Source: Pecten maximus (lineage: Eukaryota). From it: 64,000 nt of DNA. The position numbers and the translations under genes were made by a program. Below, one piece after another: positions 1 through 64,000 of the stretch. The stretch lies in contig NC_047023.1 in assembly GCF_902652985.1 (NCBI RefSeq), forward strand, positions 26,784,001-26,848,000, given 5' to 3'. Within the stretch, counting starts at the first letter, position 1. Every line of letters begins with the position of its first letter. The notes under the pieces were generated by a model. That model was not told where the DNA came from. It saw only the letters and a list, made by a program, of their open reading frames with translations, and did not search any database.

Positions 1-827
1 GTAGCATCATTTTATCTTTGCTTGTACATTAAATGGCGTAGGAGGTGTCATATATTTTCTATTTCTCAAGATTGAAACTATATTAAATAAGAATTTTAAA
101 ATTTATATCTATTTTCTGAATATCGTGTAGTCCATGAATCGATAATTGGTGATGTAACGCCATTTTACATTCATTATGTAATTAGTGTTCATGGATACAC
201 ACACAAAAAAGATATTGTTCAATCATGTCAGGTAGAAATCATTCGTCAAGAATAAATTGAATTTAAATTAAAGTCCACCTATGCATGTGAATCTAAGCAC
301 GCCCATCTTCATAACACTGTTTTTGAAAATAAATCAGCCTCTAAATTTTAAAACTTCAGCTGTGACAATAATTATTATCATTTATCAAAACAGCCATCAT
401 CATAACATTATTGGTTACTCGAGTTCCTGTTGCTAAATTGATATGATCAACATACTGTATATTTTTTTTGTTGAGAATCCATAAATGTCTATAACCTTTT
501 ATCTCCTTTCATTTTTGGTATCTCTAGTAACAGCTATAAGTATAAGTTACTGAAACAATTGAATCTAAAATATCTTATACTAAAACTTTGAAAAATAAAT
601 AATTTCGATTTCTGAATTGGTAGTTTAATTGTGACTACAGGAAATTTCTCATGAAACTCAGTTTCATCGATGATATTCTAGAATCCTCAATAATTTCCCA
701 TATATCGCCGCAGCATATTTTAGTATTTTACATTTCAATCATGATTAAATACAGAGCCTTTAGTACTTTGTCTACTTACACATATACCTTTATAGACTCT
801 ACTTATTCTTTGTTTTCTATATTCCAG

Positions 828-2519
828 GATATCATCAACCACAACTGCAGGGCACTTGTCAAGTCTGTTCCATTCTTTGCGAATGCCGATCCCCAGTTTG
901 TGTCGGAAGTGATTAGTAAATTGATATTTGAAGTTTATCAGCCTGGTGATTATATCATTCGCGAAGGTACAATGGGAACTAAAATGTACTTCATATCCGA
1001 AGGGATCGTGGACATTATCACCATTGACAATGAGGTTGCAACGTCTCTCTCTGACGGTTCATACTTCGGAGGTGAGTCAACTTCCATCCATTACTGAAGT
1101 AACGGTCTACCATATGACTATAATACCGTTAATCTCTGTTTCTTACTTAAAATAAATAATATCTATATCAAATGATAAAATATCAAATCATCATTTCGTG
1201 TTTCACTAATTAGAAGAAAGACGAAAATTACAAACAATATACAGTAAAGATACATATTTTGCAGCCATCTTATTTTAGTGCTTTAGGGCGACAAGCCTCT
1301 CATTATGTAAATCATGATTGTTCTGATTATAGTTTTCTACGACATGTATTGCGGCTTCGACAATTCCTCATTGCGATAATCTTTTCAACTTCAGTTAAGC
1401 GCTCCGGTATGAGTTGTAAATACGTTAACTAGATGCTTCCTGTGACAATTCTAGATATGTTTGGTATTGGCTATCATTTTATATTCCTCAGAAATCTGTC
1501 TACTGACCAATGCCAAACGTGTTGCCAGTGTAAGAGCCGAGACGTATGTCAGTGTTTACTCATTATGTGTGACTCACTTCAATATTGTGCTTGAACGTTA
1601 CCCAGTCATGCGTAGAACAATGGAGAGTGTTGCCGCAGAACGCTTGACAAAGATTGGTAAAAATCCCAGTTTAGTAAGCAGTAGAGCCGATCTCGAGGAA
1701 GACCAGAAACTAGTAAACGAAATCGTGATGGAATCTACTCCTGTAGTGACTAGTGCTAGTGAAGACGAGGATAAGGACTCGGATGACAGTTCAGAGAGCT
1801 CGAAAAGTTCTCGAAAGAAGCGGAAATTTAAGTTTGACTTCACGGGAAAACTACACCGTATCACGGAAGAAAGGAAATCAAAATCGAAAGAAAGCTTGAG
1901 AGACTTAGATATACCTAATGGGAAAGTGGGCAGAATGAAGAAGGCGCCATCCGGACCTAATTTGTTTGGACTAAAAGTTCCTCATTTTCCCGAAAGGCGG
2001 CGCTCAGGCAGTGTTGGTGCTGATTTAAATCGAATGCAACAGTCTTCTTGTTCAGATGAATCGCGCAGAGATTCTGATCCGGAGGACCTCAAAGACGGCA
2101 GTAGAAGGTCCAGCTTCCTGGGCACGAAACTGTTTAAGCCATCAGAACAAAAACATAAGGTTAAAAAATCAAGAGACAAACGAAAGTCAACAGATGATTC
2201 TCCGCCATCAGAAGGCAAAAGTGCGATGAAGTTCTTAAAAATTCCCGATCCGAAGGAAACAAAGGAACAAAAACAAAAAACTAAAGAAGATATTGCGATT
2301 CATCGAAGAAGTATGGGCGATGGAGAGGAATCGACAGATAAACTACCAAAAGCATCATCCTGTTTGGCGCAACCAAAGGAGCCAATAATTTCTGAAAAAT
2401 CTCCAAATCGTCCAACCGAACTTGAACCAAGTCCGACGATTAAGGTGAACGAGCCTGCTAAACTAAGCGTTCCTGCTGCCAAGGGAGACAACTCTAAGCC
2501 AGAGTCGTCGCGATTATAG
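828..2519 (+). CDS. HCN: Hyperpolarization-activated cyclic nucleotide-gated (HCN/Ih) channel, last two coding exons: C-linker end, CNBD and C-tail. 5' part lies outside the window
   Basis: Exons 828-1071 (ccag|GAT ... GGA G|gtgagt) and 1492-2519 (ctcag|AA ATC) join in phase 1. Product: [25 protein letters not shown]...[14 protein letters not shown]...MYFI...[27 protein letters not shown]...ERLTKIGK, the HCN C-linker/CNBD signature, then a low-complexity tail ending ESSRL*. Confidence 0.95.
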
Positions 2520-5500
2520 TATATGCACCGACAGCTAGATATAATGTATTAATTGTCCCCGTGCACTGTGTGCTGTGTAATATATGCTTCAGTGTCGTTA
2601 AATGACATAACTGTTTAAACTCGCACAAACATAAGAGGCATTTAGTTTAAACATGTCATGAAAGGACACGATATCTTACATCACATATCAGGGAGTTGAA
2701 AACTCGGTGGCTGCTTTTAGAGTGGTACATAATTCCCCATCCTAAGTACCTACACTGATCTGATGGGTTTGTGGTAACTATAGACTCGTAGTAGGGACAT
2801 CTGTCCATGCTGTGATGTTGGAGACTGCTTGTTGATGTCTTATTTTGCCGAGTTCCATTTAGTTTTGACATTGCAGTATACATTATGTAAATACTCATGT
2901 TAAAGAACGTCATCAATTATGTGATTTTGAGGGTTCAAAACGTCACAATACAGTGATTTTGTTTATAAGGTAAAAACAATTAGGTATTTTTTAGTTATGA
3001 GGGAAGCAAAATAATGCAATTCGTAATAACATTTTTGTACAGTAAAGATTAAACTGATATCAGGTAAGATTTTAAATATTTCTCTCCTTGGTGACGAAAC
3101 TTCGTCATGTTTTTTAATGTTATGATTAACGATAGGAATGTGTGATATTGACATTTGTAGACGGCTGTAGTGAACGGTTGTAAGTTTGTTTTATATTTGT
3201 TTATCTATATATTAAGTCTATATATTATGACAAATCATGGATGTTGGTTCACTCTCCAGGTAAAGCATTCCAATAAAGTACTCTCTCACTACTACTCGAA
3301 ACTGACCGTTGAAAGCGTGTGTGATAGCAATTGTCCTCTACTTCGAACAAATCGCGAAAATAAACAGACTTGTTGTTTTGTATAAGTATATCGATTATAT
3401 AAATCAATTAATTGGATTTGTTGATTTTATTCAGATAACTTACTTGGGTTTTATTTGGTAATGATACTTGTTAAAAAAGAAATGTAAATATCTTTTTCTG
3501 TTAATCTGTCAGTTACGTGTTTGTACATATCATTTTCAGTATGTGCCAAATTTAGTTTTAGTTATTGACAACGAATGTGCAAAATCGATGATGTTTAGTC
3601 GTAATTTACAACATGATTTCACAAAAGAAACACGTCTTTACTAAATTATATATCTGAAATAGGAGACTTGTTCTTGTAAGAAGTAGACCTTCGTTTTATT
3701 CTACAACAAAATGAGACACATACCGATTCAATTGAAGAATGGCTATATCAAAAAGGTATCGAGTGTTTCATTAACTGAAGACATGAAAATTACACTCTTT
3801 ATCATAATGAGTTCGTTTTCATTATTAATCATTAAAATGATGTTGTATTATGTTTCATAATAAAACACAACATAGTATTAGTAATATAATACAATGCCCA
3901 TACCTTGGGGAATCTAATACAACTAATACAAGATGCATTAGTCTTTCATTCTTAGGCCAAATATTTTGCATATTTAATTTCATTATCCAGAAGAAATATC
4001 ATGATCACAAAAAAATAAACCATTAGAAATATAAAGTATCATCATCACAAAAAAATATGCAAAATACGTGGCCTAGCATATATACATATATATATTATAT
4101 ACGTTGATGGTAGACTGTACAAACAGTGCGATGTTAGTCCATATGTCGTGTCCCATGTGCGCAGCTGTATTCATATAGGCGAATGTGTTCGTTGTATTTT
4201 GTATATCATGTGTATATAAGATTAATGAGTCGCCTATAATTAAGATAAAAAATATGTAATTGTTTATATATCAGATAAAAATAGAAATATATTTGTCCAT
4301 ATGTGTGTGTGTATTGACGTACTACATAGACTGTAACTTAAGACGATGGTGTGCACTCGCTTCTTTTCGTTATATCAGTTATAGACTCTATACAAAGTAA
4401 AAAAAGAAACAAAGCCATGACAAAATAGCACGTAGGCTAGATATCTAGGCTTTGTGACAGGAAGACACATTAATTTATGATATAATTTAACACAAGTATT
4501 TATATACAAGTTGGTGATAATTGAACTTTAAAAATTATCAAATTGATGAAGAATTGTTAATAAAACAGTGATTAAAATTCAAAATCAATTACAAATGTAT
4601 ACGAAACCAAATATGAATTTGGTAAAATTTCAAATTAAGCAATTTAAACATACTATAAGTGAATCGTTCCTATTTACTAAAATTTCTCTTATTTTGACAG
4701 ATACTCTGAAAGTAAATGTATCAGTGTGACAATAAGGTCCTATCTTACTGATATGTACAACTGGAAAAGATGTTACAATTTATAGAATATAATGAGATAT
4801 ATCAGAAATGAGTCATTCCGTCATTTTGATCAAATCATCTACATCTATATTAGTCATATAAGTGGATAGTTATCAGCGCGCCAAAACATGTCATACACCT
4901 AGACATAAATAATTTATATCACTACAACACTTGTCTGATCTAAAAGATACGACAGAAATGTGTTCATAGTATAATGAGTTCCGATGTGTGAATTACACAT
5001 GGATTACAACCATGTATGTTATTTATTTCAGAAACTTTGGAAATTATTGATGGGTGTATCATAATAAAACAGTTGGATACTATATAAGTAATAGATTGAA
5101 AAAAATAATCTCACATCTCAACTGAAGTTGAATATGGTCATTACGTTACATCGTTATCAAATTCACACCCAATTTTATTGGATGAAAATACTTCTTACTT
5201 TTAATGTTGGTATGGTAAGGATACTGCGATACATAACACTAGTATGATACATCATATATCAAATACTTCTATTATCAAAACATTTGTATAATCATCATTT
5301 AGACTGTGTTATGCCAAAGTGATTATAATAGTACGTTTGCATTACGAAGTCGTAGTAGAAGTACATTAGGATTAGGATATCACGTGAGATAACGAATATA
5401 GGTGTCGCTTTATATTTACCCCTTCGTGCTATGCATGTAACCGTCAGTCTGTGATAAAGGTATCAACAGGGCATTCATATACATGGTCATGTTACCTTGC

Positions 5501-6390
5501 TACAAAAACGGATATCGCTTAACTTCAGTACTTAATAAACGAATATCGCTAACTACGATACTTTCACGATGGTCTCCCTACCAAAGGAAATTCTTGTTTT
5601 AGTGTTTGACTTAGAAGAAGATGAAGATAAGTAAAATGATGTTCATATGTTTTCTTAACTGAAGGAACACGAAGTCGGGGGATTTACGATCACATGATAG
5701 GTGAGGATCGGTATTTTAATTAGATTGCTTTCCAAGAAGTTTGTTTGCGTAGTGAGATAAAAGTGAATAAAAGCAAAATTACACAAACTTTCCAAAGATC
5801 AAATACTATTCAAAATATTTTGAATATCGGAATATTCCAAATACAATATAGTGGTGCGTCACCTTTTTTATTCAAACGAAACGTTTTACAATATTTCGAA
5901 CAATGTGGTAACACCGTCAACGAACCAAACCTGTGTTGACTAATTAAATCCTAACTTTCTGATCCAAAGATTTCTAAATGACCACTTGTTTAGGATCTCT
6001 ACACTAGAGACTGCGGCTTATCGTGTACATATGTAGGTCAGCTCTTGCATTATTTACTGAAGTGCGACTAGACGAGGTGTTATTGTATTAATGTCCGTGA
6101 GTTTGTGGTGAGAAATATGACGTCACCACTGACTAGAGGACACTGTATACCTAGCTGTAGCAGTAACTGTGTGTCACTACACACTGGATCTCAGGTCTGT
6201 GTTACGTGTATATAGGATACAGTAGCGAACATGTGTCATATGCAAAGGTGAAACAAATATTGCTTCAAATCAATGAAATATCAGTGATTGTCATAATATT
6301 GATTCAGAGAAATAAAGTGAGATGATCATATGCACTCTTTCCAGTTTTTTGTCAATAAGTCCACATTAAAACATAGAATTGCATTAAAGT

Positions 6391-7535
6391 GGAAGTTTGT
6401 TACATTTTTTCAGTGACATATATATAAGCATTGGGCTGTCCTGTTATAGTATTAAAGGCATGCCGGGTAGCTTTGCAAACAAATATCATATTGCCAGCTA
6501 TAAAATCAACATTTATTTCATACACTTGATGTTTTCCAGTGCAGAATCTAACCGGATTCAAACCAATTAGATAAGTTTTTCATTGCAGCAAGAAATTATC
6601 GCAGCCAAAGTAATGTTTTGTATCCCGAAAAAGAGCCTACAGTTTAATAATTTAAATAGTACGTTGCACTTGAATAAATCCCAAAGAATACCAAAAAAAA
6701 TATTATTCATAAAAAAATCCGTATATAACTGGAATGGTACCAGAAGAATGCCACTGCGGCCATATTAAATCATGGAAATGAAAAACAGGTCTGTTCACAT
6801 GACGTATACTCCCGGGGTTTACATTGTAAACGAAGGTATCCATACAGAACATCTGATTACAATAGTCTCAGCCATGCAGAATTCAGCAAGAGGTAATCAT
6901 TTTTGCCTAATAGTGATTCCGATTTTCAGAATTAGGACATCACAAGTAACAGAAAATAAGTTATACGCCACGGGGATCATGTTTATACATCTAGATGGAA
7001 AATATAAATTTTATTACATATCGACAACTACTCATCCACGATTTCCTCACCATACTAGCCAGTTATAGCCCCGTGTGGATCATCACCCAACCAGCCAGTT
7101 ACAGCCCCGTGTAGATCATCACCCAACCAGTCAGGTACAGCCCCGTGTGTGTCATCACCCAACCAGCCAGTTACAGCCCCGTGTGTGTCATAACCCAACC
7201 AGCCAGTTACAGCCCCGTTTGTCTCATCACCCAACCAGCCAGTTACAGTCCCGTGTGTGTCATCACCCAACCAGCTAGTTACAGCCCCATGTGGATCATC
7301 ACCCAACCAGCCAGTTACAGCCCCATGTAGATCATCGCCCAACCAGTCAGGTACAGCCCCGTGTGTGTCATCACCCAACCAGCCAGTTACAACCCCGTGT
7401 GTGTCATCACCCAACCGGCCAGTTACAACCCCGTGTGTGTCATCACCCAACCAGCCAGTTACAACCCCGTGTGTGTCATCACCAAACCAGCCAGTTACAG
7501 CGCCATGTAGATCATCGCCCAACCAGTCAGTTACA
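6391..7535 (+). repeat. Left copy of the direct duplication flanking the LINE (~665 bp unique sequence plus minisatellite)
   Basis: ggaagtttgttacattttttcagtgac... at 6391 recurs at 12958, directly after the LINE tail; about 17 substitutions by eye over the unique part. Confidence 0.95.
7055..7535. repeat. 33-bp minisatellite, ~14.5 units
   Basis: Unit AGCCAGTTACAGCCCCGTGTGTGTCATCACCCA-type (caaccagccagttacagccccgtgtgtgtcatcac). Confidence 0.97.
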
Positions 7536-7548
7536 ATATATCATAAAG

Positions 7549-9357
7549 ATGGCGGACACTAGCGGTGGTGAGTGTGACCGAAGCAGCGAAATCACTTATA
7601 CTGGACTATCAGATAGTCCTAAGAGGTATACTGATATGTCAAATGTACCCGTAGGTGATCGTGAAGTGAGGGATAATGATATCCCTAGTCATGACAATAC
7701 ATATGTGTGTCAAAACAACGAGTACTCGTCCCAACCTGTTTTCACCCTACCCCAGCCCACTGAACAACCTATACTATCCAGTCGGACACTATCCTTGGAT
7801 ATCGCTGAAAATGGTAGTATCTTCTGCTCACAAAACTGTTCCCAAGTTATATCACCGAGTAAAGAGCTTGATAAATTGTTGCCTGATCTCGATAGTCAAC
7901 TTTTGAACATACCACAAGATCAATACACTGAAAAGTTAAAATGTTTGGTGAATGACTCTGAGGATCAAATCATGTTATATAGAAATATACTGGCTGAGAG
8001 AGCTAGATCGTGTGATGGTTTTCCTAATGGAAAATTGGTTACTAGAAAGAATACTAATAAAGGTACAAGCATAGACAAATATGCAAAGGACTGTTTTAAA
8101 CTTCAAGCTTTTGTAAATGGAGATTCATCTGTTTTAAGTGAATTGTTTACACCTGTATCTAAACAAAGACCGAGTACATGTACAAACGAGAGGCCCACAA
8201 CAGGGGATAACGATACGAGATTGCGTACCCCCTCTGTATCCTCGGTATCCGAACTTTGCGCGACTGTCCATGCTCTAACGGAAAAACTTTCCTTAGTTGA
8301 AAAAACGATGGTCACCAGCAAAAAACGCGAAAGTGAAATGTCAGTGAAAATCACGGAATTAGAACAACAAAATAAGTCACTGAAGCTAAATGTGGATCGT
8401 CTGCAGTCAATCATTAATTCCAAGCACGCTGGATACGACTCGTTTAATAAAAGGGTCTCTAATGACCTTCGGGCTATTGGTGAATTTGACTATTCTGTGT
8501 ACCAGAAAACTGTACAAAAATTATCTGACCAAATTAGTAGCTTGACGTCAAAACAGAACTCGAAAAACTCCGCCGCCCCTTCACGTAGCCCCTCACCCAA
8601 GGAGACGGCAACACCTACCTGTAGTCCTTCACAATTGAATGGCACGCCACGCTCGAATGATTTCGGATTGAATAGCGTTGTACGGCAAAAACCGGTTCGA
8701 CAAACAGCCAGTCGTGAACTCAGTGTACCAAACACGAGCGAGCCAAATGTAAACAATAACACAAACACGTGGTCATCTGAAAATGACAACCAAAAGCATA
8801 CGGACACTGCAATCACTACATTCGCCGAGGCCGTCCGAGGTAATGAAACTACTTGTACAACGACACAATCAACGAAATCAAATTCTCCTAACCCAAAAAA
8901 TATGGATCCTAAAGAAAAGCCCAAAGAATATAAAATACCCGTCTGCATCGATCGAAATGTGTCCGAAGTACAGCCTATATCCGATTCTGATAAAGAGACC
9001 AACGATCTATTCTTTGCAGCTGCACCAAGACGCGTACGAAATGCCCGTTATTACATAAGCAATATTGACCCCCGGTCAACAAAAAACGGCCTAGGACATT
9101 TCTTGGAGCAGAAAGGAATAACAGTTACGCATATTGTGATGTTTGAAAATCGTGTGAATAAGAAATCGGCGAAAATCAACGTCATCCCAGAAGACACCGC
9201 AACAATTGAATCACCAGGTTTCTGGAATGGTAAAATTAGATGCCGACGTTGGCTAAACGAAAACGACTGGAGACTGAAATTAGAGGAGAAAAACACTGAG
9301 ACCTTCCCGTCTAGCTCTCAATACAACGGAAATTACGAGACCAGCTATGGATACTAG
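7549..9357 (+). CDS. LINE ORF1 protein (~602 aa): coiled coil plus C-terminal RRM-like domain
   Basis: ATG in aagATGgcgg; heptad segment VSELCATVHALTEKL...ITELEQQNKSLKLNVDRLQ; C-terminal YYISNIDP...LGHFLEQKGI...SAKINV...PGFWNGKIRCRRW. Frame is intact. Confidence 0.82.
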   Translation: MADTSGGECDRSSEITYTGLSDSPKRYTDMSNVPVGDREVRDNDIPSHDNTYVCQNNEYSSQPVFTLPQPTEQPILSSRTLSLDIAENGSIFCSQNCSQVISPSKELDKLLPDLDSQLLNIPQDQYTEKLKCLVNDSEDQIMLYRNILAERARSCDGFPNGKLVTRKNTNKGTSIDKYAKDCFKLQAFVNGDSSVLSELFTPVSKQRPSTCTNERPTTGDNDTRLRTPSVSSVSELCATVHALTEKLSLVEKTMVTSKKRESEMSVKITELEQQNKSLKLNVDRLQSIINSKHAGYDSFNKRVSNDLRAIGEFDYSVYQKTVQKLSDQISSLTSKQNSKNSAAPSRSPSPKETATPTCSPSQLNGTPRSNDFGLNSVVRQKPVRQTASRELSVPNTSEPNVNNNTNTWSSENDNQKHTDTAITTFAEAVRGNETTCTTTQSTKSNSPNPKNMDPKEKPKEYKIPVCIDRNVSEVQPISDSDKETNDLFFAAAPRRVRNARYYISNIDPRSTKNGLGHFLEQKGITVTHIVMFENRVNKKSAKINVIPEDTATIESPGFWNGKIRCRRWLNENDWRLKLEEKNTETFPSSSQYNGNYETSYGY

Positions 9358-9400
9358 ACGCCTTGTCCGAAACCCTTCACAGTTTTTACTAATATTTGTC

Positions 9401-12400
9401 ATGAGTTTCTCTATGCTTACCTGGAATGTGCGCGGCCTTATGTCATCTGCCTTGACTCTCTGCAACGTAATAGATACTCTGAAAAGCGATATTGTCGTAA
9501 TAACGGAGCACAAACTTACAGAAACCTCAGTGCAGTACCTATATAACTTGCACTCCGACTATTTTGCCTACCCGAATATAGGACTCAACGAACATAATTG
9601 TGGTGGGATAGCGATCTTAGCACGGAAAAACATGTTCTTCCGAACAAGGAATCTCGAAATATCCCTTAGCGATAGAATAGTTGGTGTTGAACTATTTACC
9701 GAGAAACAAGAACGTATATTTATAATCGGCGTATACATGCCTAGTGACAATAATATTTCTAATTACATGGATGAAATTGAAAACTTGGATGATATATTTG
9801 ATCAACTAAGTGGGCAAGGGCATATTATAATAGCAGGCGACCATAATGCGCGATACGAAACGGCTTCATGTACTACAGTATATACAAAACGGAAATCGGA
9901 CATTTTCCATAAATTCCCAGCGGACCACGCCATGACTGCCTTAAACAAAACGAAGGTGTGTGCCAGGACATGACCATACGTTTCCGGTAACCCAGCAAAC
10001 TATAGACTATATTTTGATTCAAGATACATTTGTGGATTGCGTATCGTCATGTACAGTATTCTCAACTGAAGATACCGAGATAGCATCTGACCATCATCCA
10101 ATCACAGCACAGTTCAGACAAGAAGTTGCGCGATACAACACTTTTAAACAAAAACAACCTAACCCTACATGGACAAAGGCAACAATAAATAGCCTCATCG
10201 CGTACCAATTATTAGTGAATTCTGAAATCAACAGTCTACCTGATCTAAGCCGTATTGACGACAGTACACACATTGAAATGCTATGTGAACAACTGACTTT
10301 TATCCTAAACAACGCCGCTAAACAGTGTATTCCACATTCGGAATATAATCCTGTATTAAAACCATACTGGACCAAGGATGTCCGAACTTCTCATAAAATC
10401 GCTTGAACCAAACGGAAAATATGGATAGAAGCTGGGAGACCTAGAGGTAATCAATATGATGCTTACCGGGAATATAAAGCTGCAAAAAGGCACTTTCGCG
10501 AACTCCATGAGAAAGCCTATACCGACTATGAAACAGATATGAACGAGGAACTGAATGTAGCGGCCGACTGCGACATACGTCTGCTTTGGCAGTTAATCAG
10601 ACGACGGAAAAAACAACCGCCGAACATTTGTAATGAAATCAAAATGAACAATGCTATAGCCCGTGACCCGGAAAGTATTGCAAATCAATTTGCAAACTTT
10701 TTTGAAAAATTATATCATTCTCCCTGATTCCGATACACGTACTCCCACAGAAATATTCACCGAAGTATCGATGGACGAGTCGTGTGAAGAACTTAACCGT
10801 GAAATTTCTTTCGGTGAAATTGTAGAAGCTATTCAGAAAAGTAATAAATCGATGGATTGACCAATGAGCATTTTAAGTATGGTGGACGGACACTAATTAC
10901 TTACCTGACGAAGCTGTTCAACCTCATTACAAGTAGTACGTATATTCCTGAAATATGGAAAAGGGGTATCATCATACCCATATATAAAGGCAACAACAAA
11001 CCAAGATCGGACCCTGACAACTATCGGCCTATATCGCTCTTACCGGTAGTGTATAAATTATATGAAAGTATTATCCACAAACGACTCACTTCGTGGCTCG
11101 CGGAAAACTGCCCAACCTTCCCGAATGAACAACAACAGGGCTTTCAACGATTTATCGGCTGCCAAACAGCATCATTCCTACTCCAAGAAACACTGTATGC
11201 AAATATTGAACAGCACAGTAAAATGTATGCGGCTTTCCATGATATAAAGAAAGCCTTTGACACCGTGTGGCATTCGGGACTCCTGTATAAACTGAAACAT
11301 AAAGGAATCAAAGGGAAATTACTTACCATCATCAGGAACACATATTCAGGACTAAAAAGCACCATCTTATGCAATGGAACTGCATCCCGCTGGGTCGACA
11401 TAGAACGCGGATTGAGACAAGGGGGCGTCCTGTCCACGTTATACTACCTTATCTTCATTGACGATCTCCTTAACGAATTGTCCGATTCTAATTATGGTGC
11501 TCCACTAAATGCCATCCGCTGTGGCAACCTTACACTTGCCGACGACATAACCCTACTAGCCTTATCACCGCGTGCGCTGCAAAATCTTCTCGACATTTGT
11601 CAGAATTATTCGTTCCAATGGAAATTTAATTTCAATGCTACGAAAAGTTGTACAGTGGTATTTGGTGGACGTTCCGATAGTAATATGTTTCACTGGATCC
11701 TAGATGGAATAGAACTGGAAGTGAAAGAGACTCACGAACATCTGGGGATACCGATTTCAAACAATTTATCATGCTCCAAAAAGATTGAAAAAAGCTGTAA
11801 GAAAGGACGCGCATCACTATTCTCTGTTCTTGGCATTGGGTCACATAACCCTACCATCAATCCACTAACATACCTCAGTTTATACAAAAAAGTTGTATTG
11901 CCGTCCATATTGTACGGTTGCGAAACGTGGAACAATATGCGACAAAATGACATTGACAAACTCTCCCGCTTCCAACACTTAGCGGTCAGGAAAATACAGA
12001 ATTTCCCTGCACGTGTACACGCTCTGATATCGCGGAGAGTATGCTTGGTCTCTTTCGTGTTCGCGCAGAAATCGACAGACGAAAACTTCAGTTTCTCTAT
12101 CGACTTATAAAGCTACCAAATGAATTTCTTGTCAAAAAAGTCTTCCTGATGCGTGAATATACCTACATTATAATGACATTCATGAACAGAAAGGTTTTAT
12201 TCCCGACATGTTTGATATCCTTAAGAAATACAACCTCATGGACTTATTTGAACACTATATTACTACCAAGACTGAATTTCCATCAAAATTATCATGGAAA
12301 CTGTTTGTAAATTCCTCCATTAGAAATCGCGAAACAAAATTGTGGACGGACAGAATGAACCGAGACAACGATTTCGACAGGTTTAAATGTGTTCATCGGC

Positions 12401-12792
12401 ATATCCATCCCCATGGGCTATGGGTCAACCCGAAATCTACATCCGACCTTAATTGCTCGAGATTTGTGTCGAAGCTACTTACTTACCCGCCTCAGAATAA
12501 CGATCAAATATGCCTCAAATGTGGGAAAAGACGAACAGATCTTATCCGACATTATGTCACACAATGTGGGGCCACGTATTCTGTGAGGGACAGGTTTCTG
12601 ACAGACGTGCTTGACTTGTGTGGGATTGAAATGTTTTTAATTCTAGACAATACATCAGATGAAGGATTTGTCCAAATCATTTTTGGACAAGAACAGGAAA
12701 GTAGTGAGGACTCCAAAACCTTCCAGATAATGGCCACTCGCTTTCTGAGAGCTGCGTCACATGCATTTATCGCAGCCAACGACCAAAACTAA
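9401..12792 (+). pseudogene. LINE ORF2 (apurinic endonuclease plus reverse transcriptase), disrupted
   Basis: APE motifs LTWNVRG, ITEH, GVYMP, AGDHNA, TIDY, SDHHPI. RT motifs YRPISLL, QQGF, DIKKAFDTV, GLRQGGVLS, LADD. C-terminal CLKC..HYVTQC. Lesions: frameshifts near 9960, 10720, 12020 and 12160, TGA at 10404, small deletion near 10845 removing the KAPG motif. Confidence 0.92.
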
Positions 12793-12957
12793 ATCAGCAG
12801 ACACGCGCTCCGCGATGCGAACGCGACAAATTATTTTTTCTCTTCAATCTTGAAAACCATAGACTGTAAAAGAAAATGATTGCAATGTATTTATTAATTT
12901 GAATTTCTATGTATCTCTTTATGAGGAATTAAAGAATGAATGAATGAATGAATGAAT

Positions 12958-14862
12958 GGAAGTTTGTTACATTTTTTCAGTGACATATATATAAGCATTG
13001 GGCTGTCCTGTTATAGTATTAAAGGCATGCCGGGTAGCTTTGCAAACAAATATCATATTGCCAGCTATAAAATCAACATTTATTTCATACACTTGATGTT
13101 TTCCAGTGCAGAATCTAACCGGATTCAAACCAATTAGATAAGTTGTTCATTGCAGCAAGAAATTATCGCAGCCAAAGTAATGTTTTGTATCCCGAAAAAT
13201 AGCCTACAGTTCAATCATTTAAATAGTACGTTGCACTTGAATAAATCCCAAAGAATACCAAAAAAAATATTATTCATAAAAAAATCCGTATATAACTGGA
13301 ATGGTACCAGAAGAATGCCACTGCGGCCATATTAAATAATGGAAATGAAAAACAGGTATGTTCACATGACGTATACTCCCGGGGTTTACATTGTAAACGA
13401 AGGTAACCATACAGAACATCTGATTACAATAGTCTCAGCCATGCAGAATTCAGCAAGAGGTAATCATTTTTGCCTAATAGTGATTCCGATTTTCAGAATT
13501 AGGACATCACAAGTAACAGAAAATACGTTATACGTCACGAGGATCATGTTTATACATCTAGTCGGAAAATTTTAAGTTTTATGACATATCTACAACTACT
13601 CATCCACGATTTCCTCACCCTACTAGCCAGTTATAGCCCCGTGTGTCTCATCACCCAACCAGCCAGTTACAGTCCCGTGTGTCTCATCACCCAATCAGCC
13701 AGTTACAGCCCCATGTGTGTCATCACCCAACCAGCCAGTTACAGCCCCGTGTGTCATCACCCAACCAGCCAGTTACAGCCCCATGTGTCTCATCACCCAA
13801 CCAGCCAGTTACAGCCCCGTGTGTGTCATCACCCAACCAGCCAGTTACAGCCCCGTGTGTGTCATCACCCAACCAGCCAGTTACAGCCCCGTGTGTGTCA
13901 TCACCCAACCAGCCAGTTACAGCCCCGTGTGGATCATCACCCAACCAGCCAGTTACAGCCCCGTGTGTGTCATAACCCAACCAGCCAGTTACAGCCCCAT
14001 GTGTGTCATCACCCAACCAGCCAGTTACAGCCCCATGTGTGTCATCACCCAACCAGCCAGTTACAGCCCCGTGTGTGTCATAACCCAACCAGCCAGTTAC
14101 AGCCCCGTGTGTCTCATCACCCAACCAGCCAGTTACAGCCCCGTGTGTGTCACCACCGAACCTGCCAGTTACAGCCCCATGTAGATCATCACTCAACCAG
14201 CCAGTTACAGCCCCGTGTGTGTCATCACCGAACCTGCCAGTTACAGCCCCATGTGTGTCATCACCCAATCAGCCAGTTACAGTCCCGTGTGGATCATCAC
14301 GCAATCAGCCAGTTACAGCCCCGTATGTGTCATCACCCAACCAGCCAGTTACAGCCCCGTGTGTGTCATCACCCAACCAGCCATTTACAACCCCGTGTGT
14401 GTCATCACCCAACCAGCCAGTTACAGTCCCGTGTGTGTCATCACCCAACCAGCCAGTTACAGCCCCGTATGTGTCATCACCCAACCAGCCAGTTGCAGCC
14501 CCGTGTGTGTCATCACCCAACCACTCAGTTACAGCCCCGTGTGTGTCATCACCCAACCAGCCACTTACATCCCCGTGTGTGTCATCACCCAACCAGCCAT
14601 TTACAACCCCGTGTGTGTCATCACCCAACCAGCCAGTTACAACCCCGTGTGTGTCATCGCCCAACCAGCCAGTTACAGCCCCGTGTGTGTCATCACCCAA
14701 CCAGCCATTTACAACCCCGTGTGTGTCATAACCCAACCAGCCAGTTACAGCCCCGTGTGTGTCATCACCCAACCAGCCAGCTACAGCCCCGTGTGTCATC
14801 ACCCAACCAGCCAGTTACAGCCCCGTGTAGATCATCACTCAACCAGCCAGTTACAGCCACGT
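12958..14862 (+). repeat. Right copy of the flanking duplication, with a longer minisatellite array
   Basis: 12958-13622 matches 6391-7054; array follows at 13623-14862. Confidence 0.95.
13623..14862. repeat. 33-bp minisatellite, ~37 units
   Basis: Same unit as 7055-7535, with its own variants (accgaacctgcc, ccatttacaacc) and occasional 31-bp units. Confidence 0.97.
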
Positions 14863-16207
14863 GTCTCAAGCGCACAGATGTTTTATTTGACTCTAGTTTT
14901 GTATTACATAATTTGCAATACTTTTATTAATTAATCGATATCAAAATTCCATTCACATTTAGTACTTGTAGATACACTGTATATGTTATACAAATACATG
15001 TGATTCTGGAGAAAGCTCACGTACATGGCATCACATGTAGTATACGTGATTTGAACTTAAATTAAGACAAAAATATAGACCGACGTCTATTTTCAACCTT
15101 TCTGGCAACACTGGCCAGGTTAAAGGTCAAATCCAAGTAATGCAAAGATCTTAAAATGAGAACCGGATTGGTGACAACAAAATAGCCAAGCATATCACTG
15201 AGCAGATTTAAAACATTGACACTAGTTTCTTTTTCAATAACATCTGTCACGACCATTTTGCATATGGAAACCAATTTGTTCAGAATGTCGACAACAACTG
15301 TAGGTGACTTGTACTTCCACGAGAACAAAAAAACTAACAAATAAAATATCAAAGATGGTAATGTCAGCCGCCAAGCCTTTATAATACCGAGGGAAATGGC
15401 TATAGATGTAGGATAGGTCATAACTTGTTAATGTCCATCGTTAGTATTTGTATCTTAAATGTCAAGTGATGAAATTCTTTCAGCAATAGCAATAAAGTGA
15501 CATGATGAAAGCCAGGAGACAACCAAATGAAATTAAATAATATACAGCGATTGAATCTTGCTTGTACAAAAAGAAATGTGACATGCATTCTCAAAAAAAT
15601 ATTTCCTAGGGAACAATACTTGGTGAATTCAGAACTTTTAATGACTTCACACTTTTGTTCCTCATGGTGCAATTGCCACGTGGTTTCTTGAACATTGAGA
15701 CAGTGGCTATATATGTCATCTAAACGACAGATGGAATCCACGTTCCCGCGTTCTTTGAATGGCAATTATTTTCTGAATTATTATAGTTTACGCCCACACA
15801 AGTACATACAAATAACCTTAGTCTAACACATTATACAGTTCTGATATGTGATTCTGCTTGTATGATTAATCTCATTTGTATGATCACGCAGAATCCGTGC
15901 AAGACAAACATCAAATGTGAACATAATGCATGTTACAGTACATAAACACGAGACCGGAGAATTGAAGTCATTTCCTTATTTATCTTAATATTTTCTTTCA
16001 TTCCGATATGCCTCCGAGATAAAGTTGGATTTCTACAAAAACGAATAGGATGAATTATTTTTGTTTTGTGTGTTCCTGCAATTGTATTTGTAGAAGCGAA
16101 ACACAGTTGAAAAGCAATATTAAAAAGAAAGAAATTATCACAAGAGTGTATATACTAACTAAGTCTATAAGCAGGTAACAAATATATATATCTGGTTAAA
16201 CAGACAA

Positions 16208-16374
16208 GGGGCCGCGTTGGCCGAGCGGTTAAGGAGTCCAGACACTTTATCACTAGCCGTTACTGACCGTAGGCCGATGGTTTTTCTCCGGCTTTCCCAA
16301 AATTCCAAAACCTGGCACGTCCTCAAATGACCCTGGCTGTTAATAGGACGTTAAACGAAATAAACCAAACCAAA
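16208..16374 (+). mobile_element. tRNA-derived SINE (V-domain type), internally deleted
   Basis: ggggccgcgttggccgagcggttaagg A-box head; ggtttttctccgg core; ctggctgttaataggacgttaaac end and (accaa)n tail; TSD ttaaacagacaa/ttatacagacaa; homologous to the copies at 40714 and 62672. Confidence 0.85.
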
Positions 16375-16755
16375 TTATACAGACAACTTTAGAACAACAG
16401 ACATATATGGATACCATTATAATATTAATACATCCCTAATACTAATAGACAGACAAAACGGGAACAATAGATCATAAACAATGGCAACATGATAATTGTT
16501 TGATAATTTATATTTGGAATGTCATGGGAAAAGGTAATAGAGTGTATGAACTAGCTTGTTTCTATGTGACTAAATGCACACAAACATCAATCTACAAGAT
16601 CTGGATTGGAAGCATCACTTCAAAGTGAACAAGTCTGAATACATTAAAATTGTAGCATTATCCCAATTCAATAGAAGGTTGGTTTGATAAAATACATCTA
16701 TTCATCTCTGAAACCAAGTTTTCAATAAATAAGTCCAGACTTGATTTGCTTCTCT

Positions 16756-17373
16756 ACAAGAGGCCCATGGGCCTTAACGGTCACCTGAGATTTGAAATAT
16801 TTCAGTTAATCTAATTGACCCTTTTTGGCCCCTTCCATTAGTCCAAGGGGTCAGTCAGGGCCAACATGTGCTTACCATCAAACTGTTATCCCATGTTGAT
16901 AATGTTAACCAGGTTAGAATGAGTTCCAATACAAATCCAACAAATATTTAATAGTCAAAAATGTGATTTCTCTATATAAACTATAGTAAAGTTTACCCCC
17001 TCCCCAGGGGCGAACGTGAGACCCCTGGGTCATGAAAATCACAATTTTGGTAAAGCACCATAAGACCCTTCCATCTATGAAGAGTGTTTGATTCCACCTC
17101 ATCTGAGAGTAGAGAAGAAGATTTTTGAAGTTTTAGTCAATTTGACCCTTTTTGGCACCAACCCTCAGGCCCTTGGGGGTGGGGACCATATCATTCACAG
17201 TTTTGATTAACCTTCAGCCATAGAAGCTTTCTGCCAAATTTCATTAAATTTGGTTAAGTGGTTTTGGAGAAGAAGTCGAAAATGTAAATTGTTTACGGAG
17301 GGACGACGGACCACGCACGACGAGGACAAAAGGCGATAAGAATAGTTCACTAGAGACTTTGTTGACCTAAAAA
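16756..17373 (-). mobile_element. Non-autonomous Helentron-associated element (HINE/DINE-like)
   Basis: On the minus strand: T-rich 5' end ttttaggtca, (cgtc)-type microsatellite, internal ttgaccctttttggc repeats, 3' end ctcaggtgaccgttaaggcccatgggcctcttgt with terminal palindrome. Confidence 0.75.
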
Positions 17374-20066
17374 TTTAAATATGTACAAGCAACTACTTTT
17401 TACTCAGAAAAAAAGGTTCTAGAACATAAACATTTATTTATTTTGCACAATAATTACTTCAATACAAATAATATTGTTGAAGATTTGAGCATGGCACATC
17501 TTTTTATTAAATTTACACAAGAATATGACATCCTCTTGGCTTTTCGAGTCTAACATAAGCTTATATTAAGATATCCATTGTTCGACTTGTACTCCATGGA
17601 ATTCTGGGTTCATGTTTATAAGTGTTATTTAAAATGTAGTTGTCAGGTCTTTTGTATAACCGATATAGCTTACTGAGTAAAATCGTCCTACAAAAAATTC
17701 TTACTAGTAATCTTACTGAACACTCAAGTACCTTCTTATAATTCTAATGATCCTATTCATGTGGTGTAGCATCATTCAGACCGGCTTTTTAGTGCTATTG
17801 ATATCAAATATACCAAATATCATAATTGCGCAAATGTTAGGGTTTCAATATGTTTTTTGTATGAAGGTGAAATGAAAGTTAACAATTAAAATTGACTTTC
17901 AATTGAAAAATATGTGTATGAATATAACACTGCAAAACATTTATGGACTTGTCATAACCATGGGTTCTGATGTGATTTCAAAATAGTGGCACATGTATTG
18001 CCAAATATCTGTACGTATCAATCACAAGACCCTAGTCAATTCATTTTAAATGGATACTACCCGGTGATAACTACGTGTAGTTGGGTACATCAGATTAACG
18101 GGATTAACAATACCCATGCTAGCTATACTTAACCAGCTATACACTTGATCTTTAGTAACGATGGGGACTCTATGCTGGGCAACACACCAGCGCAAGCTTA
18201 GTGGGTAGCCAAGAATAAATTGAGCAACTCTGATTTGATCTGTACAGTCAAATACAGTATCAAACCTAACTAGCCTTCAAGAATAAACATCAAACCAAAG
18301 ATTAATGTAACTGAAATTTGTTTATTATTTCCACCAGTTAGATACAGTTTTTGTCACACTTGCCAACTGTAAGGACTTTCTTAGGGATATCAAATAGTTT
18401 CAAAGTTTCAAACTTTAATAAAGAAAAATTAAAATGAACCTTCAGGTGAGAAAATAATGCCTTAATACAACATATGCATAGTTGCTCTATCGTGTAGACA
18501 ATATATATAAAAACTTGAAATTTTAAATAATGACGTAAATTATGAAATTAAACTTTTATTTTCTCTGTCTTGACAAATGTTCAGTTATATTATTATTATA
18601 AACACATATTAACTATTTTTACATACATGTACATCATATCACAGTCTTTCGGTACATATTTCTACAAGCAAGAAATAAATTGGTGATCTATTGCTCATAT
18701 CACATACTGTTTATCTACAAAAATATATCAATTTGTAAGGTAGCAGGGTACAGTAGCTTGGTCGGTTTTTGATAAAATAAGTGGCCATAGTATGTCTTAT
18801 AGATTTAAATGTTCCAGAATAACTGGTCATGCTTATTAAGGTATTTATAAGCTACATCATAGTTGCGATGGTAATTATAAAGAAGTGAAAACTGTGTTTA
18901 AAGGTATTTTTCATTATATATACAAAATCTGTGAAAAACATATCCAGGAAAATTTTTTTCGAACACTTGTCTAAAATCAAACAACAATTTCATGTTAATA
19001 GAAAAACTGATAATTCAACATAGGTACAACATTCGTTTTTTTTTTTGCAAAGTTCTCATGAATTGGAGGTTGGAAAATTTGACTACTTGTAAAGATTTGA
19101 GGCTGGCCAAAATTCAATCTCTGATCAAATACAAGTTTTATATCTTGAAAAATGTTAAGACATACACTGTTCACTTCAAAACGACTTTACAAATTTTAGT
19201 AAAGATATTACTTTAAAATTTTGATACAACCCTTAACAAAGGGGTTGATTATGGTAGAGAAATATCACAAATGGCCAGGCCCAGCTACTATGGTCTGCAA
19301 CATTAAAAAAAAAGTTTTTACATTTTCAAATGCACAACTCTCTTGCTCACCATGCTGTATAATTCAAACATACATTTAATAAAAATATACTCGCTTCTTT
19401 CCATTTTCATTTTTTCACAGAACACAATTCATTAAACTTATGGGAGCAATCATTAATATTAAATTATCATGAATGTACAAGAACACAATCAATGGATGAA
19501 ACAGTGAGTATTTGAAATCAATTGACAAACATAATTCATTTACAATATATACAATGTATTCTGATATCAGCTCATGGCACATTCTTATTGTCAGATAGAT
19601 ACAGGACACTACCATCTAAATACAATAGGCAAATCCATGTATGTAGTTTGTAAACAATCTCATTGTTATGTCTAAAAAAATATTTATTTGGCACTGGAAT
19701 GAACATTAGGGCTATTCCAGTAATACATCTAGGACATGTTAGGTTTGTCAACAGGAAGGAATTAAAAAAATGATTTCTTTTAAACAGTTCTATATAAATA
19801 AACATATTTTCTCCTGCGACCTCCATGCAAAGAACATCTTTATTTCCGGAGTCCTCCTATGTGATACATACTTTTTACTTGAATAGCCCTTAATAACATT
19901 GCCTATACATTTTTCATTTAAACTTTTGTTTTCTTCCAGACATTCGCAGTCTCGCACATACTCATTATACACAAGATATCTCTCACTCTATCAGATGTGG
20001 TATTTGACACAGTCATTTACTATAGATATCAAAGATCACTCACTACTACGTCATATACCAGCTTTC

Positions 20067-23000
20067 TTAGTTGATCCTGTTCTCCGAGAAGCTTGGGGAA
20101 GTGGATTTACGAAACCTTTTCTTCACACACACAAAAACACCACCAAAGACCATGAGGACAATAGGAAGACCAAGACCTGCAGATATCACCCCGATCACAA
20201 GTGTGGATATTTTGTCTGCCGGAGGAACCCCATAGCCTAGTGATCCCGTCCTAAAATACAAAAAAAATTATCATTTAAAACAGACCAGTTGATGAAACAT
20301 CAGAATCTCAGGATATACATTGTAACCGAAAGTATGCGGAATGTCATCTGATATATACTGACATTTACTCAGAATCAGATGTTATACATTCTACGTTATA
20401 GTCAAACCAGAAAAAAAAAATTTGCTTGTATGACCTCTCATCAGAATCACATCAATTTCGGCCAAAAATATTTGACACATATAGATCTACACTTAAACAA
20501 TGATTAAGGACCAGAAAATGTTTTCTACTTTTAGCCAGAGAATTGTTTTTAATACAATAATGGTTGACCATTCTTTTATCATTCCTAATTTTTCAACTTC
20601 AAACTGTTAGTAATAAGATGAGACATCTTGCAAGTGATTGATACTGGTTCTGTTATAACATCAACTTGGATTCACAAATGAAATATTTTAAACATTGATT
20701 GGTTCTGGTTTTATAATGTTTAATGTTCTATAAAAAGCCATGACCATTTAAGGATTACCTCCCTTGTTTGTTAGCTGTACATGTATGTGTAAGGTGAGAG
20801 TGTGTGGGTTTTGGAAGGCTGTGTTATGTTCTGATTACTTCCCTTGTTTTAAGCTACGTGTACATGTGTAAGCAATCTAATTGAAATATAGATACTCATC
20901 CTCATTATGTTACATGAACATCTAACGACATCACATAAGGGGTCACGTTCTGGTGACCTTTGTTATCTCATTATTTCACTTTCAGGTGGAATTGTCAATT
21001 TTTTGATGTCATCGATCTCACCCATTCGTCACATCATACATCTGAAGCTAACCATTTCGGTACAACATTATATATAGCTAAATGCTTCGTTGGATGAAAT
21101 GACTTCAAAACAGATTGACAGATTATGCAAGCTATGCACTCTAGTCATGCTATTTTTCACATACAAACTTCACTTCAAGATTCTGTCTGTAGTAATTTGA
21201 TTGGTTAATCTAAGAGGTCATCCTGACGTGACCCCTTATGAGATGTCACTAGATGTTCTTGTAACATAGTGAGAATGAGTGTCTACAGTGTATATTTCAA
21301 TTAGAGTGTATGTGTAAGGTGAGAGTGTGTGGGTTTTAAGAGTGTTCTGATTACCTCCCTTGTTTGTGAGCTACACGTGTAGGGCGAGTGATTGTTTTGG
21401 CAGGCTGTGATATGTTCTTGTTTGCCTCTGTGACAGCACTAAATTATCATATGCCAAGTTCATTGTGCTATCTCACTATAGTATAATGTCAAATACACCT
21501 AACAGGACTATTCTATTATCATCCAAGTTGATGTCCCTGTAGAGCATAGTGGAATTTCTAGGTCTCTTTTGGTGGTCTAAAAACAGTGAAATGGCTATAA
21601 CTGTCGTTATCTTTGGAGGACACTCTTTATTACTATGAAAGTAGTGGGGAAAAAGAATAGTTCAGTACTTACCATGCTGTGTAGTTATTCTTGGTGAAGA
21701 ATCCATCCTTAGAAAGCCCAAAAGAGAAATTGGAATATGTCATTTTAACATCACCAATTTTATCTGCTTTATAAAAAGCATAAGCTATACTGTTGTTGAT
21801 AAAATTTGTGGACATTTTTTCTGCCACTGTCAGAGTTTGTGGACCATACTTCTTCACAGCAGTTCCTGCGGCGCGAGACCTGGTCGCCTTCATATAACAG
21901 ATTGGCTTCCATTGTAGGAATCCACCGTTTGCTTTTTCTGCTGGTCGACTTACCAAGTTGTTTATCTGAAACCAATATTCAAGTATTTACATAAATAAAA
22001 TTCATCTAGACCAGATTAAAAAATATTCATAACTACATTGTACTGATAAAAATTAATTTAAAATATTAAAATTAAAATACATATTATTATATTGAAATAT
22101 TGATATGTAAATACATAATTCAAAGTTCATCCCATTTCAATTGAAAAATAAAATTCAACAAGAACATTACAATCTATTATTACAGTTGAACATAAAAATC
22201 AAATACACCATTTTGTGTATGGTATATGCTTTTCAAAGCCACTTGTTGTTCAGATTGGTAATCTAAGACAGACATTACATTTCACCAAAATATTAGTAAG
22301 CTGGATATTGTCAGATCATTATCCTATGTTTATTTTACACAATTAAATGCCTCAGTCATTAACAAGAGTAGAAATATGCAACTCATTATTTTGAAAAACA
22401 CTACCGATATTCAGAACAGGGTCAAAAACTGACTTCCTGATGGTTATATGTTAATTGGAACATGTTTACTGAACTTATTTTTTAAGATAATTGAGAACTC
22501 TCCTGATATCTATTATTACAAACACCAAAAACCACAGGAAGCTTTAAGGTAACTTTTAAACAAGTTTATGGATGATGTAGCAGGATCTACTCTGGATCGC
22601 TGTATGAAACACTCTTACAGTTATTTCCAATTCCAATGTTTATTTATCGTCCATAAATAATCTTCTTCACAGATGAAGGGGAGGGTCTGACACTCAGAGA
22701 GACAACTCTTACATTAATGTAAATTGGAACTTTCATAATAGATCATTTAAATGATGTAAGGTGCGCTGAATAATATAATACAACAGAAATATATATTCAT
22801 GTCTGACCATGTCAAAGTTCAGTATGGAATGGCACTATCCCAAAAAGCAAGGAAGTGCATTGACCCCTGTCATCGTAAAAACAGCCTGATCTCTGAACTC
22901 TACAGAACAGGTTTTAGACAGGTATATATAAGGCACACGTAATACTATAATACTGTATGTTTTTATGTTAGTACAGTACCAATATGCAAAGTTACAAATA

Positions 23001-26000
23001 GAATAAAACACAAAAACACATCAATGTCATAAGATAATGACACAACGATAAAGGTATATCTTGGTATTACTCCTGCAAACTACAGGTAGTTTCATTCACT
23101 AATTGAATGTAGTGTTACACCTTGAACGCATTAGAAAATGTTTAAATTTAATTTATTTATAATCATATACTGTTGCAGGGCTTTTTCTTTTTGGTTCCGT
23201 TGATTGGCCCCATTCCCAATTGGAATTATTTCATTTTAAATTCAAATTCCCAAAATTGGCAGTTTACTCCTGTAAAAATCTTTCCCAATTCACCAATTTT
23301 CTTCCCAAAATGAGACAAAAAGGCTCCATCCACTTACAGAAAATACACCCGGCGAGTACTCGTCATCAATAGACTTGACATCCTCTATAGCCATATCACC
23401 TTTGTCTGTGTCCATACTAAAGAAGATTGTCTCCACACCGTAGCGGGCATTAGACATATTTCCTGTGTCAATATCGTGGAGAATGAAGTCAAAGTGTGTG
23501 ATATCCTCATTGTATTCCAGATGAGGGAGGTCATCTGATCTATCACCGTGGTCAAACAGGTGGAACTTTAAAGCAGAAATTTTTATTATTTATATCTTCA
23601 GAATGTCATTGATAGCTATATATAGTTATTTACAGGCAAAAACACACAGGCATGAATACCCTTCTGTCTATTTAACATATGTAATCAATCATGTAATTCA
23701 TAATATGGAGCATAGGCTAGGAAGTTGTACCAAGCCCCTGTGATAAGAAAGACAATATATGTATGAGTTCTAAGAGGGCTGATTGATAAGTTGTGAGCCT
23801 CACATTAAAGGATTTGAATTTTGCCGGACATTATTGTATTATTTTTCAACATAATCCCCTTCAGTATCTAAAAAGTATACACTTTTATAGATTCCTTTTC
23901 TTGGCGGTTCAGAGAGTCATCCATTGCATGTTACAGTTATGGTTAGGGTGTCAGTTTTGGAAATAGATGAAAATCTGATGGAGCGATATAAACTAACCAA
24001 ATGAGACCAGTCCTTGGGTACACGGCCCTATATAGTCAGAGAATAGCATTACTTAAAGAGAACATCCTCGAGTACCTCCTTCAATACGAGGCTCACAACT
24101 TATCAATCAGCCCCGGTACAAACATTCTGATGTACATGTAATATAAGTATTCTATATATTTAGGCAAGACATTTCCCCTGCTGCTACACTAGTCAATACA
24201 TTTCCAAGGGAGCATAAATATGACCTTTCAAAAGAGGTATTACGAAAAATGAAATGAAATGGATCATTAACATTCTATAGCAAAGCTACATCAGACTTCA
24301 GTTCATTGTTTTCATGATGGCATGGAGAAAATCTAAAATAAACAAGAACTCATCAGCTGGAATTGAGAGGTTGGGAACCTGTAAATTATGGTTGTGATGA
24401 TATCAGAGCAAGGTGATGTGCTGACTAAGGAAGAAAATGTTTAGGAGTCTTCTCATTCATACCTATTATTTCTTTAATAATTCAAGACAAAAATATTTTA
24501 TACCAGCAAAAACATAATTTTGGCCATTTTTTTTTTATTGATTAAATGTAACACCTTGGTATAGCTGCTAATGAGCTAAACCCAATAATATTCAAACATG
24601 ACATACTACAAGCACTTTTATTCATCATCTATTCAAGGATGCAGCTACGATATAATAAAAGCAGAGTCTATGGACTTTAAAGATGAAAGTTCTGGTATTA
24701 GACAGAACTGTATAGGGGATTATGGGACGGATAAACATACGTACCTGTATTGTTAGGGAGCCGTTAACAATGACAGTTGATTTAGTGGGATCCGTCTGGT
24801 GGATCTTTAATACTATAAGTTCATCTGATGAAGTGTCCATCAGATTCTCCCACTCTGTGTCATCAGCTAGGAAATCGTACACCGTCAGCTCAGGGCCAGA
24901 TGTGCTGTAGTGGGAGAGGTCTGCATCGTCTGAAGTGTCATTGTACTGAAATAACTGGTAAAGACAGCAAAAGTAGGTCTGTCAATTATTTTTCCATTAA
25001 TCTGAATAATCTTAAATGACAGATTACTGTTTGGTTTTGTAGAGTTTAATCTCCTATTATCATCCGTGGTCATGCAAGGACGTCAGAAAAATTATAACCA
25101 AAAAATTATATTAAAATAAAGCACAATTTTTATTTCAGAAAGAAACTATATGTACCATAGAATGGAGACACATGAATATATGATCAGTAATTGTTTATAG
25201 TATATTTCTATTACACAGTGAAAGCATTAATCAATTAAACTATTACAGTAACTGTTTCTGAAAATATTGTTTGTGGAGTTGATTGCCCTGTGAACAGCCT
25301 AGATCATTTAATTTTATGGAAGGGTTTCTTGTGTATCTAGTAGCTGTAAACTTCATTAAATTTATTGAAAACAATTTTGAAATTCCAATTAGTCCACAAA
25401 AAGAGCAGCTAAAAGTAGGTAGCATAGAAGAACTAATTCATCCAAACAATTACATATATTTGAACATGTCCAATTCCTCTCAAGGATATTCCAAAAAGTT
25501 GGCATGTATGAATTTGTAAATATAAAGGACCAGCTGTTCATAAACATAAATAATTAAGTTTTTACATGTTTTACCTACCCTTGTGAATATGATGCCATAA
25601 GAATAGAGAACTTTAGTGAGAGGATTTTTGGCGAAAATAGCTCCGGCTGTGTCATTTGAACGCAGTTTGTCCCAGTTGAAACTCAGCTTGTCATGTTCTC
25701 TATCTGTTAGTGTGTTGGTCCGGATCACCAGTGCGGTGGGAGTTCCCACAGTGGTGAACACAAAGTGTAAGGTGTCTTCATCACCCCTTGCCTTTACATA
25801 GGCCAGTCCCCCTCCGCACTCATCAGTACAGTCTGGGTTCAGGTATGTGTTTAACTGTAACAGTGAATTTCTTATATCAGCTACAAAATTTCATTTGACT
25901 CCAGAAATTAACATATTAACATATTGACACGGACACAAGTCAGATGAGATATACATGTATTTATCCTGAAATAACTCCCCTCCCTAGTATATAAGTTTAG

Positions 26001-27226
26001 TATTAAAGTTTGGGGAGGGCTTACTTGTGAACCACTTTTTAGCTTAGTAATCCATACAGATCCCAACTCTGTCCATATCACAGTGACTTGGAACTAATTC
26101 CCAACCCATGGTTCATACATTTGTACATTGTGTTTTTAATTGTTATTTTACATACTATGATATGGACTTTAAATCTGCTGTCACAGTTTCATTTTCTATC
26201 AGAACTCTAATTATAAGTATAGTACCTTATTTGATGTTACCCTTTTTTTCATATAAAAATCAAGTTTGTATCTGTATTTTCAGGCCTATAGTGATAATAA
26301 ATCATCAAGATTGATGACAAATTACATACCTACTGTAATGGCATATGCAGAATTTATGTGTAAATTTGTTATTCCCATGCTGAGGCTTAGATCTATTAAC
26401 TGTGTCTATTAGGGTGCACCTAAAGAGTGACCATGCAGGGAGTGACGAAGTGAAATTTTGCATGGAGTTAGATAATGGTGTCATAAGTATATCACAGAAA
26501 ACAATATCAAAAATATTAATTAACGAATTCCTGGGCATGCAAAATGTCCCTGGACACTCCCGGGCCACTCATACACCAGTCTATATACATGTATACATGT
26601 AGACAGTTGAAAACAATAACCAAAATTTCTAGGTAGTGTAGACAGTTGAAAATATAGTAACCTAAATTTCTAGGTGGTGTGTTAAACACATGTGTTAGAC
26701 TTATACGATAATTTAAGTTGACTTAAATTTTATTGTTAGAACAAGTAATTATAAATGTGGCCCATGTTCTCCAATAGAGGATTACATGGCGAGAAACGTA
26801 TGACGGGGGCTTGTCGGCGTCAACACAAAAGACTCAAACACTGTCAAATGTGATCCGACATAAAGAACAATGAAGTGTACCCGATGCCTTGTCCAGATTT
26901 CGTACTTCGATGCACTGAAACAGTTATCTATCTGGTGTACATAATGTATATTTCATCTGATTTTAGACCGCATAATTTCGATATTAAAACAACAAACAAA
27001 TATACAATGTAGAATACAAAAATGATGTTCGTAGAAACTGATCGATTGATATTGTATTCGTTGTAACCCTACTAACGTTTGACTGTCCTTACATTTTATC
27101 TAAATAACATAATAACATACTATCTTAGCTTACCTGTCGTTTTGGTGTGTAACCATTAGTTAAAACAACAAATGCTATGGATACCAACACAGAGACAACA
27201 CGTCCTAACCCTCTAGTGATCGCCAT
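20067..27226 (-). CDS. GLMP: Glycosylated lysosomal membrane protein (GLMP/NCU-G1), 6 exons, 427 aa
   Basis: Exons 27226-27134, 25854-25579, 24954-24745, 23565-23338, 21965-21673 and 20250-20067, all GT-AG and phase-consistent. Signal peptide MAITRGLGRVVSVLVSIAFVVLTNG; family motifs VKARGDEDTLHFVFTTVGTP, SIDDEYSPGVF, GFLQWKPICY, WTGSLGYGVPP; C-terminal TM helix. Confidence 0.92.
20752..21420. repeat. Degenerate ~80-bp tandem repeat (about 3 units) interrupted by a MITE, in GLMP intron 5
   Basis: gattacctcccttgttt...gtgtaaggtgagagtgtgtgggtttt...gttct recurs on both sides of the MITE. Confidence 0.7.
20873..21308. mobile_element. MITE with ~80-bp TIRs and 10-bp TSD (Mutator-like)
   Basis: caatctaattgaaatata...ggggtcacgt and acgtgacccc...tatatttcaattagagtg are inverted; flanks catgtgtaag / tatgtgtaag. 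Confidence 0.8.
23773..24116. mobile_element. Tc1/mariner-type MITE in GLMP intron 3
   Basis: TIRs gggctgattgataagttgtgagcctc / gaggctcacaacttatcaatcagccc; TA on both flanks. Confidence 0.85.
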
Positions 27227-28650
27227 CTTGAAAGTGGTTGAAGTCACATGATTTTTATGTCACAGTCAGCTGACCATTGTTATTTGACGTTGAGTAAGAG
27301 TTATCTCCCCTTGAACGCATCAAAGCCTAGTAGGATTTTCAGAAATGCTGTGGCGCAGGTCCTTTTCAGACGCACATATTGTCACTGTAAGAAGTATGTA
27401 GCAATATATGAAACAAATGAAATCAAAAGAAGAGGAGTTTGGCATCCAGGAAATGTGAAGAACCCCAGATTCATTAAATTCTTTTAAATCAAGGAGATTA
27501 TCATTTGATTTTAAAAAGAAAAATCATAATTAAGGAACTTTCCTTCAATTCTGTTATATTTTCATAGTGTACAATTTCAATAGAATAATGGAATTCCCTC
27601 CAGTGTGGGGACGTTGGTGGAATTGGAGCCAGGACCGGTGTAATTACGTTTAAAATGGACCCCCGTGAAAAATGGATCCATTTCAACCGGGGTTCCGTGG
27701 AAAACGAAACCAAGTATTAAATTTACTTTACATACCGGTTGAAAATGGACCCCGTTGAATAGTGAACCACATGAAAGTATTGTATCTCGGTACCAATTTA
27801 CATTGCCATAGACGTTGCAATAAGATATGCTTACATAATACAATGTATAAACGATATTGAAGGACATTAGTAAAATAAAATGGCCAGTGACCTTTGATAT
27901 CACATTAGGCTGTTATGAGAAGTGTATATACAATGTACATGTATATAATACTTATGTACATTCATAAACACTTTAACTCGTGACATCTGGTGACCAGATA
28001 ATGACCATTAGCATAACTTTAAATATCATATATATTTATATATCGACATTGATTGATAATTTGACCCATGACCTTTATTGAACAAGATAATGACCTTTCG
28101 TATAACTTTACACTGTTCATTGTTTAAGAAAAAATGCATATAAAATGTCTCTGAAAATGTGTACGATATTGATTGACATTGATTAATAATTTGACCTTTG
28201 ACCCTTAGCGATCCATATAATGACCTTGGCTATAACCACTATGAATGTCCTACTAACGCATGGTCCTAAGGATGTCCTATGTGTTTTCATTTTACATGAG
28301 ATTTATGAAAACCGTCTTAAGGTTTTTTTTCACTTTACCGAGGCTGTTAGTTATTGCATCTATACGTCATCACTGCTAAATCAAAATATCGATTTGTTTC
28401 TTTTCAAAACACAAAGCGTTATAATCAGTGGCCAAAGATTGGTAATTAAAATCGTCTCCCGGGCGTTCTATCGATGTTAATATATACATTTGTATGTCGA
28501 AAGATAAGTGCATTTGTGCATATGTTGGGGGTTCAACATCCATCACTGGGTTATATGAGGATGGGTGGAGACATTGGTATATATTGTTTTGAAATGCATT
28601 TATACGAAGGTTGATATCCAAACTCCCATTTCTGATAGAGGACAAGACAT

Positions 28651-29022
28651 TATATAGAGGATATCTAACAGTGTCTTCAGTAATACCAAATATATTTCAC
28701 GAGTGGGGCTAATATTTTGATATTTTTCACGAGTGCGCAGCACGATTGAAAAATATCAAAATATTAGCCACACGAAAATCCTACCCCGTATGCTAACTAG
28801 GACTACAGCGATAATTTGTAAACAAAAAAAGTAGTTTCCCCTGTCCAGGTGCTGACATATATGTCGGGCTTTCTGATTGGTCAATTATTTTGGTATTTTC
28901 TAATCATTAATTTGATTGGTCAAATCAGCAAAAGTGATATTTTTCATGATATTCTTCACTAGTGAAAAATATCACTTTTATAGAATGAATAATTTTTGAT
29001 ATTTCACTGGTAAAAATGTTAT
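28651..29022. mobile_element. Palindromic (foldback) non-autonomous element, copy 1
   Basis: Hairpin ggctaatattttgatatttttca...tgaaaaatatcaaaatattagcc; homologous copy at 56260. Confidence 0.75.
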
Positions 29023-29222
29023 AAAAACTGTTATGTTTAATATTCTAAATTATCAAATATCCTAACTCTACCAGACAGATTTTTTTTGAAGTATGAATTA
29101 TTTTGATTGACTCATTATTCCTTGCCTTAGTTCTGAATTAACACTCGTCGGTGCCTTGCGTGGAAATAGAATGATGTAAAAACCTGTGTGGTGTAGTTTT
29201 ATCTACCATTTTATTATATACG

Positions 29223-32141
29223 CTGTAGATACAGAGATATCATCTGATCACCATCCGATCACTGCTCAATTTCAACTTGAAGTTGCACGATATAAAACTT
29301 TTAAACAAGGCTATCCCGTCCCCGCTTGGTCAAAGGCTACAGTTGATAATCTGATAGCGTACCAATTGTTAGTTGATTCCGAAATCAAAAGTCAATCTGA
29401 TTTAAGTCACTTTGACGTCACAACACACATCGAAATGCTATGTAAGCAATTGACCCTTATACTGCAAAATTCAGCTCAACATTGCATTCCACGCTCGAAC
29501 TATAATCCCGGGTTAAAGCCATACTGGACCAAGGACGTCCGAATGTCTCATAAAATCGCCAGAACTAAACGGAAAATTTGGATACAAGCAGGAAGACCAA
29601 GAGGAAATCAACATAGTACTTTCCGTGATTATGAAGCTGCAAAAAGACATTTTCGGATGATCCATGAGGAAGCATATAATGACTATGAAACGAACTCAAA
29701 CAGAGAACTCGGCGAGGCGGCTGATTGTGGTATTCGCCTGTTCTGGCAGTTGATAAGGCGACGCAAAAGACAGCCACTGAAGATTTGTAACGAAATCCGA
29801 GAAAATGATACAACAGCTCGTGACCAGGAAAAAATAGCATATCAATTTGCATTTTTTTTTCGAAAATCTATATCACTCCTCAGATGATGATACCTTACCC
29901 GAAATCACCGAGAACTCGTGTGATGAACATAGTGAAGAACTAAGCCGTGAAATCACATTCGACGAAGTTAAAGAAGCTATATGTAAAAGTAAATTACGGA
30001 AGGCTCCGGGAGTCGATGGAATAACAAATGAGCATATTAAATATGGTGGTCGGACATTAATCATTTACCTAACGAAATTATTCAACATTGTTACAATCAG
30101 TCCTAAAATTCCTGAAGGATGGAAAAGGGGTGTTATTATACCAATATACAAGGGAAACAACAAACCAAGATCGGGCCCCGGAATTACCGCCCATTACACT
30201 TTTGCCTGTAGTATATACGCTATATGAAAGTATTCTCCACAGACGGCTCACTTCATGGCTTTCGGAAAATTGCCCAACCTTTCCAAATGAACAACAACAG
30301 GGCTTCCAACGTCAGGTCGGTTGTCAAACAGCGTCATTTAATCTTCAGGAAACACTCTATGCCAATATTGAACAACAGAGCAAAGTGAATGTTGCTTTCC
30401 TCGACATAAAGAAAGCATTTGATACTGTGTGGCATGAGGGACTCATACAAAAACTGAAATCAAAAGGAATTAACGGAAAAATACTTACCATCATCAACAA
30501 CACATATACAGAACTAAAAAGCACTGTACTATGTAATGGAACTAAATCTCGTTGGATCAACATGAAACGTGCATTGAGACAAGGAGGGACTTTGTCTACA
30601 TTATACTATCTGATCTTCATTGACGATCTTCTGAATGACTTGATGGATTCAAATCTTGGTTCGCCGTTAAACGCATTACGCTGTTGTAGCCCTACGCTCG
30701 CTGATGACATTACATTATTAGCGCTGTCGCCACGTTCGCTGCAATGCATGCCTTCTCGATATTTGCGAAAACTATTCATCCCAGTGGAGATTCTTATTCA
30801 GTGCTACAAAAAGTTGTACTATGGTGTTAGGTGGACGATTCAACAACACTAGCTTTCACTGGAGCCTAGATGGAGTGGAATTAGAAACAAAAGAGGTCCA
30901 TGAACATCTTGGAATTCTAATATCCAGCAATTTGTCCTGCTCGAAGATAGAAAAAAGCTGTTAAAAAGGACGCGCATTGCTTTTCTCTGTTCTTGGAGTT
31001 GGAACACATAACTGTAACATCAATCAAATGACATACCTTAATCAATACAGAAAAGTTGTATTACCATCGGTACTATAAGGTTGTGAAACTTGGAACAATA
31101 TTCGACAAATTGATAATGAAAAACTATCATGTTTCCAACATCTAGCAGCTAGGAGAATACAGGAGTTCCCTGCACACACGCGCTCTGATATAGCAGAGAG
31201 TATGTTAGGTGAAATTGACAGAAGAAAATTACAGTTCCTATACCGCCTTATAAAACTTCCAAATTATTTTCTGGCAAAGAAGGTATTTCTAATTCGTTTA
31301 TATACCTACCTTAGCAATGACATTCCAGAACAAAAAGGATTTATACCCGATATGTGCAATCTACTGACTAAATATAACCTCATGGACCTGCTGGAACATT
31401 ATATTCTTACCAAGATAGATTTCCCATCAAAGTTGTCATGGAAGTTACTCATAAACACTTCAATCAGAAACGTCGAAACGACCCTATGGCCTGACCGAAT
31501 GGACCAGGAAAGTGCTTTCTCCAGATTCAAATGTACCCATCATCAGATCTATCCCCATGGACTTTGGCTTAACCCCAAATCATCCCCAGACCCTGCTTGT
31601 GCGCGCTTCGTGTCAAAATTACTAACTTACCCTCCACAGAATAATGAACAGAGATGCACATGTAGCAAATGTGGAAAAATAAGATCTGACATCATACGAC
31701 ATTACGTGACGCAGTGCGATTCCACACATCATCATACGACATTACGTGACGCAGTACGATTCCACACATCTTGTAAGAGACAAATTCATGACAGATGCCC
31801 TAGACTTATGCGATACAGAAACTTGTATAGTGTTGGACAATACTGCCGACGAAGAGTTTGTCCAGATATTATTTGGAAAAACCAACGATAGAATTGAAGA
31901 TATCAGAACTCTACAGATGATGGCCACTCGATTCCTGAGAGCTGCATCGAATGTATATCTTGCAGCTGAGGACAGATTCTAAAACACAGGAAAAGCGCGT
32001 CGCGACGCGAACGCGATGACCCATTTTTTCATTTCCTTCTCTTTTGAAAATCATTGACTGTAATACCAAAAAATAATTGCTTTGTATTTATCTGTATTTT
32101 CTGTATCTCTTTAAGAGGAATTAAAGAATGAATGAATGAAT
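29223..32141 (+). mobile_element. 5'-truncated, decayed LINE of the same lineage as 7536-12957
   Basis: Colinear with copy 1 from the end of APE (SDHHPITAQF) through RT (DIKKAFDTVWH, LRQGG, LADD) to a similar 3' UTR and (GAAT)4; several stops and frameshifts; internal 40-bp tandem duplication 31691-31770. Confidence 0.92.
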
Positions 32142-34000
32142 CTACGAGGAATTCACAAACTTTGCCCGTGTGGTGTGGTTTTATTTTTAATTTTATCATA
32201 CATTATATCTACGAGGTATTCACATTCTATGGGTTTTCCTTCCATGTGTTTCATTTACAAATGACTGTTACACTGTTGACCCTTAACATAACTGGCGAGT
32301 CCTAGAAGGACGAACCAACTGTATGATGGTATTTCACATAATCATGAATGTGATATTGTTTTACACTTGAGTTCTCCCCGAGGAACTTCGGTTTCCTCCC
32401 ATCTGAAGACCCTCCCCGCGCTTTGAACAAAAGTTGTTTCGCTTGTTTTGAATGTTTCGCAAACGTTGTAAATTAAATAAAGTTTTGTAAAACTTACATA
32501 AAATATGTTTCCCACTTTCCAAGAAAATAGCTTTTTAATGTACGAAAGAAATAATAATAGCATGTGCTTTGTGGTTTCTACAGACTTCCACAATCCAAGG
32601 GACACAACTTGTGTAGTCAGGTAGCCTGTGTGATCATTATCAGAGATGTGTTTTTCGCATGCAAAACTAAACCGACAGATGTTAATAATGAATTCTATTA
32701 TATATCCAGATTTATTTTCCTCTCACTTTTCATGTGAATTTTGAGACTTAATGATTTTGCGATATTTCATATTTGTTTTGCAATATTCACATGTCTATAA
32801 TGTATACAGAGTGCTCCCATACTATTGTGGGGAGGGTTTTTTTTTGTTGTTGTTGTGTTTGGAAAAATACTGAAAAGTTAGTGAATTTTGGAGTTACCTT
32901 GAAACTCACATTGTAGTGTATTGACGAAGCGGGACAGGCAAAATAATACTACTATACGTTACTTATACATTTTCTTTTCCTGGTAACTATGGAAGTATTG
33001 AGACTGGAAATTGCTCCACACCAAAGACACTATTAGACCACTCGATTGATTTGTGTAGAAAGTTTTGGGAAGTGATATTAAATGGTGTAGGAGTTGTGAT
33101 CCGGTAACGCCACCGGACGAAAGGACGGATGGACGAAACCCTTTGTACGTGTACTATCTCCGCCAACTTTCGTTTGCTATGGTCAAGTGAAGCGCACCGC
33201 TCCACCCTTAATATGTTTTATTAGGTTAAGAGAAATAATTACGCTAAAAAATTAAAAATCAAATTAAAAGTAAATTATTATGTGGCTTCACTTTACCATG
33301 GGTGTTCATTTACCATTATGGTATTTGACTCCGGTTCATTTCACCATGCTTCAAAATATAATGCCACACCGGTAAAACAGACTTATATGTAGATGGCACT
33401 TATTTCCACTAGTACTGCATGTGTACTGAGTATAAAGTATGTGTATATACTGCACAGGGATTGTTTACCAATGGATCTCCTAGCTCTGGAAAATGCCGAT
33501 CTTGAAGTGCTATCAAAATGTTTAAAATATCTAATTAGTCATGACAGAGATCTATAGTAGATCTCTGTTCATTAGCGGTTGTCAAGCTGTGAAATCTGAT
33601 AATTTCCGATGTTTTGATATAAATAAGAGCAGTGGCTACCTTTAAAATATGAATCCAAAACTTGCACGGTAGTCTTATCTGAACACTTGAACACGCATGT
33701 AATGTTGAATGTTTACATTTCCTTATACACCTCACACTGCAGACGACAGGTATTACGTGTACCAGTTACACACCAGAAAAGGTACGCGTGTGAAGTATGT
33801 ACACGGGTACATAAAACACAATAACTAATCTGAAAACTTTAATTTTTAGGGAAATATTTCGAGAACCAATACCAGCATAACTCTACCACATTGTAACGGT
33901 AGCGGCTTTAAACAAAGTACAGGGATGATTGAAAAGGAAGAAATGAAATATAATGATGTAAGTATAATACTACAGAATGTGCGATAGGCTGTAAAACAAC

Positions 34001-34085
34001 TGTACTTCCTGGTTGTTATCAAACATTTGATTCGTCGGACTGATAAACCTTTGCACCATAATTATGACGTCATGGTGTATATATG
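34001..34085 (+). promoter_or_regulatory. Putative promoter of CABIT-SAM gene 1: ETS+GATA block and TATA-like box
   Basis: 22-bp tgtacttcctggttgttatcaa is identical at 42890-42911 in the paralog despite diverged surroundings; ggtgtatata follows in both. Confidence 0.45.
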
Positions 34086-34174
34086 AGTTTTGGCATGCTC
34101 GAATAATCAGCTCTGCCATCAGATTGCATTCAATGAGTACGATATATTTGCCTGTGTGGTAGACGACTAACCTC

Positions 34175-37100
34175 ATGGAGAAATGTACTCTTACAAGCGT
34201 TTTACAAACTCTGGTATACCCTACCACTATTAGGATTGTTAAGGGGGACCTCACGTCCGAGGAAGGTAAATATTTCCCGGACAAACGAAATAATGTCCTC
34301 ACTTTATATGGACGCGGACTTAGGATTTATGTACCCCCTGCCGCCAATGCTGACCTGAGACTCAGATGTAAGGACTCGGATACTTCAGACCGAACGAGGC
34401 GGAAATCAGCTGATGCTGATGATGGAGAAGAGTATACTAACACAGAAAACCTATTCACTAACAACATATTTGTGTCCGATAAAACAGACTTAAAAGATAA
34501 CCATTTCGCAGGCAAGGTTTATAGAAATGTTGCAGACATTCTGAGTGATATGCCGGCATCAGTGAAAGCTAATAGGCCCCTCTTCGGATGCGGTGAGGGT
34601 AATCATATTCGGATGATTTCTGAAGGTGAGGTGCTACAGATCGACCGGTACAAAGATGGAGCAACTAAGAACATCCTGACCGGCTCTGTAAATGGTGAAC
34701 GTGTTTCCATACAATTATCAAATGGATCCGTCGACGTCACTGCCCTGCCAGATCCCAAAGCAGATAACACTGTGATAACTGCTGGTGATGTAATGGATTT
34801 CTATCGACCAAAGGAAATGGTATTTGAGGATGAAGATATACATCAGACATATGAAATAGAGGTAGGGCTTAATGTGTTACCGCTAAACGAGAAACCGTTA
34901 CTTTGTGTGTGTTGTTCGGACGGATACAGCAGCGATCGAATCGAGAATCTTGACAATGACATGCTGAGTATACAGAACGTTTGGTGCCTGAACGTTAGGG
35001 AGGACGTAATGAGTGGAGTTATTGTACAGGTCATCAATACAGATAAGGACTCGTCCTTCAAAGCTGTGTTTGGCAAACACGTGGGAAGGGATCCTGATGA
35101 TTTCAGCTTATACAATCTGTACGGCAAACACTTGTCACGTGAGTATCCATTGTATGACTTCTATAATTACAAAAACGAAAAAGGATAGGGAACAAAATTG
35201 AAAATATTTTTTGCAAGTATATTTATATAAATACAACTAAAGTATATATTTTCAGATGTGTATTATGGTTAGGCACTCTTGAACATTCACCGGTACCTGA
35301 GGTAGATATATGTAGTAGTCTTAGGTGTATACAACACGACGCATATATACTTTGTGTGAATCCATAGTCAAGGAAAGTGTAAATATGGTTGTCAAAAATT
35401 ATTGCTTAAGTAGAATCTGTCGGATACGCCTTCGACATGTAATCACTCAAATCCGAACTTTAATCATACTCCTATATTCAGTGCGTCATTCCCTTTCTTT
35501 AGAATGATTCCCTGCAGGTAGGCCGTAAGAATCACACCAGTTGCACCCATTGCATTATCGTAGGAGGCAACTAAAGTTGGGATCTTATAAATACCCTTTC
35601 TCTTCTTTCTGAACAATCACTGTATCATAGCTGCACCTTGAACCCTAGGATCGATGTACAATATCTTCACCTTGTATCATAGATGTATCATATTTCATTC
35701 ATCTTGTTCTTGGAATATATATATTATGAAGAGTTGACCTCTTCCAGTACGAACTCATTTTCTAGAACATGGGTTCTTATTATGACCCATTTCCCAGTGT
35801 TGCAAGTGTACAATGTAGCAAAATGACCCCAGTACATCGAAATATATACATTGTACAACAAGCTGTCTGGGAAATAAGTTGTCGTGTACTTTTAAAAACA
35901 AACACACATTTTTTCAGTTTTTTTTTTCCAATACATTTAATTTTAATAACTTTGAACATTGCTATTTCAGTGCAATTTTAACAAATCACTTAAGTTGTTA
36001 CGTTTATCAAATTAATACTAAAAAAAACAGGTTATAATAGCGTATGGGGTAGATAATATTTATGTATTGCCAATAAATGAAGTCTAATTGATCAATTCAT
36101 TCTAAATTGGTACCATGATATAGATACTTCCTCAGAATTTATTCGGTTTTTTTTTAAATGATATTGGAGTTAGAGACGTATCTACTCAATCATAATCGGA
36201 GGAAAGAAAAAAGCTTAATGCAGATTTAGGACATCTAATTTTATATTACTGTAACAGAATCACTGCCTCCGCTAGGGATCGAATATAACCCGTCCTGGCG
36301 TAGCTCAAGCACTTCTGACACCAGGGTTACATTACAATTTGAAAGTGGTCGATTGGCTGGTGTGTCCCCACAAGATAGGGAATGTCCATTATGTAACATA
36401 CACATTTACGACGAGTTTCATTACATGTGTATTTATAAATGCGAAAATAACTCGGTGAAGGAAATACGTGACAAATACATACCAGAGTCCTATTACAAGA
36501 TTCCAAGCACTATGAAAATGAAATGAATGTTCACGATTTACAACACTCGACAATTTAAGAATTAGGTAAAAAAAAAAAAAAGGGGGGGGGGGGGGGGGGT
36601 ATGTATGTGCGTGCGTGCGTTCGTCTGGCGTGAACAATGAAATTGTGAAACTAATAATAAAAAAAAACGTATCGTATCTTTACTTCAAAATGTACCTAGA
36701 TTAAACTTCAATTAATCTATCTCTTACATTTATATCATTGTACCGTCAATTATCTTGACCTGTACTTTTTATCCTCTAACATTTATATCATTGTACCGTC
36801 AATTATCTTTACCTGTACTATTTATCATCTCTTACATTTATATCATTGTACCGTCAAATATCTTTACTTGTACTATTTATCCTCTCTTACATTTATATCA
36901 TTGTACCGTCAATTATCTTTACCTGTGCTATTTATCCTCTCTTACATTTATATCATTGGACAATTAATTATCTTTACCTGTACTATTTATCCTCTCTTAC
37001 ATTATATCATTGTACCGTCAATTATCTTTACCTGTGTTTTTTATTGTCTTACATTTATATCATTGTACCATCAATTGTCTTTACCTGTACGTTTTATCCT

Positions 37101-39079
37101 CTTACATTTATATCATTGTACCGTCAATTATCTTTACCTGTGCTATTTATCCTCTTACATTTATATCATTGTACCGTCAATTGTCTTTACCTGTACTATT
37201 TATCCTCTTACATTTATATCATTGTACCGTCAATTGTCTTTACCTGTGCTATTTATCCTCTTACATTTATATCATTGTACCGTCAATTGTCTTTACCTGT
37301 AGGTTTTATCCTCTTACATTTATATCATTGTACCGTCAATCATCTTTACCTGTACTTTTTATCCTCTTACATTTATATCATTATACCGTCAATTGTCTTT
37401 ACCTGTACTATTTATCCTCTCTTACATTATATCATTGTACCGTCAATTACGTTTACCTGTACTTTTTATCCTCTTACATTTATATCATTGTACCGTGAAT
37501 TGTCTTTACCTGTGCTATTTATCCTCTAACATTAATATCACAAGTTCAAGCTCACGTTCTTTTAATGATAGTTTTAAGCCAAAGTTTATCAGTAAAATTA
37601 CATATTCAACAAATCCTCACATTCCTCACACATACTCACAAACCCACACTGGTTATAGCTAGAATAGTGTAAAGAAATGTACCTCACACTCTGGTAATTA
37701 ATTTTACACAAGAGGTCTGAAAATAACGAATTCAGCCATAGAAATTACAGCAGTACATAATTTATTTATAAATACGTTATAGTTTATATATTCACGTTAT
37801 GTATAGAATAATGAATAAATATAGATTGGCAAATTGCCCAAGACTGATTGAATTTGATAATACAGAACATATATTACGTCTCATATCATAACAGCGATCT
37901 CGTTTTTGGTTAAGGAAATGAGTTTGCCAGGTTGGTCAGATCTTTTTCTTTTCTGTGCATATTAGTTTTATAAATGTATACATGCTTGATCTAGTAAAAT
38001 AATATTTTATGAACTTACTTTTCAACTCTGTATAGCATTGGCATTGGAATTCATCTTTTATATCTCCATTATTACAAACATTGCACTTTCTAAGGTTACG
38101 TGATATATCATAACATCCAAACTCTACTTTTAAATTATGTGATGACATTACCTATAGGCATAGTTCAATATGTTTTTTAACCAAAATTATCACTTAATGC
38201 TTATATAAGGCACACTTCAAAGTAGATTTAATCTTTTCTCTAAACTCTTGTTGAAATATATCATGTATCTTAATTTTCGACAACTTCGAAATCTCTATCG
38301 CTTTTATAATCATAATACCACATATATCTCACGAAATCAATTAACCCACACTGTTTATCTAACGTTTCTTGATAGCAGGCTTGCAAAATACTATTGTCTG
38401 AAGATACCCCTGTACCATTGTACAAATACAGATATATTTTTCAGCCGACTACATGGAACCTATACCTCGCCGAGATCCTGGGGTCCAACCGCCCATTTTA
38501 CCATTTCGGCGATCTAAAAAGACAAGTGAAACATTACAACGCCTTCCCATGGCACCATTACCGCCAATACATGTATGTGATGGACCTCATCATCAACCTT
38601 CTCCGTCTGCAAAGGGCAAACAACAGTCTTCGTCACCGATCTTCACAGAAATGACTATTAAGGACGAAGGAACATTTCCAGAAGATGCACCACATCCACA
38701 CAAACAAAAACCAATGGCAGTCACATCAGAAAACTACGTCAACATTGAGGAAAATGAGCCAACAGCGGCCCCACCTGTTTCACATAATGCACCATCAGCC
38801 GTATCGACGAATTGTAAAGACGATCCAAACTCAACTGATGAATTCAAGATGTTGAAGCACGATACAATAAAGATAGACAATATGACAATATCGGAACTTG
38901 TAGAGATGTTCCGGTTTTACAAACTTGACCACATGGCTGATGTCTGCATGGAACATATGGTTGATGGTGTGACATTGTTAGAGTTAGATGAACAGGATCT
39001 TAAATGCGAACCATTTTGCCTCAAGGGGTTAGCCTTAAAACGGGTTCTGTTACTCAAGCAAGGGCACCGACCGAAATGA
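34175..39079 (+). CDS. GAREM-like adaptor 1: CABIT domain, Pro-rich linker and C-terminal SAM (2 exons, ~532 aa)
   Basis: Exon 34175-35138 (TCA C|gtgagt) and exon 38445-39079 (ttcag|CC GAC TAC ATG) join in phase 1. LTSVLQTLVYPTTIRIVKG, YRNVADILSDMP and ISEGEVLQI match the CABIT pattern by eye; SAM MTISELVEMFRFYKL...VDGVTLLELDEQDL...LKRVLLLKQGHRPK ends like GAREM (GWRPK). Confidence 0.8.
36716..37527. repeat. 53-55-bp AT-rich minisatellite, ~15 units, intronic
   Basis: Unit ctcttacatttatatcattgtaccgtcaattatctttacctgtactatttatc. Confidence 0.95.
37880..38230 (-). mobile_element. Decayed LINE ORF2 C-terminal fragment of a different family
   Basis: MSSHNLKVEFG...RKCNVCNNGDIKDEF..C..Y.EL matches the S-H-L-x-x-E-x-G / CxxC / EDE zinc-knuckle tail of CR1/L2-type ORF2. 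Confidence 0.7.
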
Positions 39080-40713
39080 TGTCAATGACATTATTTGAAG
39101 AGTACAAACTGCTGGTGTTCATTGACGGAGCCTAAAACGCACTTGGACTGGTACTGTGATATCCACACATTAAATGAAGCAAATCCAAATAAATTCAGCG
39201 AAAACATAGAATACATAGAATACATATATGATCCAATACTAAACTGAATTAAGTCTTCATGTTCCGTCTTCAGCGTAATTTATCAATCTGCGTATGATGT
39301 ATGATAACCTTATCAAAAATGATATTCCTAAGTATCACTCCCTCTCTGGTACCAGACAGTGACATACATATGCGTCTAAGCATTGTACATGATGCACCCT
39401 GTGTGACACTCCGCAAATACGAAGAAAAACATTTTGCCAACTCTGGTGTCGGTATATTGGACTATGAGGGATACCGTGTCATTGTGTCACCGATATAAGA
39501 TTTCAAAGAACTGCCACTGTAAAGCGGTCACTATGGTTATCCAATTTAAGTCGACATCATTAAATGATTTAATTGTGTTAGTAGGACGTTAAACATTTAC
39601 AACATACCTCAGTGGTACTGACAGAAGTAACCATAGTGGACATCCTATCTACCATTTTGTCTCTTTTATCTCCAACTAACCTAGTGTCTCATTGGAATTT
39701 CGGGCATTATTACCGCTTTTTATGTAAAAGGTGTTTCGTTTTTTATTGATGGTAACAATGTCTCTGTTACATACATCTGTGAAATATACATGTACATTGC
39801 GATATGTCTGGTACTAAGATAGACTTTCGGTAACACTGCTAACTATGTAAAGCATATGACATAGTAAAATGTCCGTTGTATGTCAGTTTGGACATGTACA
39901 TCTATAATGTAAATTGACGTTTCACCATTAGAATTACAAATTTCAACCCAGACTTTGTCATATTTGATCTATGTATATTAAGTATGCCACGCTTTGTAGA
40001 GTTATCATCATTTGTTTAGAGATTTACCTAAGATGGACAACTTTATACTGTCGTTTTCATCATTTATTTTTAACCCACCACTTATATGATCATATGCCTA
40101 TCTTGCAGCAAACTTGTACAATTTGTATTGTCAAGAAAGCATAACATATATTCTCATATTGTTAGAGATGCCTAATTATGAGGCCCCCTGAAAAATCTGG
40201 TACTTTCCTCCGTGTCGTCTATAAAGGGGACATTAAAGAGACCAAAACAGATCTGCAGACCCACCATTGCAACACTCGGGATCTTAAATCTTTCCCCACT
40301 ACTCAGTCTTTCTTTTTATTTCTTAAATGATTTCCCCACTACTCATTTTTTCTTATTTTTTCTTAAATGATTTCCCCACTACTCAATCTTTCTGTCTTTC
40401 TATAGGTGCCGCCTTTGCACCCATCCTCATAGGACCATGGCTGTTAAACACCTAAATATAAACAAAACCTAGTAAACTGCTGACAACACGGATTATAATC
40501 AAATAAATTAACAATCAAGCGTGAGCCTAGCCTGGTATTACTCACACACACAATATTCAACCTTGTGCCCACAGGGGATGACATACAGTTATTGTTTTAG
40601 AACAAGACTCTTTATGTTCAAAATCAATTTTAAAGATCATTCTCATTTTCAACATTTTTTTTTTTAATTACCTAAGAAGATAACAACACCTGTGATTACA
40701 ACGTGTGTGAAGC

Positions 40714-40927
40714 TTTGGTTTGTTTTTGTTAAACGTCCTATCAACAGCCAGGGTCATTTAAGGACGTGCTAGGTTTTGAAGTTGGAGGAAAGCCGGAGTA
40801 CCCGGAGAAAAAACCACCGGCCTACGGTCAGTACCTGGCAACTGCCCCACGTAGGTTTCGAACTCGCAACCCAGTGGTGGAGGGCTAGTGTTAAAGTGTC
40901 GGGACACCTTAACCACTCGGCCACCGC
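40714..40927 (-). mobile_element. tRNA-derived V-domain SINE, near full-length
   Basis: Minus strand: A box gtggccgagtggtt, B box gagttcgaaac, core ggttttttctccgggtactccggctttcctcc, end ctggctgttgataggacgtttaac. Confidence 0.88.
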
Positions 40928-42889
40928 ACAATGTATATAAGGACAGACGTTTGTTGTTAAGTTTACTGGTTTTTTTTTTTTTTTCAATTGCTTCTAACGA
41001 CCTTGTATGCATTATGTATGCCAATGCAGGTCAACTCACGGATACAATCACTTAGTGTAAAATGACAACATATCAATTTTGATTCTGATGTGTATTTTCT
41101 GTGTTGCAGATTATTTTTCCGTGTAATATACCAGGCAAGCTAAGATGATTCATATGTTAAACACCACTTACTAAAATGTAATCGCCGTTTGTCACTTACA
41201 CATATTGCTCACCGATTGACACGTCGCGTGATATCCATGTGATATAGAAGTGAAACCGCGAGGTAGATTTAAACAAGGCCTTTCGCTAGTCTGTTTCAAA
41301 ATCAATGTACAATTGATATATGCATGTTACGTAAAGCAATACGTTTATGTACACTAATCTGCTTGTGGAGACTTACAATCCAGAAGAAATTATTGGTTCA
41401 GCTGATCATATGATTTTTTATATATATTTGTTTGTAAAAGCACGGATAATATGAGCATGCTATTTCTATAGATAACAATCCGAGGAACGTTTTATTTTCT
41501 AGCTTTTTTAGGGTTCCACAATATATTTGAAGAATGTTATTTAATACTGTAAGTATGAATGTTTACCTTTTTTATTTAGCGAAAAACGACATGAAGATGT
41601 GACGTTATCATAACATTCTGATATTACGGGGTTATTCATGTTTCAGTTGAACGCCGTTATCAACATATTCCACGAACAAAAGTGATGCATCCTTATCATG
41701 CGTACAAAAACCACTAATAAAATATGTATTTGGTTATTGAAGCAAAGTGTGCATTCCGGAGGTATTTTTTTACTCTATAGAGGTTGTATATCTTTGTTTT
41801 ATCTGTACTTAATAACTGACCCAAATGTGAATTACCGGTGACATTGACATGAACATCTTACAATATATAAAAGCGATAGGCTGAATAAAAGGTCTCGAAA
41901 AAACCCACACATATAATTCTGTAATAAAAGTAATTTAGTGCTAATTATGGATCTTTACAGAATTACATCCTCTCTTGTCAGTCTTGTATATCTCCTCCGA
42001 GACATTTTCAAAATGTACACTCATGCTGTTAAAATGTTGGGGGGGAGGGGTTGTAGTAAATAGATGTTCATATATGAATTAATTCCTGAATTGAAACAGC
42101 CTAGATTATTGTTTGGTAAAGCTACATTAATTATGGGGTTTATTTGGTGTCATTTGTCAACAACCAGTTATTGAAAGGCTAAATGAATATGGATAAGTTT
42201 CAATTTTGTAGTGGGTAATTAGGTACATATGTAATTTTTAATCTAGTGCAATGGCAACTTCATATTATGGTATCGTGGAGTGCATGTTCATCGAATAACA
42301 ACCGATTTGTATATTTTTTGAATGTTAAAAAATAAAGTATATTGTGACAAGCAAGGCTGTTTTCATTGTTTGTTTCAATAAAATCAGCAATAATCAATGT
42401 ACAAAAAGTGTCCTTTTCAAAATAATTATTCAATTAAGCAATAATAATAATAACAATAATAATGTGTGAAATCTGATGATTCCCGATATGTTCTTCCACG
42501 AGCGGTGACCACGTTTTAATAATAGTAACAAGACTAACCATACACGGTACGTAAAGGTAAACTCTTACCTGAAAACTTATTTAGCACGCATGTCAAGTTA
42601 CTGTGTACCTATCCTGTCATACTTTAAATAACAGACGACGGAAGTGTTCAGTGCACCCGTTTCACGCTAAACAAAGGTACATGTGTGGATTGTGTATACT
42701 GATATATTCTACACAAAGCACTATCAATCTTAAGACAAATTTGAAGGGAAATATTTGAGACCTACCGATTCCAGCTAATCTCATTTGTATCGTAAAGGTA
42801 CCGGCTTTGAACGAAGTACACGGAAGATTGGGATGAAACAGGAAAATGGCGTCATTATAATACTGGTGTACGGTAGGTTGTTAAACATT

Positions 42890-42962
42890 TGTACTTCCTG
42901 GTTGTTATCAAGCAAATAAATCGTGGGATTTATCTGTACTATTTCCTGGTGTATATATATCT
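42890..42962 (+). promoter_or_regulatory. Putative promoter of CABIT-SAM gene 2: ETS+GATA block and TATA-like box
   Basis: Same 22-bp block as 34001-34022, then ggtgtatatatat. Confidence 0.45.
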
Positions 42963-43050
42963 TTTGACATTCCTGACTGGTCAGCATAGCCTTTGGATTG
43001 CATTTGTTGAGTATATTATATATTGGTCTGTGTGGTAGAAGACCTGGCTA

Positions 43051-45671
43051 ATGGAGAAATGTTCTCTTACAAGCGTTTTACGAACTCTGGTATACCCTAC
43101 CACTATTCGGATTGTTAAGGGTGACCTCACGTCCGAGGAAGGTAAACATTTCCCGGACAAACGAAATAATGTCCTCACTTTATATGGACGAGGGCTTAGG
43201 ATATATGTACCCCCTGCCTCCAATGCTGACCTGAGACTCAGATGTAAGGACTCGGATACTTCAGACCGAACGAGGCGGAAATCAGCTGATGATGGTGATG
43301 GGGACGAGTATACCAACACAGAAAACCTATTCACTAGCAACATATTTGTGTCCGATAAAGCAGACTTAAAAGATAACCATTTCGCAGGCAAGGTTTATAG
43401 AAATGTTGCAGACATTCTGAGTGATATGCCGGTATCTGTGAAAGCTAATAAGCTCCTCTTCGGATGCGGTGATGGTAATCATATTCGGATGATTTCTGAA
43501 GGTGAGGTGCTACAGATCGACCGTTATAAAGATGGAGCGCTTAAGAACATCCTGACCGGCTCTGTAAATGGTGAACGTGTTTCCATACAATTATCAAATG
43601 GGTCCGTCGATGTCACTGCCCTGCCCGATCCCAAAGCAGATAACACTGTGATAACTGCTGGTGAAGTAATCCACATGGATTTCTATCGACCAAAGGAAAT
43701 GGTATTTGAGGATGAAGATATACATCAGACATATGAAATAGAGGTAGGGCTTAATGTGTTACCGCTAAACGAGAAACCGTTAATTTGTGTGTGTTGTTCG
43801 GATGGATACAGCAGCGATCGAATCGAGAATCTTGACAATGACATGCTGAGAATACAAAACGTTTGGTGCCTTAACGTTAGGGAGGACGAAATGAGTGGAG
43901 TTATTGTACAGGTCATCAATACAGATAAGGACTCGTCCTTCAAAGCTGTGTTTGGCAAACACGTGGGAAGAGATCCTGATGATTTCAGCTTATACAATCT
44001 GTACGGCAAACAATGGTCACGTGAGTATGCATGGTACGATCTAAGTAAGAACAGATTTGGTAAACATAAGTTGAAAATACTTTGCAAGTATCTATTTTCA
44101 TGTGTTTACTATGGTTATGCACCCTTGAACACTCCCTGGTATCTACAATAACTTTACATAGAAGTGAAAACAACACGACGGCTTGTTTATGTATAAAATC
44201 CCGATATTATATGCTTAATTCAAATAATTGTTCAGATGATTACCAAATATTGCTTTTTCAATATGAATTTGTTGGTTACGCCTCCGATATACAACCTTGT
44301 TATATTCTTGTTATATAACTTAGTCATACTCCTACATGAAATCATATCATTTATTTAGGATTACTGCCCGGAAGTTAAATATAAGAATCATACTTGCTGT
44401 CCGAAGAGCATGATCATAAGAGGCGACTAAATGTAGGATATCGGCTTTTCTCTCATTTCTAAATACCTTTCTTCTTCTTAAACGAAAATTTCGGGTCTTG
44501 TCCCTGGCCGAGGCATACTAGAGTCTCTTAAATGTTTTTTTTTTTTTTTAACTCGTACTTAACACGTAGAATAATATGACAGGGTGAGGTGTCCTACTGG
44601 GTCTTTGGCATTATGTTTCAGTGAGGTAGCAAACAGGGAGGCTGTGATTTGTAGGGCTTTAAACAACACTTAACCAAACCAAACCTGTAATACCATTTCA
44701 ATCTACGGTTTTTATCAGAAAAAAAAATAATAATACTCATTTAACAGAATTAGCCCCAGTGCGATGTAAAAAAAATACAACTCGTGTTGATAAGCGATTC
44801 GCCTCTTAACCATTGTACAGGTACAACCAGGGGACACATTCGCCATATGTAGATTACATAATTTCTATTAATTCTTCAAAATTGCATCAATTGTTATGTT
44901 AAAATCCAAAGAAAATTAAGAAATTAACATTGACATATTAGAAATATTATTACTCAAATAACTCCGACACGTAAAATCTTAATTTTAAAGTATTCTGTTT
45001 CAGCTGACCTTAAACCTACATCACGCCGAGATCCTGGGGTCCAAGGACCGCCCGCTGTACCTCGTAGGAATTTGCTTCCAATTTTACCACCTCGATCATT
45101 TGCAAGGGAAAGTTTAACCTTACAGCAGCTTCCCAGAGCACCACCTCCACCTATATGCATTGAAGCCCACATACAACCTCCTTCGCCCGAAGAGATCAAA
45201 CGCCAACTGTCGTCGCCAACCTTCACACAAAGCACGTTCAAGGAAGACGATGCCTTCGATCAGGTCAAACCGCATCCACACAATCAACGATTAATGATGA
45301 ATGAATCAAGAGACCACTGCAGGAACGTTGATGAATACAAAGCAGCACCAGTACCACCGGTTTCATCTTACACACCATTAACATCAGCTGTGCCGACGCT
45401 GAATTGTACAGACGATCCAAACTCAACTGATGAATTCAAAATGTTGAAGTTAGATACAATAACGATAGAAAATATGACAATATCGGAACTTGTAGAGATG
45501 TTCCGGTTTTACAAACTTGACCACATGGCTGATGTCTGCATGGAACACATGGTTGATGGTATGACGCTGTTAGAGCTAGATGAACATGACCTAAAAGAGA
45601 AACCATTTTACCTCAAGGGGTTAGCCTTAAAAAGGGTTCTGTTACTCAGGCAGGGACACCGACCGAAATAA
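43051..45671 (+). CDS. GAREM-like adaptor 2: CABIT, Pro-rich linker and SAM (2 exons, ~545 aa); tandem paralog of 34175-39079
   Basis: Exon 43051-44020 (TCA C|gtgagt) and exon 45004-45671 (ttcag|CT GAC) join in phase 1; exon 1 is ~95% identical to the paralog in the stretch counted; SAM ends LRQGHRPK*. Confidence 0.8.
44365..44685. mobile_element. Degenerate SINE fragments (Meta-like), related pieces near 35520-35590 and 46200-46430
   Basis: taagaggcgactaaa motif; ttcagtgaggtagca shared with 46313; (accaa)n tail. Confidence 0.45.
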
Positions 45672-48383
45672 AGCCATTGACAATATTTGGGAGTGCAAAC
45701 TTCTGGTGTTCCGTTCATTAAAGGAAATTAAACACACTTGGACTGGTACCGCGACTTCCACAAAGAAAATGGAGCTGATCCGAAATCAGTTTAGCCTTAC
45801 ATACAATTTTTTTCAGAATTGATGGTCCTATGTGTCATTTACATACCAAGATGTTTAGACATTTTACATGTTACACCAAGTCTGACACACCGCGCTGCAA
45901 ATAATACAACTTGCCAACTCCGGTGCCAGTGTAATGAACCGAAAGGAATCCCTTTCCTGAACTGACATCATAAAGCGGTCATTATGATTGTCCAATTAAA
46001 AAAACAATTAAAGTGAGTTGGGCGTTGCATCATTACAACAGACGATAGCGATCCTGGCAAATACCACAACTAGCAGTGACAGCCGGTGTAGGTTTACTTT
46101 AGCATTGTTGCGTAGCATTATGGTGTAAGGTCCAATTGCTATTTATTGTTTTATGCCTGTGTTTATTTGTCCTGAGACCTATGACCATTCCTTTTAAATC
46201 ATGGCTTTCATAGTTTCTGCTTCACGCTCAGCATATAAGTGGTGAAACGACTTGTTTGTCCATTGTAATTTGACCAGATGGGCTGTTATGCTGGGTGTAT
46301 TCTGTAATATACTTCAGTGAGGTAGCAATATGACGTCGATATCAGTTTAACACTGTCACGAGAAGACAAACACGAAGTTAACGCATGCACATAGAACAGA
46401 GGACTGTTGACATGACGTTAATCAACACAAAATCAATCTGAACGATTATATCCTGCTGTTTATATAAACCATCGTTCTTTATTGATTGTAAGGCTGTCTC
46501 AGATACATACATATGTCTACGATAAATATAATATAATTGCTATAATGTCTATAAGAATAACTCATGAGAAAGAAAGGTGTACACAGACCGACTTCCGGTC
46601 GCACTGTTGTTTAAGTATTGAAAAAAATACTTATCATTGATAAGGGCTTCTGTAGGTACAGCTCCCTTCATTGATTATTATGCAATCTGTTTAATGATGG
46701 AGTAACAAATAGGAAAATGATTCCTTGTAAGGGAAGACAACACTAGTTTCAATCAAACAAATTAACAAATGTGAGCCATGTACTGCAATGTATTACCATA
46801 TTCAACCTTTGAACGGATGAAATAAAACAATTTTAAAAATGGATCCCTATGTTGAACAGTTTCAAAACATCATTCACATTTCAAACATCTGTTTTAATTA
46901 TCTTATTAAATAACAATACATTCAAAACCAAAACGCGGGAGAGAGAACCCAAGTGTACAAGGACATATAATTGGTGTTAAGCTTGCTGTTAATGTTTAAT
47001 CAAATGCTGCTGCTGGCGACATTGTTTGCATTATAGATACGAATGAAGTTCGACGTGTGTATTCAATCCCTTTATGAAAAAAATGTCAATATATCAGTTT
47101 TTATTCTATATGCTATTCTAAGTGTTTTGTTGGATTGTTCTGGATGATTGTTATCATGTAACAGACAAAATATGAAACTGAAATACATTTGCAATATAAT
47201 CACGTTCACAGATATTGCTTCACAAAAGACACGCCGTTTGACGTTGGAGATCGATATAATATACACGTGTTTTCATCTGATTAATTTTAATTAGGGCCTT
47301 TAGCTGGTCAGTTTCAAAATACGCAATTGATGAAAGCTTGTTCTGTGAGGAAAGGTTTATATATTTCACAAATATACACCTTTAGTATCTTTATTTTCCC
47401 CTATATTGTGTTAAATGACAGAACAAAGAAAATAGTTTTCTGTAGAGTATACTTTTTTTACATGTATACATGTCATTGGGAACTGTAAGCTTTTGTGGAT
47501 TTTTATGATTATACATTATATTTGAACAGTATCACTGTTACCTATTCACTTAACAAGTTGTTCATTTATTATTGACATATATTTGTGTATAATTATTTTA
47601 AGAAAGTAACTTTTAATATGATTGTTGTTGATTTTATTAAACAAGCAATAATAGACAACAACTTGTTTTTGTCCCAACAACTTTATTTAATAACATTTTT
47701 AACGAAAAAGACACCGTACAAAATATCTTTTACATTGCTTGCAAAACACCATACCATAACAAAGCAGCCATTTCGCCATACCATCTTAGCTAACAACCCA
47801 CAGCATAATGGCAAATTACCCATATCAAGATACATGTAGCATTTAAAAATAAACTGTCGATAAATACCAAATAAGGAATGGTGATTTTGGTTAATCTATT
47901 TTCATATCATTATATCACATACGACGTGCCTAAAATATCATTTATTGCACCAATAATGTATGACGAGATGTTTACAGTTCACATATGTCGACCATTTATT
48001 CAGGGTTCCTAATAAGATTAAACAAAACAATGTCCTATAAAATATGACGTCACAAGTGGTCACTTTAAATAATGCTACACTTATGTAATTCTGTAAAAGT
48101 ACATAATTTAGCGGTAATCTTTTATGCGCGTTCCATTCCAAAAACATTGCGCAAAATTATAGCAGCGCTAAATGCGTTTCAGAATACTGCTTTTGAAAAT
48201 TGCAAATGGTGTAGGTCTGGTAATTAACATTTCGCTGATACATAATATTAGTTGTTACATCACCAGTAGTTTACAATTTGGTCAGGTATAAAGTCATGAT
48301 TAAACACAGATATACAATATTTACAAAGTCATAGAATACCCCGAAAATGCACCACTTGCGTCAATAACCAAATATCAATTTTG

Positions 48384-51300
48384 TTAATGGTTTGTGTGTC
48401 CATGATGAGGATGGAAATGACTTTCGTGTTTACACACAACGACCGGTACGTGTGCGTGGTGAACGATGTAGTCACTGACACTGCCCAGAAATGTCCGTCG
48501 GATCTTCCCCTGCCCACGTGATCCAATAACAATCATTTTTGCACCAATATCGTTACACTTGTGTAACAACACGTGCGCGGGATCTCCATGGATTCTTGAG
48601 ATAACGGCATTCAGCTAAAACATGAATAGCGTGATATAAAACCGGTATGATAACGTGAAAGGTCCTAGTCATGTTAACAAAATTAAGTATTTAGATTATA
48701 TTCTATTTCATAATCTAAACCTCCATTGTTAGTTAATTTTCATGGTGTAACAAAACTATCTGATATCCTTAAGATGTTAATGTTTTTGAACTATGTCAAA
48801 GTGATATGAATTAAATCGTCGCGCAATAAAAGTTATTGGAATGTTTGGGACAATAAAAGTAAAAAAGATATACTAAGACAATTTTGTGGACAACTATGGT
48901 CTTCTGGCAAATTTTTAAGCATCTTTACAACTGAGCCTTTGAAAAGTGAATTTTTCTCATATTGGCACGGTCATTGGGAAACGAACCTTAGTTTTTAGAC
49001 ATTTTGTCACATGAGTGGAAAATTAGATTGTTCGGTATACTTACATGCCAGTCATGGAGTTTCTGTTTGATATGCTCCATAGTTTCATGGATTCGCTTTT
49101 CCTCTTCGTCTATGACGGACTGTAAAAGTCCAGGTTCGGCTGGAGCCATGGACATAGCTGATAAAAAAATCAGTGTTTGTAACAGTGCATATAGATATAT
49201 AGATATATTTATACAAATTCAGATTGGGATGATTAATAGTTTTAATCGATGTATGAAACAAATTCGCTTCAATGTTGAACATGTACCTCTAAATGTATAA
49301 CTTTTAAATATCTCATATGCTAATAGCAAGCACCAAATAAAATGATAAAAAGGGTTTTTTTATGATACAAATATTTAAGTGTTGGTATTCAACGTGTAGC
49401 TTAAAAAAACCATGGTTACTAGTATAGATACAAAAACGGTAAAACAAATTGACAGTAATTGTTGACATCTTTGAAAGAGTACTGCTGTTTTCTTATGTTT
49501 AATCAAACCAATATAAATTAAATATGGGAATCAGATTTTATGACATCTCATGATCCCCTCCCTGGAAATATATTACATTCCAAACAAGACAAAGCCAATT
49601 GAATGATTTTAGTTGTAGTTTTGTTATGAAGTTTTGCTATTTTCCTTGATATTAGAAAACATGCATATACTGATGTCATATTTAACATTAATATTTCTGT
49701 ACGTAGGCTCTTACTATACTACTATTTTTACTCAACTACATGTACTGTATTTTATAATGACAAGTCTACAATAGTTCCAAAGGTTACAATCAATTCCCTG
49801 TTAAAACACAGTTGTGACACAATGTTCACAAACAGCTATATGAGGATCCGAAGCAGGGGATATGTTAAATATTCATACACATACACAGTACATATACCTA
49901 GGGATAAAAGATAATATCTGTAGTCAATGCCAAATATATATATATATATATATATAGGGTCTAGTAAGTAATAACGACGGTATAAACCAATATATATGTA
50001 CTGGATCCTAACAAACAAATGTTGGAAGCGTATTACTAGAAATAGAAATATATGTCAAGTAGTAATAACGACAGTACAGACAAGTAAATTGTCGAACTTT
50101 TGAGGCAATCTGCCCCTTTATCAAGACACAGGTAAATTAAAAGTAACGGATTGGATAAACCGGATCACAATATAGGTAGCCTAGATTATGATGCGTATTA
50201 CTTCGTGTGATAGATAGGGTCTATTAAGTAATAACGACGGTATAAACCAATATAGGTACTGGATCCTAACAAACAAATATTGGATCCCCTGGTTAGTATA
50301 TCAGCTTTGCAAAATACAATGTTCGCCCAAGTATGGAAGTATAATGAATACATGACATTTGATTAGTAGCCAATGTCTAGGTAAAATAAACTGTAAAATG
50401 TACATTTTATATGTTCACAAATAAATAATATAATACTAATACTTTATTCTTGAGAAGAAATATGCTAAATAAATCTTCAACCCTCTTGATATGATCTTCA
50501 TTTCATCGGGAATCTAGAGAACATCAAATTAAATTGAAAAGAATGGATCTGTATGTAAACCAATTTATGTATTAGCTTTTACACTGTTCGTTGACGTCGT
50601 AATGTATTTGGACATTGACGATTTGTTGTCACAATTGGAAATAGGAGCCTACAGCTAATTGAAGACCCGGTAGATAGTATCAGAACTTTGCTCATAACAA
50701 ACTTTATGTAATGGACATACAACACCAAAACAGTGTAATGATATGACGATTAAACATAGTTATTTCCGCCTGGTCTTTCTTAAGTTTTTGTTTTTTAGGA
50801 CTAACATTAGATTTATATAGTATATATACAGTGGAAAATTCCACTTGAAAACATCACGTACCAATTTTCAATGCCAAACGATATCTTTCTTGAGTTCTAT
50901 TTTTAGAACTAGTGACTATGCCGTAGATGTTATTTAAAGCAGTACATCATCTTCTGGTTGATAACATAACTACACTTTGTAAGTCTGTTTTCATATTTAA
51001 CCAACTGAATTAGACACTGAAGCATTCAGATCCGGATACACTGTTGTACCGGACTTACCACCTTCAGTCGTGTGACTACGGCGGGAACGTCTTGGGGAAC
51101 GGCAAATACTCCCTAAGGCTGAGAGTAAGAAAACGTACTTGATTTACATTATAAGACACTTTTCTATCTCTTGTTAAAACTTCTAATAAATGAAGCACGA
51201 ATATCTCGGTGCTTAATATTAAGCTTAATAGTAAGACATCCTCACTTTGTGTAATGACCAAATTTTACGAGAGACTTTAAATAGGCAGAACGGAAATAAG

Positions 51301-54300
51301 AAACTTTTTTTAAATATGTAGTTCTGAATAATAATTTAAGCATCCTTAATATTGTTAACGTTCATCGCATGGTTAGTCTTAAAACTCAATCTGTATGATG
51401 AGTAAAATGTTGTGTTTCAATAGCCTTTATTACAAATCAATATAAAAAAAAAAAATGATATACAAGCATATTACTATTTTTACACAAAAGTCTTTCAACA
51501 CGTGGCTAGGGTTCTTATGTTTAGGATTGAATGAATCTAAGAAATCAAGCCAGCAATTTAATAATAGCCAATGGCTTGTGGGAACAATTTGGGTTAGAAT
51601 AGACATGTTTTCTGTATTGTTTAAAATGTCATTCCGTCTCTGTATTGGTGTGCCATACCAAGTTGTGGGTAACATATTGTCTGGTTGTAGTCACCATAGT
51701 ACAACATACTGTTTGAAGGTGACCCTATATATCAAACAGCTAGTATTATCAGACATAAACTTCTATATATCGTATTTACTCACACAAACTTTCCATCGCT
51801 TTGTAGTTACCGCAGTGGATGATATGAACCTCATTTTCCGGCCGATGGATTTTTTCCATATAGTCTGCAATAAAAAGAATACTTAGTGTGTAATATATGT
51901 CAGGTAAGGTAATGTGTGTATATATATGCCAGATAAAGTATTGTGTAAATATATAGATATACAGTATATATGCCAGGTAAAGTATTGTGTAAACATATGC
52001 GATGTAGGGTATGGTGTATATACCTATGCCAGGTGAGGTATGGTGTATATAAATGCCATGTGAGGTATAGTGTGTGTATATATATGACAGGTAAGGTATG
52101 GTGTATATATATGTGCCAGGTGAGGTATGGTGTATATATATATGACAGGTGAGGTATGGTGTGTGTATATATGACAGGTAAGGTATGGTGTGTGTATATA
52201 TGACAGGTGAGGTATGGTGTATATATATATGACAGGTGAGGTATGGTGTGTATATATATGACAGGTAAGGTATGGTGTATATATATATGACAGGTGAGGT
52301 ATAGTGTGTATATATATATATGCCAGGTGAGGTATGGTGTGTATTTATATGCCAGGTAAGGTATGGTGTATATATATATGCCAGGTAAGGTATGGTTTAT
52401 ATATATATGACAGGTAAGGTATGGTGTATAAATATATGCCAGGTGAGGTATGGTGTATAAATATATGCCAGGTGAGGTATGGTGTATATATATATGACAG
52501 GTGAGGTATGGTTTATATATATATGACAGGTAAGGTATGGTGTATAAATATATGCCAGGTGAGGTATGGTGTATATATATATGACAGGTGAGGTATGGTG
52601 TATATATATATGACAGGGGAGGTATGGTGTATACCGTATATCGGGTTTTTTTTAGCGAGTGTCTAATTTTCGCTATTTTCGCGACCAGACTGACAATTCG
52701 ACAACGAGCCCCTGTTTGACGACAGTGACAATTTTATTACTTCCTATATATCAGGAATAGAGCTTATAATAATGTTGTGTCGAGTCGGTCGACTTCATTT
52801 TTTCTATTATTAAATTTTACTCTCACAACTTGCTTTGCTTTTTTTGTGGTGGTTTATGTAGATAAATGCTAGCGTTCGAAATCTCTCCTGGCTGAATGTA
52901 ACTGGGGACCATTGTTTTGACCAGCAACACCTGGGGCTGTATCCCTACTCTGACCGAATCACTGTAAATTGTAGTATACAGTCTCATGAATACAATTTGG
53001 TTTACTAACGACATATAGGCAAATATATATGACAGGTGAGGTATGGTATATATATATATGACAGGTGAGGTATGGTATACATATATATGACAGGTGAGGT
53101 ATGGTATATATATATATGCCAGGTAAGGTATGGTGTGTGTATATATAACAAGTGAGGTATGGTGTTTGTATATATGCCAGGTCAAGTGTCGTGTATATAT
53201 ATATGCCAGGGGAGGTATGGTGTATATATATATATATGCCAGGTGAGGTATGGTGCGATTCATTTTCACAGTATTACAGAATATACCAAACGATTCGGTG
53301 TTTATTTAAGCATTGAACGGCTTTCAGTTGGCATTCATATTGACTATGAATGCCAACTGAAAGCCGTTCAATGCTTATATTTACCATCTGCGATTTTTTA
53401 TTTGTCGTGCGATTTTTTTCAAATTCAAATTTCAGTTGGCAGTTCATAAGCTGGTGAACTCGCAACTGAATTGGTAGGGTTATATAGTGGCAGTGCCATA
53501 CAATGGTAAATATTTATAGATAAATGCAAGTATCTTTTCATATATTACAACATATACCTTATATTTTGTTGATTTTTCCTGTAGTTTTAATATAGTAAAT
53601 GAAGGAGCATCAATAGAGTAGTAGTGCATTATGTCATAAATACCTGTATAAGTGCATACATGTACCCAGTGATCACTAACAACATGTGAGACTATAAAGA
53701 ATAGTGATCAACGATTGATTAAATCATGTATGTACTCCCTCGTTACTTGTTCCATATGTTTAACAATACACAAGTTCTCGAGTGAATTGATTCCTTCTTC
53801 TATTTATGTTTTGTGTTTTGTTTCTATTTCTGTACAATTTCTGCAAAGATTGATTTTGCGTCTAACAATATTATTTCTTAAAGGCTTGTCTAAACTGAGA
53901 GCAATTTCTAAGTAATTGGCGAGACAGGAAATTTTACAACACTGATATGTGAGCAAAAACTGCATAAGTCGTATAAATGGCAGTAAATAAACTAAGGACT
54001 CTGTTACAATTAGTCTTACCCCATGGCAGATCCATTCAATTCAGCGTTAATTTTACATGAAATGCTGCACACAACTGGTATTTAAGATAAAAAAGCATGG
54101 AGATCGTAGCTAAAAGCACCCTGCTTCTAAATAAGAACCAGTAAGCAGTTGTTACAGTGATTTATGAATAGAGAACATTATCAAAGTCATAGATGTGGTG
54201 TACATATGCATTGCAACTTAATTGCAGACGGTTATCGACATTTTAATGTTAACTCATCCCTAAAGTATATACACATATGCGATATCTTTGTATTAAATCA

Positions 54301-54463
54301 CATGATCAGTGATCAGGTACACGTAACGTTTTGTACCACAGGGGTGTTTATATATACGCATACTACATATCAAGGTGTATGACCAGTACTTACATTCTAG
54401 GGCGTAGTCGGAATGTTTACTCCCGTCCATGCATACAGCTACAGTGGTTTTCTTGTCCGCCAT
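48384..54463 (-). CDS. Universal stress protein A-like (USP-1), 4 exons, 164 aa, His-rich tail
   Basis: Exons 54463-54394, 51864-51784, 49157-49045 and 48614-48384 (70/81/113/231 nt, GT-AG, in phase). VAVCMDGSKHSDYALE; ATP-binding motif GSRGQGKIRRTFLGSVS; HAHVPVVVC. Confidence 0.93.
49954..50278. repeat. ~65-bp direct repeats (49954-50019, 50214-50278) around a possible Penelope-like pLTR remnant
   Basis: atagggtcta(g/t)taagtaataacgacggtataaaccaatat...gtactggatcctaacaaacaaat occurs twice. Confidence 0.65.
51886..53255. repeat. ~28-32-bp satellite (g[a/c]caggt[g/a]aggtatggtg(ta)n) split by a ~390-bp insertion
   Basis: Arrays at 51886-52632 and 53021-53255; the insert starts ta|ccgtatatcggg...aattttcgc, resembling a DNA-transposon end. 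Confidence 0.92.
53307..53377. repeat. Perfect 33-bp inverted repeat with 5-nt loop
   Basis: taagcattgaacggctttcagttggcattcata-ttgac-tatgaatgccaactgaaagccgttcaatgctta. Confidence 0.97.
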
Positions 54464-56259
54464 ACTGACCTCCAGTCTGTCGTCTGTTTTCTTCAGTACT
54501 GATAGCACACGTACAAAGAATTGTACAAATATATTCGAAATATGTGTACCTGTTGGCGTTTATTTGGGCAATATCCACAGGTGAACGAGAGACGGTTTGA
54601 TAGCCCAGGTTAAATGGTTTATATATGTATAGTGGACGGGCAGTCTGTGTACGTGGTCAGTCTTACAACGTTAACACCAACGGAATCATTGAGACACACA
54701 CACACACCAGACGCCGATGTACAATATGTTATGTTCTACACATTTAACTTAACATTGCGCATGTAGGTCAAGGGTATGTCGTTAGTAGGACAATATGGCG
54801 ATTCCACATTGTTGTTGTTCATTGGATAGGCAATGACGCAAGCCAAAATAAATCTTCATTCAAATGACTTTAATCTTGTGTAATGTATCCCCAATATTAC
54901 GTAGATTTACTGTATTATGAACATGTGTAACCTTGCTTCTCTTCACTCGACCTAGAGGACGTTTTCACCTACTATCTGGCTTACTACGTATCAATATATC
55001 ATATCTAAATATGTTATCTATCGATAGATTAGATAAGTACATTGTACGTAGATCGTTTATGCAGGTGAATGATTTACAATCTAATTTTAATGTTTTTAAT
55101 ATATATTTCAAATAAATGAAAACATACATTTTAATATATATCATATATATTATACTTAACCTTTAATATCTTCAATACCTAGAAAACTACAGTGTATTTA
55201 AAGACAGAAACTGTATTTGATAATCGCTATACATGTAAAAGTGACAGAAGGGACGTGTTATCATTTTTGAAAGGTTTAAGTGAAATTGAGGATATGATTA
55301 ACAGGCTTAAAATGTTATCATTGTGTATATCTTTAACACCTTTCAGTAAATTTAGTCCTTTAAATATATCGTCTAAGCTGCTTGCGTGTTTTCATCAAAT
55401 TACCATCCTTTAAACTGTAAAAGACTTAGTAGACATCAATATCTGAAACTTATAAAACATAAACAGTTTTATCGTGACGGTACTATGTAGAAATGATCGA
55501 CACATATAAAACCGTTTACACCAGTTGACTTGATTATAGAAACATTGTCTTTAACAGCTGTATAAGGTCCTGAATATGTATCAATATTATCTAAAAAATC
55601 TAAATACACGAAACTATAACTCGAACACAAAATCGATAAACCGGTGGAAAATATAAACCAATATATTTCTTTGTAGGATAGCATTTGTTACACAAGGGAT
55701 ATAACTCAATGATTATCTACTGATTATTTATCATATAATTTATCAGTTACTTCATACTGGTATGTGTTATCATCTGCTATATTTTAATTCATTTGTTTCC
55801 AATGTCACTAAAAATGACCTAGTCGATTACGTTGTGATTAGGAAATATGCATGCAACATGTACTTCGACATGGGATTCATATTTACAGATTCATGTTGTC
55901 AACGTTGTCTAAAAATTCAAGGATACAAACCATGTAGGATTTATTCATAAATGTACAATTATGAATTAAGTTTGATATGATTAATTAACTACACATTTTA
56001 TGAGGGATTCCTACGCATCAATTGTGTTACTATGTTATATATATTTTTACATATGATTTAGCATCACAAGAATATAAGTCAGAAACAAAACTGGAGTCGG
56101 GTAAATAAAATTTGACTTTATTGATATTAAGTCGTAGCAGTGATACATTCAACTCATTCATTTGTAAAAGATTCAAAACCAAGTACAGAGTACTTTGGTT
56201 AATTCGGCCACTTATTATTTGTATAATTTGCTTTAGGACGGCACTGGCTAAGGCTAGAT

Positions 56260-56530
56260 ATATAGAGGATATCTAGTAATACCAAATGTATTTCATAAGT
56301 GGGGCTAATATTTTGATATTTTTCACGAGTGTGCAGCACGAGTAAGAAGTATCAAAATATAAGCCACAAGAGTGAAATATATTTAGTATCACTGAAGATA
56401 CTGTTAGATGTTCTGTTAAGTACATATATATCTTATAAGTTTTTAATTTTCCCAACTGTCGTTTGTAATAAGTCTTTTGATTGGTCAAAACAGAAAAGTG
56501 ATATTTTTTTACTTGTAAATGTACTATATA
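56260..56530. mobile_element. Palindromic (foldback) element, copy 2
   Basis: Shares tatagaggatatct, gtggggctaatattttgatatttttcacgagtg.gcagcacga and ttgattggtcaaa...aaaagtgatatttt with the copy at 28651. Confidence 0.75.
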
Positions 56531-57416
56531 TATATATATATGTAACAAACATAACAACCTCGAAAGGAAACAGAAAGTCCGGAAGGGGATTTAGTAATAA
56601 GAACATGTTTCGATATTTTTCGATACAGTTCACTCGCATTGGGACGCGATGAGTCTGACGGAATCTACTTTTGCAGTGATCATTTTTATGGTACATTTGT
56701 TTTATTACCCCAGCAGGAAAAACTTTAAATGTGTGTATACAATTATGGCAAAGCAATAATTGTGTACACACATCCTCAATTGGACCAATTAAGGACTTTT
56801 GTAGTGATAGTAATAAGATGGAACGGGATTATTATGGTTTTCGGTTTAGGTCAGTATAATTAAAGATCGGTTTGCTGCATGTCGATAACAAGTGCATTCA
56901 ATAGGTTGATAGAGGAAGGCAAGAACGAGTTTAGTACATACATATAATTTGATACAATTCATTACCGAGTCAGGTATTATAAGGGTGAATATCAGAGTGA
57001 TGGGCAGTGAACATATAAGTTTAATAGGTGGGACACTGACCATATTATTTATAACACATGGATAGATAGCTAATTTATAGGTCCCCATTACAATGTTGAA
57101 AAATATTTCATTTATTTCATTATTTTTGTTTCTTCTTTTTGTTGTTTGTTTTGTTTCTGTTGTTTTTGTTTTTTGTTATCTGAACAGAATTTGATGTTTG
57201 TGTTGTAGATGATTACCTGACACCGATACAATGAGGTACTGATTTTCGTTATCAGTTAAGGCTTGGTACAGTATCAGTAAATTTCTATCTATTATATATA
57301 TTTTAAGAAACGTAATATCGTATCAGCTGACACTCTTCGTCTACGACACATCCTGGTTGTCTATCGACTTATTATGTATAGTTACATTAGTAAACCACCA
57401 TTATCAGTCGTAATTG

Positions 57417-60400
57417 TCACATATCTTGTGGATGCTTACAAACCAGGACCGGCACATGCGCATGATGAATGAGATAATCCGATATGCTTCCTAGAAATGT
57501 TCTTCGAACGGTACCAACACCACGCGACCCGACAACAATCATGGAGGCATGGATTTCCTTTGATTTTTCCACAAGCGCGTGACCCGGATGTCCATGGACC
57601 TTGATGATTTCTGCACTCAACTGCAAATGGAATGATAACTGCGTGTATACATGTAATTTAAAAATTAGATTTACGTCTAAGTACTTGAATATTTATCGAT
57701 GAAGATTACATAATGATAATAGCTGATGTATAGATAAGTAGATCGCAGATACGAATTATGAAGTCAGTAGAATTCCATGAACTTTCATTCTCACTTTTGA
57801 TTACTTTGACATGAGTCATGCCAATTCCAGTTCATATTATTTGATACCCTTCAACCATGATCACTAATGGTGACCTTCACATTTTCATTTAATTTGTATA
57901 CTCTCCCTGTAAATACTTTTTCATATACGTCAATGCATTACGTACATGTTATTCTCTATTTTATCATTTTATGAAGGTTATCGATTGCCCTTTAATGTTG
58001 GATACGCAAAGACTGTGTTTGCATGCAATAATATAATCTCCCTTTACCTTTCTGTGGGTAATGTATGGTCTATGGTTTTAGGTTAAGTAATAACCTAGTT
58101 GAACCGGACTTACCTGAAGGTCACTGATGGTGTCTTTGACGTGAGCTACCACCTTGCTGATTCTCGCGATATCTTCATCGATCATGGTCTGGAGAACAGC
58201 AGGATCAGAAGGCGCCATCGAGAACTCTAACAATAACAATATATTAGCAATATGATAAAAGGCAGGAAACATTGTACTCCACATGGCCATTCAGAGAATC
58301 ACAACGGTGATATAGCTATCAGCATTCATTATAAATGACGGAATACCTAGGTGAAAGGTGTGTATAAAAAACATACAGGTCAATAGCGACTTTCAATAAA
58401 CCCAATATTGAATATTAAACTGAATTGTGTAGATGTTTTGTCCAAATGTGACCTTTCAGAAATACAAGGGACAGAACATTGGCAAAGGGCTGTCACGAGA
58501 ATCGGCCATGGTCTTACGTAATGTTATGATATAGAAGAGAACTACACGTACTCTCGAATTCAATCTTGTTCGTTCATTTTGCACGGATTCTGAACACTTC
58601 TAAAAAAACCTTTCAACGGTAATGTATATTTAGAATCGGTGTCAGTATTTATAAGAATTTAGACATGCCAAACCTTGAGGAGTAAAGATAATGGTATGTC
58701 TTTAACCATATTGGTGACTACTCACTGTTCCAGTATTCACTGTGGTAGTGTGCACAATGTACGGCATACACCCTGTTGTTGGGCTGGTGGACATGGTCCC
58801 TGTAGTCTGTAGAGATGAATTGAAAGTGTTCTAATCGGGAGGCAATTATCTATATATCGTGATTTTACATTTCTGATTAATATCGACAAGCCGTATTGAT
58901 TTCACTTACATTGAAATAATATCTTCATAAAACTGGAACACTACTCTTTGAGAAGCAACACTGTAAACAAGGCCAATATAACAAAATCAATTTCGATATT
59001 TGATATGTCTCTTCCTGCTAAGAGCGTGAGTGATTGCAGTATGTACACTTAAAGCAACCGCACTGTCAATGCTCTCAGGGGAATACCTTTTTATGATGGG
59101 AGTGATCTATATCCTGTCTGATAATGGCTGAAGGCAGCTCTGATTTACAGATTCGTGTGACATAACATTTGTCTCCTGTCGTACATATACCCAGCTTGGT
59201 AGACTATATGTGGGCTTTGATTAAACACGACTGAACATTGAATAATATGTTTGCTCTTTTTTGAAACTGAACCTTATCGTTACAATCACAGGGCACATTC
59301 TAGCCATATAACGACTAGTGGTAAGCCAAATTGCGACTGACTAAAAGCCAGCAGTAATTGCAGCGAATGTCAAGGTCATATAACCATGATGGCGGATATC
59401 AATACCAACACAGTGCAATGGAACAAACAACTCAATTAAGTCTGTGAATTACCCCGAATCAAAACAGAGTCTGAAGCAATATCCCATCAGCATCTTCTGT
59501 ACCGCAGTAGCATACATGAGGCTAGTTAATCTTTAAGAATCTTAAGAAGTATTGTTAGCATCAATTACGAAATCGTGTGTTTTAACGAATGTTTTACGCG
59601 TGGTCACTACTGTTTCCATGTTGGATTAATTAAGGACGGCACCCATACACACATAATGATTCATACAAAGTCCGTTATGGAATATTTTTACATTTGTAAA
59701 TTGATGCAGGTATTTAAAACAGTAAATATTCTGTGGACCATATCGTCATTCCCTTAATACTATATTAGCATTTTGAACAAACCTTTATGACATTCTTAAT
59801 TTTCTCATCTGACAAGTTTATGACGCCTTTATCGGAAAGGTTCTATCTTATCAAACAGAACATACATTTATCAATGTATCTTATTTGCATGATTCGGAAA
59901 TATCGCGATGAACTCAGATGGTCAAAAATTTGACGTCACGTGATCGCTCTGTTTAGGGTCAGATGATCCGAATAATTGTATTTATGAATATAAACATAAT
60001 TAAAGAAAGAGGCGGTGAACAATGTCACATTTACATTAAAATAGATTAAATTAAACATACATTTATCCATTTATGACACGCAAAGTTTACTACTATATAT
60101 ACATATCTCCATAGACCATAGATAAAAAAAACCTATGCTGCATTCCTTGTATATCTATGAATCGGATCGGATCGAATAACGACACCGACCGTACATCAGT
60201 GGGTGGATAACAGAGATACTCTATAGGTACTCAATGCACTCGTGTATTGAGTATGTAACAGCATGCAGCTAGGTGTGATTGCAATTAGTATTTGAACAGG
60301 GTGCTCTAGATAATTGTGTGTAAAAGGTACTGCTTTTCCAACCTGACTGCTTAACAACTCACACATTCATACGCACGTGCACGCATATATAAGTAAATTT

Positions 60401-60476
60401 ACTTACATTTAAGTGCGTAATCCGAGTGTTTACTGCCATCCATACAGATCAACACAACCAATCGTTGTTCGGACAT
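57417..60476 (-). CDS. Universal stress protein A-like (USP-2), 4 exons, 155 aa
   Basis: Exons 60476-60407, 58806-58726, 58226-58114 and 57620-57417 (70/81/113/204 nt). LICMDGSKHSDYALK; GSRGVGTVRRTFLGSIS; HAHVPVLVC. Confidence 0.93.
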
Positions 60477-61603
60477 CTTGTTTTTCTGTTCACTTGGCAA
60501 TGGAAAATGAACTGTATATTCATCAAAACTACTTCAAAGCCTCTTTCGACAGCTTAACAAGCGTAATGCATTACGAAGTCAGTGCATCGTTTGTGAAGCA
60601 TATAAATATCCACGATCGATGAATCCTCATAATCTCATCTGTCCATTTATATACAGTACATGTTGATAATGGTCGTGACCGAGCGCTGCTTTGTCTGTAA
60701 AATCAAATCACGATTGCATATATAGCTAGTGCGTTAATTATACACTTCTCCTTTGGGATGTCTGGATCACGTAGCTAGGTGACGTACTTAATGAGAACTG
60801 TTTCATGTTCGACTTCGGACAATGTGATCGCGCTGTGTCAAAGTACTAGATTGGGAACCATGGTATGATACTACAGCACACAGCGCACAATGCGCGCGCG
60901 TTCTGTACAATTCACATCCATGGGGTCGGCTCATTCATCACAGTAGCATCTGTTATTGGCAAGAACCTCGAGGCGATCTACATCCCGAAACTTATAAAAT
61001 ATCTCTATTTTTGCTGTTTATTACAAGTACTCGGCCGAAAACTTATCATACTTACAAGTCGACTGACTTACCGCGAAGCATCTTTGTAGGACTGACGTTG
61101 TAAAGATAACCACGGTATTTTATGTACCACATACTGCTACAGTGAATTAGCACCTCAATAAATACTTCCAGAATACTACCGGAAGACGCTGTGTTCATAC
61201 GTTTTTGCACGCACACGGTTATTGTAATTTGTATCAAAGGTCATTCGCATACCTGACTTACAGGCGCTGTTCTGAATTCCAACATATCGGTAATATACTT
61301 GCCCACTGTGCTTGCATTTCATTACGAGATATAGCAACTATGAAGAGTATTTGTTTTCATTAAAAGGGATCTTTTTCACTCCCAACCGTTATTTACACAA
61401 ATCCGTTGTATTTAAGCTTTACATACAACCGACCATAACAATGTGCTGGCAATGTTCATTTATAATAGCATGGATACTATAATTGCCGTACAACTCAAGC
61501 ATCAGAGTAAAAATGTAACAGGAATAACACAACCATAAATCTGAAATTGTAACTAGTGTTTTATTTAAAAATCTACTCTAATTCTATACTGATGAGGACG
61601 TCA

Positions 61604-62988
61604 TCAATCGTGACGACAGACAAGTACAGGTGTATGAGAGTGATGGATTATGTAATCACTGACACTTCCCATCATCGTCCGCCGGATCTGTCCCAGACCT
61701 CGGCATCCGGTCACAATCAGATCCGCCTCGTATTCCGCTGCCGCCTTAACTATGGCTTCCCCCGCATCGCCACCGACTCTGAGAGTTTCTACTGCCACCT
61801 GTAAACAACAAGGTCAAATAAGGTCAAATGTCAATCATTAAATTACACCTCACACGGTCAAATATTTCAGCCTCTATTTCAAATATCTCTACGTGACATA
61901 TCCTTTTCGGATAGGTCTTTATTGCATGCAACATGCATAAATAAAGTAAAAGGAATAGCGTTCAGTTTATGTTGACTGTTAACACGGTTGCATTATATGC
62001 AATACAGCAATACATGTTTAATTAAAATTGTTAAATGTGACAAAAAAAACAGTATAACGAGAAGAGCTTGTATACAAATAAAATGTTACGACTCTGTTCG
62101 TAAAACAGGAACATCCCATTTGCAATTTGGAAGTCCGGAAATCGCCAGAAAATGTATCAAACTTATTCTTCATCGGTTTTATGTTGTATAAACATTACAC
62201 GTTTGATACAAATATTTGTGAGTAAACATCAGAACAAATTGTAAATGATGGTATACCCCGTGTTTCAGAGCTTCTGCCTCAAGTTTGTGCAGTAAATCAC
62301 TCGACTTCTTCTCTTCTTTTGCATATGCCTTCGTAATGGCGTCAGGATTTCCCGGTACCATGGACGCATCTTAGGAGAAATCAAACGCATAACAATGTTT
62401 AAAGTTCATGAGTTGTCAATACTATGAATAAAAGAAATTAAAGAAAACATGAACAAAAAAGTGTTTTATACAGGCAGTAAAACCAAACGGTAAGGTAGTC
62501 ATTTACTTAATCTGACACATATAGTTCGTATAGTACCTTTTTGATATCATTAATATTCATAAATCATACAATTGACTTATATTTTAAGTGTGCGGGTATC
62601 ATTTTCCCTTGCAATAAACGTTATCAAACCATCACAGGGGAACAGTTTACATAATAAATACATGACACTCAGGGGGCCGCAGTGGCCGAGGTGGCCGAGT
62701 GGTTAAGGTGTCCTGACATTTTATCAATAGACCTCCACCTCTGGGTCGCGAGTTCGAAACACACGTGGGGCCGTTGCCTGGAACTGACCGTAGGTCGGTG
62801 GTTTTATTACGGCTTTCCTCCACCTCCCAATACTGGGACTTCCTTTAGTGACCCTGGTTGTTAATAGGACGTTAAACAAATTAGACCGAATATATGATAC
62901 TCACGACCATAGGCAAATGCTGAAGAATGGTCGACACAAGTTATCAAGATGGCGCGGTCATTCTCCTTATGGACGTGCTTTGCGAACC
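61604..62988 (-). CDS. Universal stress protein A-like (USP-3), exons 2-4; exon 1 not found, probably beyond the window
   Basis: Exons 62988-62905, 62369-62257 and 61798-61604 (84/113/195 nt). GDAGEAIVKAAAEYEADLIVTGCRGLGQIRRTMMGSVSDYIIHHSHTPVLVC. Confidence 0.92.
62672..62888 (+). mobile_element. tRNA-derived V-domain SINE in USP-3 intron 2
   Basis: gggggccgcagtggccgaggtggccgagtggttaagg (duplicated A box); B box gagttcgaaac; end ctggttgttaataggacgttaaac; 15-bp TSD aatacatgacactca/aatatatgatactca. Confidence 0.88.
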
Positions 62989-63029
62989 CTGGAAATAACA
63001 TATTAAAAATACGATTTTGATTATCACAT

Positions 63030-63232
63030 TGTGAGTGTAGTGTTATGTGGTGTTTTATGGTATTGAATATTGTTGTGTAGTGTTGTGCAGTAGTGTGTAG
63101 TGTTGTGCTGTAGTGTATTGTAGTATTGTGAGGTGTTGTGAAACCTTGTGTAATGTTGTGCAGTAGTGTGTAGTGTTGTGCTGTAGTGTATTGTAGTATT
63201 GTGAGGTGTTGTGAAACCTTGTGTAGTGTTGC
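63030..63232. repeat. (TAGTG/TTGTG)n simple repeat with a higher-order duplication
   Basis: gtgtagtgttgtgctgtagtgtattgtagtattgtgaggtgttgtgaaaccttgtg occurs twice. Confidence 0.85.
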
Positions 63233-64000
63233 ATACTATTCATTCACCTTCAAGATATACCCCGAATTTCCTAAGACTGTTTTAATAAGAACTGTACCAG
63301 TTGTATTTCATCTTTGTCTGTAGGTTTTGAGATACAGTGCGATTCTGAAGAGAGCTCTACTGAGCTAATTATACTTTTTATGCATTAAAAAATTTCTTGT
63401 GCAATTGGTGTTAAGTACATAAAGGTTGAATACAAAGAAATCAAATCTGAAAATCAAAATATGTTTCTCTTTATTTGGTTTGACAGTATTCGTAATAATA
63501 AATACAAGCTATTACTTTTCTCCTAAAGTAGTTTTACATCAAACATTCTATAACTACATTACAATCATCGTAGATATTATATAGCATATGATATAAGCAA
63601 TATAAAGACCAAGCTATTAGTCATAGAACATTATACCAAAATAACATATCCAATATACTTATCATAAACCATAACTCATACAATATAATAAGATTGATTA
63701 ATTTGATTACGACACAAAAATAACAACGGAGCGCTTAGTAAAAGTGATAAAAGAGGGCAAAATATCACCAAAATATCATATATATATTCTATGGAGACCC
63801 TTTAAAAGTTCAAGGAGAATAAGACCATCGGGTGTTAGATTGCTTTTAAATTTACACTGTTCAGATATGATTGAAAATTTGTCTTTCTTACCTTCCCATT
63901 TAAATATATCAAGTAAAATTCGTGTCAATATTTAAAAGATTCTCGGCGAAGATAGACAACATAGTTCACAAATACAATATATTTTTAAATAAATCTGTGA

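What the first reader, a model, noticed from the sequence alone, without database searches (positions are those of the whole stretch)
34175..45671. Tandem pair of compact CABIT-ProRich-SAM (GAREM/THEMIS-family-like) adaptors: candidate invertebrate Grb2 signalling module
Seen: four apparently unrelated ORFs splice in phase into two paralogous two-exon genes. Known: CABIT domains define THEMIS (T-cell selection, Grb2/SHP1 binding) and GAREM (CABIT + Pro-rich + SAM ending GWRPK, EGFR-Grb2-ERK signalling). These proteins are much shorter than vertebrate GAREM and highly divergent, with YxN and PxxPxR motifs. Inference: a lineage-expanded, fast-evolving adaptor family, plausibly acting in haemocyte or immune tyrosine-kinase signalling. 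I know of no functional description in molluscs.
Basis: partly seen in the sequence, partly recalled or inferred. Interest (0 to 1): 0.7.

Follow-up and report, generated by a model that had tools for sequence, protein, structure and literature searches.

The report
Cysteine-less CABIT-like SAM adaptor gene pair
Two neighbouring, spliced and transcribed scallop genes encode distant relatives of the vertebrate signalling adaptors GAREM and THEMIS that lack the family's namesake cysteine and likely act as docking scaffolds in tyrosine-kinase signalling; nothing here ties them to immunity.

Summary
Confirmed. The two two-exon genes (532 and 545 aa) are identical to existing 'uncharacterized' Pecten maximus RefSeq proteins. 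RNA contigs show both junctions: gene B in 4 of 4 runs, gene A in 1 of 4.

The tail is a SAM domain whose best solved relative is human LOC64762 (GAREM1, name recalled), E=2e-5. Exon 1 misses the Pfam CABIT model, but its profile matches Pfam-positive CABIT paralogs (probability 95%, E=2e-8, far above shuffled controls). It folds with a central SH3-like head, although THEMIS did not appear in the fold searches.

The namesake cysteine is absent (Gly170). An acidic Tyr-x-Asn site in a predicted disordered loop is invariant in 7 of 7 full-length relatives, and PxxPxR follows the domain in 6 of 7. Between the paralogs exon 1 differs far less at silent sites (0.09) than the SAM region (0.26) or the flanks (about 0.3), suggesting gene conversion.

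CABIT-SAM proteins are widespread in molluscs and cnidarians, and this scan found them before in sponge and coral DNA. Grb2 binding is inferred; an immune role is unsupported. This is a modest new variant of a known kind.

The parts
34175..35138 (+). Gene A coding exon 1: CABIT-like domain, residues 1-321
34433..34441 (+). Gene A Tyr87-Thr-Asn89, candidate SH2 docking site in a predicted disordered acidic loop
   Evidence: invariant Y87 and N89 in 7 of 7; pLDDT under 50 at residues 69-92
34682..34684 (+). Gene A Gly170, at the position of the conserved CABIT cysteine
35139..38444 (+). Gene A intron (GT..AG, phase 1, 3306 nt), containing a 53-bp tandem array at 36721-37540
38445..39079 (+). Gene A coding exon 2: proline-rich linker plus SAM domain, with stop
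38492..38509 (+). Gene A PxxPxR motif (residues 338-343)
38864..39076 (+). Gene A SAM domain (residues 462-532)
43051..44020 (+). Gene B coding exon 1: CABIT-like domain, residues 1-323, 96% DNA identity to gene A exon 1
43309..43317 (+). Gene B Tyr87-Thr-Asn89
44021..45003 (+). Gene B intron (GT..AG, phase 1, 983 nt)
45004..45671 (+). Gene B coding exon 2: proline-rich linker with two PxxPxR motifs (45051-45068, 45078-45095) plus SAM domain (45456-45668), with stop

Best explanation
Two tandem, spliced scallop paralogs encode a cysteine-less CABIT-like domain, a proline-rich linker and a C-terminal SAM domain, and likely work as non-enzymatic GAREM-like scaffolds that would recruit Grb2 in tyrosine-kinase signalling. 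Shown: gene structure, transcription, SAM identity, remote CABIT homology by profile, motif conservation. Inferred: a tyrosine kinase would phosphorylate Tyr87 in the acidic, predicted disordered loop inside the CABIT-like domain, creating a pY-x-N site of the kind Grb2 SH2 binds (consensus recalled). The PxxPxR motif about 15-36 residues after the domain would bind a Grb2 SH3 domain, at the position where THEMIS carries its Grb2-binding proline-rich segment. The SAM domain would cluster the adaptor or bind another SAM. Also inferred: the pair arose by a duplication in the Pecten lineage, after which gene conversion kept the CABIT-like exon nearly identical while the motif-bearing linker diverged.
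For: SAM: the family SAM profile's best PDB hit is 2DKZ (LOC64762), E=2e-5, and all 12 of 12 rows are SAM domains or SAM-containing proteins (judged from their names, recalled). CABIT homology: hhalign of the exon-1 family profile against four C4-cluster paralogs gives probability 95.3%, E=2.1e-8, residues 3-221. Its score is 64.8, against a maximum of 20.2 in 40 column shuffles, 36.0 in 40 block shuffles and 15.9 reversed. 3 of those 4 paralogs pass the Pfam CABIT cut-off. The profile of scallop Pfam-positive CABIT exons finds human THEMIS as its only PDB match (E=7e-4). Atlas nearest clusters are CABIT (0.92) and CABIT+SAM (0.94). UniRef auto-names the Mizuhopecten and Tegillarca relatives CABIT-domain proteins. 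The AF2 model (pLDDT 77.8, pTM 0.69) is mostly beta with a central SH3-like barrel at residues 110-197. Its neighbours include FeoA 3E19, IdeR, ScaR and 3G1J, which the THEMIS CABIT2 structure paper also names. Motifs: Y87 and N89 are among 26 invariant columns in 7 of 7 relatives, including an ark-clam protein only 24% identical. PxxPxR lies within 36 residues of the domain end in 6 of 7, with a per-sequence chance of 0.01-0.10 in shuffles. Conversion: silent differences are 18/214 in exon 1 against 13/59 in the SAM region (Fisher p=0.009); non-coding flanks are at 0.27-0.33.
Against: No direct Pfam CABIT hit in 0 of 8 proteins scanned (nor or 82 for P0014), and no direct PDB sequence hit for exon 1. 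The profile match does not cover residues 222-321. Against the five other scallop CABIT exons alone the profile shows nothing (probability 2%), so the link runs through one paralog group. The confident model needed those paralogs in its alignment; without them pLDDT was 42.9. The THEMIS-type PxRPxK and Gab-type PxxxRxxKP motifs are absent from both proteins, and no ITIM-like SHP site is conserved (one match, in B only). In THEMIS the proline-rich segment alone does not bind Grb2 and needs both CABIT domains (PMC13381594). The ark-clam relative lacks PxxPxR. The six scallop sequences are related, so their shared motif is not six independent events. No binding or phosphorylation was measured.
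Confidence: 0.5

Rival explanations
1. The proteins are the same kind of adaptor, but the main partners are other SH2/SH3 proteins (Crk, Nck, Src-family kinases, CIN85-like) rather than Grb2.
For: PxxPxR is a generic SH3 ligand (own knowledge). A tyrosine just after the exon junction, in a Y-x-x-P context in 4 of the 6 scallop proteins and present as Tyr in 5 of 6, is lost in gene B. THEMIS- and Gab-type Grb2 motifs are absent.
Against: The asparagine at Tyr+2 is invariant in 7 of 7, which is the residue Grb2-family SH2 domains select (recalled). Vertebrate CABIT proteins all bind Grb2 (PMC13381594 discussion).
Confidence: 0.2
2. They are epithelial polarity or morphogenesis scaffolds like Drosophila Serrano, binding Dishevelled rather than acting in receptor-kinase signalling.
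For: Sano is the one invertebrate family member for which my searches gave a functional paper; it binds Dishevelled and controls tube length (PMC2776533 passages).
Against: No sequence link to Sano was tested. The architecture here is the GAREM one (single CABIT-like domain, proline-rich region, SAM; PMC4082722).
Confidence: 0.12
3. They are haemocyte or immune signalling adaptors, as the first reader proposed (a special case of the best explanation, not exclusive of it).
For: Repeated duplication (two copies here and two in Argopecten) and low identity between scallop species (54-62% in the domain) are common in immune genes (own knowledge). THEMIS proteins are immune adaptors.
Against: No tissue or challenge data were available: run labels are coded and contigs cannot give levels. 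The architecture matches GAREM, which is ubiquitous or neuronal (PMC8086153). dN/dS is below 1 in every region. I measured no comparison gene for the rate.
Confidence: 0.2
4. Exon 1 is not a CABIT homolog but an unrelated domain built around an SH3-like barrel.
Against: Profile match with controls, language-model neighbours, anchors shared along the whole length in the joint alignment (P16, K114, Y116, P127, F217, P241, V284, Y313), and the same type of SAM tail as a C4 CABIT paralog.
Confidence: 0.07
5. The pair is an assembly artefact (uncollapsed haplotypes), or one copy is a pseudogene.
For: Exon 1 is 96% identical between copies. Exon 1 of gene A is thinly covered by RNA contigs.
Against: Flanks and linker are only 69-77% identical and the introns differ in length. 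Runs X3 and X5 each hold exon-2 contigs of both genes. Both frames are intact, with dN/dS 0.32 in exon 1 and 0.24 in the SAM domain.
Confidence: 0.02

Closest known systems
GAREM1/GAREM2 (FAM59A/B), vertebrate Grb2-associated regulators of Erk/MAPK
   Same: Same order of parts: single CABIT-type domain, proline-rich region, SAM (PMC4082722). The SAM profile's best solved match is 2DKZ, LOC64762 (that this is GAREM1 is recalled).
   Different: 532/545 aa against 875 aa. No direct CABIT hit and no conserved cysteine. No conserved ITIM-like SHP site like GAREM1 Y453 (PMC8086153). A conserved acidic YxN loop sits inside the domain. Orthology was not tested.
THEMIS/THEMIS2 (tandem CABIT adaptors of lymphocytes)
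   Same: Remote homology through scallop paralogs. SH3-like head in the middle of a mostly beta domain. Proline-rich segment directly after the domain.
   Different: One domain rather than two, a SAM tail, no PxRPxK, and Gly at the Cys152/Cys413 position.
Invertebrate CABIT-SAM proteins (atlas clusters; scallop C4 cluster)
   Same: Nearest clusters carry CABIT and SAM (150 members mostly Mollusca, 52 mostly Cnidaria, 105 mostly Mollusca). Four CABIT exons and three related SAM exons lie at G000:C4:37.83-37.94 Mb.
   Different: This subfamily falls below the Pfam model. It was found only in four scallop species, one ark clam and one unnamed fragment. Only two copies were found in this genome (lower bound).
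Drosophila Serrano (Sano)
   Same: Invertebrate member of the THEMIS-related family (PMC2776533).
   Different: 778 aa, planar-polarity function through Dishevelled; relationship to this subfamily not tested.

Membership tests
CABIT domain (Pfam PF12736) | Score above the Pfam gathering cut-off (24 bits) | tested here: not met
   No CABIT row up to E=1 for exon 1 or the full proteins; the genome-wide PF12736 search did not return these loci (best candidates only)
CABIT domain (Pfam PF12736) | Profile homology to accepted CABIT domains | tested here: met
   hhalign probability 95.3%, E=2.1e-8 over residues 3-221 against four paralogs, 3 of 4 above the Pfam cut-off; controls far lower. Residues 222-321 not covered; no match to the other five exons alone.
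CABIT domain (Pfam PF12736) | Conserved buried cysteine in the SH3-like head (THEMIS C152/C413) | tested here: not met
   Gly170 aligns with the cysteine column, which maps to THEMIS C152/C413. One search places that Cys as an insertion beside Gly170. Genes A and B have no Cys between residues 139 and 244. The aligned residue is G, V or Y in the relatives.
CABIT domain (Pfam PF12736) | SH3-like head subdomain in the middle of the chain | tested here: met
CABIT domain (Pfam PF12736) | Whole two-subdomain fold superposes on THEMIS CABIT | tested here: inconclusive
   whether THEMIS chains are in the structure library could not be checked, and no positive-control model was available
GAREM family | Architecture: one CABIT-type domain, proline-rich region, C-terminal SAM | tested here: met
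GAREM family | SAM domain of the GAREM type | tested here: met
   Best PDB match 2DKZ, E=2e-5 with the 7-sequence profile and 9e-10 with four more scallop SAM exons; Pfam SAM_1 alone is below cut-off (E=0.24)
GAREM family | ITIM-like SHP-binding tyrosine (GAREM1 Y453) | tested here: not met
   Pattern found in 1 of 7 proteins (gene B only)
GAREM family | Orthology to vertebrate GAREM by phylogeny | not tested
   No full vertebrate GAREM sequence was obtained
GAREM family | Binds Grb2 and is tyrosine-phosphorylated after receptor stimulation | not testable with these tools
   Only motif evidence
THEMIS family | Two tandem CABIT domains followed by PxRPxK | tested here: not met
   One domain; PxRPxK in 0 of 7

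The most novel reading that the evidence does not exclude
A bivalve subfamily has rebuilt the CABIT adaptor. It dropped the 'universal' cysteine and put a phosphotyrosine YxN site in a loop of the domain itself, so it engages Grb2 through SH2 in a signal-dependent way, plus SH3, instead of the constitutive SH3 clamp of THEMIS. In Pecten, gene conversion holds this input exon nearly identical between two paralogs while their output linkers diverge as fast as non-coding DNA.
Probability: 0.25. Interest if true: 0.55.

Novelty: new variant of a known kind. Interest (0 to 1): 0.33.

Why it matters
It names two uncharacterized scallop genes that Pfam misses, and suggests that CABIT domains tolerate loss of their namesake cysteine. 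That bears on whether the residue is only structural, as the THEMIS CABIT2 structure paper suggests. A compact, natural cysteine-less domain with one conserved YxN site would be a simple test case for what CABIT domains do outside lymphocytes. It does not open new biology on its own: the architecture is widespread and already auto-annotated in databases, and no function was shown.

Tried and rejected
Direct searches that found nothing useful:
- Direct Pfam and PDB sequence searches with exon 1 found nothing. The 7-sequence profile gave only LexA rows at E of 0.3 or worse. The 12-sequence profile gave an unrelated archaeal protein at E=0.0016, which shows that PDB hits near 1e-3 can be chance. 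For that reason I re-tested the SAM hit (E=0.0026) with SAM-only profiles.
- The THEMIS hit of the mixed profile (E=3e-4) is driven by the Pfam-positive members and is not independent support.
- P0012 is a bacterial Ig-repeat protein and was dropped as a chance hit.
- P0011, an unnamed 330-aa fragment without the YxN site, was kept in profiles A4 and A7 but left out of the 7-protein motif counts and trees. P0013 was left out as a near-duplicate of P0010.

Structure:
- THEMIS was not listed in any of five fold searches. I could not tell whether it is in that library.
- No complex prediction was sent: phosphorylation cannot be modelled, and no scallop Grb2 sequence was at hand.

Motifs and transcripts:
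- Y116 (YRN) is rejected as a docking site because it lies in the folded head and its Asn is kept in only 4 of 7. Y419 is in gene A only.
- One X5 contig looks like an A/B mosaic, but assembly of near-identical copies can make this, so it is not counted as evidence of conversion.
- Low RNA-contig cover of gene A exon 1 is not interpreted.

Phylogeny:
- Trees put A and B together in both domains, but below the tool's strong-support mark (87/94 and 90/93), with the ark-clam branch very long.

Literature:
- Searches for CABIT+mollusc, CABIT domain+invertebrate, GAREM+bivalve, CABIT+evolution+lineage-specific expansion, and five gene identifiers gave no relevant paper. One search was uninformative.
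- The founding papers PMC2908989 and PMC2740447 were not held. Subscription papers and supplements were not searched, and could list these genes.
Full report
Observation. Gene A is 34175-35138 + 38445-39079 (532 aa) and gene B is 43051-44020 + 45004-45671 (545 aa), both with phase-1 GT..AG introns. The products equal database proteins P0005 and P0006, named there as uncharacterized LOC117334862 and LOC117334385 of Pecten maximus. I laid contigs of 5 of the 24 listed runs. The B junction is bridged in 4 of 4 runs (3 studies), the A junction in 1 of 4. Two of the runs are on record as RNA, the others are guessed or unlabelled; a joint that skips a GT..AG intron points to transcripts. Contigs also cover about 400 nt upstream of B's start codon and long stretches downstream of both stops. 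They cannot show start sites or levels.

Relatives. A search of 1.84 billion representatives with a three-sequence exon-1 profile gave 7 hits, 6 kept. These were gene A itself, two Argopecten irradians proteins, one from Mizuhopecten yessoensis, one clustering with a Tegillarca granosa protein, and one unnamed fragment. A later search added Ylistrum balloti. All 7 full-length proteins end in the same G-[HW]-R-P tail. Domain identity between gene A or B and the other scallop proteins is 53-62%, and 24% to the ark clam. In the own genome only two loci match exon 1 (lower bounds).

SAM tail. Pfam SAM_1 is below cut-off (E=0.24). A profile of the seven tails finds 2DKZ (LOC64762; that this is GAREM1 is recalled) at E=2e-5, followed only by SAM-type entries. 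Four more scallop exons carry this SAM type, three of them in a cluster at G000:C4:37.83-37.94 Mb, each downstream of a CABIT exon on the same strand. I did not verify that those exons are spliced together.

CABIT question. Exon 1 has no Pfam CABIT hit and no direct PDB hit. Indirect evidence is good. The atlas puts it next to CABIT clusters (0.92, 195 of 256 features, with a low recognition value that makes this weak alone). The whole protein lands next to CABIT+SAM clusters (0.94, 198 of 256). Its family profile aligns with the four C4-cluster paralogs at probability 95.3%, E=2.1e-8, over residues 3-221. The score is 64.8, against at most 20.2 and 36.0 in two sets of 40 shuffles and 15.9 reversed. 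Three of the four paralogs pass the Pfam cut-off, and a profile of seven Pfam-positive scallop exons has THEMIS as its only PDB match. Against: the five non-cluster CABIT exons alone give no match, and the last 100 residues are aligned only by MAFFT.

What differs. The conserved CABIT cysteine (THEMIS C152/C413; PMC13381594 sections 7, 8 and 12 read) aligns with Gly170. One alignment places it as an insertion beside Gly170. Neither gene has a cysteine between residues 139 and 244/246. With the Pfam cut-off and the cysteine both unmet, I file the domain as a CABIT-like remote homolog rather than a canonical member. In the disordered loop, Tyr87 and Asn89 are invariant in 7 of 7 full-length proteins, in an acidic context. 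A YxN anywhere in such a window arises in about 10% of shuffles per sequence, so the weight lies on its being kept at one position in a 24%-identical relative that shares little else of the loop. PxxPxR occurs 15-36 residues after the domain in 6 of 6 scallop proteins and not in the ark clam. PxxPxR is given as the preferred ligand of the Grb2 N-terminal SH3 (PMC10968029 passages). The pYxN preference of Grb2 SH2 is recalled.

Evolution of the pair. Silent divergence is 0.089 in exon 1, 0.26 in the SAM region and 0.76 in the linker, where the alignment is less sure. dN/dS is 0.32, 0.26 and 0.56. The 5' flank, intron start and 3' UTR are at 0.27-0.33. The 5' flank (73.5% identity) is not far above the 59-65% this aligner gives for unrelated DNA, so that value is a floor. 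Exon 1 has fewer silent differences than the SAM region (18/214 against 13/59, p=0.009), and high identity starts and stops at the exon edges. Gene conversion of exon 1 after an older duplication is the simplest reading (inferred, about 0.65). A and B are sisters in both domain trees with moderate support, so the Argopecten pair is probably a separate duplication. Gene B lost the tyrosine just after the exon junction and has two PxxPxR motifs; gene A keeps that tyrosine and has a second YxN in the linker.

Mechanism. Most likely a cytoplasmic scaffold without enzyme activity that couples a tyrosine kinase to Grb2 through the loop tyrosine and the proline motif, with the SAM domain clustering it (0.5; all steps after the sequence features are inferred). 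GAREM has this architecture and binds Grb2 downstream of EGFR (PMC4082722 and PMC8086153 passages; PMC10968029). THEMIS needs its CABIT domains as well as the proline segment and binds SHP1 through a phosphorylated loop tyrosine (PMC13320886 passages), so a phosphatase partner for Tyr87 is also possible. Nothing here supports haemocyte specificity. Drosophila Sano shows that an invertebrate family member can act in planar polarity instead (PMC2776533 passages).

Novelty. The genes are already modelled, close relatives are auto-labelled CABIT in UniRef, and the architecture is widespread. Earlier unchecked notes of this scan report CABIT-SAM arrays in sponge, coral and other animals, none on this genome or this sequence. 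My searches found no paper on molluscan CABIT proteins (open-access library only, supplements not searched). The new points are the missing cysteine, the conserved YxN loop and the exon-limited homogenisation. Verdict: real, new variant of a known kind, interest 0.33.

Noticed in passing
window 48384-61813, - strand: Tandem array of at least three universal stress protein (Usp, PF00582) genes; last exons at 48387-48614, 57420-57692 and 61607-61813 pass the Pfam cut-off.
   Followed up: partly
window 624-2519, + strand: Last exons of a cyclic-nucleotide-binding protein (cNMP_binding), by its sequence probably an HCN/CNG-type channel.
   Followed up: partly
window 21669-25890, - strand: Exons of an NCU-G1/GLMP lysosomal membrane protein gene.
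   Followed up: partly
window 7279-12792 and 29180-31891, + strand: Two broken LINE-type elements. The first has a long upstream ORF, endonuclease and reverse transcriptase matches and is flanked by 36-bp tandem arrays at 7057-7535 and 13615-14864; the second has a reverse transcriptase match.
   Followed up: partly
G000:C4:37.83-37.94 Mb (L024-L031, L034-L040, L043): Cluster of four CABIT exons and three GAREM-type SAM exons, interleaved with an array of at least four small heat-shock (HSP20) ORFs. One CABIT exon (L037) falls below the Pfam cut-off.
   Followed up: partly
L006:226-2136 (G000:C4:11.64 Mb): A 637-aa open frame with a Pfam CABIT match at its start and further weak CABIT-like stretches, possibly a tandem-CABIT (THEMIS-like) protein.
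   Followed up: no
window 34391-34411 and the linker of exon 2: An RxRxxS site (basophilic kinase consensus, recalled) just before the YxN loop in 4 of 6 scallop proteins. Short L-P-x-A-P and S-P-[IT]-F blocks are kept in otherwise divergent linkers.
   Followed up: no
   Followed up: no
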